Shown here: positions 1-27,627 of the stretch, piece after piece | How the letters are laid out: every line of letters begins with the position of its first letter | Position numbering within the stretch: position 1 is the first letter of the stretch | Virus record (IMG/VR): IMGVR_UViG_2531839130_000010 | Length of the DNA stretch: 27,627 nucleotides | Reading direction: 5' to 3' (one strand) | DNA from: a virus | Lineage: Duplodnaviria > Heunggongvirae > Uroviricota > Caudoviricetes | Notes under the pieces: generated by a model | The model's input: only the letters and a program-made list of their open reading frames with translations | Databases searched by the model: none | Told to the model about the DNA's origin: nothing | Position numbers and translations under genes: made by a program

Positions 1-228
1 TTAGCCTTTTTTATTTTGATTTTTAGATTGTTCAATGTGATAATTTAATACTTCTCTCTTTGCCTCTTCATAGGTTAGCTCTCCATTGATTACCTTAGTT
101 TTTATTTCATTAAAAAATGAGGAGCCTTTGGGATCTTTACTTGATAAAAAAAGACTGGCTTCAGCTCTCCGAAAAGCTTCTTTCCTTGCTTCTATAGAAA
201 ATGAATTAGCAGGGTTATTTTTGTTCAT
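1..228 (-). CDS. Small hypothetical protein (75 aa); weak resemblance to YhfG/VbhA-type small antitoxins
   Basis: ORF track, complete with stop at 1-3. Charged helical sequence with a ..AEASL...INGELTYEEAKREVLNYH pattern loosely like Fic-antitoxin family, but the S-x-x-x-E-G inhibitory motif is not evident. Speculative. Confidence 0.3.
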   Translation of the reverse strand: MNKNNPANSFSIEARKEAFRRAEASLFLSSKDPKGSSFFNEIKTKVINGELTYEEAKREVLNYHIEQSKNQNKKG

Positions 229-1105
229 AAGTTGAAGTGCCTTTATTATTTATATTCAAGATGTTTTTATCTACAAGAGTTAGTCTTAACTCCGAGAATT
301 TATTTCCTGATATTTTATAACACTGATTTTCATTTTTTTCAATATAAAGAGATTTGCTTTCTGAGCTACCACATGTCGTAGATGTTCTTGCATCGAGAAA
401 AATAAACTTTTCTTGAAATCTTTCAATGTATTTCATTGCTGTCATGCTAATAATAAAAAGAGCAACTGACACAGCAAAAAGGGATAAGCCTGATACTAAA
501 CGATTAAAATTAAATTTCCTTTTAATAACTAATGAACTAGCTAAATTGACCATGTTATAGGGGACCATAATTATAAGTCCTATTAATATTATTTTTTCAG
601 GAAGATTGTTCACCTGTATATGATGTTGAGCCAAGCTTCCAATATATACTGAAATCATAGAGGATATTACTATTTTTGCTGGGGATACATCTCGCAAAAA
701 TATGTATATATAGACTGTAATTGCACAAATCATTGCCCCTATTGGAAATGAGAGCATGAAAGCATAAGCTAATGTCGAGTAATTAAGGTTTTCTGGGACT
801 ATACCATAAGCTATGTCAAGCTTAAACTTTGCGATCCATAAGCATACGGAATATGTAAAGCCAGTTACGCCCCATTTAACTACTGCATTATTAAATACTT
901 TATTTAATAAATCACGATATCCTATGTATACACTGGTTAATAAAGCTATAGATGATAGGAAAATTGGAGCGGCAATGTATATATTTTCTAGCCATAATGG
1001 GTTTTCTACAATCAAGTATCCAAAAGGTATTAAGTATATTATAGCCAATAGTTGAGGGTTGTTTAATTTTGGTGATGCATCAACTAACTTATTTTTATAA
1101 TCCAT
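215..1105 (-). CDS. Polytopic membrane protein of unknown function (296 aa)
   Basis: ORF track; several long hydrophobic segments (about 6 predicted TM helices by eye) and a polar C-terminal tail; AT-rich codon usage typical of island cargo. Confidence 0.5.
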   Translation of the reverse strand: MDYKNKLVDASPKLNNPQLLAIIYLIPFGYLIVENPLWLENIYIAAPIFLSSIALLTSVYIGYRDLLNKVFNNAVVKWGVTGFTYSVCLWIAKFKLDIAYGIVPENLNYSTLAYAFMLSFPIGAMICAITVYIYIFLRDVSPAKIVISSMISVYIGSLAQHHIQVNNLPEKIILIGLIIMVPYNMVNLASSLVIKRKFNFNRLVSGLSLFAVSVALFIISMTAMKYIERFQEKFIFLDARTSTTCGSSESKSLYIEKNENQCYKISGNKFSELRLTLVDKNILNINNKGTSTYEQK

Positions 1106-1114
1106 ACAACGTCC

Positions 1115-2188
1115 TTATTTCAACTTTAACGCCAAATCTTCAGCTTTTGGATGATAATACCGCATTAGCATTCTTGGATCTTTATGTCCTGTAATTTTGG
1201 TTAGTTCATGCATAGGGAAAATTTCAGCAAGTCGAGAAGTTGCTTCATGTCGAAGGTCATGAAATCTTAAATCTTTAAGGAAAGATTCATCACATAATGA
1301 GTTTGTTTTCTCGTATCGTTCTCTGGCTCGTTTTACAGCTCGGTCAAAAGCTCGGGTAATCGCGTCTGCACGCATATCAAAAACCTTATCAGCAGCTGGC
1401 TTAGAATGTTCCTTGAGACTGGACAGTATCGTAATGGCTTTCGTTGATAAAGGGACATCGCGGGCATTACCATTCTTAGTATCCGGCAGATGTGCAACTC
1501 GCCGATCAAGATCGATAAAGCGCCATCGAAGCTCTGCGATTTCGCTACGGCGCATGGCTGTCTCTAACGCCAGAAGAATGATTGCTGGCAATACTAATGA
1601 ATGTGTTGCGGCGATGATATGTTCGATCTCGTTGGCTATTTGCTTTCCTGACGTAACACCGGTTTTCTCAGAAACTACAGGCAGCGCTTCTAGGCGTCTG
1701 GTCCTGGAGTTCTTGGGTTGGGGTTTGCGAATGGCCTCTACGGGGTTCAGCAGGCTCTCCATGCCCCATTCTTTCCGCGAAACATTGAATACATGAGAAA
1801 GTAAGGCCAAACGCCTTAAAACGGTTGCAGGAGCATAGATTTTCAACCATTCATCTCTCAGCTTGGCGACATCGGCACTCCTGATGCTGGCCATATAGTT
1901 TTTCGCCAGCTGAGTGCCTTTTAGTATCCGCACCAATGATCGGTCTTGCACTGCCCCTTTTTTGTCGGGAACAATCTCTTTTTCATATCGCGTTAGGGCT
2001 TCATACAATGTCGTAGATTCCGCTTCGCTGCGGCTAAGCCAAACTCCTCTCGCCATTTCTGACTCGATCATTTTGGCCCAAGCTTCTGCTTCTACTTTGG
2101 TGTTAAAGGTTTTGGTTTGAGAGGGAAAACCACGTTTACGGATTTGAGCTTCCCATTGGTAGTTACCACGTTTGCGTATAGTCGCCAT
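1115..2188 (-). CDS. Tyrosine recombinase / phage-type integrase (about 357 aa from the ATG at 2188)
   Basis: C-terminal catalytic motifs FHDLRHEATS (HxxR) and LMRYYHP (catalytic Tyr); N-terminal arm-binding-like MATIRKRGNYQWEAQIRKRG. The track start at 2218 is a TTG; the ATG at 2188 is more plausible. Confidence 0.85.
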   Translation of the reverse strand: MATIRKRGNYQWEAQIRKRGFPSQTKTFNTKVEAEAWAKMIESEMARGVWLSRSEAESTTLYEALTRYEKEIVPDKKGAVQDRSLVRILKGTQLAKNYMASIRSADVAKLRDEWLKIYAPATVLRRLALLSHVFNVSRKEWGMESLLNPVEAIRKPQPKNSRTRRLEALPVVSEKTGVTSGKQIANEIEHIIAATHSLVLPAIILLALETAMRRSEIAELRWRFIDLDRRVAHLPDTKNGNARDVPLSTKAITILSSLKEHSKPAADKVFDMRADAITRAFDRAVKRARERYEKTNSLCDESFLKDLRFHDLRHEATSRLAEIFPMHELTKITGHKDPRMLMRYYHPKAEDLALKLK

Positions 2189-2276
2189 TTCTGTCTGATT
2201 CCTAACGAACTGTGGCAATATTGTGGCAAAAAATCCATTTAAATTCGATAGGTATTGATTTTACAAGATCAATTTA

Positions 2277-2325
2277 CGCATTCGTAATGCGAAGGTCGTA
2301 GGTTCGACTCCTATTATCGGCACCA
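2277..2325 (+). tRNA. 3' fragment (about 49 nt) of a tRNA-Thr(CGU) gene (thrW-like); pseudo-tRNA / att site
   Basis: Readable anticodon stem-loop cgca-TTCGTAA-tgcg (anticodon CGT), T-arm gtagg-TTCGACT-cctat, acceptor 3' strand tatcggc + A + CCA ending at 2325. No complementary 5' acceptor strand (gccgata) upstream, so it is a 3' fragment, not a complete gene. Confidence 0.7.
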
Positions 2326-2328
2326 TCA
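2302..2328 (+). repeat. attL core of the P4-like element: 27-bp direct repeat gttcgactcctattatcggcaccatca (tRNA-Thr 3' end)
   Basis: Exact 27-bp identity with 15192-15218; flanks differ on both sides. Confidence 0.8.
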
Positions 2329-2489
2329 CCTAGTTTTCCCAAGTCAACCCACATCAACAAAATCATTTAAAAACATATATATTACGTTGTTTTCATACGT
2401 TTGAGGTCAACCCTTGTCTCTTGAAATCAACACGCGGTTGGGGGCACAATCAGGGGCATGTTCTGTTCGGTCTAGGAAATGTGCCCCCA

Positions 2490-3680
2490 ATGATGCTGAA
2501 TGCCCGCAAGGTTGAAGCTGCGAAAGGAAAAGAGAAGAGCTACAAGCTGTTTGATGGAGGTGGCCTATACCTTCAGGTCGAACCTAATGGCTCGCGTTAC
2601 TGGCGTATGAAATACCGTTTTGCTGGTAAAGAGAAACGATTGTCCTTTGGTGTTTATCCAACAGTCACACTTGCTGATGCCAGACAAAAACGAGAATACG
2701 CGAAGAAACTACTCGCAGCAGGTGAAGATCCCGGCGAAGTCAAAAAAGCCAAAAAGCAGGCTTTAAATGCAGCGAGTGAGACACTTAACCCATTCAGAGA
2801 AGTGGCGTTAGAGTGGCACAAAATGAAATCACCCAAATGGTCTGAGGGCTATGCTTCCGACATCATTGAGGCATTCGAGAAAGACATTTTCCCGCATATT
2901 GGGCACAGACCTATAGCTGATATTCAGCCCCTTGAACTGCTTGAAGTTCTGAGGTTGATAGAAGCTCGAGGCGCTATGGAGAAAGCGAAGAAAGTCCGTC
3001 AGCGATGCGGTGAAGTTTTTCGCTATGCCATCGTAACGGGTAGGGCAATCTACAATCCGGCACCGGATCTTGCCAGTGCGATGCAAGGACATGAAGCAGT
3101 CCACTATCCATTCCTCAAAGCCAACGAACTACCGGAGTTCTTTAATGCCCTTAATTCTTATTCAGGAAGTCCAATTGTATTGTTGGGGGCGCATTTACTT
3201 ATCCTGACAGGTCTACGAACTGGAGAACTACGAGCAGGTGAGTGGCGAGAGGTGGATTTTGATAATGCGGTGTGGGAGATCCCAAAAGAACGTATGAAAA
3301 TGCGTAGGAGCCATATTGTCCCGTTGTCAAAACAAGCATTATCCCATCTCAAAAGTTTGAAAGAACTAACTGGGAACTACCCGCTGATGTTCCCTGGACG
3401 CAACGATCCCAGCAAATTTATGAGTGAAGCAAGCATTAATCAGGTGTTTAAACGTATTGGATATGCAGGGCGTGTTACGGGGCATGGTTTCAGGCATACG
3501 ATGAGTACAATCCTACATGAGAAAGGATTTAACAGCGCTTGGATTGAAACCCAGCTTGCTCATTCGGACAAAAACTCTATTCGTGGAATTTATAACCATG
3601 CCCAATATCTCGAAGGGAGAAGAGAAATGATGCAATGGTATGCTAATTATTTATCTGAGCAAATTGGTACTCATAAATGA
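2490..3680 (+). CDS. int: P4-type tyrosine integrase (about 396 aa from the ATG at 2490)
   Basis: N-terminal P4-integrase signature KVEAAKGKEKSYKLFDGGGLYLQVEPNGSRYWRMKYRFAGKEKRL; catalytic HGFRHTMST (HxxR) and C-terminal Tyr region. Track start 2421 is a TTG. Confidence 0.9.
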   Translation: MMLNARKVEAAKGKEKSYKLFDGGGLYLQVEPNGSRYWRMKYRFAGKEKRLSFGVYPTVTLADARQKREYAKKLLAAGEDPGEVKKAKKQALNAASETLNPFREVALEWHKMKSPKWSEGYASDIIEAFEKDIFPHIGHRPIADIQPLELLEVLRLIEARGAMEKAKKVRQRCGEVFRYAIVTGRAIYNPAPDLASAMQGHEAVHYPFLKANELPEFFNALNSYSGSPIVLLGAHLLILTGLRTGELRAGEWREVDFDNAVWEIPKERMKMRRSHIVPLSKQALSHLKSLKELTGNYPLMFPGRNDPSKFMSEASINQVFKRIGYAGRVTGHGFRHTMSTILHEKGFNSAWIETQLAHSDKNSIRGIYNHAQYLEGRREMMQWYANYLSEQIGTHK

Positions 3681-4501
3681 ATATTTTAAAAATTAATAAT
3701 ACTGATTCTCTGCTCAGAGATTACTACCAGTTGGATGAAGCTTCAGAAAAAATTGGTTGTAGTGAAAAGGATATACTCTGGTTTGCCAGAGAACGAGATG
3801 TAGAGCTATGCATGGAATTCCATGATGATGAGTATGATGTTTCATGTGGTTTGAAGATTGATGGTCAAATAGATGAGTTCTTATCTAATCTGAAATATTT
3901 ACCACGAGATAGAAATGGCAATATTATGTTGTCAGACTTAAGTTCTATAAGAATCCCTGATGAAGATAATTTAATTGATAAAAATGGTTTTATTCGATGC
4001 TTCATATCCGGTTTATGGGCTGTTGATTATGAATATAAAGATCTGTTAGTTAAGCATGAGGGGCAACCGGATTCCTGGCCTATTCATTTTCTACTGGCGG
4101 GTACGCCTAATATAAATTGTAAGGTAATTCTTTATGTAAATTATGATGAAAAAGAAAATTATTATCTTTTTGAGGTTTTGTGGATTACAAAGGTACAGAT
4201 TCAAAAATTCATTGATATAGTCTTATGCGAACAAAAGCGGATAAAAAACGCCAATAAATATAAATCACAATCTGAGGCGCAAAAACAAAAACATGCTGTT
4301 CCTCGAGCTGAAATACTCATGGCTATTATTTCGCTCTATCATCGTGATATGAGGCTAAGAAGAGAGAGTCCAGCAGCGATAGCTGATTATCTTTTTCAAC
4401 ATGCCAGTGAGTTCTGGCCTAAGACCGGAGAACCGCCTTTGAGCTATGATACTGTTGTTAGTTTGCTACGTAGTTGCATGAAAAACATTAAGTTTAACTA
4501 A
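3677..4501 (+). CDS. Hypothetical protein (274 aa), AT-rich orphan cargo gene between int and alpA
   Basis: ORF track; ATG overlaps the int stop (ATGA); composition visibly more AT-rich than the flanking P4-like backbone; no motif I can recognise. Confidence 0.5.
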   Translation: MNILKINNTDSLLRDYYQLDEASEKIGCSEKDILWFARERDVELCMEFHDDEYDVSCGLKIDGQIDEFLSNLKYLPRDRNGNIMLSDLSSIRIPDEDNLIDKNGFIRCFISGLWAVDYEYKDLLVKHEGQPDSWPIHFLLAGTPNINCKVILYVNYDEKENYYLFEVLWITKVQIQKFIDIVLCEQKRIKNANKYKSQSEAQKQKHAVPRAEILMAIISLYHRDMRLRRESPAAIADYLFQHASEFWPKTGEPPLSYDTVVSLLRSCMKNIKFN

Positions 4502-4626
4502 ATATTAACAATTGTTGTGGCTAATGATTTTGAATTTTTTTCATTAGTCACATTTTTCTCATTTATAACCTATGTTTTAATTTTCCGTGTTGAAGCCAAT
4601 AGACTTAGATAAACGGAGAATGATGA

Positions 4627-4917
4627 ATGTTATCTAAACATGATAATACTACTTTGCAACGACCTTCAATGGATTCTCTGATCGATATGAAGTTTATTAC
4701 TTCCAATTGTTTATTAAGTGATAAATGGATTTATCGATTGATTTCTCTGAATCGCTTTCCAAAACCTATAAAAATAGGTCGGATGTCACGATGGCGCGCT
4801 GCTGATTATTATAAGTGGCGAGATGGGTTTGAAGAAAACTCAGGTCAACAGTTTGAGGGGATGAGAAATAAGGCAAGAGCAATTAATAAAGGGAATAGAT
4901 TATCACCTACTCCCTAA
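4627..4917 (+). CDS. alpA: AlpA-family phage transcriptional regulator / excisionase-like protein
   Basis: Core LLSDKWIYRLISLNRFPKPIKIGRMSRWRAADYYKWRD resembles AlpA-type HTH (RFPKP motif, conserved W after HTH); GGAG RBS 8 nt upstream of the ATG. Confidence 0.7.
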   Translation: MLSKHDNTTLQRPSMDSLIDMKFITSNCLLSDKWIYRLISLNRFPKPIKIGRMSRWRAADYYKWRDGFEENSGQQFEGMRNKARAINKGNRLSPTP

Positions 4918-4949
4918 GCCTTAATTGATAGTTAGTAATATTTAACTGA

Positions 4950-5123
4950 TTAGCCTTTAGGGTCAATCCCGCGTGATTGGAGTTCTTTGCGTAAAATTCT
5001 TTTAATCCAAGTTGCCAACGCGCTATCTCCATCTTTGCGCATTTCGTTTTCGAGTTGCAACCTAAAATCGTCGGTAAGACGCATTTGGAATGGTGGAGAA
5101 CGTTTCTCTTGTGGTGTTGACAT
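4950..5123 (-). CDS. Small ribbon-helix-helix (Arc/MetJ-like) DNA-binding protein, 57 aa (below ORF-track cutoff)
   Basis: Manual translation of minus strand: MSTPQEKRSPPFQMRLTDDFRLQLENEMRKDGDSALATWIKRILRKELQSRGIDPKG; beta-strand then two helices typical of RHH. The overlapping plus-strand ORF 4987-5187 looks non-protein-like. Confidence 0.5.
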   Translation of the reverse strand: MSTPQEKRSPPFQMRLTDDFRLQLENEMRKDGDSALATWIKRILRKELQSRGIDPKG

Positions 5124-5163
5124 GGTAATTACCCTAGAATATGATGACTACATGGTAATTACC
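5117..5163 (+). promoter_or_regulatory. Candidate sigma70 promoter (TTGACA-17 bp-TATGAT) with two copies of the palindrome GGTAATTACC (operator-like)
   Basis: TTGACA 5117-5122, TATGAT 5140-5145; 15-mer direct repeat (g/t)ACATGGTAATTACC at 5119-5133 and 5149-5163, each containing the perfect 10-bp palindrome GGTAATTACC, 30 bp apart; overlaps the start of the RHH gene. Confidence 0.45.
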
Positions 5164-5254
5164 ATTGTAAGTATAGTTCGCTTGTAAAAGCAATGCCCGA
5201 TTGTGCGGGAACACAAATCGGGCATTTAACCAACCGTTATAAGAGGTAACGAAG

Positions 5255-5431
5255 ATGGCTAAACAGAAGTGTACCTGGTTATTTGCGGCGATCAACCGCA
5301 GTCAACGCAATGCCCGTCCTGTGATGTTAAGGATCACCGCAGATAACGAGCGGTCAGCGCGGCGCAGACTTGCCCCGGACTATGTACTGAGCTTTGCCGG
5401 GCGCATTCCCTGCGGAGGTGAACATGCGTAA
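5255..5431 (+). CDS. Small protein (58 aa), possibly Icd/Ash-like P4-family protein
   Basis: Manual translation MAKQKCTWLFAAINRSQRNARPVMLRITADNERSARRRLAPDYVLSFAGRIPCGGEHA; AAGAGG RBS upstream. Family assignment is from memory only. Confidence 0.45.
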   Translation: MAKQKCTWLFAAINRSQRNARPVMLRITADNERSARRRLAPDYVLSFAGRIPCGGEHA

Positions 5432-5783
5432 TTATCCGCATCCCGGCGAACGCTGGCAGCATGAACGTGGCTGGACGGTCACGATTATCCGATTAATAGA
5501 AGCCTCGCCCTCTGTGGCGCTGGTTAATCCTGAATTCAGCTGTGAAGTGCTGATACGTCATGACAGCGACAACCAGCTTTCTTCCTGCCCTCTGGCATGG
5601 TTTGAACAGCGATATACGCGCCTGTTTGATGTACCACTCTTTAAGCCTGCACCAGCTCCTGCAGGCGGTAGTGGTTCCGGCCCGCTGACACTGCATCCGT
5701 CTGTGCTATTTATCCGCTGGCGGGAGCGTAGCATATGGCGTTCTGCTGAGCCTGATGACGGTCACTATTCAAAGTTTCTCTGA
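5424..5783 (+). CDS. Hypothetical P4-like protein (about 119 aa from the ATG at 5424)
   Basis: ORF track (5394 start is a TTG); ATG at 5424 has a GGAGGTG RBS and overlaps the upstream stop (ATGCGTAA), suggesting translational coupling. Confidence 0.5.
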   Translation: MRNYPHPGERWQHERGWTVTIIRLIEASPSVALVNPEFSCEVLIRHDSDNQLSSCPLAWFEQRYTRLFDVPLFKPAPAPAGGSGSGPLTLHPSVLFIRWRERSIWRSAEPDDGHYSKFL

Positions 5784-5814
5784 CACAATACCGCTGAAAA
5801 CGGAGTAATCCACG

Positions 5815-6099
5815 ATGAATATTTCAAACGGGCACAACGGTGCTCAGGGCCACACTTTGCCTGAAAAACACAATACCGGTGTTTTTGCCTATGGGTTGTC
5901 AGAGGACAGTTTCGGAAAGCTGACCCGCGCAAGAAATGCCTGCGACATGCTCCAGCTTCTCTTTTCTGAATACCCGTCTCAGGCCGGAGCACTGGACACT
6001 GGCTGTGCGCATGGTGTCGCCGCGCTGATGGAGTACCTGCTGGCAGATTTGACGGATATTGCACACAGCTGCGCACTGATTGAAGGAGGTGCCAGATGA
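5815..6099 (+). CDS. Hypothetical protein (94 aa)
   Basis: ORF track; GGAG RBS; stop overlaps next start. Confidence 0.5.
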   Translation: MNISNGHNGAQGHTLPEKHNTGVFAYGLSEDSFGKLTRARNACDMLQLLFSEYPSQAGALDTGCAHGVAALMEYLLADLTDIAHSCALIEGGAR

Positions 6100-6479
6100 A
6101 CCAGCCGCAGGTTTCCATTTTCCCGGCAGAAATGACCACCGCGCTTTACCGGCGGGCTATTGCTTCAGCATGGCGGCAGAAAATGCTGAACGAAACTGGC
6201 AGTGATCAGTATGGTCCGCACAGCCTGACGGTGGAGCGTATTGAAATGGCCATTGCGCTGCATATCGAGTGCGTACTGATTAACGAGTACGGCGAAGCAC
6301 AGGGCGCCGCTGCCGCGCTGGCACTGCTGACTGACATGCTGGAGCCGTCACTGCTGACCGCGCCGCCGGTACTGACCGCGCGCGGCTGTGAAGTGATGGC
6401 GGAGATGTACCGCACGCTTCCGGCGGCCTTTGATGACTTCTGCAGTACCGGTGTGACGTTGTATCAGGGGGAAGTATGA
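6096..6479 (+). CDS. Hypothetical protein (127 aa)
   Basis: ORF track; AGGAGG RBS; ATGA overlaps with neighbours on both sides (operon). Confidence 0.5.
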   Translation: MNQPQVSIFPAEMTTALYRRAIASAWRQKMLNETGSDQYGPHSLTVERIEMAIALHIECVLINEYGEAQGAAAALALLTDMLEPSLLTAPPVLTARGCEVMAEMYRTLPAAFDDFCSTGVTLYQGEV

Positions 6480-9148
6480 CAATACAGACGGTTACGCAGA
6501 TTTCAGCCGCCGCACGGGGGAAATGGCCCGTTATTCTCCAGATGCTGCGTATTGATGTACCTGAAAACGGCAGGCACGGTCCCTGCCCGAAATGTGGGGG
6601 CAAGGATCGTTTTCGCCTTGATGACCTTGACGGGCGCGGGACGTGGATCTGCAGCCAGTGTGGCAATGGTGACGGTCTGGATCTGGTTAAGCTCGTAACC
6701 GGTTACAGCATCAGAAAGGCTGCGCAGGAGGTGGCGCAGGTGCTTAATGTGCCGGATGTGCAGGAACTGCCTGTTAAGCCTGCCAGACAAAAAGCCCCTA
6801 AACGCGACATGGGTCTTACCGTGGCGGCGCTGATGAAAGAGAGCCACACGGGAGAAAGCGCCTATCTGACAGGAAAAGGGTTCGCCGGATACCCGGCCTC
6901 TCTGACCGGAAGCGTGCAGCATATCAGCGGTAAGGATTTTCCTGCCGGTTCCCTGCTGTTACCACTCACGACCAACACCGGAGCCGTGACTGGTGCACAG
7001 CTTATCGCCCCGACGGGTGAAAAAAGCATACTGCCCGGCAGCACGATGAAAGGCGCGTTTGTGTCGCTCAGCCCGTTACCGTCTGAACCACCGGTACAGG
7101 TGGTGATTACCGAAGGTTACGCTACGGCGCTGACGGTAAGTCAGCTCACTGCCGGATGCGTAGTGGCTGCCATATCTGCGGGCAACCTGCCCAATGTGGC
7201 GCAGTCGCTGCGGGCACGCTGGCCTGAGGTAAAAATTATCATCGCCGGTGATAACGATTTTCAGGACGGAGGTGAGAATCCCGGCAGAGCCTTTGCTGAA
7301 CGGGCGGCAAAAGCTGTTGGCGGCTGGATGACGCTGCCACCAGGAGAGATTAAGGCTGACTGGAATGACTTTCATCGGGAGCACGGTATTACCCGTGCCC
7401 GTGAAGCCTTTCGCAACGGTCTGGTACTGTGCGGGGAAGGCCGCACGCAACTGCCGCACGGGTTCCGTCTTACCCAGGAATATCTCTGGTATGAAAAGCA
7501 GGTACAGCGCAACGGTGAGACGGAGATCCAGAACGTCAAAATATGCAGCCCGCTGCGCGTGACGGCAATCACCTGCGATGCCGATGGCGGTAACTTCGGA
7601 CGACTGCTGGAATGGGAAGATACGTGGGGTGAGTGTCGCCGCTGGGCGATGCCGATGGAAATGCTGAGCGGCAGTGGTGAGGAACTGCGCCGGGTACTGC
7701 TGGTTAACGGGCTGTCTTATATCAGCACCACCGGTGAGGCACGCGCACGCCTGATGGAATATATCTCACTGTGTAAACCGGAACGCCGCGTGACCTGCGT
7801 CAGTCGTACTGGCTGGCATGGTCAGGTTTACGTCCTGCAGGATGAGGTCAGCGGTGAAGGTGCAGAGGGTGTCATTCTCCAGACCACTTCCGTGCAGGGG
7901 CGTGATTTCCGCGTGTCGGGCACAACAGAGGAATGGCGGGAGCATGTATCCCGCTACTGTACCGGCAACTCCCGCGTGGCATTTGCTGTCAGCCTGGCCT
8001 TTGCTGCACCACTGTTACGGCTGGTTGGTATGGACGGCGGCGGCTACCACCTCAAAGGGGAATCGACAGACGGTAAGACCACCACCATGAAAGCGGCAAC
8101 CTCCGTCTGCGGCGGGCCTGACTACTGGCAGACATGGCGGGCCACCGGCAACGCGCTGGAGGGATGCGCCAGCCGCCGCAACGATGCCGCCATGATGCTT
8201 GATGAGATCCGGGAAGTTGACGGACGCGAGGCAGGCAATATCGCCTACATGCTGGCAAACGGTCAGGGCAAGGGCCGTGCCGGTACGGACGGTGAGCTGC
8301 GTACCCGTAAGCAGTGGCGCCTGTTGTTCTTTTCAACTGGCGAGTTGTCTCTGACCGAACATGCGGCAAAGGCCGGTGAGCGTACTTTTGCCGGGATGGA
8401 AGTCAGGATGATCCAGATCCCCAGCGATTCCGGGAAGTTTGGCGTTTTTGAGGAGCTGCACGGCTTCGACAGCGGCAAGGCTCTGGCAGAGCATCTTGAA
8501 TGGGCCACGTCCTGCTACTACGGTTCGCCGTTCCGGGAGTGGCTGAAAGCACTGACCGCTGATCTTAACGGACTAACGGCACAGGCAAAATCGCTGATGA
8601 AGGAATATGCTGCCGCCCTGACTCCGAAAGATGCAGGCAATCAGGTGGGCCGGGCTGTGAACCGCTTTGCTCTGGTGGCGATGGCAGGTGAACTGGCAAC
8701 CCGTCTGGGTATCACCGGCTGGCCTGAGGGTGAAGCACTGCGGGCAACCCGCGTCTGCCTGAACGCATGGCTGAAAGATCGCGGGCACACCGCCAATCAG
8801 GAAGATATCGCCGCACTGGAGCAGGTTCGCAGTTTCTTCACCGCGAATCAGTACAGCCGCTTTGCAGACTGGTATGACGAGCGCAACCGCCCCGGCAATA
8901 TGGTGGGCTGGCGCAGGGTGGAGAAAGGCAGTACCGCGCAGGGCACGGAAGCTGTCACTACGTTCTATGTCATGCCGTCCGGCTGGAAAGAAATCTGCAG
9001 GGGATTTGACCCGCGCAAGGTGGCGCGTCTGTGCGCAGATCGTGGATACCTGCTGCCCTCCACTGATGGCAAACTCCAGACAACCATTCGCCCGCCAGAG
9101 ATGAATCCCCGCAGGCTCTATGTCTTCAACAGCGAGGTGCCGGGTTAA
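6476..9148 (+). CDS. P4 alpha-type primase-helicase (890 aa)
   Basis: N-terminal zinc-binding CPKCGGKD...CSQCG; Toprim-like VVITEGYATA ... IIIAGDNDFQDGGENPG; C-terminal helicase Walker A GESTDGKTT and Walker B-like MMLDEIRE. Confidence 0.9.
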   Translation: MTIQTVTQISAAARGKWPVILQMLRIDVPENGRHGPCPKCGGKDRFRLDDLDGRGTWICSQCGNGDGLDLVKLVTGYSIRKAAQEVAQVLNVPDVQELPVKPARQKAPKRDMGLTVAALMKESHTGESAYLTGKGFAGYPASLTGSVQHISGKDFPAGSLLLPLTTNTGAVTGAQLIAPTGEKSILPGSTMKGAFVSLSPLPSEPPVQVVITEGYATALTVSQLTAGCVVAAISAGNLPNVAQSLRARWPEVKIIIAGDNDFQDGGENPGRAFAERAAKAVGGWMTLPPGEIKADWNDFHREHGITRAREAFRNGLVLCGEGRTQLPHGFRLTQEYLWYEKQVQRNGETEIQNVKICSPLRVTAITCDADGGNFGRLLEWEDTWGECRRWAMPMEMLSGSGEELRRVLLVNGLSYISTTGEARARLMEYISLCKPERRVTCVSRTGWHGQVYVLQDEVSGEGAEGVILQTTSVQGRDFRVSGTTEEWREHVSRYCTGNSRVAFAVSLAFAAPLLRLVGMDGGGYHLKGESTDGKTTTMKAATSVCGGPDYWQTWRATGNALEGCASRRNDAAMMLDEIREVDGREAGNIAYMLANGQGKGRAGTDGELRTRKQWRLLFFSTGELSLTEHAAKAGERTFAGMEVRMIQIPSDSGKFGVFEELHGFDSGKALAEHLEWATSCYYGSPFREWLKALTADLNGLTAQAKSLMKEYAAALTPKDAGNQVGRAVNRFALVAMAGELATRLGITGWPEGEALRATRVCLNAWLKDRGHTANQEDIAALEQVRSFFTANQYSRFADWYDERNRPGNMVGWRRVEKGSTAQGTEAVTTFYVMPSGWKEICRGFDPRKVARLCADRGYLLPSTDGKLQTTIRPPEMNPRRLYVFNSEVPG

Positions 9149-9182
9149 GGCTTTGCGTGAGTCTTATTTATTAAGGGTAACA

Positions 9183-9370
9183 GGTGAAACAGGTGGAACA
9201 ACCGTATTTTACAGGGCTGAACCTGTTCCACCTTCTGAAATAGTGAGGTGGAACAGATGTAACGCCAGCCAATCCGCTGTTCCACCTTGTTACCCGCGAT
9301 GTTCCACCGGTGCAGTGTATATAAATGTCTTATAAAACAAAGCTGTAACACATGTTTCACCTGTTCCACC
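9183..9370. repeat. Iteron cluster: 8 copies of TGTT(C/T)CACC in both orientations (candidate crr/ori-type replication element)
   Basis: Copies at 9183-9191(-), 9192-9200(-), 9224-9232(+), 9247-9255(-), 9278-9286(+), 9300-9308(+), 9353-9361(+), 9362-9370(+), immediately downstream of the primase gene. Confidence 0.6.
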
Positions 9371-9458
9371 GCATCAGGGACATAAAGCAGACTGAAACAG
9401 AGGGCATTTTTATCTGGCTGGCTTTCATAGCCACGTCTGAATAACCGCAAGCGCCCGT

Positions 9459-9514
9459 TGTGCCAGCCACCACACACTGAACACCGATAGTGTGCTTGTG
9501 TCAGCCACGACACA
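9459..9514 (+). promoter_or_regulatory. Two TGT-N12-ACA dyads (Ogr/Delta-type activator boxes) upstream of the sid-like gene; candidate late promoter
   Basis: TGTgccagccaccacACA at 9459-9476 and TGTgtcagccacgacACA at 9497-9514, sharing a cagccac core; the sid-like ATG is at 9549. Confidence 0.4.
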
Positions 9515-9548
9515 ATTGACGTAACGAACCAACCCGACAGGAGAAGTC

Positions 9549-10292
9549 ATGAACAATACCGCAGTAAATAACAACCTTTCCACTTTTCCGGCTGTAACGC
9601 AGCGGGCACTGGAAACCATGAACACAGCCAGAAACGCATGGCTTGAAGCACGTCGTCAGCAGAAAGCGGCAGCGGATAATATTGCGACAATCCGCCAGCG
9701 TCGCGCTGAAATGGAAGCCACGACGAACACACTGAATGAGGAGTGGCGCACGCTGTTTCGTGAAAGTCAGGGCGTGGTCTCAAAGGAAATGAAAAAACTG
9801 CGCACGGAAATTGCGCTGGGACGAGAAACGCTTGAGGATTTTGATGAGCTGCTGGCGGCTCAGGAAAGCGAAAATGCACTTTTGCCGCAGAAAGCTGCAG
9901 AATTAGCCGGAAAGTATATCCACGCGCATAACATTCTTGTGGATATTCGCGCAAAACAAATCTGGGAGGATTTTATGCAGTCGCATGGAAAAGCGCTTAT
10001 TCAGACGCTGAGCCTGCTTAAATCCACAATGGGCCGGGAAGCCAGTGCCGTTGTGGGTGTGGTGAATTCAGTTAATGACCCGGACACAGTGCTGAAAGAC
10101 TTTATTCATAAACATATCACCAGACCGGCTCTGGCTAACGATGCGATGCCTGAGCAGGACCCGGTGTTTAAACTGGCGGGAGTTGCCCCGGATTATGCGG
10201 CGCGTCTGGATTTCAGTAATCAACTCTCTCCGGCAGCTATGCATAAAATTAAGGTTCGTCAGGAACTTGCTGAGAAGGAGAAAGCAGTATGA
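9549..10292 (+). CDS. Sid-like (capsid size determination) protein candidate, 247 aa
   Basis: Position after primase/iterons and before psu-like and delta genes; size close to P4 Sid; helical, charged sequence; AGGAGA RBS. No motif-level proof. Confidence 0.4.
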   Translation: MNNTAVNNNLSTFPAVTQRALETMNTARNAWLEARRQQKAAADNIATIRQRRAEMEATTNTLNEEWRTLFRESQGVVSKEMKKLRTEIALGRETLEDFDELLAAQESENALLPQKAAELAGKYIHAHNILVDIRAKQIWEDFMQSHGKALIQTLSLLKSTMGREASAVVGVVNSVNDPDTVLKDFIHKHITRPALANDAMPEQDPVFKLAGVAPDYAARLDFSNQLSPAAMHKIKVRQELAEKEKAV

Positions 10293-10840
10293 CGGCCCGA
10301 GGCACGCCTGACCAGGCACTTACCAGTTTTCGGAATGCCCGCATTCTGTGGGCCGGACATAATGAGAGCCGAAAAGCCGTTGAACAACAGATAACATCTC
10401 TCCTCGCTGCCACAGAAAAACCAGCAGATTATGCCCGACAGCTCGAATTACTGCGGGAACGTCTGGATGTGCTGAAATGGCAAATTAACTGTGCTGCGCG
10501 CGAATGCATTTACTCGCAGCATTTACTGATGGAGGCCTGCACAGAAGCCGCTCTCAGCAATTTTATGCAGGCGAATGGGGCAGCCCTGACATCTGCACTG
10601 GCTCCGTTCCTGAAGGGGCGCGGAGGGGTTGACGTTGCGTCCCGTATATTACGCAGTGCTCTGGTTCGCCAGCTGGCAATAACACCGCCTGAAATTGCTG
10701 GGGATTATCGTGAGATCCTGGATGAATCCGGTTTGATGCCTGACCCCGGGATGATTCGTGATTGCCAGGGTTCTTACACCCCGGCACAACATCTGCGTTT
10801 TCAGCAACGCCTGAATGACATTAACGATATACAGGAGTGA
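10289..10840 (+). CDS. Psu-like (polarity suppression) protein candidate, 183 aa
   Basis: Size and position next to the Ogr/Delta gene as in P4-like elements; AGGAGA RBS; start overlaps upstream stop. Assignment by synteny only. Confidence 0.4.
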   Translation: MTARGTPDQALTSFRNARILWAGHNESRKAVEQQITSLLAATEKPADYARQLELLRERLDVLKWQINCAARECIYSQHLLMEACTEAALSNFMQANGAALTSALAPFLKGRGGVDVASRILRSALVRQLAITPPEIAGDYREILDESGLMPDPGMIRDCQGSYTPAQHLRFQQRLNDINDIQE

Positions 10841-10845
10841 TATTA

Positions 10846-11118
10846 ATGGCACTTAAATGTCCGGAATGCGGTACAGTTGCACACGCCAGAACAGCAGCCT
10901 ATGAAGCTCCGTCAGTTAAACGCTCGTGGTATCAGTGCCAGAATCTGGAATGTTCCTGCACATTTACGGCACTGGAGAGTGTGGATAAGATAATCATGAA
11001 ACCCCGGCGCAATGAACAGGAACCAGACAAATCACAACCCCCGGTAAAACAACAGCAAACGCTCAATCGCTATGGCTCCGCGTCAAAACTGTCAAGCCGT
11101 CAGCAGATTCCTGTCTGA
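10846..11118 (+). CDS. Ogr/Delta-family zinc-finger late-gene transcriptional activator (90 aa from ATG 10846)
   Basis: MALKCPECGTVAHARTAAYEAPSVKRSWYQCQNLECSCTF has the C-x2-C ... C-x4-C spacing and HART motif of P2 Ogr / P4 Delta; AGGAG RBS 8 nt upstream. Track start 10837 is a GTG. Confidence 0.8.
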   Translation: MALKCPECGTVAHARTAAYEAPSVKRSWYQCQNLECSCTFTALESVDKIIMKPRRNEQEPDKSQPPVKQQQTLNRYGSASKLSSRQQIPV

Positions 11119-11141
11119 TTAGAAAAAAACGCCCACGTAAT

Positions 11142-11165
11142 CCCGGTCGAGTACCGGGATTTTTA
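11142..11165 (+). terminator. Rho-independent terminator after the delta gene
   Basis: Hairpin cccggt-cgagt-accggg followed by aTTTTT. Confidence 0.6.
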
Positions 11166-11512
11166 ACACCTTTTCCCTGGCTGGCCTGAGAGCGTATGAG
11201 TGCATGTCTATGGCGCATGAAAATGCATGAGTCTTATGCACCCTTTTTGAGGCGAAAACCTTTGTGTGGTGGTATCTGAGACGATTTATGGCATGCATGA
11301 AAACCAGTCTGTTAAGCGAAGCGGGCAGGCGTGCGGGGCTGCCCGCGTAAGGGCGTTGAATGGTATAACTATGGCACGGTTACCGCATGTTTTGAGCTGT
11401 AATCGAAGTTATGAAAATTACTATATAAAGCGGTCGCTGTTGTGGAGATACGATTGCGGGAAGTGATGGAAAGAGCTATAAAAAGTACAGAGGATAGTTT
11501 AATGAGGGTATT

Positions 11513-12790
11513 ATGAACCGTCAGCCGTTTACTTCAGCAGCACTTAAACGAAACTTAAGTGAAAGTGAGAAGGCTTATTATTTTAAAAAAAATAATGTTG
11601 CTGAGTTAGAATCATTAATTAGTGATGCCGTTTTAATTGCTAATGAGAATTTTCGCTCTGGTGTGAGTGTAAAGAAACTAAATATTAAGGGACGCTGCGT
11701 TTACACTGCTTCATGTTTGAAGGAAAAAATAATACTTAGACATTGCAATGCAAATTTAAAATGCCTTGAATCGCTTCGTCCCAAACAACGAAATACAATA
11801 ATTAGTGAGCTTAAAATTTATTTGGAAGAAGGTACTCCATTCAAAATATATCGTTTGGATATAAAGTCTTTCTTTGAATCAATTGATTTACCGCAGCTTT
11901 TTCAGCTCTTACATAACGAAACACGACTGTCTAGACATACAAAAAATTTGCTAGAATGGTATCTTAAATCGTGTGAAAGGCTTCACTCTTCGAAAGGATT
12001 ACCTAGAGGGTTAGAAATTAGTCCTATGTTATCAGAATTGTACTTGGCACAATTTGATAATAGTATTCATAGGCATCCAGAAGTATTTTATTATTCAAGA
12101 TTTGTAGATGATATGGTAATCGTTTCAAGTGGTTGTGAATGTGAAGCGTCCTTTATGGAATTTATACAAGATGTATTACCAAAGGGATTGGCTTTAAATA
12201 AAAATAAATTAAAAATATCTCCATGCATACCAAAGAGAAGTAAGGGTTTAAATAAACAGGATAAATTGCTTCATGAATTTGACTTTCTAGGGTACTCGTT
12301 TTCTATAATAGACACACCTTTGAGCAAAGATGGTGAGATTAATAGCTGTTACAGAAAGGTTGTTGTTAATTTATCTAAATCTCGCCTGAAGAAAATTAAA
12401 ACAAGAATAGCTAGGTCTTTCTACTCTTATCATATTAATGGTGATTTTAAACTATTGCTAGACAGGATTTCTTTTTTGACTAGTAACAGGGATTTAAATC
12501 GCAAAATAAAATCGTTAAGTTCTTTAGAAAAAAGCAAGATAAGTACAGGTATTTATTACAGTAATGCGAAGTTAGATGTTGACTCCATATCCCTAAAAAA
12601 ATTAGATGACTTTTTGCTATATTGTGTGCAATCTAATACTGGGCGTTTGAATAGTGTTGCAAAAAAACCTTTTAATTTGAAGCAAAAAAAAGAACTGCTA
12701 AGAAATAGTTTTAGAAAAGGCTTTGTGGATAGAGTATATAGAAAGTATAACTTTAAGCGCTATACTGAGATTACAAAAATATGGTTATAA
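11513..12790 (+). CDS. Reverse transcriptase, 425 aa (UG3-like; first gene of a DRT type 3-like pair)
   Basis: RT motifs read directly: YRLDIKSFFESI (motif 1/2), GLPRGLEISPMLSELYL (motif 4), RFVDDMVIV (catalytic motif 5), FLGYSF (motif 7). Strongly AT-rich versus the P4 backbone; stop overlaps next gene start. Confidence 0.8.
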   Translation: MNRQPFTSAALKRNLSESEKAYYFKKNNVAELESLISDAVLIANENFRSGVSVKKLNIKGRCVYTASCLKEKIILRHCNANLKCLESLRPKQRNTIISELKIYLEEGTPFKIYRLDIKSFFESIDLPQLFQLLHNETRLSRHTKNLLEWYLKSCERLHSSKGLPRGLEISPMLSELYLAQFDNSIHRHPEVFYYSRFVDDMVIVSSGCECEASFMEFIQDVLPKGLALNKNKLKISPCIPKRSKGLNKQDKLLHEFDFLGYSFSIIDTPLSKDGEINSCYRKVVVNLSKSRLKKIKTRIARSFYSYHINGDFKLLLDRISFLTSNRDLNRKIKSLSSLEKSKISTGIYYSNAKLDVDSISLKKLDDFLLYCVQSNTGRLNSVAKKPFNLKQKKELLRNSFRKGFVDRVYRKYNFKRYTEITKIWL

Positions 12791-14799
12791 AGAAAAACAT
12801 TAAACTTGATAAGAAAGATTATCTCAGGGCTTTACTATGTGATACACTGCCCGGTGATTGTCCAATTATTTTTTCAAATGATGGCTTATATATAAACTTA
12901 ACAGAATATGATAGAGTTTGTAATGATTTGTTACATTTTACTCCGGTTTCTTCTTTCTTAAAAAAAATAGTTAACCCTAATTTAGACTCTTCTATTAGTG
13001 TCGCAGATCGCCACCGAGAAAAGAAGAAACAAAGCTCCCCATTTGGCTATTGTATAGTAAAAGATGCCTTTAGCCAAAGACATCTTTCTTTAATTCACCC
13101 AAGATCTCAAATTAATTATTCGGAATTTTATAAAACATACTCATCCGTTATCACATTAAATACTTTAAAAAGTAATTTTTCTATTCGCTACCCACGTAAG
13201 GTCGCTAACTCTTTCTTTTTATATGAAAATAATGCTTTGGAAAAATATAAAGGGGAAGATATCGAAACAACAAAGGATGAGTTAATGAGGAAATATTCAT
13301 CCTCTTATTTTAGTTATGGCGGTTTCAACAGGATATATAAACTATTTCAAAGTAAGATGTTTATTGAGCTTGAGAAAAGATTCTCGGTGATGTGGATGTT
13401 AGATGTATCACATTGTTTTGATAGCATATATACGCATTCGGTTTCTTGGGCATTAAAAAATAAATCATATATAAAAAAACATGTTAAACACAGCAATCAA
13501 TTTGGACAAGAATTAGATACACTGATGCAACGTAGCAATAATAATGAAACAAATGGAATACCTATTGGTTCAGAGTTTAGCAGGGTTTTTGCAGAATTAA
13601 TATTTCAGCGAATTGATTGCAATATTGAGTCATGCCTTCTTAGTGAACATGGATGGGTTAATAATAAAGATTATGTTATATTGAGATATGTAGATGATTT
13701 TATTGTTTTTTGTAATGGTGAGTCAAGTGCCGAAGTTATTACAAAAATAATTAATGTGAAGTTAAATGAATATAATCTACAATTAAATGTAAACAAGCTT
13801 AAGAAGTATTCTAGGCCATTTTGCACTAGCAAGACAAGTTTGATTGTCAAAGTTAATGAATTAATTCGCAATTTAGAAATTAAACTGTATGAAAAACGTG
13901 ATAGTGGCTTTACTTTAAATAAAATAAGAAGTAAGCATGATTTAAAGATATATGTAATTAATCATGTCAAGTCTATATGCATTGAAAATCAAGTGTCTTA
14001 TTCTGATGTTTCATCATATATAATATCATCTCTTTCCAAAAGATTAATATCAATAATTGATATATTACGAGTTCAAGAAAATGAAGATGATGTAGATGTA
14101 AAAAAAAGGATTAAGGACTTAATTTTCACAATAACCGATATTATGTTGTTCTTTTTCAGTGTTAACCCAACTGTTTCATCATCTTATAAATTATCAAAGA
14201 CAATGGTTGTTGTTAATAACTATTTGAATGAAATATCTAGTGACTATAGTAGTATTTTTATGACTACGTTAGTGAATGCTGCGGAAAACATTAATTTTGG
14301 TGAGAATGATAATGGGCTGTTTATTGATGATTTCATTTCAATTGAAAAGGTTAATTTAATCTTGGCTGCTACTTTTTTTGGAGATAATTATCTTATAAGT
14401 GACAGTTTTTTTCATGGAGTTATACATAAAAAGAAATTGGACTACTTTACTATAATCTCACTGCTATTCTATTTTAGAAACAGAAGATCATTCCGAAAAT
14501 TGAAGTGTATAATAGAGGGTGAAATAAAGGAAATATTAAGTTCTAATATGGATTTGCTGCAATCATCGGAAAAGGCACATTTATTTTTGGATGTCATGTC
14601 ATGTCCATTTGTCTCAATAGAGACAAGGCGTTTTTTATATAGAAAATATCTCAAGAGCTATGAGCCAAAGCTGAACAGAAGTCATCTGGAGATTGAGAAT
14701 GATTTGCAATCTCTGCTTCAAACATATTGGTTTGTCAAGTGGGATGAGTTAGATATTGTGAAAATGATTGAGAAAAAAGAATTGAAAGAAAGCTATTAA
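12781..14799 (+). CDS. Reverse transcriptase, 672 aa (UG8-like; second gene of a DRT type 3-like pair)
   Basis: RT motifs: MLDVSHCFDSI (motif 2), GIPIGSEFSRVFAELIF (motif 4), RYVDDFIVF (catalytic motif 5), LQLNVNKLKKY (motif 6); long N- and C-terminal extensions; 10-bp overlap with the upstream RT gene. Confidence 0.8.
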   Translation: MVIKKNIKLDKKDYLRALLCDTLPGDCPIIFSNDGLYINLTEYDRVCNDLLHFTPVSSFLKKIVNPNLDSSISVADRHREKKKQSSPFGYCIVKDAFSQRHLSLIHPRSQINYSEFYKTYSSVITLNTLKSNFSIRYPRKVANSFFLYENNALEKYKGEDIETTKDELMRKYSSSYFSYGGFNRIYKLFQSKMFIELEKRFSVMWMLDVSHCFDSIYTHSVSWALKNKSYIKKHVKHSNQFGQELDTLMQRSNNNETNGIPIGSEFSRVFAELIFQRIDCNIESCLLSEHGWVNNKDYVILRYVDDFIVFCNGESSAEVITKIINVKLNEYNLQLNVNKLKKYSRPFCTSKTSLIVKVNELIRNLEIKLYEKRDSGFTLNKIRSKHDLKIYVINHVKSICIENQVSYSDVSSYIISSLSKRLISIIDILRVQENEDDVDVKKRIKDLIFTITDIMLFFFSVNPTVSSSYKLSKTMVVVNNYLNEISSDYSSIFMTTLVNAAENINFGENDNGLFIDDFISIEKVNLILAATFFGDNYLISDSFFHGVIHKKKLDYFTIISLLFYFRNRRSFRKLKCIIEGEIKEILSSNMDLLQSSEKAHLFLDVMSCPFVSIETRRFLYRKYLKSYEPKLNRSHLEIENDLQSLLQTYWFVKWDELDIVKMIEKKELKESY

Positions 14800-14972
14800 T
14801 TTGATAAATATGAGTCGTGGTCAGTTTCAAAATACTTACGTCATCGTCGTCGGTGTATTTTATATCGATTATGAAGACGATTTCGCTGGAACTGAAATCG
14901 GCTTGAATGCTTAAACTTAAGCTAAAAAAACAGTTTGAGACCAAAGCCTAAATTATTAGGCTTTGGATTTTC
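14800..14972 (+). ncRNA. Candidate structured non-coding RNA downstream of the RT pair, ending in a terminator hairpin
   Basis: No credible ORF; local self-complementarity (atcgtcgtc ... gaagacgat); ends with hairpin ccaaagcct-aaattatt-aggctttgg plus ATTTT at 14941-14971. Purely a candidate. Confidence 0.2.
14941..14971 (+). terminator. Rho-independent terminator downstream of the RT operon
   Basis: Perfect 9-bp stem ccaaagcct/aggctttgg, 8-nt loop, followed by aTTTT. Confidence 0.55.
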
Positions 14973-15191
14973 AGGTTCAGTTGAGAGTAATTGCTGTCTG
15001 TTTATTGCTTAACCAATACAGTTAGTGGTGCTTACACACCTGATGTTGAGAAACTGACCACACCAATACAACCTTTTGTTTGTCTTCAACTGTGTAGACT
15101 ACTAAACACGAATCAGCAGTTAGGGGCATGTATGGGGGCATTGGTTTTAATTTTTTATAAAATATCAATTTTTTCATATTGTTAAGTTATT

Positions 15192-15218
15192 GTTCGACTC
15201 CTATTATCGGCACCATCA
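15192..15218 (+). repeat. attR core of the P4-like element: second copy of the 27-bp tRNA-Thr 3'-end repeat
   Basis: Exact copy of 2302-2328; no tRNA body upstream of it. Confidence 0.8.
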
Positions 15219-15821
15219 AGAAAATCAATAACTTAGCTTAACTTCTCTAAGAAATTGTATCTTCTGTTATCACTTACAAACGCCTATACGTTGTTATGGG
15301 CTTTGGTAGTGTAACACGTATGGGCGAGTAGTTCCCAGGCTCAACCTCGTAACAAGTTCCTTTGAAGCTGGAAGACGTGCCACCGTCTCTAAACCTTCTA
15401 CCAAAACTCTTAGCAAGATGTTCCACACCTGGCGCGGTGTCCAATGATGCTACACGTCGTGAGACGTTGCAGAGGATAAACAGGCTAAATGATGGGAAGA
15501 GTTTTAAGTGCAATAGTGGATTAAAGCCCACCTCTTCAAAACCTAACTTGATCGGGAAAGAATCAAGCTCTAGCACGGTTTCGTCCACCGGAGTACAACG
15601 GGTGCCTGATAAGAGAAGAACTGCTAAGACTTCATAGCTTTTGTGAAAAAGCCCTTTTTAGTGGATACGCCTACGGCGCTTATTTTTTGGTATAACCATC
15701 AAAGGCGCTTTATGGCTCCTATTGTCTTGAAAATGTATCTTTACTTGTATTGTGTTTTATGCGTAGCCTTCCTGTGTAGTATGTAACTTGTTCATTTTCA
15801 TATGAATACAGAGGCAACACG

Positions 15822-15974
15822 ATGAAAAACATTGCAGCTATCAAACGTAATAACCGCAAGATTCACGCTCGTAAGTTCCTGTCTACGCCAGAAGGAAAAG
15901 CCTGGCTAGAGCGTAAACAGCGAGAGAACGAAGAAAGAAAACTCCTTAGTGAGTTGAAATGGCTTAAGGATTGA
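15822..15974 (+). CDS. Small basic hypothetical protein (50 aa; below ORF-track cutoff)
   Basis: Manual translation MKNIAAIKRNNRKIHARKFLSTPEGKAWLERKQRENEERKLLSELKWLKD; GAGG-like RBS about 9 nt upstream. Confidence 0.3.
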   Translation: MKNIAAIKRNNRKIHARKFLSTPEGKAWLERKQRENEERKLLSELKWLKD

Positions 15975-16539
15975 ACCACCAGTAGGCGCATAACACATCC
16001 AGCGATCAAAGATGTGTTTATGCACCTGATAGTGAAATTATTAAAGTCGTTTAGTTAACATCGCCATTGCTTGAGCAATAATTGCAACAGCGTCCATCTC
16101 TTCACTGGAAGCGATGCAAATGCGGTAACTAATAGCCACAACGAATACATCAATAACGAGAAAGTGAATAGTGTGAAGATGTTTTGAAAGTAAATGCATA
16201 ACTTCCTCCGGTTTTACGATAGGAAGATTAGAACATGCATTAAATGATGTTACAAGGGTGGTAATTTACCCTAATAGTCTACTATTCACCTCAATCTACG
16301 TCAACCAATATTTGATGTAGATTTAATTTTCTTTTAAAAACAATATGTTGCAATTTGTTGAATTTTGGGGTTAGGTTGTTTTTTGAACGTTTTCATCAAG
16401 TGTAAAGATACGTTTAGCCTTCATAGTGAGTTCAGTTACTGTCTTTTTCTCTGAAATCGGCGCAGACGTGATCAATGTTTAACGCGAAGATCAGCGGCGT
16501 CAGGTCCACGCAGCGACAATTCTCAAATATCAGGAGGCA

Positions 16540-17097
16540 TTACGCTTCCTGCTCTTTCTTGATACGTTGCACCGTCTGTGTGCTGACACTGAAATCTTTT
16601 GCTACGCTCCGAATTGATCCACCATTCGCGAGAGCGGCAACAATTCCCGCTCGATCAATTGCTTTTCCATTACCACGTTTTGCTATACGTCCAGCGGCCT
16701 TAGCTGCGGCGATCCCCTCACGCTGCCGCTCAAGCATCATTTCACGTTCCATTTGTGCCACTGCTGCAAGCACTGTGAGCATCATATTCCCTGCGGGAGA
16801 GTTCTTCCCTGTCTTAAAGTCTTCTTTATGGAAATGCACAGACACGCCGCGCTCTGTTAATTGCTCAACCGTTGCCAGAAGGTCGGCTGTATTACGACAA
16901 AGGCGATCAATACTATGGACGTGTAACACGTCACCCTCCCGCACATAGTTCATCATTGCCTCAAACTGTGGGCGCTGAGTGTTCTTGCCTGACGCTTTAT
17001 CTTCAAAGACTTTATCAAGAGTTACTCCAGCTAATTGACGGTCTGTGTTTTGTTGCACAGTCGATACCCTAATGTATCCAATATTAGCCATTTTCAT
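16540..17097 (-). CDS. Serine recombinase (resolvase / DNA invertase family), 185 aa
   Basis: N-terminal catalytic signature IGYIRVSTVQQNTDRQ (active-site Ser), resolvase core, C-terminal HTH GGSIRSVAKDFSVSTQTVQRIKK; AAGGA RBS. Confidence 0.85.
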   Translation of the reverse strand: MKMANIGYIRVSTVQQNTDRQLAGVTLDKVFEDKASGKNTQRPQFEAMMNYVREGDVLHVHSIDRLCRNTADLLATVEQLTERGVSVHFHKEDFKTGKNSPAGNMMLTVLAAVAQMEREMMLERQREGIAAAKAAGRIAKRGNGKAIDRAGIVAALANGGSIRSVAKDFSVSTQTVQRIKKEQEA

Positions 17098-17655
17098 TTT
17101 CCTTCTGTGTTGATTTGTGTGTAGTGATTATTGATCGTGTTGATTAGGTGTGTAAAGGACTTTTTTCACTACGAAATTCGAAGGTTTTTAGTGTGGTGAT
17201 TTAGCCTGCTTTATCACTACACGTCTTGCATGAGAATCATGTAGTTACATTTTGGTAAAATTAGCAAGCTATTAAATAGTGTGTTTATTTTGAAAAAATA
17301 ATTTTTTGTTGCATTAAAGGAAACTTGTTCGACAAATAATAGATTGATTTTTAATCAACAATTTCTGATAGTGCTCTGTAAGCCGTATTACACAAGGCTT
17401 TGCGAAAGTGATGTAAAAGTGAAGAAAGCTAACATTGCACTTTTTAAGCTACTTTTCATTGGATTTTTACGTAGGAATTACACAGGGATTAATCATCAAT
17501 TACATTGAATTTAAGCCTGTTTTAGATGTTTAATTTTGGTAGCAAGAAACACTTTTAGAAGATCATTGCACAGATGCTATGTGATGATTGGATGTAACGG
17601 TAGGTCACTGTGAGCTACCCCTATCAAGTCTGATACCCGATAAGTATAAATAACA

Positions 17656-17756
17656 CCTGGGAAATGAGTTCCGATCTATTTAGGAAATAACCGTGGAAGT
17701 GGTTTCCTACCTACCTAGGAAATGAGTTCCTATCACCTAGGAAATGATTTCCGACA
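17656..17756. repeat. Cluster of near-palindromic direct repeats CCT(A/G)GGAAATGA(G/T)TTCC (3 copies) plus a related dyad; candidate protein-binding sites
   Basis: Copies at 17656-17674, 17714-17734, 17736-17756; dyad taggaaa-N15-tttccta at 17681-17709. Core GGAAAT-N-ATTTCC is palindromic. Confidence 0.5.
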
Positions 17757-18147
17757 ATACTATAATTAAACTACAATTAAACTATATAATATAATTCTTT
17801 TTTATCTTTATAAGAATAATTATAGGGATACCCGTTAGGGAGTCTAACGACTATCCCTTAATCTATTGGCATTCGCCAGAACCTTGCACAAGTTAGAGTG
17901 TTAGTCGTTAGACTGCTTGTCATAACACATAGTTTTTGTTTGTTGATGTTAGTTAGTAGATCTATGTTCGCTAATGCCGCTCACAACGAATATGTAATCT
18001 ACTATGTGCAAATAGCCTACGGCTTGCGTAAGGCTAAATAGTCTTGCGCTGTGCGCTTCAATAGTTCCATTGATGAGGCTTATGATCTTACCCAGCAATA
18101 GTGGACACGCGGCTAAGTGAGTAAACTCTCAGTCAGAGGTGACTCAC

Positions 18148-18447
18148 ATGACAAAAACAGTATCAACCAGTAAAAAACCCCGTAAACAGCATTCGCCTGA
18201 ATTTCGCAGTGAAGCCCTGAAGCTTGCTGAACGCATCGGTGTTACTGCCGCAGCCCGTGAACTCAGCCTGTATGAATCACAACTCTACAACTGGCGCAGT
18301 AAACAGCAAAATCAGCAGACGTCTTCTGAACGTGAACTGGAGATGTCTACCGAGATTGCACGTCTCAAACGCCAGCTGGCAGAACGGGATGAAGAGCTGG
18401 CTATCCTCCAAAAGGCCGCGACATACTTCGCGAAGCGCCTGAAATGA
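18148..18447 (+). CDS. insE: IS3 transposase OrfA (HTH DNA-binding subunit)
   Basis: [28 protein letters not shown]... recognised as IS3 OrfA; ATG at 18148 with GAGGTG RBS (track start 18139 is a GTG). Confidence 0.9.
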
Positions 18448-19310
18448 AGTATGTCTTTATTGAAAAACATCAGGCTGAGTTCAGCATCAAAGCAATGTGC
18501 CGCGTGCTCCGGGTGGCCCGCAGCGGCTGGTATACGTGGTGTCAGCGGCGGACAAGGATAAGCACGCGTCAGCAGTTCCGCCAACACTGCGACAGCGTTG
18601 TCCTCGCGGCTTTTACCCGGTCAAAACAGCGTTACGGTGCCCCACGCCTGACGGATGAACTGCGTGCTCAGGGTTACCCCTTTAACGTAAAAACCGTGGC
18701 GGCAAGCCTGCGCCGTCAGGGACTGAGGGCAAAGGCCTCCCGGAAGTTCAGCCCGGTCAGCTACCGCGCACACGGCCTGCCTGTGTCAGAAAATCTGTTG
18801 GAGCAGGATTTTTACGCCAGTGGCCCGAACCAGAAGTGGGCAGGAGACATCACGTACTTACGTACAGATGAAGGCTGGCTGTATCTGGCAGTGGTCATTG
18901 ACCTGTGGTCACGTGCCGTTATTGGCTGGTCAATGTCGCCACGCATGACGGCGCAACTGGCCTGCGATGCCCTGCAGATGGCGCTGTGGCGGCGTAAGAG
19001 GCCCCGGAACGTTATCGTTCACACGGACCGTGGAGGCCAGTACTGTTCAGCAGATTATCAGGCGCAACTGAAGCGGCATAATCTGCGTGGAAGTATGAGC
19101 GCAAAAGGTTGCTGCTACGATAATGCCTGCGTGGAAAGCTTCTTTCATTCGCTGAAAGTGGAATGTATCCATGGAGAACACTTTATCAGCCGGGAAATAA
19201 TGCGGGCAACGGTGTTTAATTATATCGAATGTGATTACAATCGGTGGCGGCGGCACAGTTGGTGTGGCGGCCTCAGTCCGGAACAATTTGAAAACAAGAA
19301 CCTCGCTTAG
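18444..19310 (+). CDS. insF: IS3 transposase OrfB (DDE catalytic subunit)
   Basis: 288-aa IS3 OrfB with integrase-core DDE region (WAGDITYL ... HTDRGGQY ... [11 protein letters not shown]); overlaps OrfA as in IS3. Confidence 0.9.
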
Positions 19311-19875
19311 GCCTGTGTCCATATTACGTGGGTAGGATCATTACGCCAATCTAACGATCATCAATCTATTTAAGAGAAAATCTATTGTGCAATACTCTGA
19401 CGAGTGCAATAACCTTGTGTGCTACGCGTTAGCGATGTTAGCACATAGACACAGACAACAACCAACAACAAACAAAAAAGAAAGAATGGTTTTAGTAGTT
19501 GAAGGTTAAATAAGTTTCTACCGCTTAAATCAAGCCGTAGGCGAGCTAAACGTATATAAGGCAGGGAAACCTTAGCGGTAATAGATTAGCTCATTATAGA
19601 GCTTCTGAGGAGCTTTACAGGTATTTTATAAGGTGTCTGAAATTAGAGTTTATCTATCATCTCCTTTTCATATACCTAACAAATACAAAATAAGCCCCTT
19701 AAATAAACCTCTGGCGAGCTAAACTGTCATTACATAAGGGAATGTATTGTTTTTATCAAAACCTCGTTAGAACGCGTTTTAGAGAATAAGGAAGAATAGC
19801 ATCACACAGAAGAGCACGAATTGCTAAGCAAAATCATAACATACTGAAAAATGATCAATATTTTATGGGCGGGGG

Positions 19876-19904
19876 TTGACAAAAGCCTTTAGTTATGGTA
19901 AAGT
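19876..19904 (+). promoter_or_regulatory. Candidate sigma70 promoter with extended -10 (TTGACA-N17-TAAAGT, TG at -15/-14)
   Basis: TTGACA 19876-19881, 17-bp spacer, TGgTAAAGT 19896-19904; about 120 bp upstream of the first small gene. Confidence 0.4.
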
Positions 19905-20027
19905 AATATTAGGGACAGGAAAACATTCCTATCCTCTAAATAATTAAACCAATGCACCGCACTTTGAAGCCCAAGAGGCTTGCAAGGTGTCTTTTTCTTC
20001 TAACCAAATAGAATAGGAGGTTAATTA

Positions 20028-20210
20028 GTGAAGTATTTCACTTCTCAAGATGTAGTTGAAGCCTGGAAACGTGGTGAGATCAACCGCTTTAGGGTAAGAA
20101 TGAATAGGAACACAGCGCGACGCTGTGGTTATCCAGAGCGTGAAAAATGTTTTGACGATGCACTAAAAATTATTGATGAACTGCGTAAGGCAGGAGCAGA
20201 GAAAGAATAA
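20028..20210 (+). CDS. Small hypothetical protein (60 aa)
   Basis: ORF track; GTG start preceded by a strong AGGAGG RBS. Confidence 0.45.
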   Translation: MKYFTSQDVVEAWKRGEINRFRVRMNRNTARRCGYPEREKCFDDALKIIDELRKAGAEKE

Positions 20211-20233
20211 TAACAGGAGAAGGAGAAAACCAA

Positions 20234-20422
20234 ATGAATATTAATTTTGATTCTGCAACTTATAACGCGTTGTTAAATCGTGCAAAGGCAGAAGGGAAAT
20301 CAATTCCAAAACTTGTTAATGAATTACTAATTACAGTCCTTACAAAGGAGGAACTAAATGATCAAAAATATCAAAACAATTGCCGAAGCGAAAGCCAAAT
20401 GTCTAAATCAGAAAGATGGTAA
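20234..20422 (+). CDS. Small hypothetical protein (62 aa), possible RHH/CopG-like fold
   Basis: ORF track; GGAGAAGGAG RBS; 3' end overlaps next gene by about 65 nt, so true extent is uncertain. Confidence 0.35.
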   Translation: MNINFDSATYNALLNRAKAEGKSIPKLVNELLITVLTKEELNDQKYQNNCRSESQMSKSERW

Positions 20423-21026
20423 ACAAAAATATGTAGTCGTTGAGCAGTGGTTGAAGATGTTTAAAAAGTGGTTCTCACCGTCAGGTAATGAATACACCGC
20501 TACACTGCCAGCCGTTGAAATCTATAGCTATATAGCTGGATTCAATGAACAAGGGCAAGAATGTTACGCCACTCAAAAAACATTATCTAATATTGGAATG
20601 GTTAGTGATCGCCAGGTTCGCAATATTATAAATATGTTTGTTGATATGGGAGTTCTTTCTGTAGAGGCTCGGGACGGGCAAACATCACTCTATAAAGCAT
20701 TACCATTCACAGATGCACATATTACTCCCCCTGGAGAGTCATCACTACCTGATCCTTCTGAGAAAGAAGACGAATCTAATGAAATATTGAATGTTTCCGA
20801 AATCATCGTTGAAGAAGAAACACAAGAGCCAGAGTTCCCTGAGCGGCCCGAAATTTTTACTTGGCTTCTTTCCCTTGATAAGAAGAAACCACCGCACGAA
20901 GAAACAGAAGATTTTGTAAAACGAGCATTAGATTCAAAGAATATCTATCTTTGTGAAAATGATTTTGACTCTTTGATAATTGATCTCAAAAGTGAGAGCA
21001 CAATATATGATTCACTACCCTTCTAA
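20358..21026 (+). CDS. Hypothetical protein (222 aa) with winged-HTH-like N-terminal region and acidic C-terminus
   Basis: AAGGAGG RBS; segment ATQKTLSNIGMVSDRQVRNIINMFVDMGVLSVEARDGQTSLY resembles a wHTH; acidic EEETQEPEFPERPE stretch. Confidence 0.5.
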   Translation: MIKNIKTIAEAKAKCLNQKDGKQKYVVVEQWLKMFKKWFSPSGNEYTATLPAVEIYSYIAGFNEQGQECYATQKTLSNIGMVSDRQVRNIINMFVDMGVLSVEARDGQTSLYKALPFTDAHITPPGESSLPDPSEKEDESNEILNVSEIIVEEETQEPEFPERPEIFTWLLSLDKKKPPHEETEDFVKRALDSKNIYLCENDFDSLIIDLKSESTIYDSLPF

Positions 21027-21035
21027 GGAGAATAA

Positions 21036-21305
21036 ATGACTTATAACATCACTATAGGAAACAAAACTATTGAAATAACTGAAAGCGGATACAACATTTT
21101 AAAAGCTATTTTGGACATAGAGTTTTCACCACCGACAGTGGTTAGCTTTTGTAGTTTAGGCGGCTACAGCGCACAACACGTAAATCATTGGTTAAATCAT
21201 TTTACATCGTTCGGTGTGCTGGATTATGAAGGGATTAACAGCACTACATTTCGTCTTTTGAAATTAAACAAAGATTTTGAATTGTTTCTCACAAACAATC
21301 AATAA
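21036..21305 (+). CDS. Hypothetical protein (89 aa)
   Basis: ORF track; AAGGAG RBS. Confidence 0.45.
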   Translation: MTYNITIGNKTIEITESGYNILKAILDIEFSPPTVVSFCSLGGYSAQHVNHWLNHFTSFGVLDYEGINSTTFRLLKLNKDFELFLTNNQ

Positions 21306-21402
21306 CAACAGATCGGGCAATACATATGGCAAATGCATTTATGGCGATATTCATCGTAACAATGGCGTCCAGTTTTTATAATCCACATAAAAAGAGGGAA
21401 AA

Positions 21403-21786
21403 ATGGGAAGAAAGAAAAAGAACAACTTAAAACGTATTGAAAAAAACAGTAATTTCAATTCAAAAAGACAACGTCCACCGACACACACCAATAACGAAAT
21501 TCCAGGGGAAGAGATAATCTTTATTCTTGAAACAGAATCCCCTGAATTAAGTGATGAAGAATTAGAAATAATCCAATCAATGCCAGGCGTTTACTTTCGC
21601 CCAAGAACAAGAAAACAAACTATCATTTCTGATGGCACTCTGAAACGTTGGCAGCTTTTAGGGTTTAGCTCCTATCATCATTTTTTGGGATTTAACGCTT
21701 TCAATAATTGTGTAGGTGGTGCATCGGAAGTCGATCTGATGGCTCATTTAGAAGATACATTAGCTTCTAACAAACGTTCTAACTAA
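21403..21786 (+). CDS. Hypothetical protein (127 aa)
   Basis: ORF track; GAGGG RBS; basic N-terminus. Confidence 0.45.
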   Translation: MGRKKKNNLKRIEKNSNFNSKRQRPPTHTNNEIPGEEIIFILETESPELSDEELEIIQSMPGVYFRPRTRKQTIISDGTLKRWQLLGFSSYHHFLGFNAFNNCVGGASEVDLMAHLEDTLASNKRSN

Positions 21787-21801
21787 TAAAATGATGGGTG
21801 T

Positions 21802-22047
21802 ATGTATAAGCGCCCAATGAAAATATTCAAAAAAGGAAAAATAATGATTGGCTATATTCAAGAAACACAATTATTTCAGATGATCCTGTCTGATGCAAAA
21901 AACTATGCAGAGTTAATTCGGCTGGCAAAAGAAACAGAAGACTACGAAGCATTAGAGCGTTACCGTGATGAAGTGCTGACGCTCAAGACACCTTTTAACA
22001 TCGTATTGAATATGATTAATGATGCATTACAAGGAGAATACGCATAA
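21802..22047 (+). CDS. Hypothetical protein (81 aa or shorter)
   Basis: ORF track; alternative internal starts possible; stop overlaps next ATG. Confidence 0.4.
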   Translation: MYKRPMKIFKKGKIMIGYIQETQLFQMILSDAKNYAELIRLAKETEDYEALERYRDEVLTLKTPFNIVLNMINDALQGEYA

Positions 22048-22346
22048 TGGAAGAAGATATTAGCAATGCAATGGAACAACTTTTAGATCTGACTATCTCA
22101 CTACAAACAAGAATAAATCAAGCCTATTCAGATTTATGCGATTACACGCTCTCTCAATGCGTTATTAGCTTAATGAAGGTGAATGTAAGCCTTGACGATT
22201 TTATCTCTCTGGTGAGCGTATCAGAGGACGATGCAAAACAGTGTAATCAAATCATCACAGACATCGCCACCACGTTAAAGGTTGCAAGTGAAGAGATTCA
22301 GCAATTAGTAGATGATTTAGCAAAAAGTGCTATTTTCTCTAAATGA
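22047..22346 (+). CDS. Hypothetical protein (99 aa)
   Basis: ORF track; AAGGAGAA RBS; ATAATG overlap with the upstream gene. Confidence 0.45.
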   Translation: MEEDISNAMEQLLDLTISLQTRINQAYSDLCDYTLSQCVISLMKVNVSLDDFISLVSVSEDDAKQCNQIITDIATTLKVASEEIQQLVDDLAKSAIFSK

Positions 22347-22618
22347 TAATGAAAATTATTTGCATTTATAATGATTTTGTTATATAATAATTTTAGGGGT
22401 AGATAAAAAGATTTTAGTTGGTGTTAATCCTTCTACTGTCATAAATCCCTGCATATGGAAGGTGATAGCCTCAAAGGTTGAGTGGCATTAACCTCTAACA
22501 AATATTACCTTCCATCTCTCAAGAAGTTTTAGAATAATCATAACTCCCTCTTTGATTGTTGATTGTTTCTACGTTGTGTTGATGAATGTTGTTAGGCATT
22601 GTGCTTAATTTTGATAAA

Positions 22619-22661
22619 AGCGGGTAGGTGTTATCTCCTTGCCCTTCCCGCTCTTATTTTT
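22619..22661 (+). terminator. Terminator-like hairpin with T-tract
   Basis: agcggg ... cccgct stem (large 22-nt loop) followed by cttattttt; weaker than the other terminators. Confidence 0.3.
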
Positions 22662-23288
22662 CATCTATGCTTATCCTAAAGCTCCTTATTTTGTCAGAAA
22701 ACATTAAAGAGCCTTACACTGATAGTTATATTTTATAACTATTTACTAACATCATTAAACTATTATTTAATGACAGAAGTTAGTAACAGAATAATCTATT
22801 AAGTTGTTGTCAAAAACAATCATCTGCATAGCGTTAGCCGCAAGCAGAGAGAGTTTAGCTAAGAATGGTGCAATAAACTTTGGAAATATTGATAGCAAAA
22901 CGGGTTTTATAGAATGCGGATCTATAAGCTTTGGTTGTAAAAACGATTTTCTGAAACGGTAGATTACTGTTGGTGTAGTTAATCATTATTAAAAATTTAA
23001 TCTGTGAGTAGATTGGAATAGTGATTCCTTAAAATCTGACTGGTGCATCCACACCATGAAAGATAGCGGTTGGCCACCGCGCCCCGAATAGATATTCCTG
23101 ATTGATTCCGCATGTTTTCCTAAGAGCATGTTTTCAGGAGTATCTATTCACCCTTTAAGCATATCATCAAGTATATTTAAAAAGTGTATTTGCTGATATG
23201 TTTAATCCTCTTATAGTTTAACTTATCAATTATGTAATTGCCCGCACGTTAAAGCCCCTTTGCTGGTCAGAATTAACCTCTTACGGCA

Positions 23289-23528
23289 TTGGGGCTTTTT
23301 ATTTGTCTGGCACTAACAGGAACATTATTTATGAAACAAGAAATGATTATCAGCAAAGACGGGGAAACGATGATTGTTAGTGATGAAAACCTCATTAAGG
23401 TTGCCGCACTGTTGGGAGTTACTCCCGAAAGTCTTCGTTCTACCACTGCTCAATTATTTAAATCGGCTGATGCGGTTAGTCTTGCTGATGCCCTTAAATC
23501 TAAAATTAAACAACTGAAAGGAAAATAA
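23289..23528 (+). CDS. Hypothetical phage protein (79 aa; may start at internal Met near 23331)
   Basis: ORF track; first of a co-oriented phage-like gene set. Confidence 0.4.
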   Translation: MGLFICLALTGTLFMKQEMIISKDGETMIVSDENLIKVAALLGVTPESLRSTTAQLFKSADAVSLADALKSKIKQLKGK

Positions 23529-23532
23529 TCTT

Positions 23533-23916
23533 ATGGCTAACCCATATGGAAAATTAAAAGCAGTGAATGCGGATAACTCCCGTTCACGCTGTAAGGTAGT
23601 AGCTTACGCTGCTGATCCAGTGCTGCAAGATCGCCTCGTCAAACTGGCTTCACCTCTCACTGACGATCTTATTGTCGGGGCTTTGCTGAAAGCCGATGGC
23701 ACCAAAGCAACAACCGCATCTGATATTGCTCACGTAGTAGTTGAACCGGCTTATGAAGGACAGGAAAGCGTAGTGGTTGCACATCCTACTTTCGTTATTC
23801 TGGCTGAAGATGGGATTGAATTTAACAGCATGGAAAAGGCAAGTGTTATTGCAAAACTGCAATCTCTCGGCTTTGTAATTGCTGGTTATGAAGAACTTGC
23901 GATCCCTACGACTTAA
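23533..23916 (+). CDS. Phage structural-module protein (127 aa), function unknown
   Basis: ORF track; AAGGA RBS; tight spacing with neighbours. Confidence 0.45.
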   Translation: MANPYGKLKAVNADNSRSRCKVVAYAADPVLQDRLVKLASPLTDDLIVGALLKADGTKATTASDIAHVVVEPAYEGQESVVVAHPTFVILAEDGIEFNSMEKASVIAKLQSLGFVIAGYEELAIPTT

Positions 23917-23930
23917 CAAGGAAAATAATA

Positions 23931-24962
23931 ATGAATGATTTATCAACATATTTTGGCGTTAATACTGCGGTAGTAACTCCATTTGCTTATGAGAATGCAC
24001 TTAATACCCTGATTACTAATCTCGATCTGTTCGATGTGCAATATCATACAGAAAACAGCATTCTTCTTACCGACCTGATTGATCAGTTTGTGCAGGTAGC
24101 TGGGGAAACCTCGCCTTACGCTCAAAGCGACTGGAACGCCTCTAAACGTCAGGAATGGTCAAACAAACTTTTCCAGATGAAACACGTCGGCAGTATTAAC
24201 GCTGTTACTTCTCGTGACCTGGAACAATACAGCCGCCAATATCCAAACCGTTCTGATGCTATGCTGGTAGCGGTTAATGATTTCTCTGAGGCTCATTACC
24301 GTTCACACGCAAACCGTGTTGAAGTGGATCTGATTACCGCGCTGCTGGGCCTGAAAGTTGAATCTGAATATGCCGGACAAGGTGATCTCGACTTCCTCGA
24401 CGGTCAGGCTAAAACCACGGTACCCGCTATCGACTTTGCATCGACTACTGTTAACCCGTTCCTTGCTATTCGTAAAGCGGTGCGCTTACAGAGTGAAAAG
24501 CTGGGGTCTGGTCTTGCTGCAAAGCGAACTGGTGTAATTATCTTTGCTGCTGGCACTGCTGCTGATGGTTTGTCATCTAACCCGCTGATCAGTGACATGG
24601 TGAAATATGCAGGCGATGCGAGTGCTACGGCCCTGTTTACCCGTATGGTTGATTCTAACCCAGCCTATGACTCTTTCCAGATTGGTGGGATCACTGTTAT
24701 TGATGTGTCAATGTTTCCTGAGATTGTTGCTCACATCGGAGAGAACGGTTTCGCAATTGTTCCGGTAATGGATAAAGCGGCACAGTGTTACCAGCTTCAT
24801 AGCGGCGTTGGTGTGCGTCATGCTGAGTTAGGTCAAGATGCCGTGTTGCATCACCAATATCTAATCAAGGATGAATTCCAATTCCCATCTGTGGTTACTG
24901 AGACATCTTATCTGCCAGTAAACAACATTCCGCAAGCTATCATCTTCGGATCTGCTGCGTAA
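23931..24962 (+). CDS. Phage structural protein (343 aa); major capsid or major tail protein candidate
   Basis: ORF track; size and position before the tape-measure-like gene; no diagnostic motif, call by context only. Confidence 0.45.
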   Translation: MNDLSTYFGVNTAVVTPFAYENALNTLITNLDLFDVQYHTENSILLTDLIDQFVQVAGETSPYAQSDWNASKRQEWSNKLFQMKHVGSINAVTSRDLEQYSRQYPNRSDAMLVAVNDFSEAHYRSHANRVEVDLITALLGLKVESEYAGQGDLDFLDGQAKTTVPAIDFASTTVNPFLAIRKAVRLQSEKLGSGLAAKRTGVIIFAAGTAADGLSSNPLISDMVKYAGDASATALFTRMVDSNPAYDSFQIGGITVIDVSMFPEIVAHIGENGFAIVPVMDKAAQCYQLHSGVGVRHAELGQDAVLHHQYLIKDEFQFPSVVTETSYLPVNNIPQAIIFGSAA

Positions 24963-25113
24963 TAAAGCGTTAATAGACGATTCCCCATCGGGGCAATAAG
25001 GGTAAAGGGATTAACTAACCTGTAGGCGCAAATACAGTAACGAATCTCTTTGCCCTTTTTGTTTTTCTACTGTCTACAAACCCAAATAAAAATATATATG
25101 TGAGAGAAAACCA

Positions 25114-25311
25114 ATGAATACAGAAAACCCACAATCCTTTATTCTTAAGGCTGTAAAAGAACTGGCAGCTATTAGCGAGGAATCAGTTATAAACACATCG
25201 GCGCTTTGCCGCCTTTTAGAAATTGATGCAAATAATGTGCGCCAGCGTGTCTTTCAGACTGGGTGCAGCACTTTCGAAGCAATTCAATACTATTGCTCTA
25301 AAAAACAATAA
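25114..25311 (+). CDS. Small hypothetical protein (65 aa), possible tail assembly chaperone by position
   Basis: ORF track; weak RBS. Confidence 0.3.
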   Translation: MNTENPQSFILKAVKELAAISEESVINTSALCRLLEIDANNVRQRVFQTGCSTFEAIQYYCSKKQ

Positions 25312-25345
25312 TAAACAACAATCATAATACAGGGAAACAATTAGC

Positions 25346-26764
25346 ATGTTAGAACTTAACGTCAGCCGCTTATCAAACGTTGTCACCTTCCAGGTTGATC
25401 GACCATCATTAGAGAAAGCAAAAGCAGAAGTAGAAAAACTTCGTAAACAAATGGCGGCGGTGAAAGATATAGAATTGCGTGTTAAGACACATAAACAATC
25501 AACTTCTAAAGCAAAAAAAGACGTAGACGATATTGCTAAAAAGCAAGCACAGGCAGATAAAGCCAATGCTAAAGCACAATTAGCCGCTCAACGTGTAGTT
25601 GCAAGAGAACAAAAAGCCCTGGCAGCACGCAAAGAGAAGGCAGACTTAAAACTGTTAGACGTTGGATCAAGCATTAGTGCATTGCACCGCCTTTCTGTAG
25701 CGGAACAATATAAAGCTATTGCACAGGCTAGAGAAATTGCCCTCCAATATGAAAGAGGAGCTATTAGTCTGGCACGTATGAATAGCCAAATGAAACGCCT
25801 ACAACAGCAACAACGTAAGATTAATGGCAATCGTAACGCTCACGCTAAAGCCTATGCACCTGTTAAGGGTAGCGGGAGTATTGGCGGCGGTGCTGCGGCT
25901 GTTATGCTGGGTGGCTTAGGCGCTGGCGCTACGTATATGGCTATGAGCAAAGCCTCTGAATTTGTTACTAACAGCTTTGCGAATGCTGAAACGCTGGGTG
26001 AATTGTATAGCCGTGCGAAGCTGGGCGGTGTAGACGTTAACCAGATGAACAATATTGAGCAATGGGCCTACAAAAACGGCGTTGATTCAATGATGGGGGA
26101 TCAAGGTAAACGTAAGTATCTCGATCAGATGAAAGATGTGCGTGAGCGTGCAACCAAAAGCTATGATGAGGCTGAATATGTAGTCGATAAAAAAACAGGC
26201 AAAGGTGAATGGAAGGGCGGCGATAGCGGCATCAATACTTTAATGAATGAAGGATTCTTAACTAAAAAGGATCTAAAAGACTTTGCTGATAATCCGGCTG
26301 GTCTGGTTAGTAAAGCAGTTCAGGGAATGGTGAAGAAAGGCTATTCAGATGCACAAATCGGTAGTCGTCTGGAAGATCTGGCTGATGATTTGATGCTCAC
26401 CTCTAAATACTGGACACGCTCCGCTAAAGAAGTGGAACAATCAGCACGAGAACAACGAGAATCAGGGCGCTGGGTAACACAGGCACAACAGGAAAGCGTT
26501 ATTAAATTCCGTGAACTGAATAATGCACTTAGTGGGCTTTCTGACTCACAAGGGATCGCCTTTGTTGATGGCTTTATGAAATCTCTTGATCCGAAAGTGA
26601 TTGAAGAGTTTAAAAAGAGCATGGTTGCAATGCTGCCAATGTTTACCAAATTAGGCGAGGCTATCGGCGGATTGGTTAACGCCGTAATGAAAACAATCAA
26701 CTGGCTGATGAAAAACGACGAGAAGACGGATGATCCTACCCACGTAATATGGACACAGGCCTAA
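25346..26764 (+). pseudogene. Tape-measure-like phage protein gene, truncated by IS3 insertion at 26730/26731
   Basis: Lys/Ala-rich coiled-coil N-terminus followed by Gly-rich hydrophobic segment GSGSIGGGAAAVMLGGLGAGATYMAMS; last 11 codons and the stop are IS3 terminal-repeat sequence. Confidence 0.5.
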
Positions 26765-27627
26765 GCGAGGTTCTTGTTTTCAAATTGTTCCGGACTGAGG
26801 CCGCCACACCAACTGTGCCGCCGCCACCGATTGTAATCACATTCGATATAATTAAACACCGTTGCCCGCATTATTTCCCGGCTGATAAAGTGTTCTCCAT
26901 GGATACATTCCACTTTCAGCGAATGAAAGAAGCTTTCCACGCAGGCATTATCGTAGCAGCAACCTTTTGCGCTCATACTTCCACGCAGATTATGCCGCTT
27001 CAGTTGCGCCTGATAATCTGCTGAACAGTACTGGCCTCCACGGTCCGTGTGAACGATAACGTTCCGGGGCCTCTTACGCCGCCACAGCGCCATCTGCAGG
27101 GCATCGCAGGCCAGTTGCGCCGTCATGCGTGGCGACATTGACCAGCCAATAACGGCACGTGACCACAGGTCAATGACCACTGCCAGATACAGCCAGCCTT
27201 CATCTGTACGTAAGTACGTGATGTCTCCTGCCCACTTCTGGTTCGGGCCACTGGCGTAAAAATCCTGCTCCAACAGATTTTCTGACACAGGCAGGCCGTG
27301 TGCGCGGTAGCTGACCGGGCTGAACTTCCGGGAGGCCTTTGCCCTCAGTCCCTGACGGCGCAGGCTTGCCGCCACGGTTTTTACGTTAAAGGGGTAACCC
27401 TGAGCACGCAGTTCATCCGTCAGGCGTGGGGCACCGTAACGCTGTTTTGACCGGGTAAAAGCCGCGAGGACAACGCTGTCGCAGTGTTGGCGGAACTGCT
27501 GACGCGTGCTTATCCTTGTCCGCCGCTGACACCACGTATACCAGCCGCTGCGGGCCACCCGGAGCACGCGGCACATTGCTTTGATGCTGAACTCAGCCTG
27601 ATGTTTTTCAATAAAGACATACTTCAT
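26731..27627 (-). mobile_element. Second IS3 copy, inverted relative to the first, truncated by the window end
   Basis: Starts with the IS3 terminal repeat TGATCCTACCCACGTAATATGGACACAGG; OrfB is 288/288 aa identical to the copy at 18444-19310. Confidence 0.9.
26761..27627 (-). CDS. insF: IS3 transposase OrfB (second copy)
   Basis: Identical 288-aa translation to the first copy; start codon is the last 3 bases of the window. Confidence 0.9.

Follow-up and report, generated by a model that had tools for sequence, protein, structure and literature searches.

The region analysed here is very probably an internal junction in a series of integrative elements arrayed in tandem at thrW, the E. coli gene for tRNA-Thr(CGU). 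The window, i.e., the whole 27,627-nt stretch of DNA under study, bears two fragments of the 3′ part of this gene. The first (2277–2325) is a shared junction, being both attR of an integrative island of the StmGI_0323 type (hereafter island A) and attL of a P4-like satellite; at the second (15192–15215), the satellite ends with its attR and the next island has its left junction. The two fragments are co-oriented on the plus strand, one per member (49 nt for island A, 24 nt for the satellite); the repeat boundaries are precise junctions, and the length of each repeat fits the element to its left. Tandem arrays at tRNA genes are already known, as are the role of thrW as a hotspot and both element families, and RefSeq genomes contain this exact junction. 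The features of the window are collected in Table 1.

Table 1. Elements, genes and recombination-related sites in the window.
Feature	Coordinates	Strand	Basis or remark
Int-proximal cargo of island A	1–1105	−	GC ~31%; ORFs without significant Pfam match; RefSeq names from identical sequence
VbhA-family antitoxin-like ORF	1–228	−	RefSeq name on identical sequence
296-aa predicted membrane protein	215–1105	−	RefSeq name on identical sequence
intA, tyrosine integrase of island A, 357 aa	1115–2188	−	ATG at 2188, TAA at 1115–1117; Pfam PF00589
Paired direct repeat TGTGGCAATATTGTGGCA	2211–2228	+	Candidate arm-type IntA binding site, int-proximal arm
thrW 3′ fragment	2277–2325	+	tRNA positions 28–76 including CCA; exact 49-nt match to E. 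coli thrW
Satellite left arm and int upstream region	2326–2489	+	Read from sequence
Inverted repeat GGGGGCACA/TGTGCCCCC	2440–2448 / 2480–2488		Within satellite left arm
GGGGCATGT	2453–2461		Within satellite left arm
P4-type integrase, 396 aa	2490–3680	+	Arm-DNA-bind_3, Phage_int_M and Phage_integrase
Satellite body	3677–15190	+	Pfam matches; RefSeq names on identical sequence
274-aa ORF, AlpA-like regulator, Icd-like protein	within 3677–15190	+	Pfam/RefSeq
Primase	6476–9148	+	Pfam Zn_Ribbon_Prim, Toprim_3 and DUF927
Sid-like protein	9549–10292	+	Pfam/RefSeq; Pfam Psu matched twice in the satellite
Psu	10289–10840	+	Pfam Psu
Delta	10837–11118	+	Pfam Ogr_Delta
DRT3a/DRT3b cargo	11513–14799	+	Satellite cargo slot
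Second thrW fragment	15192–15215	+	Last 24 nt of thrW; exact repeat, same orientation as the 49-nt copy
Third island of the array (partial)	15216–27627		Serine recombinase (16540–17097, −) and IS elements

The original prediction described two integrase genes and a tRNA-Thr 3′ fragment, and all three are present with coordinates exact to the base. From left to right, the minus-strand intA is followed by the thrW fragment and by the plus-strand gene of the P4-type integrase, so both integrase genes are transcribed away from the fragment, at a distance of about 300 bp from each other. The fragment reproduces the last 49 nt of E. coli thrW without a mismatch, the chance expectation for a 25-mer in the window being 0. 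In satellite-only genomes, the full thrW gene stands where the 49-nt fragment is found here, and the right flank is identical. In other genomes, the DNA rightwards from 15192 comes straight after intact thrW. The view of the region as a tandem array at one att site is supported. Each element is found alone at thrW elsewhere and bears its own arm repeats. The boundaries of the two elements, their independence and the repeat lengths are established.

The fragment itself had been taken for a pseudo-tRNA, and this assignment holds. ARAGORN finds no tRNA gene in the whole window, and the Rfam tRNA model RF00005 scores 22.3 bits at the fragment, below the gathering score of 29. It is true that PGAP marks a 112-nt “tRNA-Ser” over approximately 2214–2325 in dozens of genomes, and a real hybrid tRNA gene at this position might be considered. 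Such a gene is, however, highly improbable and was rejected on the ARAGORN and Rfam results: the former makes no call at 2214–2325, while the subthreshold Rfam score comes entirely from the thrW-derived 3′ part, with the 5′ part aligning poorly. Besides, 112 nt is far beyond tRNA size, and the 5′ part of the “tRNA-Ser” is island A arm DNA with TGTGGCA repeats.

The P4-like satellite on the right of the junction comprises 12.9 kb with int, alpA, icd, primase, sid/psu/delta and DRT3a/b, and it ends at the 24-nt fragment. Pfam matches to its core genes (int, alpha primase, sid/psu and delta) are present in order. The integrase matches NCBIfam PRK09692 with 294 bits and has at most about 50% identity to any integrase in the phage collection. 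GGGGCATGT is found in exact form at just two positions, 2453 and 15123, one in each satellite arm. In many genomes, the P4-type integrase gene comes straight after intact thrW; LR883965 is among the many in which the satellite occupies this position with an identical flank. Our literature search for a P4-like satellite at thrW found no papers.

On the left of the junction, the intA translation matches the Pfam family Phage_integrase (E = 1.5 × 10⁻²⁶), its R/K/HxxR/H/Y catalytic motifs are readable, and the ORF corresponds to the RefSeq entry WP_001396517.1 (“site-specific integrase”). For an arm-DNA-binding domain, Pfam gives only a sub-threshold match to Arm-DNA-bind_4 (E = 0.075). The gene is present in 107 of the 5426 E. 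coli genomes as a single chromosomal copy, and the 49-nt fragment adjoins it in every copy inspected (a subset of the 107). A relationship between intA and the P4-type integrase was rejected, as the two share 34% identity over just 82 aa. The closest phage matches to intA, from Ralstonia and Pseudomonas phages, show about 40% identity, and the best full-length plasmid match among the matches listed (Paraburkholderia) shows 56%. A search for a free attP by way of close intA relatives on plasmids and phages found none among the matches listed; two further records fall in the 60–90% identity bands.

The TGTGGCA-N4-TGTGGCA pair next to intA is a candidate arm site to which IntA would bind. In each island A locus inspected, the pair is confined to the island ends, against a chance expectation of 0. 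It is found at both ends in GPEC60, FAM21845, YJ6, L014 and L025, and as an exact copy at one end in PEC1003, L012 and L013. Upstream of the relatives of intA from Enterobacter, Pantoea, Yersinia and Thiobacillus, the pair is conserved as well. The assignment of the minus-strand integrase to the upstream island and of the P4-type integrase to the satellite is borne out by these separate arm repeats together with the genomes that carry a single element.

Island A spans 11–14 kb with the gene order HigA-TraJ-TrbJ-TrbL-...-intA and variable cargo; the slot represented by 1–1105 of the window varies among its copies. Its left end and the intact thrW gene lie outside the window and were read from the near-identical genome of E. 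coli GPEC60-12-649 (99.99% identity over 1–17327). The conserved left arm comes after a tRNA copy in four genomes. Genomes devoid of island A carry exactly the junction predicted for the unoccupied site, and the island boundaries are precise. PEC1003 has proA followed by intact thrW, then island A, the 49-nt fragment and the same satellite, with intact thrW 13.7 kb upstream. Elsewhere, the right-hand neighbour is CP4-6-like DNA (FAM21845) or another P4-type satellite (YJ6), and in Enterobacter, island A is followed by a P4-type integrase with 62% identity. In Pantoea, the 49-nt repeat takes the sequence of the host’s own thrW. L014 has the E. coli-type 3′ part at the left junction and the Pantoea-type part at the right junction; since the two types are split in this way, the IntA crossover lies 5′ of tRNA position 50.

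It had also been expected that the full thrW gene lies upstream of the window. This is the case in GPEC60-12-649, where intact thrW stands beside proA about 120 kb upstream, though behind another, 109-kb island and a 46-nt fragment, which separate it from the StmGI_0323-type island. At least four elements make up the array in this genome, and the window covers three of them in whole or in part; this had been overlooked. The third is seen in part; the only recombinase in its in-window portion is a serine recombinase, and in other genomes, this island is found directly at thrW. The composition of the array is mosaic, the same satellite having different left neighbours among genomes; in five genomes devoid of island A, the arrangement is a minus-strand 439-aa integrase gene, a 46-nt fragment and the satellite. 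Altogether, at least four integrases that are dissimilar to one another target thrW (intA, the P4-type, the 439-aa enzyme and K-12 IntF), and array members use this gene at two sublocations. One further prophage at thrW is known only by its 46-nt fragment.

It has been described that the core is present again at each end after integration and that either copy may then receive a second element, which gives rise to tandem arrays (PMC7192596); 125 such tandems were counted by Islander (PMC4383910). An intact tRNA gene followed by co-oriented fragments, with own integrases and unrelated members that occur independently elsewhere, marks the tandem tDNA arrays of these works, and the same set is found here. 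Nothing essential differs; the present blocks are 49 nt from the anticodon stem and 24 nt from the T-loop. Among individual systems, StmGI_0323 at thrW of Salmonella Typhimurium was reported in tandem with a P22-like prophage, and its ORFs are reported to have 96–100% protein identity to E. coli proteins (PMC5575072). When island A, as annotated by RefSeq in four E. coli genomes, was set against Table 4 of that paper, the two islands were found to share, at the level of annotation, the target thrW, gene order and near-identical product sizes: HigA, a hypothetical protein of about 97 aa, TraJ, TrbJ (264 aa), a 57-aa product, TrbL, a 70-aa product, a hypothetical protein, a membrane protein and a terminal recombinase annotated as “shufflon-specific”. 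Two more ORFs are common to StmGI_0323 and the PEC1003 copy of island A, one of 366 aa and a recombinase-like one of 200 aa (202 aa in StmGI_0323). Island A differs in its E. coli host, in varying end cargo and in its neighbour, which is a P4-like satellite and not a P22-like prophage. The satellite shares its core set and integration at a tRNA gene with the P4-like satellites known to bear defence hotspots (PMC8628076, PMC9122126), and its cargo slot is occupied here by DRT3a/b.

The arrangement of intF and ptwF in the CP4-6 island of K-12, to which the junction had been compared, proved to be a partial parallel. As with intA in the window, intF lies distally in its island and is read from the minus strand, and an exact 49-nt thrW fragment (positions 28–76) lies beyond its start codon: the fragment occupies 297206–297254 and intF starts at 297096, so that it spans 110 to 158 bp past the start codon. 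The position and the length of the fragment thus support the analogy, but the integrases are unrelated beyond the catalytic fold. IntF (466 aa) shows 25% identity to intA over 171 aa, in the catalytic domain only, and intA was therefore rejected as an IntF orthologue. Moreover, the ptwF fragment in K-12 is followed by the chromosome (yagP), whereas here another element follows.

According to the mechanism we propose, island A would have entered thrW by IntA-mediated recombination with its own attP, a copy of thrW positions 28–76 (49 nt) placed between the paired TGTGGCA arm repeats. The predicted attP corresponds to window positions 2189–2325 joined to the left arm TCTTTTCTAATAAAATCATC...TGTGGCAAAATTGTGGCA. 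The crossover would take place in the 5′ part of the 49-nt block, probably in the anticodon loop, and integration would remake an intact tRNA gene at the left and leave a 49-nt copy at the right by intA. The satellite has an integrase of its own and a shorter identity block of 24 nt, which runs from the T-loop to CCA; its left junction therefore falls on the 49-nt copy. The two integrases thus stand next to each other through the accident of a common target, not as partners. The integrases here may be active at present.

Two further explanations concern the origin of the arrangement as a whole. The array might have been acquired or reshuffled by homologous recombination through thrW repeats or flanking core genes instead of being built in this lineage by site-specific integration. 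The mosaic composition, with the same satellite beside different left neighbours, would suit such a history, as would the hybrids made by recombination within arrays (PMC7192596). Nevertheless, we regard it as unlikely, given the precise junctions at the repeat boundaries and the agreement of each repeat, in length, with the element on its left; such precision reflects past integrase action, and homologous recombination would therefore concern only the history of the array. It is scarcely credible that both integrases belong to one composite element with the internal tRNA fragment as a relic, even if the two genes are divergent, closely spaced and joined in exactly the same way in two genomes. 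Those two are the only ones of 5426 with the exact intA/satellite junction, while intA is present in 107, the satellite follows intact thrW directly in many others, and separate arm repeats mark the two ends of each element. The composite element is in effect refuted by the genomes carrying only one of the two.

The original prediction further held that the satellite had inserted into the secondary att copy, which is not borne out, since either order of arrival yields the same structure. All E. coli copies of the thrW repeat are identical and thus give no signal as to which insertion came first. A 1-nt deletion seen in other genomes affects the chromosome-proximal fragment only and does not help with the order here. 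We lean towards a later arrival of island A because of its thrW-proximal position, the arrangement in which the satellite has another neighbour and no island A, and the lack of reverse arrays: the order satellite, 24-nt fragment, island A was found in none of the 5426 genomes. The opposite history, with island A resident first and the satellite integrating into its displaced 49-nt fragment and not into intact thrW, appears rather doubtful. It predicts exactly the observed structure, and the 49-nt fragment includes the whole 24-nt satellite duplication and is therefore a plausible target, in line with the report that either restored core may be entered (PMC7192596). Yet the entry of island A into intact thrW upstream of a resident satellite would produce an identical structure, and the satellite is common directly at intact thrW, with 99.9% identity, in many genomes. 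Two variants of island A, with intA at about 88% identity, stand upstream of the same satellite, which is about 99.9% identical, and the island A left arm abuts intact thrW in 106 genomes, as compared with 107 carrying intA. The reverse array, possible only if island A came first, is absent, and five genomes have the satellite behind the 439-aa integrase gene and 46-nt fragment instead.

The analysis sets exact limits for three mobile elements of the window and attributes each integrase to the element that carries it. It also flags a recurrent RefSeq mis-annotation, in which a thrW fragment together with island arm DNA is taken for a 112-nt “tRNA-Ser”. Its value is mainly for annotation, and it reveals no new mechanism. 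Tentatively, and with somewhat less than even confidence, it may be supposed that the crossover of IntA-type islands takes place in the anticodon arm and that of P4-type elements in the T-loop, and that the order of thrW arrays is thereby constrained. An anticodon-arm crossover would limit the entry of IntA-type islands to intact thrW or to fragments of at least 46–49 nt, while a T-loop crossover would make any thrW copy enterable for P4-type elements. If this is true, IntA-type islands would almost always be tRNA-proximal, as they are in 106 of the 107 genomes with no reverse array, and the length and position of the fragments could serve to date arrivals at a tRNA hotspot relative to one another.

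The region is one of the internal junctions in an array of tandem islands at thrW, the E. coli gene for tRNA-Thr(CGU) and a well-known integration hotspot, and it is of an ordinary kind. The minus-strand integrase, the tRNA-Thr 3′ fragment, and the P4-type integrase named in the original prediction all lie where it placed them (see table). thrW is among the most often targeted E. coli tDNAs (PMC7545054).

Features of the array in the window (L-numbers denote loci in other genomes)
Feature	Position	Strand	Description
intA (island A)	1115-2188	minus	ATG at 2188; 357-aa tyrosine recombinase; Pfam Phage_integrase, E=1.5e-26
112-nt 'tRNA-Ser' annotation	2214-2325; L004:38931-39042; L001:21084-21195		RefSeq/PGAP
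49-nt thrW fragment	2277-2325		Exact match to E. coli thrW positions 28-76 (last 49 nt, CCA included)
P4-type integrase	2490-3680	plus	396 aa; Arm-DNA-bind_3, Phage_int_M, Phage_integrase
DRT3a and DRT3b	11513-14799		Two adjacent reverse-transcriptase genes, RefSeq names
24-nt thrW fragment	15192-15215		Last 24 nt of the gene
Serine recombinase (third island)	16540-17097	minus	

Since ARAGORN finds no tRNA gene across the whole window, and the Rfam tRNA model reaches only 22.3 bits, below the gathering score of 29, the 49-nt stretch is a fragment rather than a gene; the chance expectation for a 25-mer of it within the window is 0. In dozens of E. coli genomes, RefSeq/PGAP annotates a 'tRNA-Ser' that spans this fragment together with the adjoining arm of island A, the left-hand element. 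Because neither ARAGORN nor Rfam supports it as a real tRNA, the recurrent annotation looks like a systematic false call.

Island A matches StmGI_0323, located at thrW in Salmonella Typhimurium, in gene order and product sizes (PMC5575072). In Salmonella, StmGI_0323 was seen to form a tandem with a P22-like prophage, and the recombinase at its end is annotated as 'shufflon-specific' (PMC5575072), a label also carried by phage relatives of intA that are ~40% identical to it. An ORF identical to intA is labelled a site-specific integrase in RefSeq, and no arm-binding domain in intA reaches the Pfam threshold. The gene was found in 107 of the 5426 complete E. coli genomes, every time as a single chromosomal copy, and the 49-nt fragment adjoins it in all copies inspected. 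The conserved backbone of the island (HigA, a 93-aa ORF, TraJ, TrbJ, a 57-aa ORF, TrbL, a 70-aa ORF, and intA) is accompanied by variable cargo at each end.

Window positions 1-1105 (GC ~31%) contain a 75-aa VbhA-family antitoxin-like ORF overlapping the gene of a multi-pass membrane protein of 296 aa, for which neither Pfam nor NCBIfam gives a match. A truncated relative of this membrane protein may adjoin intA in Pantoea (L012:11085-12031). The slot adjoining intA contains a 465-aa protein in PEC1003 and IS1-flanked corA in FAM21845 and YJ6, other genomes with island A. The thrW-proximal end of island A is a second variable slot (L009:6032-9516, L010:7400-10314, L001:8136-12462), which may be a defence-gene hotspot; depending on the genome, it contains an AAA ATPase and an S8 peptidase, an ABC-three-component system, or hypothetical genes. 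In a Moraxellaceae MAG (L021:9819-9894), a 61%-identical relative of intA adjoins a complete tRNA-Ala(CGC) gene co-oriented with the integrase, a relative orientation opposite to that of the thrW cases.

The interval between the two fragments is filled by a complete P4-like satellite encoding the integrase, an AlpA-like regulator, an Icd-like protein, an alpha primase (Zn-ribbon/Toprim/DUF927), a Sid-like protein, Psu, and Delta, with DRT3a and DRT3b as cargo after delta, in the cargo hotspot of the satellite. An inverted repeat (GGGGGCACA ... TGTGCCCCC, 31 nt apart, window 2440-2488) ends one base before the integrase ATG; it may act as a regulatory hairpin or be bound by an integrase or a repressor. 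In loci where chromosomal DNA (yagP side) borders the right end of the satellite, the 24-nt fragment is short of one G (ATCG-CACCA; L001:34062-34084, L003:32913-32935), whereas the window copy, with another island beyond it, is intact.

The proposal that the minus-strand integrase belongs to the upstream island and the P4-type integrase to a separate element is borne out by their separate occurrences and by the end repeats of each element. The satellite lies directly after intact thrW in many genomes, where its flank is identical to the window from 2326 on, and the exact junction of island A, fragment, and satellite is present in only 2 genomes. The paired repeat TGTGGCA-N4-TGTGGCA (chance expectation 0) is confined to the ends of island A, ~80 nt past the left tRNA copy and ~48 nt ahead of the right fragment (window 2211-2228); the search of the loci detected it at both ends in five and, as an exact match, at one end in three others. 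The pair is also conserved in the DNA preceding intA relatives of Enterobacter, Pantoea, Yersinia, and Thiobacillus, and these pairs are candidate arm-type sites of the IntA family. GGGGCATGT has exact copies at 2453 and 15123 alone, one in each arm of the satellite. The two integrases share only 34% identity over 82 residues.

The window matches E. coli GPEC60-12-649, read across the record origin, at 99.99% over 1-17327 and at 100% over 22194-27627, with IS1 in this genome in place of 17328-22193. The 4.9 kb absent there include a copy of IS3 at 18082-19341 and, at 20358-21026, the ORF of a 222-aa HTH protein. Island A of GPEC60-12-649 is 11.4 kb long, and its left boundary is not intact thrW but a 46-nt fragment at the end of an IS-rich island of 109 kb. 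The integrase of that larger island (439 aa, likewise minus-strand) adjoins the 46-nt fragment. The full thrW expected upstream of the window is indeed found: in GPEC60-12-649 it adjoins proA at a distance of ~120 kb from the 49-nt fragment, beyond the 109 kb island, and in PEC1003 it is nearer, the order being proA, intact thrW, a 13.7 kb island with terminal minus-strand intA, the 49-nt fragment, and the same satellite. Island A also lies directly at intact thrW in FAM21845, followed by CP4-6-like DNA, and in YJ6, followed by a different P4-type satellite. A third island, which directly follows intact thrW in many genomes, starts past 15215; no tyrosine integrase was seen in its part within the window (15192-27627), which also holds several unannotated ORFs. 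Its right side in GPEC60-12-649 ends at IS3 adjoining ecpA, which implies that yagP through ecpB are deleted.

The length of the displaced thrW fragment is set by the element to its left: 49 nt, beginning in the anticodon stem, for island A; 46 nt for the 109 kb island and a prophage in QDFD216; and 24 nt, beginning at the T-loop, for the satellite. Islander lists these two positions within the gene as the 'A' and 'T/J' sublocations (PMC4383910). The 49-nt repeat in Pantoea matches the host's own thrW. Island A of Pantoea sp. KPR_PJ bears an E. coli-type 3′ part at its left junction and a Pantoea-type part at the right one; such hybrid junctions are expected from a crossover 5′ of tRNA position 50, which places IntA exchange on the anticodon-arm side of the 49-nt block. 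The left junction (L014:17570-17770) carries a ~41-nt E. coli-type thrW fragment with non-tRNA DNA ahead of it. These junctions imply cross-genus transfer of island A and then integration of a further element upstream.

The suggested analogy with K-12 intF holds in layout, as in MG1655 the minus-strand intF lies at the distal end of CP4-6, with an exact 49-nt thrW fragment from 110 bp to 158 bp past its start codon. However, IntF is only 25% identical to intA over 171 aa, with no relation past the shared catalytic fold, and likewise 25% identical to the 439-aa integrase of the 109 kb island. Given these low identities, the likeness to K-12 reflects convergence on a single target rather than orthology.

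The view of tandem islands at one att site stands, but its further part, that island A was resident first and the satellite then entered its displaced 49-nt copy, is unproven. After integration the core is present again at each end, and either of the two copies may then receive a second element (PMC7192596); both orders give the same final structure, and hence entry of the satellite into the secondary copy stays one of two readings. Against it, the satellite is common at intact thrW, in copies ~99.9% identical, and the same satellite is preceded by two distinct variants of island A: the window and PEC1003 have 139 mismatches, 134 of them within 1131-2500. Moreover, the left arm of island A abuts intact thrW in 106 genomes, compared with 107 carrying intA, and the reverse array (satellite, 24-nt fragment, island A), possible only if island A came first, was found in 0 genomes; an arrangement devoid of island A (minus-strand 439-aa integrase, 46-nt fragment, satellite) occurs in 5. 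The observations lean slightly to arrival of island A after the satellite, although the genomes lack phylogenetic independence and entire arrays can be moved by homologous recombination.

Neither element family is new to the literature, and RefSeq genomes already contain the exact junction. Only mildly new are the candidate arm repeats of IntA-family elements, the crossover position given by the natural hybrid junction, the strong bias of island A towards the thrW-proximal place, and the recurrent RefSeq mis-annotation of a fragment plus island arm as a tRNA.

Follow-up and report, generated by a model that had tools for sequence, protein, structure and literature searches.

Positions 2302–15218 of the 27,627-nt stretch of DNA that we analysed (the window) very probably hold an integrated phage satellite that is related to P4 but architecturally distinct from it, that sits in the middle of an array at thrW, and that works by the mechanism proposed below. 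The element is well delimited and, within its catalogued class of satellites, fairly ordinary. A quarter of it is taken up by a DRT3 defence system, which lies in a cos-adjacent hotspot (Table 1).

Table 1. Features of the element and its immediate neighbours, in window coordinates
Feature	Position	Strand	Basis or remark
Integrase of upstream island E1 (outside the element)	1115..2188	-	Pfam Phage_integrase 1.6e-26
thrW 3' fragment, 49 nt	2277..2325	+	base-by-base comparison with thrW of PEC1003
attL core, left 27-bp direct repeat	2302..2328	+	24 nt of thrW 3' end + TCA
Candidate arm-type Int sites, (A/T)GGGG(G)CA	2439, 2452, 2482 (inverted); span 2439..2489	.	k-mer comparison
P4-family tyrosine integrase (int)	2490..3680	+	Pfam Arm-DNA-bind_3, Phage_int_M, Phage_integrase
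Protein X, 274 aa, lineage-specific core	3677..4501	+	overlaps int stop codon
AlpA/Vis-like HTH regulator or excisionase	4627..4917	+	PF05930 and PHROGs
Antisense 57-aa ORF, between HTH and icd genes	4950..5123	-	conserved position
Icd/Kil-like small protein	5255..5431	+	phrog_1743/6928, as P4 cI/kil ORF
Small protein	5424..5783	+	phrog_30862
Small protein	5815..6099	+	phrog_14861
DUF5375 protein, P4 orf106 family	6096..6479	+	PF17345 8e-14
Primase-helicase, 890 aa, Zn-ribbon + Toprim + DUF927	6476..9148	+	Pfam, phrog_1139
Origin-type iteron cluster, TGTT(C/T)CACC, 8 copies in both orientations	9183..9370	.	repeat search
Psid-like late promoter operators, two TGT-N12-ACA dyads	9459..9514	+	38 bp apart
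Sid-like capsid-size protein	9549..10292	+	phrog_6165 8.7e-93, full length
Psu	10289..10840	+	PF07455 1e-44, full length
Ogr/Delta-type late activator, single zinc-finger unit	10846..11118	+	PF04606 7.5e-16
cos-homologous region, TGCATGAAAACC ... AAGCGGGCA|GGCGTGCGGGGCTGCC	11200..11347	.	local alignment to P4 cos
drt3a, UG3-class reverse transcriptase	11513..12790	+	PADLOC Drt3a 6e-131, RefSeq name
drt3b, UG8-class reverse transcriptase	12781..14799	+	PADLOC Drt3b 8e-204
Candidate DRT3 ncRNA	14817..15060	+	position and template as in PMC13174585
Candidate arm-type Int sites, AGGGGCATGT / TGGGGGCA	15119..15143	.	k-mer comparison
attR core, right 27-bp direct repeat	15192..15218	+	repeat comparison
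Third thrW island E3 (outside the element)	15219..27627	.	resolvase, IS3, HTH_36 protein, others

Ends of the element and its place in a thrW array

A sequence-only reading of this DNA had claimed that exact 27-bp repeats bracket a 12.9-kb unit. We found both copies of the repeat (GTTCGACTCCTATTATCGGCACCATCA), with a spacing of 12,890 bp; by our own estimate, about 2e-8 exact 27-mer pairs would be expected by chance in 27.6 kb. The integrated copy has 12,863 bp between the repeats, and the insertion is 12.89 kb. The same reading had suggested a comparison with strains whose site is empty, and these strains exist. In six E. coli genomes, the left flank, a single copy of the repeat, and the right flank form one ungapped match of 461 nt, and in strain AH21I008, the right flank directly abuts an intact thrW plus TCA. 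In about 13 genomes with near-identical copies, the match spans window positions 2277/2280 to 15216/15219 and the neighbours differ. Across these different genomic contexts the unit is 99.9% identical. The repeats are the true ends of a discrete insertion.

The repeat consists of the final 24 nt of E. coli thrW (tRNA-Thr, anticodon CGT) followed by TCA. So the repeat does derive from the 3' end of a tRNA-Thr(CGU) gene, as had been claimed, but the left copy lies outside any intact tRNA gene: neither ARAGORN nor Rfam found a tRNA in the whole window. This copy is part of a thrW fragment without the gene's 5' 27 nt. This fragment is supplied by the attR (right end) of the upstream island E1, whose integrase gene precedes it (and is named "site-specific integrase" by RefSeq in PEC1003 and GPEC60-12-649). 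The element is the middle one of three integrase-type islands in a tandem array at E. coli thrW, which is why no intact tRNA is regenerated at its integrase-proximal junction in this window. In strains C21 and A287, the tRNA is regenerated: relatives of the element (92% identical) lie directly beside an intact thrW. The attR of these relatives is degenerate or replaced. Because these relatives adjoin the intact tRNA, thrW is the lineage's real attachment site, and the proposal of a thrW-type integration site was right. We also compared k-mers between the two att-proximal arms. Arm-like motifs flank the core on both sides and may serve as Int sites.

Late module, cos homologue, and DRT3 cargo

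The late module resembles that of P4. The P4 dyads, at 9493 and 9531, have the same 38-bp spacing and are also upstream of sid. P4 Sid matches phrog_6165 (6e-116), and both Delta-type activators match phrog_603. Psu is 30% identical to P4 Psu. The cos region aligns locally to P4 cos with a score of 63, versus 26±4 for shuffled sequences; we also aligned it with P2, 186, P4, and canonical satellites, and it is a variant that is common to the canonical E. coli P4-likes. The 19-mer cohesive end of P2/P4 is absent at up to 3 mismatches, and the segment opposite the 19-nt cohesive end has indels relative to P2, P4, and 186. A P2-like phage that shares this cos variant turned up neither in IMG/VR nor in the phage collection, and we identified no helper there. 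Sid, Psu, Delta, the Psid-like dyads, and the cos homologue make a P2-family helper a sensible guess, and mobilisation by such a helper seems plausible.

The conserved core stops at cos: in satellites that carry other cargo, homology extends up to 11346/7. Cores of the same lineage carry ten or more different cargos, which are exchanged exactly at this boundary (11347). A cos-adjacent hotspot has already been published for P4-likes (PMC9122126, PMC13586616) and matches the boundary here.

By their sequences, drt3a, drt3b, and the candidate ncRNA are a DRT3, a known anti-phage system. Drt3a has the motif FVDD and is 32% identical to EcoDRT3a from E. coli ECOR12; Drt3b has YVDD and is 38% identical to EcoDRT3b over the N-terminal part that is listed. 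EcoDRT3 is likewise a two-reverse-transcriptase operon with YxDD motifs and a downstream ACACAC ncRNA (PMC13174585). Its ncRNA has 161 nt, versus about 245 nt here, and sequence similarity is limited to the template. In the element, the ACACAC template (15034–15039) lies within a block, GCTTACACACCTGATGTTGAGAAACTG, that is invariant in four loci, including one relative with 76% identity. A closing stem of 13 bp pairs 14816–14828 with 15049–15061, and the consensus fold, a structure from four sequences, has one compensatory pair in this stem. Folding of the whole spacer gave z = -7.1. In EcoDRT3, the ACACAC loop of the ncRNA is the template from which Drt3a synthesises poly(dTdG), and Drt3b produces poly(dCdA) with no nucleic-acid template at all; the dsDNA product leads to abortive infection when a phage inhibits RecBCD (PMC13174585). 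The anti-phage phenotype and poly(TG)/(CA) synthesis are known only for EcoDRT3 (PMC13174585).

From these genes and sites, we infer how excision, replication, packaging, and defence may proceed. Int, probably with the AlpA/Vis-like protein, would recombine the two cores to give an excised circle. In the late phase of a P2-family helper, the helper's Ogr and the satellite's Delta would fire the sid operon, and Sid and Psu would redirect assembly of the helper's capsid to small heads. The satellite would replicate from its iteron origin, and the helper's terminase would cut and package it at cos. As long as the satellite stays resident, its cargo would protect the host: by homology to EcoDRT3, Drt3a and Drt3b would make the same two strands by the same two routes, and the resulting dsDNA would trigger abortive infection upon inhibition of RecBCD. 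Since epsilon and the cI RNA are absent (see below), derepression by the helper and satellite immunity would have to differ from those of P4.

We also considered that the element might be a domesticated or defective remnant, that is, a defence island that is beyond induction or packaging and owes its spread entirely to homologous recombination in the thrW region. This would fit with the missing epsilon and cI RNA, with a cos 19-mer unlike that of P2/P4 and the failure to find a matching helper in IMG/VR or the phage collection, with the degenerate or replaced attR in C21 and A287, and with the position in an array, where flanking homology could move the element. However, every core ORF is intact, and both att cores are perfect and have arm-like motifs on each side. 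The empty junction in six genomes is precise, and the unit is nearly identical across contexts. Furthermore, the same core is found with many cargos that are swapped exactly at cos, the lineage is conserved across genera, and the cos variant is shared with canonical E. coli P4-likes. So we consider a remnant to be unlikely.

Relationship to P4 and to other satellites

The claim that the integrase, primase, and late activator have intact motifs holds up: the catalytic residues of the integrase (R/HxxR/H/Y) all align, and the primase domains and the zinc finger of Delta look intact. The integrase (PF00589 1.1e-25) is 43% identical to P4 Int; RefSeq starts it at 2490, and the reading frame is open from a TTG at 2421. 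The Icd/Kil-like protein is 54% identical to its P4 counterpart (tblastn), and the DUF5375 protein and P4 orf106 both match phrog_5991. The two small ORFs between these genes lie where P4 has epsilon and orf151 but are homologous to neither. The Pfam domains of the primase-helicase are Zn_Ribbon_Prim, Toprim_3, and DUF927. P4 alpha can be aligned to it only over residues ~4–311 (38%); the helicase and ori-binding part of alpha is replaced by DUF927, and Pfam did not find the alpha helicase domain (PF03288) in this protein. All 8 occurrences of TGTT(C/T)CACC in the window fall inside the origin-type cluster, and this iteron differs by one base from the alpha-binding repeat of P4, TGTTCACC. The large genes of the element are all co-directional, and the sole exception among its genes is the 57-aa ORF, which is called at the same place by RefSeq and in Pantoea and Erwinia. 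The Pfam scan gave no support for this ORF; that it is a repressor is possible but speculative.

P4-like satellites have been defined by seven components (Moura de Sousa & Rocha), with AlpA recognised by PF05930 at E≤1e-5 and ≥40% coverage. The element has the integrase, Psu, Delta, and Sid, the last by proxy (phrog_6165) instead of their custom profile. The other three (epsilon, the alpha helicase domain, and AlpA) are absent or sub-threshold. AlpA is marginal (PF05930 at E=3.7e-4, 20.8 bits versus a cutoff of 21); the gene matches phrog_66 and phrog_2790, as does P4 orf88/Vis. Epsilon/Ash (PF10554) had no Pfam match in any scanned ORF of the element, P4 epsilon had no tblastn match, and its PHROGs (10016 and 3688) were absent. 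Similarly, Rfam (E≤0.5) found no cI/C4 immunity RNA in the window; on P4, used as a positive control, it found C4 at 5e-13, isrK, and c4-a1b1. The description as a P4-like satellite is supported in so far as the element is related to P4 and of the satellite type.

Nor does the element match the canonical organisation, int-hotspot-psu/delta/sid-alpA-eps-alpha, of which the satellites in strain 155 (L012) and at leuX (L013) are examples in E. coli. Sid-psu-delta-cos is 86–92% identical to theirs at the DNA level, and they have the same cos-adjacent defence hotspot. In contrast, int and the early genes show no DNA-level relationship to theirs. The canonical satellites run tRNA-int-cargo-cos-reversed late operon and their early operon ends in alpha (~777 aa), whereas in the element the late operon comes after the replicase and has the same orientation. 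The element can also be compared with "P4-like Type C#var01" of SatelliteFinder (PMC10085698), which has the same detectable components (int, psu, delta, sid, and a regulator) and lacks the same ones (epsilon and alpha), although that type is defined by presence or absence of markers alone. The literature that we searched does not describe this conserved layout, its DUF927 replicon, protein X, or the absence of C4 RNA.

The high similarity of the late module to canonical P4-likes, and the dissimilarity of the remainder, suggest module exchange. The element might be a PICI-type or other non-P4 island (int-alpA-primase) that acquired a sid-psu-delta-cos cassette and uses a non-P2 helper or another route of transfer. 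Enterobacterial PICIs share the int-AlpA-primase backbone, the fixed integration site, and accessory genes at one end; neither this layout nor the DUF927 replicase is specific to P4; and P4-likes are noted for SatelliteFinder to score as Type C PICI (PMC10085698). But packaging is redirected in PICIs by Ppi/Rpp or by capsid genes of their own, and these islands rely on pac or lambdoid helpers. The element carries Sid, Psu, and Delta together with a P2-type cos homologue, which is the only packaging signal that we found. Genes for terS, Ppi/Rpp-type proteins, and capsids are all absent. Icd/Kil, DUF5375, the N-terminal domain of the primase, and the iteron point to the P4 family instead. Furthermore, members in Pantoea and Erwinia already carry the sid-delta module, which is therefore ancestral to the lineage. 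This makes a PICI-type origin very improbable.

What the element shares with P4 itself is a tyrosine integrase of the same family at a tRNA 3' end; the AlpA/Vis-like, Kil/Icd-like, orf106 (DUF5375), Sid, Psu, and Delta families; the spaced dyads and near-identical iterons; and a homologous cos followed by accessory genes. The sequence-only reading had matched its gene order to the map of integrated P4, and this was wrong. P4 (NC_001609) runs int-cII-(beta,gop)-cos-(psu,delta,sid reversed)-ori-vis-cI-eps-orf151-orf106-alpha-crr, while the element runs int-X-HTH-icd-two small ORFs-DUF5375-primase-ori-sid-psu-delta-cos-cargo, so both order and orientation differ. Unlike in P4, Delta is a single unit, the order is sid-psu-delta, and an extra core gene (X) follows int. 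The att site lies between the hotspot and int rather than between alpha and int, and integration is at thrW rather than leuX. A canonical P4 prophage is refuted despite the shared int, psu, delta, sid, orf106, and kil families, since DNA similarity to NC_001609 is limited to 265 bp in int, the helicase is different, and epsilon, orf151, cII, gop, beta, the cI/C4 RNA, isrK, and the seqA/B targets are all missing.

The architecture of this P4-related satellite is present in 322 of 5,426 E. coli genomes (about 6% of complete genomes). Members in Pantoea and Erwinia have 55–60% protein identity and the same gene order, with TGTTACACC at the equivalent origin position. The layout of the lineage is int, X, HTH, antisense 57-aa ORF, icd, DUF5375, Toprim/DUF927 replicase, iteron ori, sid, (psu), delta, cos, hotspot. 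We tentatively suggest that this could be a distinct satellite lineage, extending from Escherichia to Pantoea and Erwinia, that parasitises P2-family phages without epsilon or RNA-based immunity. Lacking both, it would detect its helper and take advantage of it through regulation of another kind. If so, then protein X or the antisense 57-aa ORF might take part in this regulation.

The element and its attachment site

Our best description of the element is a satellite from a P4-related lineage, apparently intact and integrase-bounded, with a DRT3 defense system as its cargo. We have high confidence in its identity, boundaries and cargo. It is delimited by two exact copies of GTTCGACTCCTATTATCGGCACCATCA, 12,890 bp apart; by chance, an estimated ~2e-8 exact 27-mer pairs would occur in a 27.6-kb sequence. 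In comparison with the annotated thrW of E. coli PEC1003, the repeat consists of the final 24 nt of tRNA-Thr(CGU) followed by TCA. So the sequence-only reading was right about both the exact 27-bp direct repeats and their origin in the 3' end of this tRNA. The left copy is inside a 49-nt 3' fragment of thrW, and the integrase gene of E1 (the island upstream of the element) starts directly upstream of this fragment. Neither ARAGORN nor Rfam (at the gathering threshold or at E ≤ 0.5) finds an intact tRNA in the window.

When we searched 5,426 complete E. coli genomes by megablast with window 2200-15300, we found about 13 near-identical copies (99.8-100%), with matches that end at window 2277/2280 and 15216/15219 and with varied neighbors. 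In MB52, the left neighbor is a different, frameshifted integrase and the right neighbor is paoD; PEC1003 likewise has paoD to the right, and E1 to the left; and GPEC60-12-649 is 100% identical over the left flank and the element, with the right flank in another arrangement. We also fused window 2100-2328 to 15219-15450 to make a synthetic empty junction, which has one core. Six genomes match it as a single ungapped 461-nt piece (97.6-99.6% identity), and in AH21I008, E3 (the third thrW island, on the right flank) is joined directly to intact thrW via the same TCA. The earlier reading named two observations that would speak against it, namely the 12.9 kb without the repeats or the repeats without integrase-linked cargo, and we found neither. 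Furthermore, 92%-identical relatives in C21 and A287 lie directly beside the intact tRNA, in the order proA-thrW-int. The varied neighbors, the empty junction and the relatives at the intact tRNA mark the unit as a discrete insertion and thrW as the attachment site of the family. The window is thus a tandem array: (thrW ...) E1, the 49-nt fragment, the satellite, the 27-bp core, and E3.

(A/T)GGGG(G)CA motifs on both sides of the core are placed as expected for arm-type Int sites, and we consider them candidates for this role. In C21, the right att copy is damaged, GCTTGACTCCTATTATC-GCACCATT (L017, the C21 locus, 13800-13910), while in A287 a (CCCATGCTT)n tandem array takes the place of the arm motifs and core (L018, the A287 locus, 13980-14140). 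Both relatives lack psu as well. Because of the damaged right att and the missing psu, these copies may be immobilized.

Features of the element and of the neighboring islands (window coordinates)
Feature	Position	Strand	Remarks
E1 VbhA-family antitoxin	1-228	minus	
E1 296-aa ORF	215-1105	minus	without Pfam or PADLOC match
E1 integrase	1115-2188	minus	
thrW 3' fragment	2277-2325		49 nt
27-bp repeats	2302-2328, 15192-15218		
Candidate arm-type Int motifs	2439, 2452, 2482; 15122, 15133		
P4-family integrase	2490-3680	+	43% identity to P4 Int; catalytic R/HxxR/H/Y in place
Protein X, 274 aa	3677-4501	+	overlaps int stop codon
AlpA/Vis-like HTH protein	4627-4917	+	
57-aa antisense ORF	4950-5123	minus	between HTH and icd genes
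Icd/Kil-like protein	5255-5431	+	
Two small proteins	5424-5783, 5815-6099	+	no assigned function
DUF5375 protein	6096-6479	+	P4 orf106 family
Zn-ribbon/Toprim/DUF927 primase-helicase	6476-9148	+	890 aa
Iterons, eight	9183-9370		putative origin
TGT-N12-ACA dyads, two	9459, 9497		
Sid homologue	9549-10292	+	phrog_6165, common to P4 Sid
Psu	10289-10840	+	
Ogr/Delta protein	10846-11118	+	single unit
drt3a	11513-12790	+	PADLOC Drt3a 6e-131, end to end; same RefSeq name
drt3b	12781-14799	+	PADLOC Drt3b 8e-204, end to end; same RefSeq name
Predicted ncRNA closing stem	14816-14828 / 15049-15061		13 bp
Non-coding ACACAC	15034-15039		
E3 resolvase	16540-17097	minus	
E3 22-nt repeats	17655-17756		three copies
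E3 IS3 copy	about 18139-19310		
E3 HTH_36 protein	20358-21026		

Gene order and relationship to P4

The large ORFs between the repeats are all on the + strand. The sequence-only reading had matched their order to the map of integrated P4, but direct comparison with P4 led us to reject the canonical map. Integrated P4 (NC_001609) runs int-cII-(beta,gop)-cos-(psu,delta,sid reversed)-ori-vis-cI-eps-orf151-orf106-alpha-crr, and canonical E. coli P4-like satellites retain this layout. In the element, by contrast, the late operon comes after the replicase with no change of direction, and att is located between the hotspot (the variable cargo region) and int. The element has no homologues of P4 epsilon, orf151, cII, gop or beta, and it shares only the N-terminal primase third of P4 alpha, with DUF927 in place of the helicase/ori-binding part. 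Rfam detects the C4/cI, isrK and c4-a1b1 RNAs in P4, our control, but none of the three in the window, where both gathering and permissive thresholds gave no tRNA, C4 or DRT3 ncRNA family.

This architecture is that of a conserved lineage, rather than the result of a single rearrangement. Of the 5,426 complete E. coli genomes, 322 (~6%) contain the segment 5255-11342 at ≥80% coverage, and homologues of protein X (54-61% identity) are found in Pantoea, Erwinia, Citrobacter and Enterobacter. The 57-aa antisense ORF occupies a conserved position in E. coli, Pantoea and Erwinia, and it is a candidate substitute for the RNA immunity of P4. (By eye it resembles a ribbon-helix-helix repressor; Pfam does not support this assignment, and we set it aside.)

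The P4-like definition of Moura de Sousa & Rocha scores seven components (PMC8628076). The element has four of them; AlpA is borderline, and neither epsilon nor alpha scores. In SatelliteFinder, this set falls under the class 'Type C#var01' (PMC10085698). The element belongs to a catalogued class and is already annotated gene by gene in RefSeq. In practice, the value of our analysis is mostly corrective and descriptive; it documents a common P4-related variant architecture that marker-based surveys list only as 'lacking epsilon and alpha.' As epsilon and the cI RNA are missing, the P4 textbook cannot serve as the model for how the element senses a helper or maintains immunity, and this is the sole point that might offer new insight.

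The TGTT(C/T)CACC iterons occur nowhere else in the window, and homology and anatomy suggest that their cluster is the origin from which the element would replicate. The iteron is TGTTCCACC in the E. coli element, as compared to TGTTCACC for the alpha-binding repeat of P4, and TGTTACACC occupies the corresponding place in the relatives from Pantoea and Erwinia (loci L019, 14503-14905, and L020, 14400-14850). The iteron sequence varies with the replicase, though the C-terminal domain of the lineage's replicase, DUF927, differs from that of P4 alpha. Upstream of sid, two TGT-N12-ACA dyads, 38 bp apart, show the pattern of Ogr/Delta binding sites in the late promoters of P2 and P4. The sid gene of P4 itself is preceded by the same arrangement (9493 and 9531).

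The 19-nt cohesive end of P2/P4 has no match in the window with up to 3 mismatches, and the cos homologue was seen only by gapped alignment. The cos region of P4 aligns with the 230 bp downstream of delta at a score of 63 (26±4 for shuffles), and the alignment with P2, 186 and P4 has TGCAT(T/G)AAAACC ... AAGCGGGC(G/A)|GGCG(A/T)G(G)CGGGG in common. The window's version has one G fewer than that of 186, and beyond this point the two differ. The same variant is carried by canonical E. coli P4-like satellites (from strain 155, and a leuX element), so it is the normal type for such elements rather than an indication of decay. In IMG/VR, ten satellites of this lineage share the core up to ...GGCGTGCGGGGCTG (window ~11340-11347) and have different DNA beyond it, so the hotspot starts directly after cos. 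That the hotspot adjoins cos in P4-like satellites was already published (PMC9122126, PMC13586616). The spacer between cos and the hotspot has no blastn match among 50,697 phage records, and IMG/VR scans for phages with the same cos variant returned same-lineage satellites and chance high-GC matches only, with no helper identified. A 30-nt imperfect direct repeat (73% identity), TC(A/C)C(C/T)GGCTGGCCTGAG..., has one copy near the 3' end of the primase gene (8712-8741) and the other at the start of the cos region (11174-11203); P4 has a similar TCCCGGCGCGGTCTGAGCG motif ahead of its cos.

By homology and anatomy, the element would be excised, replicate from the iteron origin, be activated late by Ogr/Delta, and be packaged at cos. 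We lean modestly towards helper-dependent mobilization. If it is mobilized, the element would be a natural test of which P4 functions (epsilon, the cI RNA, the alpha helicase) P2 hijacking can spare.

The DRT3 cargo

In the DRT3 system of ECOR12, the downstream ncRNA has a 5'-ACACAC-3' loop that Drt3a copies into poly(dTdG), and Drt3b synthesizes poly(dCdA) with no nucleic-acid template; RecBCD restrains the dsDNA product, and phage Gam sets off abortive infection (PMC13174585). The element's proteins are only 32% (Drt3a) and 38% (N-terminal part of Drt3b) identical to EcoDRT3, but despite this divergence, they retain FVDD (Drt3a) and YVDD (Drt3b). We detected no sequence similarity between the EcoDRT3 ncRNA and the window. 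Even in a relative at 76% identity, conservation 3' of drt3b reaches to about 15070, and an invariant block, GCTTACACACCTGATGTTGAGAAACTG, holds the only non-coding ACACAC. In a consensus fold, a double change from G-C to A-U preserves the pairing of the closing stem, and 7 of the 69 predicted pairs show double changes; as the fold includes four sequences, this evidence is supportive, not conclusive. (A search for Drt3b relatives gave a single partial locus, which limited the covariation analysis.) We also considered the hairpin and T-run at 14941-14968 as the ncRNA terminator, and rejected it because it falls within the conserved structured region. The ncRNA is predicted to span about 14817-15060, with its end ~60 nt ahead of the Int arm motifs.

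All three parts of a DRT3 system appear to be present in the cargo. The ACACAC template is kept although the reverse transcriptases are this divergent and the remaining ncRNA cannot be aligned. Its retention fits a strong constraint for a Drt3a product that is complementary to the poly(dCdA) of Drt3b, which has no nucleic-acid template. A second, deeply diverged DRT3 that keeps ACACAC is useful for comparing how the two products stay complementary.

Neighboring islands

In many E. coli genomes, RefSeq/PGAP calls the equivalent of window 2214-2325 a 112-nt 'tRNA-Ser.' Since this stretch is E1 DNA plus the thrW fragment, and neither ARAGORN nor Rfam (even at E ≤ 0.5) finds a tRNA, the call is probably a recurring annotation artifact. 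A tRNA-flanked island can be a mid-array member, with a tRNA-like sequence that is merely a fragment.

The E1 antitoxin and the adjoining 296-aa ORF may be a toxin-antitoxin pair with an unrecognized toxin. E3 (15219-27627) has several further ORFs without a family, and in AH21I008 it has its own integrase at its end. E1 in relatives also carries remnants of traJ, trbJ and trbL.

What the first reader, a model, noticed from the sequence alone, without database searches (positions are those of the whole stretch)
4950..5163. Unannotated 57-aa RHH regulator whose start lies inside a twin-palindrome operator/promoter
A minus-strand ORF below the track cutoff encodes an Arc-like ribbon-helix-helix protein. 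Its ATG (5121-5123) sits inside a 15-bp direct repeat containing the perfect palindrome GGTAATTACC, which occurs twice 30 bp apart and overlaps a good plus-strand promoter (TTGACA-17-TATGAT) that would drive the Icd-like-to-primase operon. This looks like a repressor/operator switch controlling replication genes, in place of the RNA-based immunity of canonical P4.
Basis: seen in the sequence. Interest (0 to 1): 0.5.

Follow-up and report, generated by a model that had tools for sequence, protein, structure and literature searches.

The report
Small repressor switch of a phage satellite
A conserved 57-residue Arc-like protein gene sits back-to-back with the replication operon of an E. coli P4-like phage satellite; with its two palindromic binding sites and a previously unnoticed SymR-like antisense RNA it forms a compact on/off cassette, which may be the repressor not yet identified for Gram-negative phage satellites.

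Summary
A 57-aa minus-strand ORF (4950-5123) abuts GGTAATTACC, which occurs exactly twice (5124-5133, 5154-5163). One copy lies in the spacer of an 11/12 sigma-70 promoter (TTGACA 5117-5122, TATGAT 5140-5145); the other lies at its predicted start site.

The ORF is a real gene. It keeps 56-57 aa across Enterobacterales, Pasteurellaceae and Orbaceae, and median dN/dS is 0.08. It is Arc-like by profile: 39 of 41 relatives hit PHROG 228.

In about 60 loci the two palindromes keep their positions. Their sequence changes together with the predicted DNA-reading strand of the protein, in at least four classes. Near-identical satellites carry swapped protein-plus-operator modules.

Between the operators and the Icd-like gene lies a roughly 80-nt cis-antisense RNA (5260 to about 5183, minus strand). 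It has strong covariation and is a distant relative of SymR. The P4 C4/CI RNA is indeed absent, but the switch is not RNA-free.

The same cassette occurs in an O157:H7 capsid-forming PICI and upstream of a plasmid BREX island. I found no published description. All function is inferred, and no structure search confirmed the fold.

The parts
4950..5123 (-). rhh: 57-aa Arc-like ribbon-helix-helix candidate repressor (MSTPQEKRSPPFQMRLTDDFRLQLENEMRKDGDSALATWIKRILRKELQSRGIDPKG)
   Evidence: ORF listed. 85 homologues, nearly all 56-57 aa. 39/41 hit PHROG 228 'Arc-like repressor' and 13/41 hit Pfam Arc PF03869. Median dN/dS 0.083. Annotated as hypothetical protein WP_001605077.1.
5124..5133 (.). O1, proximal operator palindrome GGTAATTACC. 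It abuts the rhh ATG and lies inside the 17-bp spacer of the operon promoter.
   Evidence: Position conserved at -10..-1 of the rhh start in nearly all loci, and the sequence class follows the protein class.
5152..5165 (.). O2, distal operator. Core GGTAATTACC is 5154-5163, extended to the palindrome ATGGTAATTACCAT. It covers the predicted start sites of both divergent promoters.
   Evidence: Present 27-35 bp from O1 in related loci and often slightly degenerate (GGTCATTACC, GGTCGTTACC).
5117..5145 (+). P_op, promoter of the Icd-like-to-primase operon: -35 TTGACA 5117-5122 (overlaps rhh codons 1-2), 17-nt spacer, -10 TATGAT 5140-5145. Predicted start near 5152.
   Evidence: 11/12 match. TTGACA-17/18-TAnnnT scores 9-11/12 in 42 of the 43 loci printed before the script stopped, with the -35 at the same place in the rhh ORF in 42 of 43. 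The start site is inferred.
5164..5193 (-). P_rhh, candidate autoregulated promoter of rhh: -35 TTGCTT 5193-5188, 18-nt spacer, -10 TACAAT 5169-5164. Predicted start near 5157, inside O2.
   Evidence: Read from the sequence. It scores 8/12, below the scan threshold. The same TTGYTT-17/18-TAcAAT geometry ends right at the distal palindrome in most loci. Inferred.
5179..5260 (-). SymR-like cis-antisense sRNA. The 5' end AGCCAU starts 3 nt inside the Icd-like ORF. Hairpin 1 carries the anti-Shine-Dalgarno CCUC in its loop. Then UGGUUA, a GC-rich terminator hairpin (5226-5192) and a U-tract (5189-5186).
   Evidence: Rfam SymR 31.6 bits, below gathering 61. 38-sequence alignment: 93.8% of cells paired, 14 pairs with compensatory changes, 0/500 shuffles. 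Strand test 817/871 vs 726/871 canonical pairs. Own model R1 finds the annotated E. coli K-12 symR at its exact 5' end (32.9 bits, E 1e-5).
5268..5295 (-). Candidate promoter of the antisense RNA inside the Icd-like coding sequence: -35 TTGATC 5295-5290, 16-nt spacer, -10 TACACT 5273-5268. The +1 is A5260.
   Evidence: Read. A TAnnnT -10 box lies exactly 7 nt upstream of AGCCAT in 41 of 42 distinct loci, inside non-homologous first genes.
5255..5431 (+). First operon gene, Icd-like (58 aa). Its Shine-Dalgarno sequence AGAGG is at 5242-5246. It is the predicted target of the antisense RNA.
   Evidence: NCBIfam NF033153, 84 bits. RefSeq annotation.
5424..9148 (+). Rest of the operon driven by P_op: orf119, orf94, a DUF5375 protein and the P4 alpha-type primase (6476-9148).
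   Evidence: Gene order matches P4 ORF106 (DUF5375) followed by alpha.
4890..4915 (-). Terminator-like hairpin with a T-rich tail downstream of the rhh stop. It overlaps the 3' end of the convergent alpA/vis-like gene. No plus-strand terminator was detected between alpA and rhh.
4627..4917 (+). alpA/vis-like gene, convergent with rhh. It is a candidate source of read-through transcription across rhh into the operon (speculative).
   Evidence: Pfam Phage_AlpA E=3.7e-4, just below cut-off. PHROG excisionase/regulator families. Annotation.

Best explanation
The region 4950-5295 is one compact regulatory cassette with two layers.

Layer 1, protein. The 57-aa protein is an Arc/MetJ-type ribbon-helix-helix repressor. 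A dimer binds each 10-bp palindrome.
- O1 sits in the spacer between the -35 and -10 of P_op, the only strong promoter ahead of the Icd-like-to-primase operon.
- O2 sits over the predicted start sites of P_op and of the protein's own weak promoter.
- Occupancy therefore shuts off the satellite's early/replication operon and limits the repressor's own synthesis (negative autoregulation).

Layer 2, RNA. An antisense RNA of about 80 nt is made from a promoter inside the first operon gene.
- It starts 3 nt past that gene's start codon and presents an anti-Shine-Dalgarno loop.
- It ends at a terminator whose tail doubles as the -35 of P_rhh.
- It should block translation of leaky operon transcripts, as SymR does for symE. 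The first gene product here is a predicted cell-division inhibitor.

Protein and operators evolve as a unit. There are at least four specificity classes, and they can be swapped between otherwise near-identical satellites, like heteroimmune immunity regions.

What is shown and what is inferred:
- Shown: the sequence anatomy, conservation, co-variation, RNA structure covariation and strand asymmetry.
- Inferred: DNA binding, repression, start sites, RNA expression and action.
- Unknown: what lifts repression.
For: Real protein:
- 85 homologues of constant length.
- Median dN/dS 0.083, with synonymous sites saturated.

Arc-like:
- 39/41 hit PHROG 228 (best 2e-7) and 13/41 hit Pfam Arc (best 1.5e-4).
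- hhalign puts RSPPFQMRL in register with Arc's KMPQFNLRW.
- The AlphaFold monomer has two helices after an extended N-terminus.

Operators:
- Only two perfect copies in the window.
- Positions are fixed relative to the rhh ATG and to a conserved TTGACA-17/18-TAnnnT promoter.
- The palindromes stay 100% conserved between loci whose synonymous sites are saturated.

Co-variation of strand motif and palindrome:
- SP[PQ][FY]QMR[LM] goes with GGTAATTACC (28 of 30 loci).
- SPQFPMRL goes with GGTATATACC (8/8).
- T[DN]QYQ[IL]RL goes with TGTAATTACA (12/14).
- NPPFQFRL goes with TGTGTAATTACACA or variants (4/5).

Module swap:
- L059 and L060 share a 98-100% identical Icd-like protein and a 98% identical primase with the window. 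Their RHH is only 54% identical and their operator differs.
- The pairing holds without int or alpA nearby on plasmid pEFER.
- In EcCICFT073 a different small protein comes with different repeats.

RNA.
Against: - There is no experimental evidence for expression, DNA binding or repression.
- The window protein itself has no Pfam or NCBIfam hit.
- The protein/operator co-variation is confounded by shared ancestry and by co-inheritance of neighbouring genes.
- Operator spacing varies (27, 30, 31, 34, 35 bp), so no fixed cooperative geometry can be claimed.
- The distal site is degenerate in many loci.
- P_rhh scores only 8/12, and the antisense promoter also 8/12.
- The Rfam SymR score is about half the gathering threshold.
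Confidence: 0.7

Rival explanations
1. The cassette is mainly a toxin-antitoxin-like addiction or stress module rather than a satellite life-cycle switch. A toxic first gene (SymE-type or Icd-like) would be held down by an antisense RNA (type I style). The RHH would play the part of the antitoxin-type transcription factor, and the replication genes would simply be hitch-hiking downstream.
For: - The RNA is related to SymR.
- In L046 the first gene is a bona fide SymE-family toxin (PF08845, 73 bits).
- Kawano et al. 2007 (PMC1891008, section 13) saw SymE-family genes next to RHH transcription factors and primase-helicase genes.
- The cassette also sits ahead of a BREX island with no replication genes.
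Against: - rhh is monocistronic and divergent from the toxic gene, not co-transcribed with it.
- In Xenorhabdus the first gene is the primase itself.
- In most loci the operon continues into replication genes beside an integrase.
- The two readings are not mutually exclusive.
Confidence: 0.15
2. The RHH acts as a plasmid-style copy-number controller during the replicative phase, rather than as a lysogeny-type master repressor. This would resemble CopG plus antisense RNA II of pMV158, or CopB plus CopA of R1.
For: It has the same logic as those plasmid circuits (established knowledge, recalled, not tested here). A small autoregulated RHH repressor sits on the rep-operon promoter, and a countertranscript lies over the translation start of the first rep-operon gene. 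The operon encodes the primase/replicase.
Against: - In the genomes examined the element is integrated.
- The cassette also precedes non-replication operons.
- Nothing here separates steady-state silencing from copy-number feedback.
Confidence: 0.1
3. The palindromes are bound by some other factor, such as the AlpA/Vis-like protein, integrase or a host protein, and the small protein does something else.
For: In the module-swap case (L059/L060 versus the window) the integrase and alpA side changes along with rhh, so that comparison alone cannot say which protein reads the sites.
Against: - The palindrome class follows the RHH class in contexts that lack int and alpA nearby (pEFER).
- It also follows the RHH class across unrelated element types: P4-like, capsid-forming PICI and Pasteurella Pmp8.
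- A 10-bp perfect palindrome fits a symmetric RHH dimer.
Confidence: 0.04
4. The ORF and repeats are a chance arrangement, or only promoter architecture, with no dedicated regulator.
For: Short AT-rich palindromes are common in promoters.
Against: The ORF length, the protein sequence and the twin sites are conserved across several bacterial families. There are concerted changes between protein and sites, and dN/dS is 0.08.
Confidence: 0.01

Closest known systems
Arc and Mnt repressors of the phage P22 immI region (Arc/MetJ ribbon-helix-helix superfamily)
   Same: - A protein of about 55 aa with a strand-helix-helix pattern. The motif P-[PQ]-[FY]-Q-M-R-L aligns with Arc's P-Q-F-N-L-R-W.
- Short symmetric operators overlap divergent promoters, with predicted autoregulation.
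- Profile hits to Arc-like families.
   Different: - The window protein's own matches are weak (PHROG 228 E=0.003; no Pfam or NCBIfam hit).
- The operators are two separate 10-bp perfect palindromes 27-35 bp apart, not one 21-bp operator bound by a tetramer.
- The context is a satellite early operon.
- The fold is not confirmed.
SymR/SymE type I toxin-antitoxin locus of E. coli K-12 (Rfam RF01809; Kawano et al. 2007, PMC1891008)
   Same: - A cis-antisense RNA starts 3 nt inside the target ORF.
- It has the same three-helix layout and shared motifs (AGYCAU, UUGUGRUUAG, GUGUU..GCAC).
- The searches find each other reciprocally.
- A repressor site lies just 3' of the RNA gene: a LexA box in K-12 (my reading), the RHH operators here.
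- One locus (L046) actually has a SymE toxin as target.
   Different: - The score is half Rfam's gathering threshold.
- The target here is an Icd-like gene heading a replication operon.
- Control is by a dedicated RHH rather than LexA.
- Here the RNA ends in a clear terminator with a U-tract.
Canonical P4 immunity (CI RNA of the C4 family plus seqA/isrK-like target, P_LE/P_LL, Vis)
   Same: - Same place in the genome: between the vis/alpA-type gene and the early operon that ends in DUF5375 and the alpha primase.
- Same job: keeping the replication operon silent.
   Different: - P4 has C4 (74.9 bits) and isrK (60.8 bits) sense-strand RNAs and no RHH.
- The window has neither RNA. It carries a divergent protein gene and a cis-antisense RNA instead.
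Plasmid replication control by a small repressor plus a countertranscript (pMV158 CopG + RNA II; R1 CopB + CopA)
   Same: Works alike on paper. An autoregulated RHH sits on the rep-operon promoter, and an antisense RNA covers the translation start of the first rep-operon gene. This is recalled knowledge and was not tested here.
   Different: No homology was tested or claimed. CopG is co-transcribed with repB, whereas rhh here is divergent. The element here is integrated.
Stl/Rpr master repressors of Gram-positive PICIs
   Same: A repressor gene divergent from the xis/pri/rep operon of a phage satellite. Fillol-Salom et al. 2018 (PMC6092414) describe this layout, and state that a global repressor in Gram-negative PICIs is unclear.
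   Different: The proteins are unrelated (Stl proteins are much larger). No helper-encoded anti-repressor is known here. The integrase is not co-oriented with rhh.

Membership tests
Arc/MetJ ribbon-helix-helix superfamily | Sequence-profile match to Arc-like RHH families | tested here: met
   39/41 family members hit PHROG 228 'Arc-like repressor' (best 2.2e-7). 13/41 hit Pfam Arc PF03869 (best 1.5e-4). The window protein itself hits only PHROG 228 at E=0.003, with no Pfam or NCBIfam hit. hhalign against P22 Arc gives E=0.0014 in the expected register.
Arc/MetJ ribbon-helix-helix superfamily | Strand-helix-helix fold forming an intertwined dimer | tested here: inconclusive
Arc/MetJ ribbon-helix-helix superfamily | Sequence-specific DNA binding through the N-terminal beta-sheet to short repeated or symmetric sites | not testable with these tools
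   Indirect only. The predicted strand motif co-varies with the palindrome class.
SymR antisense RNA (Rfam RF01809) | Score at or above Rfam's gathering threshold (61 bits) | tested here: not met
   31.6 bits, E=0.0017 over 2.2 kb and 0.00027 over 351 nt. No hit at gathering.
SymR antisense RNA (Rfam RF01809) | cis-antisense geometry (5' end 3 nt inside the target ORF) and the three-helix structure | tested here: met
   The Rfam alignment spans the full model and starts at 5260, 3 nt past the ATG at 5255-5257. The structure is supported by covariation and a strand test. Model R1, built without SymR, hits the annotated K-12 symR from its first base.
P4-type RNA immunity (C4/CI RNA with isrK-like target) | Presence of a C4-family RNA in the early-operon leader | tested here: not met
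   No C4 or isrK match in the window at gathering or at E<=0.1. The positive control on P4 gives C4 74.9 bits and isrK 60.8 bits.
P4-like satellite | Integrase, AlpA/Vis-like regulator, alpha-type primase, sid/psu/delta-type genes | tested here: met
   RefSeq annotation of the near-identical element (100-99.9% over the 901-bp query) lists integrase, HTH/AlpA, TOPRIM-DUF927 primase, polarity suppression protein and Ogr/Delta zinc finger. A DRT3 hotspot lies beside tRNA-Thr. The DUF5375-primase order is as in P4.
Type II toxin-antitoxin RHH antitoxin | RHH gene co-transcribed with a cognate toxin gene | tested here: not met
   rhh is a single gene. The next gene downstream is the convergent alpA, and the toxic candidate (Icd-like) is divergent.
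Satellite master repressor (functional class, as Stl/Rpr) | Loss of the protein derepresses the island, and a helper function relieves it | not testable with these tools
   Only position and promoter overlap are known.

The most novel reading that the evidence does not exclude
This RHH, and analogous tiny divergent genes such as the YlcI/YnfO-type one in EcCICFT073, is the master repressor that has not been identified for Gram-negative phage satellites (P4-like elements lacking CI RNA, PICIs and capsid-forming PICIs).

It would work together with a SymR-family antisense RNA as a portable, heteroimmune 'immunity cassette'. It would be overridden when helper-activated transcription from the convergent alpA/vis gene reads through rhh into the replication operon.
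Probability: 0.35. Interest if true: 0.75.

Novelty: new variant of a known kind. Interest (0 to 1): 0.6.

Why it matters
How Gram-negative phage satellites stay silent is an acknowledged gap. Fillol-Salom et al. 2018 (PMC6092414) state that a global repressor in Gram-negative PICIs is unclear. They found AlpA to be an activator and called the difference from Gram-positive islands a mystery.

A conserved, often unannotated 57-aa repressor candidate sits on the replication-operon promoter, and its operator specificity can be predicted. That makes the question directly testable. The predicted specificity classes also suggest a way for co-resident or tandem satellites to be regulated independently.

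The work also extends the SymR antisense RNA family from one chromosomal toxin locus to an RNA found in every related mobile-element locus examined. The same cassette lies upstream of a plasmid BREX defence island, which points to an unrecognised regulatory layer there.

Tried and rejected
- Profile against PDB sequences: top hits were designed helical repeat proteins, which are compositional artefacts. The only RHH hit was AmrZ, at a non-significant E=1.1.
- Pfam and NCBIfam on the single window protein gave nothing.
- The search for P4-type RNAs (C4, isrK) in the window was negative.
- The R1 model on P4 was negative.
- Literature: searches for P4-like + satellite + ribbon-helix-helix, for the operator sequences as literal strings, and for satellite repressor terms found no description of this module.
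- Considered and rejected: an RHH antitoxin of a type II TA pair (no co-transcribed toxin), and a chance palindrome (comparative data).
- The 1-mismatch sites at 2158 and 7102 were not counted as operators. Two extra sites against 0.76 expected is not significant.
- One literature query failed on a too-short term. One script stopped before printing its last rows, and one search covered them.

Full report
**1. The observation**

The sequence is as described.
- The minus-strand ORF 4950-5123 encodes 57 aa. Its ATG is the complement of 5121-5123.
- GGTAATTACC is a perfect palindrome at 5124-5133 and 5154-5163.
- The surrounding direct repeat ACATGGTAATTACC is 14 nt, not 15, with 30 bp start to start.
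- TTGACA (5117-5122), 17 nt, TATGAT (5140-5145) scores 11/12 and is the best promoter-like site in the region.
- The perfect 10-mer occurs nowhere else in the 27.6-kb window. With up to 1 mismatch there are 4 sites against 0.76 expected.

The ORF is annotated in some RefSeq genomes as hypothetical protein WP_001605077.1.

**2. Context**

The window carries an E. coli P4-like satellite. Its order is:
- integrase
- a 274-aa ORF
- an AlpA/Vis-like gene (4627-4917, plus strand)
- the small ORF (minus strand)
- an Icd-like gene (5255-5431), two ORFs, a DUF5375 protein and an alpha-type primase (6476-9148)
- sid/psu/delta-type genes
- a DRT3 defence hotspot

In other strains a near-identical element lies next to tRNA-Thr. 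The DUF5375-primase order matches P4.

**3. The ORF is a real, Arc-like gene**

- 85 homologues were found. Nearly all are 56-57 aa and span Enterobacterales, Pasteurellaceae, Orbaceae and Oceanisphaera/Oceanimonas.
- Median dN/dS is 0.083 over 27 pairs, with synonymous sites saturated.
- 39 of 41 members hit PHROG 228 'Arc-like repressor' (best 2e-7). 13 of 41 hit Pfam Arc (best 1.5e-4).
- hhalign aligns RSPPFQMRLTDDFRLQLENEMRKDGDS with Arc KMPQFNLRWPREVLDLVRKVAEENGRS (E=0.0014).

**4. The palindromes behave as this protein's operators**

I fetched 68 loci encoding relatives.
- In almost all, one palindrome abuts the start codon and a second lies 27-35 bp upstream.
- The rhh start ATGTCAA is the complement of TTGACAT. 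The nearly invariant Met-Ser start of the protein therefore doubles as the -35 of the divergent promoter.
- A TAnnnT -10 follows at 17-18 nt in essentially every locus, scoring 9-11/12.

The palindrome sequence changes in concert at both sites and both half-sites, together with the predicted DNA-reading strand:

| Strand motif | Operator | Loci |
|---|---|---|
| SP[PQ][FY]QMR[LM] | GGTAATTACC | 28 of 30 |
| SPQFPMRL | GGTATATACC | 8 of 8 |
| T[DN]QYQ[IL]RL | TGTAATTACA | 12 of 14 |
| S[KQT]QYQxRL (Pasteurellaceae-type) | TGTAATTACA | 3 of 3 |
| NPPFQFRL | TGTGTAATTACACA or variants | 4 of 5 |

Further points tie the sites to this protein:
- Pantoea stewartii and Enterobacter soli (L059, L060) carry an operon whose Icd-like protein is 98-100% and whose primase is 98% identical to the window's. 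Their RHH is only 54% identical, and their operator and integrase differ. The homology break falls inside the antisense RNA gene, near 5240.
- The NPPFQFRL type with its operator also occurs on plasmid pEFER with no integrase or alpA beside it.
- In EcCICFT073 a different small protein (YlcI/YnfO family, with an RHH-like pattern by my reading) occupies the same position. It comes with different repeats, GTGGGCCACACCT twice.

These cases argue that the sites belong to the small protein rather than to AlpA or integrase. The association is still confounded by phylogeny, and it is not a binding assay.

**5. Promoter geometry (inferred)**

- O1 fills the P_op spacer.
- O2 covers about +2 to +11 of P_op, whose predicted start is near 5152.
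- O2 also abuts the -10 (TACAAT, 5169-5164) of a weak rhh promoter, TTGCTT-18-TACAAT, 8/12. Its predicted start near 5157 lies inside O2.

Binding would therefore repress both promoters. Operator spacing is not constant between clades, so I do not claim cooperative binding.

**6.

A sub-threshold Rfam hit to SymR lies at 5260-5189 on the minus strand. It scores 31.6 bits against a gathering threshold of 61, with E=0.0017.

In nearly all the related loci examined, whatever the first gene of the divergent operon is, the rhh strand keeps the same order of elements:
- a TAnnnT box
- exactly 7 nt (41 of 42 distinct loci)
- AGCCAT, the anti-start codon
- a hairpin with CCUC, the anti-Shine-Dalgarno sequence, in its loop
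- UGGUUAGA
- a GC-rich hairpin
- a U-tract

The first gene varies between loci. It is Icd-like in many, the primase in Xenorhabdus, an unknown 113-116-aa family in others, and a SymE toxin in L046.

Evidence for the RNA:
- On 38 sequences the three-helix structure is 93.8% paired. 14 pairs show compensatory changes, and no shuffle of 500 reached this. Slid controls pair at 33-45%.
- G-U pairs make the structure much better on the rhh strand: 817 of 871 canonical cells (113 G-U) against 726 of 871 (22 G-U) on the operon strand. Together with the U-tract, this says the RNA is made on the rhh strand.
- A covariance model built only from these loci finds the annotated E. coli K-12 symR from its first base (32.9 bits, E=1e-5).
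- In K-12 a sequence I read as the LexA box lies just 3' of symR. That is where the RHH operators lie here.
- The UUG after the terminator hairpin is nearly invariant and coincides with the -35 of P_rhh.

P4 itself has C4 and isrK RNAs and neither the RHH nor this RNA. The window has no C4 or isrK.

**7. Most likely mechanism**

RHH dimers on O1 and O2 silence the early/replication operon and autoregulate rhh. The antisense RNA blocks translation of the first cistron on leaky transcripts.

What relieves repression is unknown. I offer one speculation. No plus-strand terminator was detected between the convergent alpA gene and rhh, whereas a minus-strand terminator follows rhh. AlpA is reported as the activator of Gram-negative PICIs (PMC6092414) and as an antiterminator in Pseudomonas (PMC7969949, abstract seen). 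Read-through from alpA could therefore both silence rhh and express the operon. As I recall it, P4 P_LL transcription through vis works in a similar way.

**8. Distribution**

- Variants of the 311-bp module occur in 443 of 5426 complete E. coli genomes at 80% coverage or more.
- In O157:H7 ATCC 43889 the module lies in a capsid-forming PICI with identical twin operators 30 bp apart. There the ORF is not annotated, and PGAP calls an Icd-like pseudogene on the other strand.
- The RNA model also hits this element and EcCICFT073.
- The module is present in the 15-kb 'Pasteurella phage Pmp8'.
- It is present upstream of brxR in the pEFER BREX island.

**9. What is known**

- Kawano et al. 2007 noted SymE-family genes next to RHH factors and primase-helicase genes. 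They treated protein and sRNA regulators as alternatives.
- Fillol-Salom et al. 2018 wrote that a global repressor in Gram-negative PICIs is unclear.
- Mageeney et al. 2023 reported C4/isrK immunity RNAs in the PICI 'dynamic zone' and did not mention an RHH or SymR.
- The pEFER BrxR paper does not mention the module.

I found no description of this cassette. The library searched is incomplete.

**10. Verdict**

The parts are of known kinds: an Arc-type repressor with promoter-overlapping operators, and a SymR-type antisense RNA. Their combination as a portable, specificity-switching immunity cassette of Gram-negative satellites appears to be new. It bears on an open question in the field. Everything functional remains inferred.

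Noticed in passing
window 5179-5295 (minus strand): A conserved SymR-like cis-antisense RNA with its own promoter inside the Icd-like gene. It is not part of the original finding and lies adjacent to the operators in nearly all the related loci examined.
   Followed up: yes
L059 and L060, about 4860-5190, compared with window 4940-5270: Pantoea stewartii and Enterobacter soli carry an operon whose Icd-like protein is 98-100% and whose primase is 98% identical to the window's. Their RHH is only 54% identical, and the operator (TGTGTAATTACACA) and integrase differ. The homology break falls inside the antisense RNA gene, so this looks like an immunity-module swap.
   Followed up: partly
L071 (plasmid pEFER, NC_011743.1) 3865-4180: The NPPFQFRL-type RHH, its operator and the SymR-like RNA (84 bits) sit upstream of the brxR-brxA-brxB-brxC BREX island. 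About 100 Klebsiella, E. coli and Salmonella plasmids carry this RHH variant. PGAP starts the first ORF at 3777 rather than at the conserved ATGGCT at 3871.
   Followed up: partly
L077 (E. coli CFT073, EcCICFT073) 8243-8870: The prototype Gram-negative PICI has two small minus-strand genes between alpA and the Icd-like gene. One is a 59-aa YlcI/YnfO-family protein with an RHH-like pattern. There are also two GTGGGCCACACCT repeats 23 bp apart and the SymR-like RNA (51.9 bits). The design is the same, with a different small protein and different sites.
   Followed up: partly
L075 (E. coli O157:H7 ATCC 43889) 5001-5310: A capsid-forming PICI carries an intact rhh (5174 to 5001) with identical twin operators. 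The gene is not annotated, and PGAP instead calls an Icd-like pseudogene on the opposite strand (4558-5151).
   Followed up: partly
L023-L028 (Photorhabdus), rhh copies near 3776 and 4992: There are two tandem copies of the rhh/operator/antisense cassette about 1.2 kb apart. In the downstream copy the terminator hairpin of the RNA is degenerate.
   Followed up: no
L005, L013, L014, L018, L025 (Xenorhabdus), upstream of about 4870: The primase (812-924 aa) starts directly at the conserved ATGGCT. Its N-terminus (MADTQHNQTRPKF) resembles that of Icd-like proteins in other loci, as if the first gene had been fused to the primase while the leader and antisense promoter were kept.
   Followed up: no
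window 1-2300 and 15200-27627: ARAGORN finds no tRNA gene in the window, although the near-identical satellite sits beside tRNA-Thr in other strains. The flanks carry another integrase-type ORF (1115-2218, minus strand) and genes of a second integrative element. The window therefore looks like a tandem array of elements. In other strains the defence hotspot holds a retron St85 in place of DRT3 (11513-14799).
   Followed up: partly
window 2158-2167 and 7102-7111: One-mismatch copies of the operator: GGTAGTTACC upstream of the integrase gene and GGTGATTACC inside the primase gene. The count is not significantly above chance, and their conservation was not checked.
   Followed up: no
window 5255-5431; L073 (P4) 8168-8584: PHROGs label the Icd-like families 'transcriptional repressor'. 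The P4 record carries the same label on its old 'cI gene product' ORF, which spans the region of the C4/CI RNA hit (8420-8507). The label looks like a historical carry-over rather than evidence that Icd-like proteins repress transcription (my inference).
   Followed up: no

Follow-up and report, generated by a model that had tools for sequence, protein, structure and literature searches.

The intergenic DNA that directly follows the primase-helicase gene of a P4-like satellite very probably constitutes the replication origin of this element. It combines an array of short iterons with an AT-rich stretch, in the manner of the SaPI/PICI satellites, and would be bound at this single site by the satellite's own DUF927 initiator. 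We think that it is best read as a putative origin of the DUF927/SaPIbov Rep class that resides within a P4-like satellite and whose initiator carries a fused primase of the P4 type. Other phage satellites are known to have origins of this kind, and the array described here is a fairly ordinary instance.

The window, i.e. the whole stretch of DNA that was analysed, comprises 27,627 nt and contains exactly eight matches to TGTTYCACC (GGTG(G/A)AACA on the opposite strand). Every one of them lies within 9183-9370, while dinucleotide-preserving shuffles (n = 100) contained 0.46 matches on average and never more than 3, so that none of them reached eight. The strand order of the copies is - - + - + + + +, and two pairs abut directly (9183-9191/9192-9200 and 9353-9361/9362-9370), together forming one 18-nt inverted repeat. 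The stop codon of the primase-helicase gene ends at position 9148, and from there it is 35 nt to the first strict copy. The first-pass annotation had described eight copies in both orientations with two abutting pairs, placed immediately downstream of the primase gene, and all of this is borne out. With a looser word pattern derived from related loci, which was used to look for degenerate copies and for a second cluster, three degenerate copies are added at 9174-9182, 9288-9296 and 9344-9352. The first of these starts 26 nt after the stop codon. By this looser pattern the array thus totals 11 copies over 9174-9370, and each end is made of three abutting 9-mers in inverted orientation.

Reading on from the stop codon, the region opens with a 17-nt leader on the + strand (CTTTGCGTGAGTCTTAT, 9151-9167) that precedes the first iteron. 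This leader is nearly invariant in an alignment of eight loci, among which three iteron words are in use, with an identity of 72-100% compared to 44-50% for the spacers. The left triplet of abutting 9-mers occupies 9174-9200 on the - strand and reads, on the + strand, AGGGTAACA (the degenerate copy), GGTGAAACA and GGTGGAACA. It is followed by an iteron TGTTCCACC at 9224-9232 (+), the flipped copy at around +78 that is kept in nearly all relatives, and at 9247-9264 (-) by an iteron GGTGGAACA (9247-9255) with a decayed copy GATGTAACG (9256-9264) next to it. In the alignment the decayed copy is intact in the close relatives L004 and L042, where it forms a second copy GGTGGAACAGGTGGAACG. Three co-oriented copies are located on the + strand between 9278 and 9308, namely TGTTCCACC (9278), the degenerate TGTTACCCG (9288) and TGTTCCACC (9300). 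The right triplet at 9344-9370 (+) consists of TGTAACACA (degenerate), TGTTTCACC and TGTTCCACC, and is inverted with respect to the left one (inverted repeats I1 and I3). Between these two groups of copies lies the only long gap in the array, an AT-rich stretch at 9309-9343 that we propose as the site of DNA melting; the GC fraction is 0.25 at 9320-9359 and the position of low GC is common to most relatives. The stretch is off-centre, with eight copies to its left and three to its right, and the copies immediately flanking it have the same orientation while the outer triplets are mutually inverted.

The array had also been said to lie in ORF-free DNA. Taken literally this does not hold, as two mechanical ORFs overlap it (71 aa, 9120-9335, + strand; 122 aa, 9145-9513, - strand), but neither is annotated in the RefSeq copies and, with no reading frame open throughout the relatives, we rejected both as coding sequences. 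No Rfam family matched the window at gathering thresholds. A promoter and terminator scan over 9000-9700 found no terminator, and the sole promoter-like match (9653-9680) is placed within the sid-like gene, outside the intergenic region.

By its gene content, the element carrying the array is a P4-like satellite of about 12.9 kb integrated in the E. coli chromosome. It is bracketed by a 27-nt direct repeat GTTCGACTCCTATTATCGGCACCATCA at 2302-2328 and 15192-15218. The repeat resembles the 3′ end of a tRNA; ARAGORN detected no tRNA gene in the window. According to Pfam and RefSeq, the genes form a series in one direction: integrase (2421-3680), AlpA-like, Icd-like, DUF5375, primase-helicase, then the array, followed by Sid-like, Psu, Ogr/Delta and Drt3a/Drt3b. 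Present among the core genes of P4-like satellites are thus the integrase, an AlpA-like protein, the alpha-like primase, a Psu-like protein at the sid position, Psu and Ogr/Delta, in addition to DUF5375. Pfam and the RefSeq annotation of the identical locus place the Sid-like gene, a weak match to the Psu family, at 9549-10292, psu at 10289-10840 and the ogr/delta-like gene at 10837-11118, all on the + strand. No epsilon homologue was identified in the satellite and blastn found no homologue of P4 cos in the window. The order int-alpA-alpha-sid-psu-delta in one direction is unlike the canonical arrangement of P4-like genes, which is divergent (PMC8628076). In the cargo position after delta, 11513-14799 encodes two proteins with reverse transcriptase domains that are the antiviral Drt3a and Drt3b in the identical RefSeq locus. 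A second tyrosine integrase gene (1115-2218, - strand) immediately to the left of the left att repeat suggests a neighbouring or tandem island remnant, and an IS element with HTH_21 and rve integrase-core domains is found outside the satellite at 18139-19310. The intergenic DNA with the array occurs in 328 of 5,426 complete E. coli genomes (~6%), nearly always on the chromosome.

The gene upstream of the array (6476-9148, + strand) encodes an 890-aa protein with the Pfam domains Zn_Ribbon_Prim, Toprim_3 and DUF927, the last with an E value of 2e-90. The primase part, made of a Zn ribbon and a Toprim domain, spans aa ~30-305 and the DUF927 helicase aa 330-612. A helical linker then leads to a winged helix at the C-terminus (aa 796-890, encoded by 8861-9145 on the + strand), which we propose as the reader of the iterons. 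In 20 homologues the Zn cysteines and the acidic Toprim residues are invariant, as is the Walker A motif GESTDGKTT. Residues 5-316 align with P4 alpha at 38% identity (BLASTP, E 1e-48) and the same two Pfam domains are found in both proteins. Beyond the primase, P4 alpha carries D5_N, DUF5906 and Pox_D5 where the 890-aa protein has DUF927 instead, and profile comparison detected no relationship to the alpha C-terminus (probability 0.07%). A phmmer search against the PDB matched aa 415-643 to the SaPI Rep structure 8tch (E 4.5e-15) and to SCCmec Cch (5dgk, E 2.8e-13). The helicase and the winged helix are assigned to the SaPIbov Rep/Cch (DUF927) class, the likeness to P4 alpha being limited to the N-terminal primase. 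We found no mention in the literature of DUF927 in P4-like satellites.

This assignment bears on whether the array is the start site at all. In P4, an iteron cluster directly downstream of alpha, crr, is needed besides ori, so there is a precedent for a cluster in just this position being auxiliary. The array could likewise be bound by the initiator and serve as an enhancer or in copy-number control or handcuffing, with replication starting elsewhere, for instance within the primase gene or at some site that escaped recognition, and the off-centre location of the AT-rich stretch would be compatible with such a role. Yet the scan for a second cluster of the 9-mer, proposed in the first-pass annotation, found none in the window, whether with exact, one-mismatch or degenerate patterns. 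Outside the array, one-mismatch matches to TGTTYCACC amount to three scattered singletons, within chance, and the density of the looser pattern is 0.77 per kb compared to 55 per kb inside the array. The relatives have no second cluster either. The helicase and reader domains are those of the SaPIbov Rep class, whose single origin sits exactly at this place, and the array is also located ~180 nt upstream of sid, which is the position of P4 ori. A crr-like auxiliary site thus seems improbable to us, and since no second cluster was found we favour a single origin over an ori and crr pair.

The primase-helicase family is large in the Enterobacterales, and related loci were compared. We assembled 55 loci, one per species, of which 50 contained sufficient downstream DNA, and arrays were sought by counting k-mers, without bias, over the 450 nt that follow the stop codon. 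An array was present in 49 of the 50 loci, at protein identities of 58-100%; the only locus lacking it is a decayed symbiont pseudogene. In 46 loci the array comes directly after the stop codon, with 6-12 copies in a common layout. Abutting copies lie at +26 to +52 from the stop codon, a flipped copy at about +78 and a pair at about +100/+110, and copies on the opposite strand extend to about +220 with an AT-rich gap at about +160 to +200. The 30-mer of lowest GC content lies at +155 to +172 in most relatives, including loci that use other words. In the remaining three loci (L039, L047 and L056) the array is found ~1 kb further on, behind an inserted tyrosine integrase gene. In L039 this integrase gene (6649-7656) splits the primase-helicase gene from an array of 10-11 copies of GTGGGAACA in the usual layout, as is also the case in L047 and L056.

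What differs among the relatives is the word itself. At least nine lineage-specific words are in use (GGTGGAACA, GGTGTAACA, GGGGTAACA, TGGGTAACA, CTGGTAACA, GTGGTAACA, GTGGGAACA, GTGGATACA and TGTACTACA), and the word of a given locus is present at 21 copies per kb in its array against 0.016 per kb elsewhere in the loci, where at most one stray copy is met with in ~10 kb. When arrays are aligned, the positions of the copies are kept and the same base is changed in every copy while the spacers drift. Between the window and L006, for example, the iteron columns are 88% identical and the spacers 50% (Fisher p = 6e-9). The array copies thus show concerted evolution.

The family also includes homologues with DUF927 only, devoid of Zn ribbon and Toprim domains, in L051 (a 693-aa ORF at 3614-5695) and L050, and these are followed by the same kind of array, which in L051 comprises 12 copies of GGTGGAACA. 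The primase domain is hence dispensable for the pairing of gene and array.

At the level of single residues there is a hint of covariation between word and protein. Residue ~866 is K with the GGTG, GGGG and TGGG words and R with the CTGG and GTGG words, even between proteins that are 96.5% identical, and positions 846, 861, 870 and 878 recur across four independent word-switch events. Such covariation is suggestive only: hypervariability marks the N-terminal linker throughout, and no more than 4-5 word switches are independent of one another. We replaced it by a comparison of whole regions in pairs of proteins that are 93-99.5% identical, eight pairs with different words (representing ~3-4 independent events) and 36 pairs with the same word. 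Residues 796-890 differ by 8.9% in the different-word pairs and by 1.9% in the same-word pairs, whereas the corresponding values are 6.0% and 4.3% for the primase, 1.3% and 0.8% for the helicase, and 1.6% and 2.0% for the helical linker. At the DNA level, the word-switch pairs display a local patch of divergence that reaches from some 150 nt before the stop codon to some 300 nt after it, with flanks that are 93-99% identical, while a same-word control pair is 99% identical across the same region. Against such a coupling stands the comparison of the window's protein group with that of L006 (91% identical), where most differences are in residues 1-200 and not in the winged helix. We conclude that the word co-varies with what is predicted to be its reader, the C-terminal winged helix of the initiator itself.

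In three genomes two members of the family are present, in Pantoea stewartii ATCC 8199 (L004/L046), Enterobacter intestinihominis CLA-AC-H004 (L042/L012) and Pantoea leporis R (L013/L052). The two co-resident copies carry different words in all three, too few cases for significance. This would fit selection against cross-talk, with the number of cases limited to three. It is tempting to go further and to regard the family as a set of naturally arisen pairs of initiator and origin, each orthogonal to the others. A few winged-helix residues (~846, 861, 866, 870 and 878) would then specify anew the first five bases of the 9-mer, and diversification would be driven by the avoidance of cross-talk between satellites present in one cell; this is speculative and, in our view, rather unlikely to hold.

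These comparisons also bear on the possibility that the repeats mainly control transcription, as an operator or roadblock acting on read-through out of the early/replication operon into sid-psu-delta, or in the control of the late promoter, bound by the initiator or by another regulator such as AlpA or Delta. The scan revealed no intrinsic terminator separating the primase gene from sid, and the array lies ~90 nt upstream of the late promoter, two observations that such a role would accommodate. The late promoter region contains two TGT-N12-ACA sites, the Ogr/Delta late-promoter consensus (PMC3931495), on the + strand at 9459-9514 upstream of the sid-like gene (direct repeat D4). The sites at 9459-9476 and 9497-9514 are part of 19-nt direct repeats (9458-9476 and 9496-9514) that are 38 nt apart, and precede the start codon of the sid-like gene by 35-90 nt. 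P4 has a late-promoter site TGTGTCAGGGCTGGCACA at the same distance from sid. The Delta-type sites are thus separately present outside the array and form a module distinct from the iterons. Moreover, many loci without detectable sid, psu and delta, as well as loci where the order of downstream genes differs, have an array behind the helicase gene, which ties the array to the helicase-initiator and not to the late promoter. Together with the co-variation between word and winged helix, this makes a mainly transcriptional function very improbable, although the array may have a secondary autoregulatory role.

CRISPR arrays consist of direct repeats of ~23-50 nt that all point the same way and alternate with unique spacers of regular length. 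The first-pass annotation had excluded a CRISPR array, rightly so given the 9-nt unit, the mixed orientation, the abutting copies and the irregular spacing. Non-functional repeats more generally, whether due to chance, selfish (REP/MITE-like), a slippage product or a degenerate CRISPR-like array, have nothing but bare repetition in their favour and are effectively refuted by the comparative data, with a layout kept across genera through concerted word changes, by the shuffles in which eight copies were never reached, and by copies that abut without spacers in a window empty of Rfam matches; we give this reading practically no weight.

We therefore return to an origin bound by its own initiator, for which the following sequence of events can be proposed. 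The winged helices of an oligomeric form of the protein would bind the 9-bp iterons GGTG(G/A)AACA, including the three abutting copies in inverted orientation at each end. The AT-rich stretch at 9309-9343 would then melt and the helicase could load itself there, after which the fused primase would prime synthesis. In this scheme a single site should suffice, unlike the separate ori and crr of P4.

A function can thus be proposed for an unannotated gap of 200 bp that is present in ~6% of complete E. coli genomes and in many Enterobacterales. The replication modules of P4-like satellites appear to be interchangeable, here with a P4-type primase joined to a helicase-initiator of the SaPIbov Rep type and a single origin. 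The relatives provide protein-site pairs whose sites differ by 1-2 bases and whose readers differ by a few residues, and such a series of reader-site switches might be used for studying how initiator-origin specificity evolves or for building orthogonal small replicons.

The first-pass annotation had proposed a replication element of the satellite read by the adjacent primase protein, in analogy to P4 alpha. The proposal as such is supported, at the level of sequence, by the conserved layout, the co-variation of word and winged helix, and the linkage to the gene. Taken as an analogy, the comparison with P4 holds, and the array would function much as the P4 iteron sites do. In the P4 record, type-1 repeats TGTTCACC are indeed annotated at both sites, crr lying next to the 3′ end of alpha and ori preceding sid by ~170 nt. 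The N-terminal primase domains are homologous and a DUF5375 gene is found upstream of the primase gene in both elements. Both elements likewise have iterons clustered right behind the primase gene and ~170-180 nt ahead of sid; here a single array fills the two relative positions because sid directly follows the primase gene. The words are also nearly the same, GGTGAACA in P4 and GGTG(G/A)AACA here, the latter being the P4 8-mer plus one base. By a rough estimate the chance of such a coincidence is ~3 in 1,000 across the words of the family. The likeness could possibly reflect a distant winged-helix homology, convergence, a constraint imposed by the shared primase, or origin DNA that was retained through a swap of the helicase. 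On the other hand, the part of the analogy that concerns the alpha protein does not extend beyond the primase, since the helicase and origin-binding parts of alpha are of the D5_N/DUF5906/Pox_D5 type and not DUF927, and P4 has two cis sites ~5 kb apart (ori and crr) compared to the single cluster here. The P4 8-mers are spaced 10-11 nt apart, in contrast to abutting 9-mers, and its early and late operons are divergent whereas all genes of the present satellite point in one direction. The exact P4 8-mer TGTTCACC has two scattered chance matches in the window against 11 in P4. The array thus lacks three defining features of the P4 replicon, the family of the helicase and origin-binding parts, the exact word and the bipartite organization into ori and crr.

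The SaPI Reps are initiator-helicases that load themselves. Their C-terminal winged helix recognises iterons, 6-12 in number, that directly follow rep and surround an AT-rich region, and in SaPI5 Pri and Rep are fused (PMC9371898). DUF927 (Cch, SaPIbov1 Rep) and D5_N (Cch2, SaPI5 Rep) represent two distinct classes of initiators with a common layout, and the primases of SaPIbov1 and SaPI5 are reported to be of the AEP type (PMC7581432). With the SaPIbov1 Rep/Cch class, the system described here shares the DUF927 helicase core, the C-terminal winged helix, an allele-dependent specificity, and a number of short iterons (eight strict, 11 in total) immediately 3′ of the gene that falls within the range of 6-12, together with an AT-rich stretch. 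The fusion of primase and helicase is as in SaPI5 PriRep. It differs from the SaPIs in that the primase is of the DnaG/Toprim type and a homologue of P4 alpha, in iterons of 9 bp instead of 5-6 nt, and in belonging to an Enterobacterales P4-like satellite with sid, psu and delta. The SaPI rule of a central AT-rich region with at least two opposite-pointing iterons on each side is followed in part, the stretch being off-centre here and its neighbouring copies co-oriented.

Among Gram-negative PICIs, the pri-rep-ori of EcCICFT073 is an experimentally validated replicon (PMC6092414). It has the same order int, alpA, pri-rep, ori in one direction, with the origin directly after the stop codon. The origin gap of E. 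coli CFT073 (L058, 3997-4284) is built in the same style, with abutting copies of (C)TGTCTACC in 9-bp phase, an AT-rich stretch and inverted copies. The two elements differ in their proteins, the EcCICFT073 Pri-Rep being of the D5_N/DUF5906/Pox_D5 type and unrelated to the 890-aa protein, and in that EcCICFT073 carries capsid and decoration genes instead of sid, psu and delta. A GGTnnACA-like shape is common to GGTGAACA of P4, GGTAGACA of EcCICFT073 and GGTGGAACA of this family even though the helicase and origin-binding parts are unrelated. It could stem from a common constraint outside these parts, imposed for instance by the shared primase domain or by some host factor. Alternatively, the origins could have been passed on through exchanges of the helicase module. 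For the array itself, the SaPI/PICI arrangement of rep followed by ori is a closer model than P4 crr, because both the helicase and the predicted DNA-reading domain are of the SaPIbov Rep/Cch class.

What the first reader, a model, noticed from the sequence alone, without database searches (positions are those of the whole stretch)
11513..14799. Tandem, overlapping reverse-transcriptase pair (DRT type 3-like) in the P4 satellite hotspot
Two co-directional ORFs (425 aa and 672 aa) overlap by 10 bp, and both carry readable RT palm motifs with intact catalytic xVDD boxes (RFVDD near 12101-12112; RYVDD near 13687-13698). Neither has the maturase/endonuclease domains of group II intron RTs, and no retron-like msr/msd inverted repeats are evident. 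A short UG3-like RT followed by a long UG8-like RT is the architecture described for defence-associated RT type 3, a described family, so the novelty would lie in this variant and locus rather than a new system type. The cassette is visibly far more AT-rich than the P4-like backbone and sits between the delta gene and attR, where P4-like satellites are known to carry swappable anti-phage cargo.
Basis: partly seen in the sequence, partly recalled or inferred. Interest (0 to 1): 0.85.

Follow-up and report, generated by a model that had tools for sequence, protein, structure and literature searches.

The report
Known DRT3 defence system on P4 satellite

Summary
Two co-directional RT genes (11513-12790 and 12781-14799) overlap by 10 nt. 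Their FVDD and YVDD boxes lie exactly where stated. The AT-rich cassette sits between delta and attR of a 12.9-kb P4-like element.

Both proteins match the curated Drt3a and Drt3b models over their full length, far above cutoff, and match the solved DRT3 complex 9z6y.

A roughly 245-nt structured ncRNA lies at 14817-15061, outside the stated coordinates. It carries the conserved ACACAC template at 15034-15039. A covariance model trained only on distant loci finds it, and covariation supports its structure.

Drt3b keeps the published functional residues: R100, D208, F213, R268, YVDD and the C-terminal priming Tyr672. It has Asp26 in place of the Glu22 dATP gate, a known natural variant.

Nothing here is new. 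The identical locus is in 22 of 5426 complete E. coli genomes, annotated drt3a/drt3b. The same Drt3b accession is listed among P4 hotspot loci in Rousset et al. 2022. Mestre et al. 2022 reported DRT3 in P4 variable regions. The mechanism, poly(GT)/poly(AC) dsDNA kept in check by RecBCD, was published in 2026. The remaining points of interest are the roughly 35% identity to the characterised systems and an enlarged ncRNA.

The parts
2302..2328 (+). attL of the P4-like element. It is one copy of the 27-nt direct repeat and matches the 3' end of a tRNA-Thr-like gene. Only the 3' half of the tRNA (about 2277-2325) is present.
   Evidence: Perfect direct repeat. 0 chance matches in 100 shuffles. 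Sequence read. ARAGORN finds no intact tRNA.
10837..11118 (+). Ogr/Delta-like zinc-finger gene (delta), the last backbone gene before the cargo.
   Evidence: ORF. RefSeq annotation of the 100%-identical locus.
11368..11512 (+). Cargo-specific leader upstream of drt3a. It should hold the promoter, which was not identified. A GAGGG Shine-Dalgarno sequence lies 6 nt before the ATG.
   Evidence: Backbone homology shared by about 850 E. coli genomes ends at about 11340-11367. Sequence read. No consensus promoter was reported here.
11513..12790 (+). drt3a (UG3, class 2 RT, 425 aa). This is the RNA-templated enzyme.
   Evidence: PADLOC Drt3a 6e-131. NCBIfam NF041747 361.6 bits against cutoff 200. PDB 9z6y_A E 4.9e-56 over residues 13-424.
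12101..12112 (+). Drt3a catalytic FVDD box (aa 197-200).
   Evidence: RFVDD is found in 15 of 18 Drt3a orthologues examined and RYVDD in the other 3.
12781..14799 (+). drt3b (UG8, class 1 RT with a C-terminal repeat domain, 672 aa). This is the protein-primed, protein-templated enzyme.
   Evidence: PADLOC Drt3b 8e-204. NCBIfam NF041748 614.7 bits against cutoff 350. PDB 9z6y_H E 3.4e-113 over residues 3-672.
12856..12858 (+). Asp26 codon of Drt3b, at the position of EcoDRT3b Glu22 (the dATP gate).
   Evidence: Alignment to 26cz_A: 'LPYEVP' against 'LPGDCP'. D26 is invariant in the 21 homologues of A1.
13582..13584 (+). Arg268 codon of Drt3b, at the position of EcoDRT3b Arg241 (the dCTP specificity switch).
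   Evidence: It lies 35 residues upstream of YVDD, as in EcoDRT3b. It is invariant in A1.
13687..13698 (+). Drt3b catalytic YVDD box (aa 303-306).
   Evidence: Invariant in A1.
14794..14796 (+). Tyr672 codon, the last residue of Drt3b. It corresponds to the priming Tyr666 of EcoDRT3b.
   Evidence: Invariant C-terminal Tyr in 21 homologues. Its role is described.
14817..15061 (+). DRT3 ncRNA, about 245 nt: closing helix P1, internal stem-loops, the template, and a conserved 3' block.
   Evidence: Covariance model R1 was trained on 11 distant loci with the window excluded. It gives one full-length hit at 14817-15061, 21.5 bits, E about 0.005. In the subfamily alignment A4, 94.1% of cells are paired against 34-42% in slid controls, 19 pairs show compensatory changes, and 0 of 500 shuffles reach the observed values. 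Fold z-score -5.1.
14817..14828 (+). P1 5' strand, GUGGUCAGUUUC. It pairs with 15050-15061, GAAACUGACCAC.
   Evidence: In A2, all 12 P1 pairs and 11 of them compensatory.
14985..15033 (+). Stem-loop directly 5' of the template (stem 14985-14989 with 15029-15033).
   Evidence: Helix 6. Coordinates. It corresponds in position to the 'stem-loop 4 adjacent to the template' of Wang et al..
15034..15039 (+). ACACAC template for poly(dTdG) synthesis by Drt3a.
   Evidence: The block CACACACCUGAUGYUGAG is conserved downstream of drt3b in 17 of 18 loci from several phyla. Its function in EcoDRT3 is described.
15040..15050 (+). Conserved CUGAUGUUGAG block between the template and the P1 3' strand.
   Evidence: Invariant in A4. 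Nearly invariant in A2.
15192..15218 (+). attR of the P4-like element, the second copy of the 27-nt repeat.
   Evidence: Homology to other DRT3-carrying E. coli genomes stops at about 15216-15219.

Best explanation
This is a complete three-part DRT3 (defence-associated reverse transcriptase type 3) anti-phage system: drt3a, drt3b and a downstream ncRNA. It is carried as cargo in the variable hotspot of a 12.9-kb P4-like satellite integrated at a tRNA-Thr-type att site in E. coli.

The mechanism below is inferred from published work on EcoDRT3. Drt3a binds the ncRNA and repeatedly copies its ACACAC loop (15034-15039) into poly(dTdG). Drt3b needs no nucleic-acid template. It primes on its own C-terminal Tyr672 and adds alternating dC and dA, guided by active-site residues (Asp26 at the Glu22 position, Arg268 at the Arg241 position, and Arg100). 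The two strands anneal into poly(GT/AC) dsDNA. Host RecBCD normally degrades this DNA. When a phage inhibits RecBCD (for example lambda Gam), the DNA accumulates and causes growth arrest or abortive infection.

Shown here: family membership, gene architecture, all catalytic, gating and priming residues, the ncRNA with its template and conserved fold, and the P4 hotspot location. Inferred: the DNA products, the trigger and the defence phenotype for this particular variant.
For: Full-length hits to the curated Drt3a and Drt3b models, far above cutoff. Full-length hits to the solved DRT3 complex 9z6y and to 26cz. Invariant D26, R100, D208, F213, R268, YVDD and Y672 in 21 homologues, mapped to the EcoDRT3b functional residues. 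The ACACAC block lies downstream of drt3b in the window and in 17 of 18 distant loci. The independent covariance model finds 14817-15061. Covariation supports six helices. The 10-nt drt3a/drt3b overlap recurs in 10 of 18 loci. The identical locus is annotated drt3a/drt3b in 22 complete E. coli genomes. P4 context: integrase, TOPRIM/DUF927 primase, Psu-family genes, Ogr/Delta and att repeats. The mechanism comes from Wang et al. 2026 and from Deng et al. 2026 as summarised.
Against: No experiment exists for this variant. It is only about 35% (Drt3a) and 36% (Drt3b) identical to the solved 9z6y pair, and it scores lower still against the EcoDRT3b chain 26cz. The dATP gate is Asp rather than Glu, and in EcoDRT3b the E22D mutant kept only partial poly(dCdA) synthesis. 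The ncRNA is about 70-100 nt longer than in distant relatives, and the covariance-model score for the window is modest (21.5 bits). No promoter was identified.
Confidence: 0.9

Rival explanations
1. The locus is a DRT3 relative whose chemistry or regulation differs from the characterised systems. Examples would be a different product balance, length or trigger, caused by the Asp26 gate, the enlarged ncRNA and the low identity to EcoDRT3.
For: About 35-36% identity to 9z6y. Asp at the Glu22 position is invariant across this clade. The ncRNA is about 245 nt against 145-190 nt, with extra hairpins such as 14941-14967.
Against: The template is the same ACACAC and the flanking block is the same. 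R100, R268, YVDD and the priming Tyr are all conserved. Wang et al. report that Asp at this position occurs in a substantial fraction of homologues and still yields poly(dCdA).
Confidence: 0.08
2. One or both RTs belong to another retroelement (retron, group II intron or DGR), and the pairing of the two genes is coincidental.
For: Both proteins give weak hits to the generic RT core of group II intron and retron models.
Against: Those hits are far below cutoff: TIGR04416 scores 71.7 and 43.3 bits against 300, and retron_St85 scores 50.7 against 235. Rfam finds no group II intron or any other RNA family in the window. There is no long TR/VR-type repeat pair. The drt3a-drt3b-ncRNA order recurs across phyla.
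Confidence: 0.01
3. The cassette is a decayed, non-functional remnant.
For: The satellite's integrase is annotated as frameshifted in one carrier strain. The element sits among IS elements and other islands.
Against: Both ORFs are intact and 100% identical across many strains. The Drt3b cluster has 213 member sequences, and 22 complete genomes carry the locus. All functional residues and the ncRNA helices are preserved.
Confidence: 0.03

Closest known systems
DRT3 / DRT type 3 (UG3 + UG8 + ncRNA): Gao et al. 2020; Mestre et al. 2022; Wang et al. 2026 (EcoDRT3, PDB 26cz); Deng et al. 2026 (PDB 9z6y/9z6z)
   Same: The gene order is drt3a, drt3b, ncRNA. There are full-length matches to both curated models. 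Both xVDD boxes are present. Drt3b has the C-terminal priming Tyr, the Arg241-equivalent and the Arg71-equivalent. The ncRNA has the ACACAC template next to a stem-loop and is enclosed by a long-range helix.
   Different: Identity to the solved 9z6y proteins is only about 35-36%. Asp replaces Glu at the dATP gate, which is a known natural variant. The ncRNA is about 70-100 nt longer, with extra internal hairpins. No experimental data exist for this variant.
P4-like satellite psu-int defence hotspot (Rousset et al. 2022)
   Same: The cargo sits after the psu and delta genes and before the att site and integrase of the circular map. The conserved backbone ends at about 11340-11367. The same Drt3b accession (WP_001748231) and delta accession (WP_001185342) are listed in their Table S1A.
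   Different: Nothing substantive. [quoted passage not shown] The canonical P2/P4 19-nt cos sequence was not found here with 5 or fewer mismatches.
DRT10 (UG17) and DRT9: class 2 UG RTs with an ncRNA that make tandem-repeat or homopolymer DNA
   Same: Drt3a's second-best PADLOC hit is RT_UG17 (1.8e-29). These systems share the logic of a short RNA template copied repeatedly.
   Different: DRT10 and DRT9 have a single RT (plus a SLATT effector in DRT10). They have no second protein-templated RT and use different template motifs.
AbiK / DRT4 (class 1 UG RTs)
   Same: Drt3b shares the RT plus helical-repeat architecture and the protein-primed, template-independent synthesis. PADLOC gives Drt4 at 1.6e-35 and AbiK at 2.7e-24.
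   Different: These are single-gene systems that make random or non-alternating DNA. Their scores are far below the Drt3b model (8e-204).

Membership tests
DRT3 | A Drt3a (UG3, class 2) reverse transcriptase | tested here: met
   NCBIfam equivalog NF041747 scores 361.6 bits against cutoff 200, covering residues 1-424. PADLOC 6e-131. PDB 9z6y_A 4.9e-56.
DRT3 | A Drt3b (UG8, class 1) reverse transcriptase with a C-terminal helical-repeat domain | tested here: met
   NF041748 scores 614.7 bits against cutoff 350, covering residues 16-672. PADLOC 8e-204. PDB 9z6y_H 3.4e-113 over residues 3-672, including the C-terminal domain.
DRT3 | drt3a immediately upstream of drt3b on the same strand | tested here: met
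   The genes overlap by 10 nt. The same arrangement is seen in related loci.
DRT3 | Intact catalytic xVDD in both RTs (both are required for defence in EcoDRT3) | tested here: met
   FVDD at aa 197-200 and YVDD at aa 303-306. RFVDD is the majority form among Drt3a orthologues, in 15 of 18.
DRT3 | A structured ncRNA downstream of drt3b with an exposed ACACAC template | tested here: met
   ACACAC at 15034-15039 within the conserved block. The covariance model from distant loci hits 14817-15061. There is no Rfam family to compare with.
DRT3 | Drt3b C-terminal priming tyrosine (EcoDRT3b Y666) | tested here: met
   Y672 is the last residue and is invariant in 21 homologues.
DRT3 | Drt3b nucleotide-gating residues (EcoDRT3b E22, R71, R241) | tested here: met
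   R100 corresponds to R71 and R268 to R241, and both are invariant. The E22 position holds Asp26, a conservative natural variant that is partly active as E22D in EcoDRT3b.
DRT3 | Synthesis of poly(dTdG)/poly(dCdA) dsDNA and protection against phage | not testable with these tools
   This needs cDIP-seq or biochemistry and plaque assays.
P4-like satellite | Backbone genes: integrase, alpha-type primase, sid/psu and delta | tested here: met
   RefSeq annotation of the identical locus. Pfam Psu at 1e-44 for 10289-10837 and 1.8e-9 for 9549-10289.
P4-like satellite | Flanking att direct repeats at a tRNA gene 3' end | tested here: met
   Perfect 27-nt repeat at 2302-2328 and 15192-15218. The intact tRNA itself is not in the window.
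P4-like satellite | P2-type cos site | tested here: not met
   No match to GGCGAGGCGGGGAAAGCAC with 5 or fewer mismatches on either strand. This was tested only with that recalled 19-mer, so it is weak negative evidence.
Retron | A retron-clade RT plus msr/msd RNA with flanking inverted repeats | tested here: not met
   retron_St85_RT scores 50.7 bits against cutoff 235. No Rfam RNA family hit.
Group II intron | An RT-maturase within a ribozyme intron | tested here: not met
   TIGR04416 scores 71.7 and 43.3 bits against cutoff 300. Pfam finds only RVT_1. No Rfam intron hit.
Diversity-generating retroelement | An RT with a TR/VR near-repeat pair | tested here: not met
   No long direct repeat pair in 1-16500 other than the att sites.

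The most novel reading that the evidence does not exclude
This P4-borne DRT3 clade has three distinguishing features: Asp at the dATP gate, about 35% identity to the characterised systems, and an ncRNA enlarged by extra hairpins. It might differ functionally from EcoDRT3, for instance in product ratio or length, in assembly, or in which phage triggers it senses. It might be tuned so that the satellite's P2-type helper is spared.
Probability: 0.08. Interest if true: 0.35.

Novelty: already known. Interest (0 to 1): 0.12.

Why it matters
It matters little beyond correct annotation. The useful output is a complete map of a natural DRT3 variant, including the ncRNA (14817-15061), which RefSeq does not annotate and for which Rfam has no family. 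It also confirms that the residues shown to direct protein-templated DNA synthesis in EcoDRT3b are conserved in a clade only about 35% identical to it. That makes this variant a reasonable comparison system for testing how general the mechanism is and how well the Glu-to-Asp gate variant works.

Tried and rejected
- Rfam at gathering threshold over the whole window, and at E<=1 over 14700-15300, gave no hits. No DRT3 ncRNA family exists there.
- I first guessed that the ncRNA started after the terminator-like hairpin at 14941-14967. I dropped this once the P1 closing helix (14817-14828 with 15050-15061) appeared in all loci. That hairpin is internal to the RNA.
- A plain MAFFT alignment of 150 nt either side of the template aligned only the template block. 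I had to anchor the units on P1 instead.
- The promoter and terminator scan gave no more sites than shuffled sequence, and no promoter in the 11368-11512 leader.
- ARAGORN found no tRNA. attL is preceded by only the 3' half of a tRNA.
- A search for the P2/P4 cos 19-mer with 5 or fewer mismatches found nothing.
- Retron, group II intron and DGR readings were rejected on curated cutoffs and the absence of the matching RNA or repeat features.
- I did not run structure prediction. Full-length sequence matches to the solved DRT3 structures made it unnecessary.
Full report
**Observation**

The two ORFs are exactly as described: 11513-12790 (425 aa) and 12781-14799 (672 aa), both on the + strand, overlapping by 10 nt. 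The catalytic boxes sit at the stated coordinates, FVDD at 12101-12112 and YVDD at 13687-13698. Pfam sees only RVT_1 in each protein. GC falls to 0.27-0.34 across the cassette, against 0.48-0.61 in the adjacent backbone.

**Identity of the proteins**

- PADLOC scores Drt3a at 6e-131 and Drt3b at 8e-204, both over the full length.
- The NCBIfam equivalog models score Drt3a at 361.6 bits (cutoff 200) and Drt3b at 614.7 bits (cutoff 350).
- Group II intron and retron models score far below their cutoffs.
- Against solved structures, the best hits are the two chains of the DRT3 complex 9z6y/9z6z: Drt3b at E 3.4e-113 over residues 3-672, and Drt3a at E 4.9e-56 over residues 13-424. The next hit is 26cz, a SUMO-tagged DRT3b.
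- BLASTP identity to the 9z6y proteins is only about 35% for Drt3a and 36% for Drt3b. This is a divergent but clear member of the family.

**Functional residues**

Wang et al. 2026 (PMC13174585) reported the following for EcoDRT3.
- Drt3a copies an ACACAC loop of a downstream ncRNA into poly(dTdG).
- Drt3b primes on its own Tyr666 and makes poly(dCdA) without a nucleic-acid template.
- Drt3b uses Glu22 and Arg241 as gates, with a contribution from Arg71.

Deng et al. 2026, as summarised in PMC13314766, reached the same conclusion from a 6:6:6 cryo-EM complex.

In an alignment of the window protein with 20 homologues at 90% to 41% identity, the following are invariant: D21, D26, R100, D208, F213, R268, Y303-V-D-D306 and the terminal Y672. 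Aligning the N-terminus to 26cz, which carries a 108-residue tag, gives these correspondences:

| EcoDRT3b | Window Drt3b |
|---|---|
| E22 | D26 |
| R71 | R100 |
| R241 | R268 (35 residues before YVDD in both) |
| Y666 | Y672 |

Every published functional position is conserved. The one change is Asp for Glu at the dATP gate. Wang et al. describe this as common among homologues and partly active when made as E22D.

In Drt3a, RFVDD rather than RYVDD is the majority form, found in 15 of 18 loci.

DRT3 needs an ncRNA encoded downstream of drt3b.

The 420 nt after the stop codon fold much better than shuffled sequence (z = -5.1). ACACAC occurs once, at 15034-15039.

I collected loci through a Drt3b alignment (21 loci from genome contigs) and through exact-protein look-ups. 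The block CACACACCUGAUGYUGAG lies 134-237 nt downstream of drt3b in 17 of 18 loci. These include Pseudomonas, Halomonas, Vibrio, Caballeronia, an alphaproteobacterial MAG and a Planctomycetota MAG.

In every locus, a segment just after the stop codon pairs with the segment just after UGAG, and the paired sequences differ between loci. On 11 distant loci, RNAalifold recovers this 12-bp helix, and 11 of its pairs keep pairing through changes on both sides.

A covariance model built from those 11 loci alone, with the window excluded, gives one hit in the window. The hit is full length, at 14817-15061 on the + strand, 21.5 bits, E about 0.005 over 182 kb searched on both strands.

A second alignment holds the window and nine relatives whose Drt3b is 90% to 51% identical. 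It supports six helices with 39 pairs.
- 94.1% of cells are paired, against 34-42% when the partners are slid.
- 19 pairs show compensatory change.
- 0 of 500 shuffles reach the observed values on four of the five measures (15 of 500 on the fifth, further pair types).

In window coordinates:

| Element | Coordinates |
|---|---|
| P1 | 14817-14828 with 15050-15061 |
| P2 | 14839-14842 with 14876-14879 |
| P3 | 14883-14889 with 14977-14984 |
| P3a | 14900-14902 with 14909-14911 |
| P3b | 14917-14924 with 14931-14938 |
| Stem next to the template | 14985-14989 with 15029-15033 |
| Template | 15034-15039 |
| Conserved CUGAUGUUGAG | 15040-15050 |

The window's subfamily ncRNA is about 245 nt, against 145-190 nt in distant relatives. 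The extra length comes from added internal hairpins, such as 14941-14967. That hairpin looks like a terminator but is internal to the RNA. Rfam has no family for this RNA.

**Context**

A perfect 27-nt direct repeat, GTTCGACTCCTATTATCGGCACCATCA, lies at 2302-2328 and 15192-15218. It looks like the 3' end of a tRNA-Thr gene, which I recognise from memory. The two copies bound a 12.9-kb element.

RefSeq annotation of the identical DNA gives this gene order: integrase, HTH regulator, Icd-like protein, TOPRIM/DUF927 primase, two Psu-family proteins, Ogr/Delta, drt3a, drt3b (Pfam Psu).

Backbone homology shared with about 850 E. coli genomes ends at about 11340-11367. Homology to other DRT3 carriers ends at about 15216-15219. 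The swappable cargo is therefore about 11368-15191, between the conserved post-delta region and attR. On the circular map this corresponds to the psu-int hotspot of Rousset et al. 2022.

Relatives at 80-53% Drt3b identity also sit after psu/delta or alpha/delta in P4-like elements in other Enterobacteriaceae. The Yersinia and metagenomic relatives sit in other contexts.

**Novelty**

There is none of substance.
- The locus occurs at 99.8-100% identity among the listed genomes, covering at least 80% of the query in 22 of 5426 complete E. coli genomes. PGAP already labels it drt3a/drt3b.
- The Drt3b sequence cluster has 213 members.
- Rousset et al. [quoted passage not shown] These are the delta and Drt3b accessions of this locus.
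- Mestre et al. 2022 state that UG3+UG8 (DRT type 3) occurs in the P2/P4 variable regions. They also describe the CACACA motif in the RNA downstream of UG8.
- The mechanism was published in 2026.

**Mechanism for this locus**

This part is inferred by homology. Drt3a with the ncRNA makes poly(dTdG) from the ACACAC loop. Drt3b makes Tyr672-primed poly(dCdA). The strands anneal to dsDNA, which RecBCD keeps low. Phage inhibitors of RecBCD, such as lambda Gam, let it accumulate and trigger abortive infection.

What remains open is whether the Asp26 gate, the enlarged ncRNA and the sequence divergence change the output or the trigger. I consider that unlikely (about 8%).

**Verdict**

The system is already known and interest is low.

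Noticed in passing
window 23533-26764 (+): Three consecutive ORFs (127, 343 and 472 aa) lie in an AT-rich island beyond attR. None has a Pfam or PADLOC hit. RefSeq calls the homologues hypothetical, and the last one is truncated by IS3 in strain GPEC60-12-649. This could be an uncharacterised cargo module.
   Followed up: partly
window 218-2325: A second tyrosine integrase lies at 1118-2218 on the - strand (Pfam Phage_integrase 1.6e-26). Next to it is a 296-aa ORF with no hits. Both sit directly left of a 3'-half tRNA fragment (about 2277-2325) that forms attL of the P4-like element. This suggests tandem islands stacked at one tRNA site. No intact tRNA is in the window.
   Followed up: partly
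window 2421-3680: The P4-like element's integrase is annotated as frameshifted in GPEC60-12-649 but intact in QDFD216. In the window the ORF is listed as 419 aa starting from a TTG. The satellite may no longer be able to excise in some carrier strains.
   Followed up: no
window 15123-15139: The motif GGGGCATGTATGGGGGC lies about 60 nt past the ncRNA. It is shared with the equivalent position in L024 and L026, and part of 15123-15220 matches another E. coli genome at 77.5% (H38). It may be an att-proximal arm of the satellite rather than part of DRT3.
   Followed up: no
window 11125-11165: A GC-rich hairpin, CCCGGT-CGAGT-ACCGGG, followed by ATTTTT lies just after delta. It reads as an intrinsic terminator, though the scan did not list it. 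If it works as one, the DRT3 operon needs its own promoter in 11368-11512, and none was identified.
   Followed up: no
window 11100-11370: The canonical P2/P4 19-nt cos sequence, recalled from memory, is absent from the window with 5 or fewer mismatches. The post-delta region is nonetheless conserved in about 850 E. coli genomes. The packaging site of this satellite lineage was not identified.
   Followed up: partly
L026/L027 (Yersinia enterocolitica), 27-1109 (-): A 78%-identical DRT3 sits next to a Cap4-nuclease-domain gene and near TraD and shufflon genes, not in a P4-like element. The same DRT3 clade therefore moves between different kinds of mobile element.
   Followed up: no
window 15219-23500 compared with NZ_CM160084.1: Downstream of attR, the ORF coordinates are offset by about 4.1 kb relative to the 100%-matching strain GPEC60-12-649. 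Other DRT3 carriers have entirely different DNA after attR (pao/ecp genes). The region right of the satellite is highly mosaic, with IS1, IS3 and a recombinase.
   Followed up: no

What the first reader, a model, noticed from the sequence alone, without database searches (positions are those of the whole stretch)
14800..14972. Candidate non-coding RNA partner of the RT pair
About 170 nt between the second RT stop and a strong terminator hairpin (14941-14971) has no credible ORF but shows local self-complementarity. Defence RTs of this superfamily usually use a cognate structured ncRNA as template or scaffold, encoded next to the RT genes. I cannot tell from sequence alone which side holds it; the GC-rich 11170-11512 stretch upstream of RT1 is the alternative.
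Basis: inference. Interest (0 to 1): 0.6.

Follow-up and report, generated by a model that had tools for sequence, protein, structure and literature searches.

The report
DRT3 defence ncRNA, boundaries corrected
The stretch after the second reverse-transcriptase gene is the front two-thirds of the already known DRT3 defence RNA. That RNA runs about 90 bases past the supposed terminator to reach its conserved ACACAC template, so this is an ordinary member of a known system with corrected borders.

Summary
The two RT genes are Drt3a/UG3 (11513-12790) and Drt3b/UG8 (12781-14799), so the locus is a DRT3 anti-phage system carried on a P4-like satellite.

DRT3 is known to need an ncRNA encoded just downstream of drt3b. 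Its ACACAC loop templates poly(dTdG) synthesis by Drt3a.

- Fourteen homologous loci (Drt3b 50-90% identical, several genomic contexts) are conserved from the drt3b stop to about window 15064.
- A covarying 12-bp closing helix pairs 14817-14828 with 15050-15061. A second covarying helix pairs 14883-14889 with 14977-14984.
- Both helices span the 14941-14971 hairpin. That hairpin is therefore an internal, variable stem-loop: it has no U-tract in most relatives and is absent in three.
- The invariant template ACACAC lies at 15034-15039, outside the reported interval.
- An ACACAC follows drt3b on the sense strand in 76 of 78 DRT3 loci.

The upstream alternative (11170-11512) is not supported. It does not fold better than shuffled sequence, about half of it is satellite backbone, and only a promoter-like element is conserved.

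Verdict: a real element, already known in kind and ordinary, spanning about 14817-15061.

The parts
11513..12790 (+). drt3a (UG3, Class 2 RT), 425 aa; catalytic motif reads FVDD. Predicted user of the ncRNA template.
   Evidence: PADLOC Drt3a E = 6e-131. RefSeq annotates an identical locus as drt3a. 32% identical to EcoDRT3a, with FVDD aligned to its YVDD.
12781..14799 (+). drt3b (UG8, Class 1 RT), 672 aa. It keeps R268 and the C-terminal Y672, which correspond to EcoDRT3b R241 and the priming Y666. It has D26 where EcoDRT3b has E22.
   Evidence: PADLOC Drt3b E = 8e-204. BLASTP against EcoDRT3b gives 31% identity. Residue roles are from bioRxiv 10.64898/2026.05.04.722794.
14817..15061 (+). DRT3 ncRNA core, from closing helix to closing helix, about 245 nt. 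The true 5' and 3' ends are not determined.
   Evidence: Conserved in 14 loci. Consensus structure: 37 pairs, 95.9% of cells paired against 34-43% for slid controls, 18 pairs with compensatory changes, 0 of 500 shuffles as good. MFE z = -7.9. In three E. coli genomes homology covers only 14806-15064.
14817..14828 (+). P1 5' strand, GTGGTCAGTTTC
   Evidence: Pairs with 15050-15061. All 12 bp are present, 5 pairs show compensatory changes, and 98.2% of cells are paired. Coordinates.
14839..14879 (+). P2 stem-loop. The 4-bp base is conserved and the extension varies in length.
   Evidence: The base covaries at 3 of 4 pairs. The extension forms a hairpin in every homolog despite different sequences, and is short in L090, L093, L096 and L097.
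14883..14889 (+). P3 5' strand, TCGCTGG. It pairs with 14977-14984.
   Evidence: 7 pairs, 3 with compensatory changes, 91.8% of cells paired. This helix encloses P4, P5 and the variable stem-loop.
14900..14911 (+). P4 small hairpin within the conserved AAATCGGCTT segment
14917..14938 (+). P5 hairpin (TTAAGC / GTTTGA) with an A-rich loop
   Evidence: 4 of 5 pairs show compensatory changes.
14941..14972 (+). Variable internal stem-loop, an 11-bp stem followed by ATTTTC.
   Evidence: It is a hairpin of unrelated sequence in 11 homologs and is absent in 3. The T-run occurs only in the window and L084. The terminator scan did not call it.
14977..14984 (+). P3 3' strand, inside the invariant GTTGAGAG block
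14985..15033 (+). P6 stem-loop immediately 5' of the template. The base pairs 14985-14990 with 15028-15033, and the extension is variable.
   Evidence: It sits where 'stem-loop 4' sits next to the template in EcoDRT3.
15034..15039 (+). ACACAC, the predicted template for poly(dTdG) synthesis. It lies within the invariant GCTTACACACCTGATGTTGAG block.
   Evidence: Invariant in all 14 clade members and in relatives with about 40% Drt3b identity. An ACACAC follows drt3b on the sense strand in 76 of 78 loci. The template role was shown for EcoDRT3.
15050..15061 (+). P1 3' strand, GAAACTGACCAC. Conservation ends 1-3 nt later.
11452..11487 (+). Promoter-like element upstream of drt3a (ATTGCG, 17 nt, TATAAA). 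It is the only conserved part of the upstream flank.
   Evidence: Alignment of 10 upstream regions. Coordinates are approximate and function is inferred.

Best explanation
Window 14817-15061 encodes the non-coding RNA of a DRT3 (UG3+UG8) anti-phage system. The reported interval 14800-14972 is its 5' portion.

The RNA folds into a multi-branched structure. A long-range helix (P1) closes it by pairing the first bases after the drt3b stop with bases just 3' of the template.

The invariant single-stranded ACACAC (15034-15039) lies between P6 and the P1 3' strand.

By analogy with the experimentally characterised EcoDRT3 (inferred, not shown here):
- Drt3a binds this RNA and copies the ACACAC repeatedly, by template slippage, into poly(dTdG).
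- Drt3b makes the complementary poly(dCdA) without a nucleic-acid template, primed from its C-terminal tyrosine.
- The strands anneal into dsDNA that RecBCD normally removes.
- Phage inhibition of RecBCD lets the dsDNA accumulate and triggers abortive infection.

Shown here: locus identity, conservation, covariation, the boundaries of the conserved unit, and presence of the template motif and key Drt3b residues.
Inferred: transcription, RNA ends, protein binding, DNA products and defence.
For: - Drt3a and Drt3b are identified with E = 6e-131 and 8e-204, and RefSeq annotates them the same way.
- The literature places the ncRNA downstream of drt3b, with ACACAC as the template for poly(dTdG). Mestre 2022 describes a globally conserved, exposed 'CACACA' motif at a variable distance from the UG8 end.
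- In 78 DRT3 loci with enough downstream sequence, 76 have a sense-strand ACACAC within 450 nt. GTGTGT is almost absent.
- In the window's clade the motif sits at +222 to +243 after the stop, which is 15034 in the window.
- The alignment of 14 loci from different contexts is conserved from the stop to the P1 3' strand and then diverges abruptly.
- RNAalifold gives 6 helices and 37 pairs. 95.9% of cells are paired against 34-43% in slid controls, 18 pairs carry compensatory changes, and 0 of 500 shuffles reach the observed values.
- The single-sequence MFE of 14814-15068 reproduces P1-P5, with z = -7.9.
- A covariance model built from the clade finds the same element immediately after drt3b in six loci outside its training set, with Drt3b about 40% identical (E from 1.8e-10 to 0.026).
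- Drt3b keeps R268 and Y672, and Drt3a keeps the catalytic DD.
Against: - There are no expression data for this locus.
- The clade model does not detect the experimentally defined EcoDRT3 ncRNA, even with filters off. The link to the characterised RNA therefore rests on position, architecture and the template motif, not on alignable sequence. This matches the reported lack of inter-group similarity.
- No intrinsic terminator follows P1 in the window, unlike EcoDRT3, so the 3' end is unknown.
- The window's internal hairpin is strong and followed by UUUU. Some transcripts could stop there and would lack the template.
- In the single-sequence MFE the ACACAC is partly inside a 4-bp hairpin. That hairpin is not in the consensus structure.
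- Drt3b has Asp where EcoDRT3b has the gatekeeper Glu22.
Confidence: 0.9

Rival explanations
1. One reading: a self-contained ncRNA of about 170 nt occupies 14800-14972 and ends at an intrinsic terminator at 14941-14971.
For: The interval folds well on its own (z = -6.9). The hairpin has an 11-bp stem followed by ATTTTC. EcoDRT3's ncRNA is of similar length (161 nt) and does end in a terminator.
Against: The interval lacks the family's universal ACACAC. P1 and P3 pair bases inside it with bases beyond it, with covariation. Conservation continues to 15064. The hairpin is variable, lacks a T-run in most relatives and is missing in three. The terminator scan did not call it.
Confidence: 0.04
2. 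The internal hairpin plus U-run in this E. coli variant works as a partial or conditional terminator. It would set how much full-length, template-bearing ncRNA is made, as a regulatory layer on top of the standard DRT3 RNA.
For: The window and its closest relative L084 carry ATTTTC directly after an unusually stable stem (-16.1 and -10.8 kcal/mol). Other relatives do not.
Against: Only 4 U follow the stem. The same position is an ordinary variable stem-loop in the rest of the clade, and the flanking bases are needed for P3. No data exist on termination.
Confidence: 0.05
3. The cognate ncRNA lies upstream of drt3a, in 11170-11512. This arrangement is seen in Terrabacteria UG8 systems, UG2 and UG28.
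For: A 394-nt non-coding gap precedes drt3a. Upstream ncRNAs exist in other DRT types.
Against: Folding is no better than shuffles (z = -0.72). The first ~180 nt are generic satellite backbone present in 855 E. coli genomes. Clade relatives share only a promoter-like element of about 80 nt. There is no ACACAC in this stretch, and the covariance model finds nothing there.
Confidence: 0.01
4. The conserved downstream sequence is satellite attachment-site or 3'-UTR DNA rather than a functional RNA.
For: The locus sits at the end of a P4-like satellite, next to a tRNA 3'-end fragment at 15194-15217. GGGGCAT repeats at about 15116-15140 look like integrase arm sites.
Against: The 14817-15061 unit is also conserved next to drt3b in loci flanked by unrelated genes (a nucleoside transporter, adh_short, MFS/DUF1198, DUF3761), where the att-like part is absent. 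Compensatory base changes indicate selection on RNA pairing.
Confidence: 0.01

Closest known systems
EcoDRT3 ncRNA (E. coli ECOR12, 161 nt; bioRxiv 10.64898/2026.05.04.722794). The DRT3 6:6:6 Drt3a-Drt3b-ncRNA complex attributed to Deng et al. 2026 in the reviews read; PDB 9z6y/9z6z hold Drt3a and Drt3b chains, and their link to that paper is my inference.
   Same: Both are encoded on the sense strand directly after drt3b. In both, a closing helix starts about 15-18 nt after the stop and its 3' strand lies just after the template. ACACAC is single-stranded, preceded by a stem-loop. The partner proteins are Drt3a and Drt3b. Both loci sit in P4-like satellites.
   Different: About 245 nt against 161 nt, with three expanded stem-loops. 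The sequence after the template differs (CCUGAUGUUGAG against UAUUGCC). No terminator follows P1. The proteins are only 31-32% identical. The clade covariance model does not detect the EcoDRT3 RNA. The window's proteins score higher against the 9z6y chains than against 26cz.
UG8-downstream ncRNA groups 1-17 of Mestre et al. 2022 (NAR, PMC9226505)
   Same: Canonical UG3-UG8-ncRNA order in Proteobacteria, group-specific structures, a shared exposed 'CACACA' motif at a variable distance from the RT end, and no inter-group sequence similarity. All of this matches what was found here.
   Different: I could not check which of their 20 groups, if any, contains this enterobacterial clade. Their supplementary structures were not examined.
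DRT10 (UG17) and DRT9 (UG28) ncRNAs; telomerase RNA
   Same: A short template in a loop next to a boundary stem-loop is copied repeatedly into tandem-repeat or homopolymer DNA by a Class 2 UG RT.
   Different: Those RNAs are encoded upstream of a single RT. The products are other repeats or poly-dA. No second, protein-templated RT is involved.
Retron msr-msd and DRT2 ncRNA
   Same: A structured ncRNA next to a defence RT serves as its template.
   Different: Retrons prime from a 2'-OH branch and copy a defined msd. DRT2 performs rolling-circle synthesis of a gene. Neither uses an ACACAC repeat template or a paired second RT (from established knowledge).

Membership tests
DRT3 (UG3+UG8) system | Adjacent, co-oriented drt3a (UG3) and drt3b (UG8) genes | tested here: met
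   PADLOC E = 6e-131 and 8e-204. The genes overlap by 10 nt on the plus strand. RefSeq annotation agrees.
DRT3 ncRNA | Encoded immediately downstream of drt3b on the same strand | tested here: met
   The conserved structured unit starts 18 nt after the stop. The strand follows from the sense-strand ACACAC and from G-U pairs in the helices.
DRT3 ncRNA | Conserved ACACAC / 'CACACA' template motif | tested here: met
   At 15034-15039, invariant across the clade. Present in 76 of 78 DRT3 loci. One occurrence alone is not above chance in the window (9 found, 9.7 expected). Its significance comes from positional conservation.
DRT3 ncRNA | Motif exposed (unpaired) next to a stem-loop, inside a closing helix | tested here: met
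   It is unpaired in the RNAalifold consensus, between P6 and the P1 3' strand. In the single-sequence MFE it lies partly in a non-conserved 4-bp hairpin.
DRT3 ncRNA | Conserved secondary structure supported by covariation | tested here: met
   18 of 37 pairs have compensatory changes, 95.9% of cells are paired against at most 43% in slid controls, and 0 of 500 shuffles are as good.
DRT3 ncRNA | Similarity, at covariance-model level, to the experimentally defined EcoDRT3 ncRNA | tested here: not met
   Model R1 gives no hit at L100:3601-3761, even with filters off. This is expected from the reported lack of inter-group similarity. The published model itself was not available.
DRT3 ncRNA | Curated RNA-family match | tested here: not met
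   Rfam 15 gives nothing in 10500-16500 at E <= 10 except chance hits elsewhere. No match to any Rfam family was found at the ncRNA position; whether Rfam holds a DRT3 ncRNA family was not checked.
DRT3 ncRNA | Transcribed, bound by Drt3a, templates poly(dTdG), and required for defence | not testable with these tools
   Shown only for EcoDRT3 and the system studied by Deng et al. 2026.
DRT3 system (Drt3b protein templating) | Drt3b residues E22, R241 and priming Y666, plus the YVDD motif | tested here: inconclusive
   R268, Y672 and YVDD are conserved. E22 is replaced by D26, which is invariant in this lineage.
Rho-independent terminator (for 14941-14971) | GC-rich stem followed by a U-tract, conserved as the 3' end of the transcript unit | tested here: not met
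   The scan did not call it (4 T only). The U-run is absent in 9 of 11 relatives that have the hairpin, and the hairpin is absent in 3. Conserved, covarying RNA continues downstream.

The most novel reading that the evidence does not exclude
In this E. coli lineage one internal ncRNA stem-loop (14941-14966 plus UUUU) has evolved into a leaky or conditional terminator. The cell would then make mostly a template-less 5' fragment and switch to full-length, template-bearing DRT3 RNA only under some condition. This would add transcriptional gating to a system otherwise thought to be constitutively active and held in check by RecBCD.
Probability: 0.05. Interest if true: 0.45.

Novelty: already known. 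Interest (0 to 1): 0.2.

Why it matters
It matters mainly for annotation. RefSeq annotates drt3a and drt3b here but not the RNA, and no Rfam family matched it, although the system cannot work without it.

The comparison also shows that the DRT3 RNA tolerates large expansions at three stem-loops around a fixed core: P1, P3, GUUGAGAG and GCUUACACACCUGAUGUUGAG. That is useful for modelling how the RNA scaffolds the Drt3a-Drt3b assembly. No new biology is implied.

Tried and rejected
- **Rfam.** A search of 10500-16500 gave only chance-level hits, none in the element.
- **Telomerase-like template.** I first suspected that GCTTAAACTTAAGC (14909-14922), at the position equivalent to EcoDRT3's template, was a divergent template of 1.8 copies of a 6-nt unit (note). 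I rejected this once the alignment showed that TTAAGC pairs with GYTTRA as helix P5 and that the real ACACAC lies further downstream.
- **Prophage type.** I first read the context as a P2 prophage. The annotation shows a P4-like satellite with integrase, TOPRIM/DUF927 primase, psu and delta.
- **EcoDRT3 subgroup consensus.** RNAalifold on five EcoDRT3-subgroup sequences did not recover their closing helix, because MAFFT misaligned the 5' strands. I did not build a model from it.
- **Shared short strings.** ATCGGCTT..GAATG and TTCGC occur in both the window RNA and the EcoDRT3 RNA but in different order, so I treat them as coincidence.
- **Family-wide closing helix.** A duplex-fold test was noisy. 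It worked for loci with ACACAC more than 100 nt from the stop, but not for those with the motif at +26 to +46.
- **Phage database.** Searches with both flanks found nothing.

Full report
**What is at the locus.** The two overlapping plus-strand ORFs upstream of the finding are 11513-12790 (425 aa) and 12781-14799 (672 aa). They match the PADLOC profiles Drt3a (E = 6e-131) and Drt3b (E = 8e-204). Identical E. coli loci are annotated drt3a/drt3b in RefSeq. The surrounding genes are a frameshifted integrase, an Icd-like protein, a TOPRIM/DUF927 primase, two psu-like proteins and an Ogr/Delta-like protein. This marks a P4-like satellite with DRT3 at its end. Homology between E. coli genomes stops at 15217-15220, directly after a tRNA 3'-end-like sequence.

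**What is already known.**
- Mestre et al. 2022 (PMC9226505) reported that UG3+UG8 systems of Proteobacteria carry an essential ncRNA downstream of UG8. Structures are group-specific, and a globally conserved, exposed 'CACACA' motif sits at a variable distance from the RT end. No other inter-group sequence similarity was seen.
- bioRxiv 10.64898/2026.05.04.722794 mapped the EcoDRT3 ncRNA: 161 nt, starting 15 nt after the stop and ending in a terminator. Its ACACAC loop templates poly(dTdG) synthesis by Drt3a. Drt3b makes poly(dCdA) by protein templating (E22, R241), primed from Y666. The resulting dsDNA is held in check by RecBCD, and phage Gam triggers the response.
- Two reviews summarise a structural study with the same conclusions.

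**Checking the observation.** The interval 14800-14975 folds at -57.5 kcal/mol, z = -6.9, so the self-complementarity is real. The 14941-14966 hairpin exists. The terminator scan does not call it. The interval contains no ACACAC. The only one nearby is at 15034-15039, beyond the hairpin.

**Comparative evidence.**
- I collected 100 loci encoding Drt3b relatives, nearly all with a Drt3a gene upstream.
- Of 78 loci with enough downstream sequence, 76 have a sense-strand ACACAC within 450 nt of the drt3b stop. GTGTGT is almost absent.
- In the window's clade the motif sits at +222 to +243.
- I aligned 14 loci with Drt3b 50-90% identical to the window's. Several lie in unrelated contexts, next to a nucleoside transporter, adh_short, MFS/DUF1198 or DUF3761 genes.
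- Conservation runs from the stop to window ~15064 and then collapses.
- In three E. coli genomes the homology to 14800-15215 covers exactly 14806-15064.

**Structure.** RNAalifold on this alignment predicts six helices.

| Element | Window coordinates |
|---|---|
| P1 | 14817-14828 with 15050-15061 |
| P2 | 14839-14879 |
| P3 | 14883-14889 with 14977-14984 |
| P4 | 14900-14911 |
| P5 | 14917-14938 |
| P6 | 14985-14990 with 15028-15033 |
| Template ACACAC (unpaired) | 15034-15039, between P6 and the P1 3' strand |

Pair counting gives 95.9% of cells paired, against 34-43% when partners are slid. Eighteen of 37 pairs carry compensatory changes, and 0 of 500 shuffles reach any of the observed measures. 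The MFE of 14814-15068 alone reproduces P1-P5 with z = -7.9.

Three stem-loops vary in length and sequence but remain hairpins: the P2 extension, the 14941-14966 hairpin and the P6 extension. The 14941-14966 hairpin is absent in L093, L096 and L097. Only the window and L084 have a T-run after it. It is therefore an internal stem-loop enclosed by P3 and P1, not the end of the RNA.

**Relation to the characterised RNA.**
- A covariance model of the clade (R1) finds the same element right after drt3b in six loci outside its training set, with Drt3b about 40% identical (E from 1.8e-10 to 0.026). These share P1, GUUGAGAG and CACACACCUGAUGYUGAG.
- R1 does not detect the EcoDRT3 ncRNA. The window's proteins are only 31-32% identical to EcoDRT3a and EcoDRT3b.
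- Membership therefore rests on position, strand, closing-helix architecture, the template motif and the partner proteins. That is how the family is defined in the literature.
- Drt3b keeps R268, Y672 and YVDD but has D26 in place of E22. Drt3a has FVDD.
- The PDB Drt3a/Drt3b chains 9z6y score higher against the window's proteins than 26cz does.

**The upstream alternative.** The stretch 11120-11512 folds no better than shuffles (z = -0.72). Its first ~180 nt occur at about 90% identity in 855 E. coli genomes, far more than the ~20 that carry this DRT3. Among clade relatives only the last ~80 nt before drt3a are conserved, as a promoter-like ATTGCG-17 nt-TATAAA element. No ncRNA is supported there.

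**Mechanism.** Most likely (0.9), this is the DRT3 ncRNA. Drt3a would copy ACACAC reiteratively into poly(dTdG), with P6 acting as the template boundary and the rest of the RNA as scaffold. Drt3b would supply poly(dCdA). Everything beyond sequence, conservation and structure is inferred from EcoDRT3.

Open points:
- The RNA's true ends are unknown, and no terminator follows P1.
- The strong internal hairpin with UUUU might terminate a fraction of transcripts.
- It is not known whether Asp26 can act as the gatekeeper.

**Verdict.** Its borders and the 'terminator' reading are wrong, and the upstream alternative is rejected. It is an ordinary member of an already described RNA class, so interest is low.

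Noticed in passing
window 1-15220 (context); 15194-15217: The window is a P4-like satellite, not a full prophage: frameshifted integrase, Icd-like protein, TOPRIM/DUF927 primase, two psu-like genes and Ogr/Delta at 10837-11118. DRT3 occupies the end next to a tRNA 3'-end fragment (GTTCGACTCCTATTATCGGCACCA). ARAGORN finds no intact tRNA in the window. EcoDRT3 (L100) also sits in a P4-like satellite, but next to the integrase.
   Followed up: partly
window 15116-15140: Direct repeats of GGGGCAT (TTAGGGGCATGTATGGGGGCATTGG) are conserved in satellite-borne relatives (L001, L084, L099) and absent from non-satellite DRT3 loci. They are probably integrase arm-type binding sites of the attachment region.
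   Followed up: no
window ~11452-11487: A promoter-like element (ATTGCG, 17 nt, TATAAA) is conserved about 30-60 nt upstream of drt3a across the clade, with further conserved AAAGCGG and ATGCAT-type motifs just upstream. It is the likely operon promoter and operator.
   Followed up: partly
window 12856-12858 (Drt3b D26) and Drt3a residues 187-190: Drt3b has Asp where EcoDRT3b has the nucleotide-gatekeeper Glu22. This Asp is invariant in the 23-sequence alignment of this lineage. Drt3a's catalytic motif reads FVDD rather than YVDD.
   Followed up: partly
window 14923-14932 (P5 loop) and the same loop in L090, L091, L093, L095: The P5 hairpin loop reads like a degenerate copy of the template motif in relatives (GACACACUA, GACAGACUU, GAUAGACUU). 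In the window it is UAAAAAAACA. It could be a vestigial duplicate template or a protein-binding mimic. This is unexplained.
   Followed up: no
L020-L080 (metagenomic DRT3 loci, Drt3b ~28% identical): In about 40 distant DRT3 loci the ACACAC lies only 26-46 nt after the drt3b stop, and no closing helix was detectable. Either the RNA's 5' part overlaps the drt3b coding region or the architecture differs. L010 and L077 have no ACACAC within 450 nt.
   Followed up: partly
window 11170-11350: This GC-rich stretch, with repeated (G)CATGAAAA and ATGCAT motifs, is shared at about 90% identity with 855 E. coli genomes. It is generic P4-like satellite backbone downstream of delta, preceded by a terminator-like hairpin at about 11130-11165.
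   Followed up: partly
window 15062-15110: No intrinsic terminator follows the ncRNA's closing helix, unlike EcoDRT3. Only a weak ACAA/UUGU hairpin with a U-rich tail is present. How the 3' end of the RNA is formed is unknown.
   Followed up: no

Follow-up and report, generated by a model that had tools for sequence, protein, structure and literature searches.

Which protein reads a cluster of short near-palindromic repeats in gene-free DNA of an Escherichia coli chromosome, and what does the cluster do? The question was raised by an earlier note on the 27,627-bp stretch of DNA analysed here (the window), which described three such repeats within 100 bp and considered them part of a long regulatory region. 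The answer that we arrive at is different. The repeats, four in number, are likely the iterons of the replication origin of an ~13-kb E. coli phage satellite and are probably read by the satellite's own initiator.

A pattern search of the window placed the motif CCTRGGAAATGAKTTCC exactly at positions 17656, 17714 and 17736, on the + strand in each case, just as had been described. The same search, which had been proposed as a check, found the motif confined to this array, with no further occurrence in the window even when up to three mismatches were allowed. A repeat finder detected one more copy, at 17690-17707, which is degenerate (ACCGTGGAAGTGGTTTCC). In all, four direct semi-palindromic repeats make up the array, which spans 17655-17752, with starts at 17655, 17690, 17713 and 17735 and a spacing of 35, 23 and 22 bp. 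The features of the array and its flanks are the following.

17599..17645, + strand: single copies of other repeat types, B-like GGTCACTGTGAGC at 17603 and E-like TATCAAGTCTGATA at 17622, just upstream of the array (apparent fossils)
17655..17672, + strand: candidate iteron 1, ACCTGGGAAATGAGTTCC, with its core GGAAATGAGTTCC at 17660-17672
17681..17688, + strand: orphan half-site TAGGAAAT, the left arm of a dyad described in the earlier note
17690..17707, + strand: candidate iteron 2, degenerate, core at 17695-17707; previously not counted as a repeat
17713..17730, + strand: candidate iteron 3, ACCTAGGAAATGAGTTCC, found by both the repeat finder and the pattern match
17735..17752, + strand: candidate iteron 4, ACCTAGGAAATGATTTCC, the copy nearest the AT-rich block
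17756..17825, no strand: AT-rich block of 70 bp, 88-90% A+T in 40-bp windows, beginning 4 bp past the last repeat
17826..17914, no strand: conserved block of nested inverted repeats (17815-17838/17844-17867 and 17841-17858/17897-17914), near-invariant among loci
18083..19340, + strand: IS3 insertion with a TTA target duplication (18080-18082 and 19341-19343), not part of the original element

The dyad taggaaa-N15-tttccta, reported in addition to the three repeats, is real (17681-17687 and 17703-17709), yet it is better described as the orphan half-site together with the right half of the fourth copy. The core GGAA-N5-TTCC occurs five times in 27.6 kb, four of these within 100 bp. In dinucleotide-preserving shuffles (n=1000) the mean total was 0.39, and no more than two cores ever fell within 100 bp. 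Since the observed clustering is far beyond this expectation, the repeats are non-random. The fifth core match, at 20295, was considered as an autoregulatory operator and rejected; it lies inside an ORF for a ribbon-helix-helix-like (RHH-like) protein, where it codes for the residues EGKSIPK, and its conservation is that of coding sequence. The repeats had been proposed to be sites of a sequence-specific, probably dimeric, DNA-binding protein, and this proposal is supported, with binding itself predicted from sequence. The motif is not part of an IS or REP element; the array is also present, at 99.9% identity, in loci free of insertion sequences, such as that of O104:H4.

The surrounding region is indeed ORF-free and AT-rich. 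In relatives without the interruption the non-coding region extends over ~1.7-2 kb (11993-13666 in locus L001), and these relatives support the idea that a long non-coding region was later split by IS3. The insertion, whose end lies 330 bp from the repeats, separates the putative origin from the promoter of the repA operon. Rfam and tRNA scans of the window returned zero matches, and no DNA likeness of the repeat region to phages was found. DnaA boxes are found in many, not all, iteron origins; here the pattern TTWTNCACA is absent from both strands of 17098-20357. The GC-skew minimum lies 400-900 bp to the left of the repeats, a position that is confounded by gene orientation and is uninformative. 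Parts of the non-coding region are present in 739 of 5426 complete E. coli genomes, and 62 of those 739 carry the four-repeat array at >=99% identity.

The window is a piece of E. coli chromosome in which an ~13-kb island, integrated at tRNA-Thr, adjoins a P4-like satellite. Two copies of the tRNA gene end mark the left borders of these elements.

2277-2328: copy of the tRNA-Thr 3' end, 52 bp, left end of the neighbouring P4-like satellite
15192..15215, + strand: copy of the tRNA-Thr 3' end (att repeat), left end of the ~13-kb satellite

The P4-like satellite, which lies between these two copies, encodes an integrase, an alpha-type primase, Psu and Sid homologues and a DRT3 defence pair. The second satellite extends from the att repeat at 15192 to beyond 26730. 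Its sequence in the window (15192-26730) is 99.8-99.9% identical to an island of O104:H4 strain 2011C-3493, which lies there directly beside tRNA-Thr and differs in two respects, the IS3 at 18083-19340 and a second, inverted IS3 from 26731. The element is present in hundreds of sequenced E. coli genomes, O104:H4 outbreak strains among them.

The intact island of ~13 kb begins with a small serine recombinase gene, followed by the non-coding region of 1.7-2 kb, a 60-aa ORF, the RHH-like ORF (itself unannotated), a gene for a 222-aa winged helix-turn-helix (wHTH) protein and several small genes. Decoration-like and major-capsid-like, tape-measure-like and Dit-like/baseplate genes come next, and the island ends, as seen in the intact relative L001, with a tyrosine integrase gene. 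An att repeat and an integrase are thus combined with a gene set limited to RepA, Dec-like, MCP, TMP-like and Dit-like proteins, as in a satellite. Within the ~13 kb we found no genes for a helicase, primase or polymerase, recognised no terminase or other packaging gene, and found no partition NTPase. In the window copy the putative origin and repA are both intact and parted by IS3, so that this copy may replicate in trans. It is probably defective for transfer, because the second IS3 truncates its tape-measure-like gene.

The candidate reader of the repeats is encoded on the far side of IS3, in a small operon.

19876..19930, + strand: promoter-like site of the repA operon, with TTGACA at 19876-19881 and TAAAGT at 19899-19904, followed by the 5' hairpin AGGAAAACATTCCT at 19917-19930
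20234..20422, + strand: RHH-like ORF of 62 aa, just upstream of repA and overlapping its start; holds the fifth GGAA-N5-TTCC as coding sequence
20358..21026, + strand: RepA-like putative initiator of 222 aa, with an N-terminal RepA_N-like winged helix (residues ~1-122, type A), an acidic linker, a C-terminal module and an SSB-like tail

The wHTH protein is modular. Its N-terminal domain of ~115 residues occurs in five unrelated or distantly related versions, and its C-terminal module in several. In the AlphaFold model (mean pLDDT 72; 85-94 over residues 31-100) a winged helix is joined by an acidic linker, disordered over residues 128-161, to a C-terminal module of three helices, and a short tail follows. 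Sequence searches gave little by way of Pfam: the only match was HTH_36 (23.3 bits, below the cut-off of 25), and the RepA_N model (PF06970) did not match the protein. Among the six significant PHROG matches, five are replication initiators or DnaD-like loaders and the sixth is a family without known function. Matches to O-like initiators were weak, so that any likeness to Phage_rep_O is weak at best, and a PDB sequence search with the family profile returned insignificant wHTH matches only. The structural comparison was more informative. Its top matches are RepA_N initiators and DnaD, and the modelled N-terminal domain has the fold shared by RepA_N and the DnaD N-terminal domain. [quoted passage not shown] PLE RepA shows no evident BLASTP similarity to the initiators of RepA_N plasmids and was likewise assigned by structure; it binds semi-palindromic iterons within a long non-coding region (PMC7145576).

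The opposite end of the protein has a signature of its own. The window protein terminates in ...DSLPF; an ending of the form ...D-(S/F/T)-(I/L)-P-F is shared by the whole family, and in several members it reads ...EDFDIPF or ...EEDDFDIPF. The C-terminal tip of E. coli SSB is DFDDDIPF. Because of this resemblance, the tail suggests recruitment of SSB-interacting replication proteins, a route that to our knowledge has not been described for RepA_N initiators.

To find out which element follows the repeats, we compared 16 related loci, which had been collected in E. coli genomes, in IMG/VR and in other assemblies; a profile search of genome contigs with the protein alignment contributed 2 loci only. 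In 14 of the 16, a short variable array precedes a near-invariant block composed of the AT-rich stretch and ~100 bp of structured sequence. The other two, both of type E, have an AT-rich block of their own followed by different downstream sequence. An AT-rich block is therefore kept across the satellites irrespective of the repeat type, and among types A-D both the block and the downstream DNA are near-identical. The 16 loci fall into five types (A-E) by the N-terminal domain of the wHTH protein and into five by their repeats.

Type A: GGAAATGAGTTCC, 1-4 copies
Type B: GGTCACTGTGAGC, 3 copies
Type C: GTAACGAnnnGTTAC, 4 copies
Type D: ACAGAAnnnTGTTA, 5 copies
Type E: TATCAAnnnTGATA, 2 copies

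The multi-copy repeat beside the AT-rich block matches the N-terminal type in every one of the 16 loci, which are also the loci that served to define the repeat motifs. Inverted sub-repeats are present in each of the five repeat types (e.g. GGAA/TTCC, TCAC/GTGA and GTAACGA/TCGTTAC). Spacing in the relatives is mostly 22-24 bp; it is wider (33-55 bp) in type C. Some arrays at other loci also have single copies of further types upstream. The B-like and E-like copies at 17603 and 17622 look like the residue of a past cassette exchange.

Two binders had been suggested at the outset, the serine recombinase and the wHTH protein at 20358-21026, and the comparative data favour the latter. Locus L005 keeps type A repeats with no serine recombinase, whereas L002 (type B), L012 and L017 encode a near-identical recombinase next to unrelated repeats. 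The C-terminal module recombines independently of the repeat type and differs between the window and L003, both of type A. The RHH-like protein was also considered as the binder and rejected: it is identical between types B and C, and likewise between types D and E, pairs that do not share iterons. Since none of these three follows the repeat type, the N-terminal winged helix is, across the sequences compared, the only one of them that covaries with the repeats.

Another line of evidence comes from virulent phages. Protein gp094 of phage muut consists of two wHTH domains and a C-terminal endonuclease domain of the MUG113/T5orf172 type (GIY-YIG superfamily; PF13455 with 22.5 bits against a cut-off of 22.3; PHROG endonuclease phrog_681, E 2e-18). 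The second wHTH domain is 89% identical to residues 30-122 of the window protein (93.5% at the DNA level over 261 bp), and the first matches the N-terminal domain of type E island RepA with 97-100% identity. A related nuclease, P0117, has a type D domain in the first position (86% identity over 104 residues). In total, wHTH-nucleases were found in 4 phages; a homology search with the nuclease domain alone returned no candidates. Muut is a virulent phage of the genus Justusliebigvirus (Stephanstirmvirinae). Two of its other proteins are also related to those of the island: gp017 is homologous to the tape-measure-like protein (E 9e-25) and gp018 to the Dit-like/baseplate protein (50% identity, E 9e-56). 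The gp018 gene adjoins the tape-measure gene and is annotated as 'tail fiber protein'. A precedent for such nucleases is Odn of phage ICP1, in which a RepA_N-like domain is fused to T5orf172 and which cleaves the PLE origin at the iterons; its pressure is thought to drive joint exchange of the PLE origin and the RepA_N domain (PMC8263062). By analogy, the repeats of the window are probably the target of a satellite-destroying nuclease of certain virulent phages.

Taken together, the locus has the makings of an iteron origin: helically phased direct repeats, an adjoining AT-rich region and a matching initiator in the same element. We infer that dimers of the 222-aa initiator would bind the semi-palindromic repeats through the RepA_N-like N-terminal winged helix. 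With 22-23 bp between the last three copies, bound dimers would be placed roughly on the same side of the helix. Once assembled, the complex would open the adjacent 70-bp block of ~90% A+T (17756-17825), the presumptive DNA-unwinding element. The C-terminal module and the SSB-like tail would recruit replication proteins of the host or of a helper phage, as may be expected of a satellite that has no helicase, primase or polymerase gene of its own. The repeats would also be targeted by the chimeric nucleases of virulent Stephanstirmvirinae such as muut, with their two RepA_N-like domains and T5orf172.

The main alternative is that the wHTH protein is a transcription factor and the repeats are its operators, controlling a nearby promoter, for instance one that starts in the conserved block and is directed leftward through the repeats to the variable left-arm cargo. 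A suitable leftward promoter-like sequence, TAGACT-16-TATAAT, is located just to the right of the array (17846-17819). Moreover, the binding domain of a repressor is just as much expected to covary with its operators, and such a pairing fits immunity-type cassettes. Nevertheless, shuffled sequence gives more promoter-like matches than the region itself (6.9 versus 4), and the best structural and PHROG matches of the protein are to replication initiators, not regulators. The promoter of the repA operon (19876-19904), ~0.85 kb away with IS3 discounted, has no copy of the motif. The palindrome past it (19917-19930) was considered as a RepA site and rejected, as its stem changes in a compensatory manner (GGAA/TTCC, GAGA/TCTC, AGAA/TTCT) among loci with the same RepA type, which identifies it as a hairpin. 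It is not obvious what the acidic linker and the SSB-like tail would do in a repressor, and a phage nuclease would gain less from attacking an operator than from attacking an origin. We therefore depart from the earlier regulatory framing. The adjacency of the AT-rich block, the joint exchange of array and domain, the RepA_N-like fold and the phage nucleases with the same domains all favour origin iterons, and we consider an operator array unlikely.

A packaging site (pac or cosB-like), with the wHTH protein acting as a small-terminase-like factor that redirects the terminase of the helper, appears highly improbable. Satellites often encode their own packaging specificity, no packaging gene was recognised in the island, and the conserved C-terminal module might serve as the contact to a helper protein. 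Lambda gpNu1, a winged-helix protein, binds repeated sites as well (the R repeats in cosB). However, neither Pfam nor PHROG gave a match of the 222-aa protein to a terminase small subunit family, its top structural matches lie with RepA_N initiators and DnaD, and the AT-rich block and SSB-like tail are better suited to origin melting and replisome recruitment.

Still less probable is that the repeats are centromere-like partition sites or decoys that titrate a phage protein. Foldseek did return weak matches to the wHTH centromere-binding proteins pNOB8 AspA and TubR, but the island lacks a partition NTPase. As for decoys, five strong early promoters of muut have palindromes at +5 to +25 with the core GGAAATGGTTTCC, once GGAAGTGGTTTCC. 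This core is 0-1 mismatch away from two of the three distinct cores in the window, with one identical 13-mer. We had taken these palindromes as support for the specificity of the wHTH domain and have since downgraded them. They occur in 142 phage records throughout the subfamily, whether or not the nuclease, restricted to 4 phages, is present, so they are not tied to the domain. By our own estimate a 146-kb genome should contain ~0.5 such near-matches by chance, which puts a single one within chance, and none of the other four iteron types resembles the palindromes.

The least credible option, to the point of being barely worth entertaining, is that the repeats are res, hix or gix-like recombination or regulatory sites of the serine recombinase at 16540-17097: its gene is 560 bp from the repeats, its product is of the resolvase/invertase type (PF00239, E 1e-38; phrog_125 'DNA invertase') and such enzymes bind dyad-symmetric sites, yet the sequence comparison across loci described above contradicts this reading, all four copies are direct, with no inverted partner site flanking a segment, and the E. 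coli matches inspected showed no inversion of the region.

Having weighed these alternatives, we return to the proposed origin iterons and compare them with known systems. The closest parallel is PLE. There, too, the satellite is integrated and has its origin within a long stretch of non-coding DNA (PMC7145576). The phage of the helper type likewise has a chimeric T5orf172 nuclease bearing the binding domain of the satellite (PMC8263062). In both satellites the initiator is devoid of helicase or primase domains, and PLE, like the island, encodes no helicase, primase or polymerase. The differences are also clear. The window RepA has no detectable sequence similarity to PLE RepA, and its putative iterons are ~18 bp long at 22-23-bp spacing, whereas PLE has three iterons of ~30 bp. 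The island integrase is a tyrosine recombinase acting at tRNA genes, that of PLE is a large serine recombinase. Unlike PLE, the island encodes its own homologues of capsid, decoration, tape-measure and baseplate-hub proteins. Finally, the muut nuclease has two binding domains and Odn one.

The RepA_N plasmids of Firmicutes (pSK41, pTZ2162) resemble the window family in having a variable C-terminal domain, and iterons of the RepA_N family are semi-palindromic direct repeats, as here. However, the host of the window protein is Gram-negative, and the lack of a Pfam RepA_N match sets the protein apart. Lambda offers a further likeness. Its ori has four iterons with internal dyad symmetry beside an AT-rich region. 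The N-terminal domain of lambda O binds the iterons and covaries with them, and is followed by a flexible linker and a C-terminal domain, which brings in the helicase loader. The window has the same layout, with four dyad iterons and an AT-rich block on the DNA side and an iteron-covarying N-terminal domain, a linker and a C-terminal domain on the protein side; it differs in that the island has no P-like loader gene. Like the missing DnaA boxes and the missing Pfam RepA_N match, the position of the putative origin speaks against this reading, since it would lie ~1.3 kb upstream of repA in non-coding DNA, unlike many replicons, in which the origin is inside or beside the initiator gene. Iterons of RepA_N plasmids are usually within the rep gene, and lambda ori is inside the O gene.

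The satellite family itself has been described before. Barth, Nguyen and Seed (2023) independently reported 224 putative E. coli satellites of ~13 kb, found beside tRNAs and encoding Dec, MCP, TMP, baseplate hub and tyrosine integrase, some also a serine recombinase (PMC10448857). These elements are of the same family as the window island and carry the same phage genes. The authors noted that the modular RepA_N domains of the satellites are mirrored in phage nucleases, and stated that each nuclease has a second RepA_N domain for which the satellites offer no counterpart (PMC10448857). Here, by contrast, satellite counterparts exist for each of the two domains in the muut nuclease (types E and A), and P0117 carries type D. 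The words 'iteron' and 'noncoding' are absent from the main text of that study, 'iteron' and 'origin' from five of its supplements, and no origin was mapped (PMC10448857). The literature searched contained no follow-up work on this family and no experiments on its excision, replication or transfer upon induction by a helper phage. Accordingly, the satellites and the phage nucleases had been predicted in 2023; new here are the putative cis-acting origin site and four further iteron types.

A combined reading goes further, and we offer it tentatively, with more doubt than conviction. The array would be the contested site of a three-way arms race, and the tip of the initiator would mimic the C-terminal tail of SSB. 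At least five interchangeable cassettes of RepA N-terminal domain and iterons would circulate among enterobacterial satellites, leaving single fossil iterons upstream of the arrays. The two-headed nucleases of Stephanstirmvirinae would answer this diversity, each head copying a different satellite initiator (E and A in muut, D and A in P0117). On the satellite side, the ...D-(I/L)-P-F tip, displayed after the acidic linker, would recruit, e.g., PriA, DnaG or the chi subunit.

If the repeats are origin iterons, the array at 17655-17752 would define the DNA at which the initiator binds, the phage nuclease cuts and escape-conferring swaps take place, and a published hypothesis thereby becomes testable. 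In E. coli, the satellites would offer a tractable parallel to the PLE/ICP1/Odn system known from Vibrio cholerae, and their candidate helper phages come from a group that finds use in phage therapy work.

All members of this initiator family, among them the 222-aa protein of the window (C-terminus at 20967-21026) and P0122, P0130, P0016, P0112 and P0141, share the C-terminal end D-x-(I/L)-P-F, which is preceded by an acidic, disordered linker and in some members reads EEDDFDIPF. This end is closely similar to the C-terminal tip of SSB (DFDDDIPF), a docking site for many replication and repair proteins.

The leader of the repA operon and the ORF that follows it map in the window as follows:
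19876-19930, promoter TTGACA-17-TAAAGT with a downstream hairpin
20234-20422, ribbon-helix-helix (RHH)-like ORF, beginning MNINFDSATYNALLNRAKAEGKSIPKLVNELL

Among relatives, the hairpin keeps its AACA loop, and its stem changes in a compensatory manner (GGAA/TTCC, GAGA/TCTC, AGAA/TTCT), a pattern suggestive of a conserved 5' RNA stem-loop. The early promoters of phage muut, described below, have the same layout. The RHH-like ORF, which lacks RefSeq annotation in the intact O104:H4 relative (L001), overlaps the start of repA in a different frame. Three RHH types are shared among the five RepA types. With an RHH gene placed ahead of an initiator gene, the arrangement is reminiscent of plasmid copG-repB control modules.

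Palindromes resembling the iterons also occur in phage muut (NC_052657; loci L010), in which GGCGGGAAATGGTTTCCCGCC is located at about +5 to +25 of five strong sigma-70-type early promoters (66500, 67359, 69368, 71677 and 72256). The type A iterons of the window have three distinct cores, and two of these match the core of the muut palindrome with 0-1 mismatch. Palindromes of the muut type were found in 142 phage records, whether or not the nuclease gene is present, and their likeness to the type A cores is possibly a matter of chance.

More repeat pairs are found where the non-coding region is conserved, CTAACTACCATCTAACGAT / CTTACGCCAATCTAACGAT and GAAATTTACTTGTGCAAT / AAATCTATTGTGCAAT, with a spacing of about 106-122 bp within each pair. 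They occupy the following positions:
18060-18082 and 19341-19360, window
4888-5045, related locus L002
5502-5668, related locus L003

The insertion point of IS3 falls exactly within the second CTTACGCCAATCTAACGAT copy. In the window, IS3 is present twice:
18083-19340, IS3 copy 1
26731-27627, IS3 copy 2

The two copies are identical and mutually inverted. Between them lie 7.4 kb of island DNA that extend from the repA operon as far as the tape-measure-like gene, which is truncated by the second copy (472 aa in the window versus 613 aa in O104:H4). Such a pair could constitute a composite transposon or promote inversion. The island has a second ORF-free stretch of ~0.9 kb (window 22346-23273; L001 15985-16976), separating the small early genes from the decoration and capsid genes.

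The left arm, from the att repeat to the non-coding region, serves as a slot for variable cargo. At most loci it holds a small serine recombinase (window 16540-17097, minus strand), and in the related locus L005 (2900-3478) a short tyrosine recombinase and three other genes. Alternative integration via the serine recombinase in some members has been suggested by Barth et al. 2023 (PMC10448857).

Upstream of the island, the window contains these features:
1115-2218, minus strand, additional tyrosine recombinase gene
2277-2328, partial tRNA-Thr copy
2421-3680, integrase of a P4-like satellite
6476-9148, its alpha-type primase
9549-10840, its Psu/Sid homologues
11513-12790, its Drt3a
12781-14799, its Drt3b

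The P4-like satellite (2277-15215), with its hotspot occupied by the DRT3 reverse-transcriptase defence pair, has a copy of the tRNA-Thr 3' end on either side; therefore, two unrelated satellites lie in tandem at thrW. The additional recombinase gene, a 296-aa ORF in 1-2218 without a family match and the partial tRNA-Thr copy suggest a third integrated element in the same array, upstream of the P4-like satellite.

Upstream of the active iteron array, lone iteron copies of other specificity types are found (window 17599-17645; related loci L019, 4170-4275, and L016, 4563). These have the look of fossils left by cassette exchange. Another possibility is that, with the non-coding region present in up to 4 copies per genome, lone iterons could permit cross-activation by a co-resident satellite.

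Follow-up and report, generated by a model that had tools for sequence, protein, structure and literature searches.

The window (the whole stretch of 27,627 nucleotides that was analysed) carries two copies of IS3 in inverted orientation on either side of a phage-like segment. The features of the locus are the following.

18080–18082, no strand: left TTA target-site duplication of IS3 copy 1; the empty site has a single TTA
18083–19340, plus strand: IS3 copy 1, complete, 1258 bp, with TG...CA ends and 28 of 39 terminal positions matching
18148–18447, plus strand: orfA of copy 1, 99 aa, HTH_Tnp_1 domain (PF01527, 5e-10; NF033516 model positions 1–87)
18411–18414, plus strand: A-AAG, putative -1 frameshift site joining orfA and orfB; in-silico fusion gives an open 387-aa OrfAB
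18444–19310, plus strand: orfB of copy 1, 288 aa, DDE/rve catalytic domain (PF00665, 5e-28; NF033516 positions 90–369)
19341–19343, no strand: right TTA target-site duplication of copy 1 (tta/IS3/tta)
19341–26730, plus strand: bracketed segment, 7,390 bp, native core of a ~13-kb thrW-integrated phage-like element, collinear with IS-free islands
20358–21026, plus strand: HTH, replication-initiator-like gene (PF13730, 5.5e-5, under the Pfam cut-off; phrog_270, 3.6e-6)
23931–24962, plus strand: divergent major capsid protein of the lambda gpE family, 343 aa (relatives with PF03864; phrog_29, 5.5e-5)
25346–26764, plus strand: tape-measure-like gene, truncated by IS3 copy 2 (phrog_16051, 3e-31)
26731–27627, minus strand: IS3 copy 2, right end and whole orfB, 897 of 1258 nt in the window, seen as an inverted repeat of copy 1; complete in assemblies L003 and L002

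At the level of its structure, copy 1 is a standard member of the IS3 family: it measures ~1.26 kb, has TG/CA ends (TGATCTTACCC at the start and GGGTAGGATCA at the finish) and bears imperfect terminal inverted repeats (IRL at ~18083–18121 and IRR at ~19302–19340), in which 28/39 positions pair. The two overlapping reading frames, in phases 0 and -1, are predicted to fuse into OrfAB through the A-AAG at 18411–18414, which we take to be the IS3 slippery site. OrfB is a retroviral-integrase-type (rve) DDE transposase that scores 339 bits against NF033516 (cut-off 160) and matches rve_2, rve_3 and HTH_21 besides PF00665. The length of OrfAB, 387 aa, accords with the 1163-nt joined coding sequence annotated by PGAP in L002, whose IS3 copy is identical to copy 1 and is named 'IS3-like element IS3 family transposase, programmed frameshift'. 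The OrfA, OrfB and OrfAB reading frames are all intact. The 3-bp target duplication of the family is present at copy 1 (TTA/TTA) and absent from copy 2 (GGA vs TTC), because the latter lies at the junction of a 15,430-bp deletion, as described below.

Copy 1 lies in non-coding, AT-rich DNA (GC 0.33–0.41) between a DNA-invertase gene (16540–17097, minus strand) and a 60-aa open reading frame (20028–20210). An exact 77-mer made of the left flank, one TTA and the right flank was found in two IS-free genomes, GPEC874 (L006) and YZ3E2001 (L001). This empty site with its single TTA proves that copy 1 is a simple IS3 insertion with its own, private TTA/TTA duplication, as had been proposed from the window alone for an insertion into AT-rich intergenic DNA. 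The copy-1 junction was found in none of 5426 complete E. coli genomes.

The two copies share an inverted repeat of 898 nt that is 100% complementary (18444–19341 vs 26730–27627); 897 nt of it belong to IS3 and the one remaining flanking base pairs by chance. The orfB copies (18444–19310, plus strand; 26761–27627, minus strand) are identical at the DNA level, and the window ends exactly at the start codon of orfB of copy 2. As the window stops inside copy 2, its far flank was read from the draft assembly GCA_000356665.2 (L003, contig AQER01000004.1), which matches window positions 15346–27627 with 0 mismatches over 12,282 nt, and from a sister genome. The preliminary description had named divergence of copy 2 past the window as the observation that would speak against an identical inverted pair; in L003, copy 2 has all 1258 bp and does not differ from copy 1. 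The identity and inverted orientation seen over the visible 897 nt therefore extend over the whole element, and the two 1258-bp repeats, 100% identical, are separated by 7,390 bp. The L003 draft underlies part of the case for the stated orientation and for the perfect identity: short-read assembly may collapse repeats to one consensus, and short reads do not suffice to orient a segment between 1.26-kb inverted repeats. This caveat is offset by the complete genome GPEC60-12-649, in which copy 2 is identical to copy 1 of the window, and by the TTA/TTA pairing, which fits the given orientation.

Copy 2 had been expected to carry a target duplication of its own, to be sought at its far flank. This is not the case: in both L003 and L002 it is embedded as gacgga/IS3(-)/ttccgg, with GGA on one side and TTC on the other. 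In the intact relative L005, the two flanks are located at positions 2458 and 17889, with unchanged relative orientation and 15,430 bp between them. The sequence comparison hence shows that copy 2 marks a 15,430-bp deletion rather than a simple insertion, as the flanks of an IS-associated deletion junction lack a duplication and are non-adjacent but collinear in IS-free relatives. Codon 461 of the tape-measure-like gene and the first 43 nt of ecpB now lie on either side of copy 2. The DNA lost between them comprises the 3' end of the tape-measure-like gene, a Dit-like tail gene, the island integrase gene and attR, a LysR fragment, paoDCBA, yagU, ykgJ, ecpEDC and most of ecpB. Both copy-2 junctions are present in exactly one of the 5426 complete genomes, GPEC60-12-649, in which IS3 also abuts ecpA/ecpR. 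As an IS1 replaces window positions 17328–22193 in that genome, the copy-1 site included, it cannot date copy 1.

The DNA between the two IS3 copies had been described as phage-like, and its gene content bears this out: it encodes the tape-measure-like protein (phrog_16051, 3e-31), a capsid protein of the gpE family and the replication-initiator-like HTH protein. PF03864, the domain of the phage major capsid protein E family, is found in relatives of the capsid protein at 42–49% identity, which bear the names 'major capsid protein' or 'major capsid protein E'; a tblastn search of 50,697 phage records with the protein itself gave no hit, and no PDB sequence matched it significantly. Native sequence accounts for 1385 of the 1842 nt of the tape-measure-like gene (up to 26730), and the right end of IS3 supplies the final 11 codons and the stop codon of the truncated frame; the intact protein in L006 has 613 aa (3.4e-34). 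At the DNA level, the segment matched the phage database over only 2–4% of its length, in unrelated jumbo phages. ARAGORN and Rfam searches of the window returned nothing, and the thrW pieces that it contains are 3' fragments only, of 49 nt and 24 nt. No relevant account of a named thrW satellite that has a capsid gene emerged from a search of the literature.

The intact island of GPEC874 measures 12,982 bp and lies between 27-nt thrW-derived repeats. At least partial matches to this island family were found in 762 of the 5426 complete E. coli genomes, and 133 of these 762 cover at least 80% of it. The bracketed segment is collinear with the IS-free islands of GPEC874, O104:H4 strains and others, and in many IS-free genomes it adjoins the same left flank without interruption and with unchanged orientation. 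Judged from these alignments, the 7.4-kb segment keeps its ancestral position and orientation.

Taken together, these results favour, with a probability of about 0.88, two separate and ordinary events in which IS3 acted on a decaying phage-like island at thrW. In one event, a minus-strand IS3, the present copy 2, would have joined codon 461 of the tape-measure-like gene to ecpB with the loss of 15,430 bp. This may have occurred by one of two routes: (i) an adjacent deletion made by an IS3, or (ii) recombination between two IS3 copies lying in direct orientation in the two genes, leaving a single hybrid copy. Either route would account for the missing target duplication. Among the complete genomes we found no intermediate of the deletion, in which one of the two genes would hold an IS3, flanked by a duplicated GGA in the tape-measure-like gene or by a duplicated TTC in ecpB, while the other side was still whole. 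In the other event, probably the later one, copy-out-paste-in transposition would have placed an identical plus-strand IS3 between the invertase and replication-initiator-like genes, with a normal 3-bp TTA duplication in the AT-rich intergenic region. The donor was presumably copy 2, or else an identical IS3 elsewhere in the genome. Copy 2 is common to a second lineage, in which the copy-1 site is deleted. The head-to-head arrangement of the two IS3 copies is a by-product of these events.

We asked whether the arrangement is nevertheless active, the 7.4-kb core flipping at an appreciable rate by means of the inverted IS3 copies. Long identical inverted repeats of this kind (1258 bp) are valid substrates for RecA-dependent inversion. 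With 1258 bp of homology at 100% identity, inverted and 7,390 bp apart, the locus has the long inverted repeats of an IS-bounded invertible segment, and RecA-dependent inversion of the core is possible on the sequence. A large inversion between inversely oriented IS3 elements of E. coli K-12 1485IN was reportedly described by Komoda, Enomoto and Tominaga in 1991 (Genetics 129:639), as their title states. However, no inverted isomer was observed: the only contig that spans both IS3 copies, that of the L003 draft, has the ancestral orientation, with the TTA/TTA pairing around copy 1 intact, and the contig of the sister assembly L004 ends in IS3 on both sides of the segment and is thus uninformative. 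Neither the inverted isomer nor the double-IS3 arrangement is present among the 5426 complete E. coli genomes, none of which has copy 1. Both isomers would have the same four IS/flank junction sequences, and public short-read assemblies therefore cannot address inversion. In addition, the breaks would fall inside the IS, so that no gene is made or broken and no selectable switch is evident. We therefore regard appreciable flipping as unlikely. The broader proposal of a functional IS3 pair, in which either the capsid/tape-measure core flips measurably or the 9.9-kb IS3-core-IS3 block transposes, appears more doubtful still; if true, this compound element could carry phage structural genes to new replicons.

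The preliminary description had also likened the locus to a composite transposon. The geometry stands, as two identical IS3 copies with intact transposase genes flank the segment and the pair terminates on each outer side in an IS3 left end, the two being inverted relative to each other. The mobile unit that this geometry suggests does not. First, the outer ends share no common target duplication, TTA being found on the left and TTC on the right, and copy 1 has a TTA/TTA duplication private to itself. Second, IS-free relatives keep the segment beside the same left flank, in the same orientation and inside the thrW element; a segment that has kept its ancestral position and direction was not brought in as part of a composite transposon. 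Third, the unit was found in no other genomic context, with 0/5426 complete genomes carrying the copy-1 junction. In PLSDB the IS3-segment-IS3 unit was not found, and the one true plasmid with a related sequence, NZ_CP126938.1, carries that island entire, including an integrase of its own, and its IS is a different one of 1310 bp. Finally, the junction promoter of IS3-family copy-out-paste-in transposition is made from a right end and a left end, and a junction between two left ends would lack it. On these grounds we reject a working compound transposon, arrived or movable as one unit, as highly improbable.

An equally small chance is left to an assembly artefact, by which one copy, or the perfect identity of the two, would result from repeat collapse or a misjoin in a short-read draft. 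GCA_000356665.2 is indeed a draft, and in L004 the contig stops within IS3 at either side of the segment. However, all four junctions are unique sequences, those of copy 1 bear a matching duplication, both copy-2 junctions occur independently in the complete genome GPEC60-12-649 with a copy equal to copy 1 of the window, and both inner junctions with IS3 are independently seen at the contig ends of L004. The least probable origin, intramolecular replicative transposition of copy 2 to give copy 1, would yield two identical inverted copies around the segment, as seen, but it would invert the DNA between them and split the duplication across both ends, and it is rejected, unless the assembly orientation is wrong, by the ancestral orientation of the segment and by the empty-site comparison, copy 1 having a direct TTA on both sides.

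The two-event reading describes ordinary genome wear by the common IS3 of E. coli, a process already known, and not a new mobile unit. The locus is a worked example of IS3 eroding an integrated element, with little import beyond bookkeeping. Copy 1 splits the intergenic control region of the island. The event at copy 2 removed the island integrase and attR, so that the remnant is locked in place. Lost with them were paoABCD and ecpB-E; as the latter genes serve in assembling the E. coli common pilus, the lineage should be unable to make this pilus, a prediction from gene content. For annotation, copy 2 is to be corrected from an insertion to a deletion scar, and the 'composite transposon' geometry is not to be read as a mobile unit.

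Inverted IS arms around a passenger segment are best known from compound transposons such as Tn10 with IS10 and Tn5 with IS50, which move as units, make one duplication at their outer ends and carry foreign passengers. The locus described here shares the inverted IS pair, but its passenger is native DNA, each IS3 has its own history and the outer flanks are unequal; moreover, IS3 transposes by copy-out-paste-in rather than cut-and-paste. As in E. coli K-12 1485IN, the inverted IS3 copies offer portable homology for inversion; however, inversion was reportedly observed there, over an interval that the title calls 'large', whereas the interval here is 7.4 kb and no inverted isomer was observed. 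Copies of IS without target duplications at deletion end-points, arising by IS recombination or adjacent deletion, are on record from the Lenski long-term lines (Ngan et al. 2024, PMC11708052). Copy 2 resembles these copies in its mismatched 3-bp flanks, 15.4 kb apart and collinear in intact relatives; it differs in belonging to a natural isolate lineage (two draft assemblies and one complete chicken isolate) and, no intermediate having been found, may have arisen in one step or in two. From IS3 of E. coli itself the element shows no difference of substance, apart from copy 2 having no duplication at its deletion junction: it has the same 1258 bp, the TG...CA ends, the orfA/orfB pair giving a 387-aa OrfAB, the rve (DDE) transposase and, at copy 1, the 3-bp duplication.

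The two IS3 copies represent two ordinary IS3 events in a thrW island that is undergoing decay. Scanned for repeats, the window gave a single long inverted repeat, 18444-19341 against 26730-27627, of 898 nt and 100% complementary; 897 nt of it belong to IS3 and the remaining flanking base is a chance pairing. Together with the exact ends and the intact orfA and orfB genes, this bears out the preliminary description of two identical, inverted IS3 copies, which are placed as follows:

18080-18082 and 19341-19343: tta duplications of copy 1, one per side
18083-19340, plus strand: IS3 copy 1, 1258 bp, TGATCTTACCC...GGGTAGGATCA by sequence reading
18148-18447, plus strand: OrfA of copy 1 (HTH_Tnp_1 match)
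18444-19310, plus strand: OrfB of copy 1 (rve, rve_2, rve_3 and HTH_21 matches)
26731 to the final window base, minus strand: IS3 copy 2, starting at the IS3 right end

The final window base is the first base of the copy 2 orfB start codon. The terminal inverted repeats of IS3 match at 28 of 39 positions. The NCBIfam model NF033516 ('IS3 family transposase', cut-off 160 bits) gave 339 bits, OrfA corresponding to model positions 1-87 and OrfB to 90-369. In silico, a -1 shift at A-AAG (18411-18414) yields an open 387-aa OrfAB, a length that agrees with the 1163-nt joined CDS assigned by PGAP to an identical IS3 copy in another genome. As judged from these matches, the coding content of copy 1 is that of an intact IS3.

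That copy 1 is a simple insertion with a 3-bp duplication into AT-rich intergenic DNA, as first proposed, was confirmed by the empty site with a single TTA: a 77-mer in which a single TTA follows 40 nt of the left flank and precedes the right flank is present exactly in two IS-free islands, those of GPEC874 and YZ3E2001. Window 17000-26730 is matched by dozens of genomes, O104:H4 outbreak strains included, in two abutting pieces with the IS alone skipped. Copy 1 lies in non-coding, AT-rich DNA (GC 0.33-0.41) and may split an origin or control region of the island. Among 5426 complete E. coli genomes, none has its junction. Window 17655-17756, ~330 bp left of the insertion point, contains three iteron-like direct repeats of 22 bp (ACCTGGGAAATGAGTTCCGATC and variants). 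The insertion point is also flanked by a 22-nt imperfect inverted repeat (17933-17954 / 19457-19478), whose arms are separated by 241 bp when the island lacks the IS.

An exact-protein look-up with the truncated tape-measure fusion ORF retrieved two public contigs. The first, a 383-kb contig of GCA_000356665.2 (L003), equals window 15346-27627 (12,282 nt, zero mismatches) and holds both IS3 copies complete and identical across all 1258 bp; copy 2 does not diverge beyond the window end. L003 very probably represents the source of the window or a clone-mate of it. Both ends of the second contig (L004) lie in IS3, and this contig is uninformative on segment orientation. Inspection of the far flank of copy 2 in L003 revealed no 3-bp target duplication, IS3(-) being preceded by gacgga and followed by ttccgg. 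In an intact relative, YZ3E2001 (L005), the two flanks share one orientation and are separated by 15,430 bp. On the left, the 1842-nt tape-measure-like gene is broken after nt 1385, and at the right break the first 43 nt of ecpB remain and nothing more. Missing are the remainder of the tape-measure-like gene, a Dit-like gene, the integrase together with attR, a LysR fragment, paoDCBA, yagU, ykgJ, ecpE, ecpD, ecpC and nearly the whole of ecpB. An IS lacking a duplication between collinear distant flanks is a recognised mark of direct-copy recombination or IS-adjacent deletion (PMC11708052). These features indicate that copy 2 is a deletion junction, which would have arisen either by recombination between two directly oriented IS copies or by IS-adjacent deletion; no intermediate separating the two was found among complete E. 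coli genomes. The new and useful result is this 15.4-kb IS3-associated deletion, which immobilised the island and removed pao and most ecp pilus genes.

Both copy 2 junctions are shared by exactly one complete genome, that of the chicken isolate GPEC60-12-649, whose copy 2 is identical to copy 1 of the window. In this genome a 768-bp IS1 (L002 14043-14810) replaces 4,866 bp equivalent to window 17328-22193; because the replacement took out the copy 1 site, GPEC60-12-649 cannot date copy 1. On this comparison the IS1 replacement is another IS-associated loss from the 13-kb island, independent of the first. Past the window end (L003 12644-13331; L002 20606-21293), ecpR-ecpA run into the left end of copy 2; ecpA and ecpR survive, and the genes for the chaperone, usher and adhesin of the pilus are lost. 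Because copy 2 shares its direction of transcription with ecpR-ecpA, the ecp promoter could conceivably drive read-through into the transposase genes of IS3.

The window belongs to the thrW region of an E. coli chromosome, a tandem array of integrated elements:

1-2328: end portion of a third integrated element, with a VbhA-family antitoxin (PGAP)
215-1105, minus strand: hypothetical protein of the third element, 296 aa
1115-2218, minus strand: tyrosine integrase of the third element
2277-2325: thrW 3' fragment, last 49 nt
2302-2328 and 15192-15218: perfect 27-bp thrW 3'-end repeat bounding the P4-like satellite
2329-15218: P4-like satellite, between the thrW fragments
2421-3680: satellite integrase
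6476-9148: satellite TOPRIM/DUF927 primase
11513-14799: satellite Drt3a/Drt3b (DRT3a/b) defence reverse transcriptases (PGAP names in GPEC60-12-649)
15192-15215: thrW 3' fragment, last 24 nt
16540-17097, minus strand: Hin/Gin-type DNA invertase (phrog_125, 7e-62; PF00239, 1e-38)

No complete tRNA lies within the window; the 2277-2325 fragment is labelled 'tRNA-Ser' in some PGAP records. The satellite also encodes two psu-like genes and one ogr/delta gene, whereas the equivalent satellite of GPEC874 carries retron St85 in place of DRT3a/b and sits on the opposite side of the 13-kb island. With an element end at 1-2328 beside the satellite and the island, there are therefore three tandem elements at thrW.

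The island, ~13 kb in its intact form, occupies the window from 15192 onward, and the 7.4-kb segment between the IS3 copies is its own core. It is intact in GPEC874 (L006 6001-18982), where it spans 12,982 bp from thrW to a tyrosine integrase at its far end, between 27-nt thrW-derived repeats that are 93% alike. Island genes encode the DNA invertase listed above, an HTH/replication-initiator-like protein, a 343-aa protein whose relatives (42-49% identity) carry PF03864 (lambda gpE capsid family), a tape-measure-like protein (613 aa when intact; phrog_16051, 3e-34) and, in the intact island, a Dit-like tail protein (PF21821, 1e-27). Given these capsid-family, tape-measure-like and Dit-like genes, the original term 'phage-like' is fair. 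Neither a terminase nor a portal gene was recognised in the 13-kb island, and no homologue of the capsid gene was detectable in cultured phages (50,697-record collection). The island has matches in 762 of the 5426 complete genomes, at least 80% of it being covered in 133 of those; its size is conserved, and more distant variants (77-88% identity) are of about equal length. Its content suggests a phage-satellite-like element, fitted to no named family. The DNA invertase gene lies close to the left IS3, on its outer side; a search of the island for paired inverted recombination sites gave nothing convincing.

With 1.26 kb of perfect homology in inverted orientation, the pair is a substrate for RecA-dependent inversion, and a 1991 paper by Komoda et al., going by its title, reportedly describes an inversion in E. 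coli K-12 between IS3 elements of opposite orientation. The four junctions (left flank-IRL, IRR-segment left end, segment right end-IRR and IRL-ecpB, IRL and IRR being the IS left and right ends) do not differ between the two isomers, since the crossover falls inside the IS. The isomers are therefore indistinguishable by short-read assemblies or junction searches, and the orientation of a draft assembly depends on its long-range linking data. The segment has the ancestral orientation in the window, with TTA paired with TTA around copy 1; L003, the sole contig across both copies and a draft oriented by long-range linking, agrees. No gene would be created or disrupted if the segment inverted, and such an inversion, for which the pair has a real potential, would be of little consequence.

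A compound transposon arriving as a unit is expected to carry a passenger of foreign origin and to be bounded on the outside by a single duplication. This reading was rejected: the passenger is the island core, with the same left flank and orientation in IS-free relatives, copy 1 has a private duplication, and the outer flanks of the pair are unequal (TTA vs TTC). The IS3-segment-IS3 unit was found nowhere else in the same 5426 genomes. Thus, of the earlier interpretation, the IS3 identity and the copy 1 insertion stand and the composite-transposon-like unit, given its native context and unequal flanks, does not. Intramolecular replicative transposition, which inverts the segment and splits the duplication, was rejected as the origin of the pair since neither an inverted segment nor a split duplication is seen.

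One true plasmid, the conjugative IncFIB/IncFIC APEC IncF plasmid NZ_CP126938.1, bears a relative of the segment at 95% identity, within a complete 13-kb island variant (26734-50161) that starts from a thrW-like att sequence and lies beside sopAB. Three identical IS3-family elements of 1310 bp, in direct orientation, interrupt this variant, and an IS3-family element different from copy 1 lies in the equivalent intergenic region, about 140 bp off the copy 1 point. The plasmid island is whole and has its own integrase, and the 1310-bp IS that struck it three times is a different element, without similarity to IS3.
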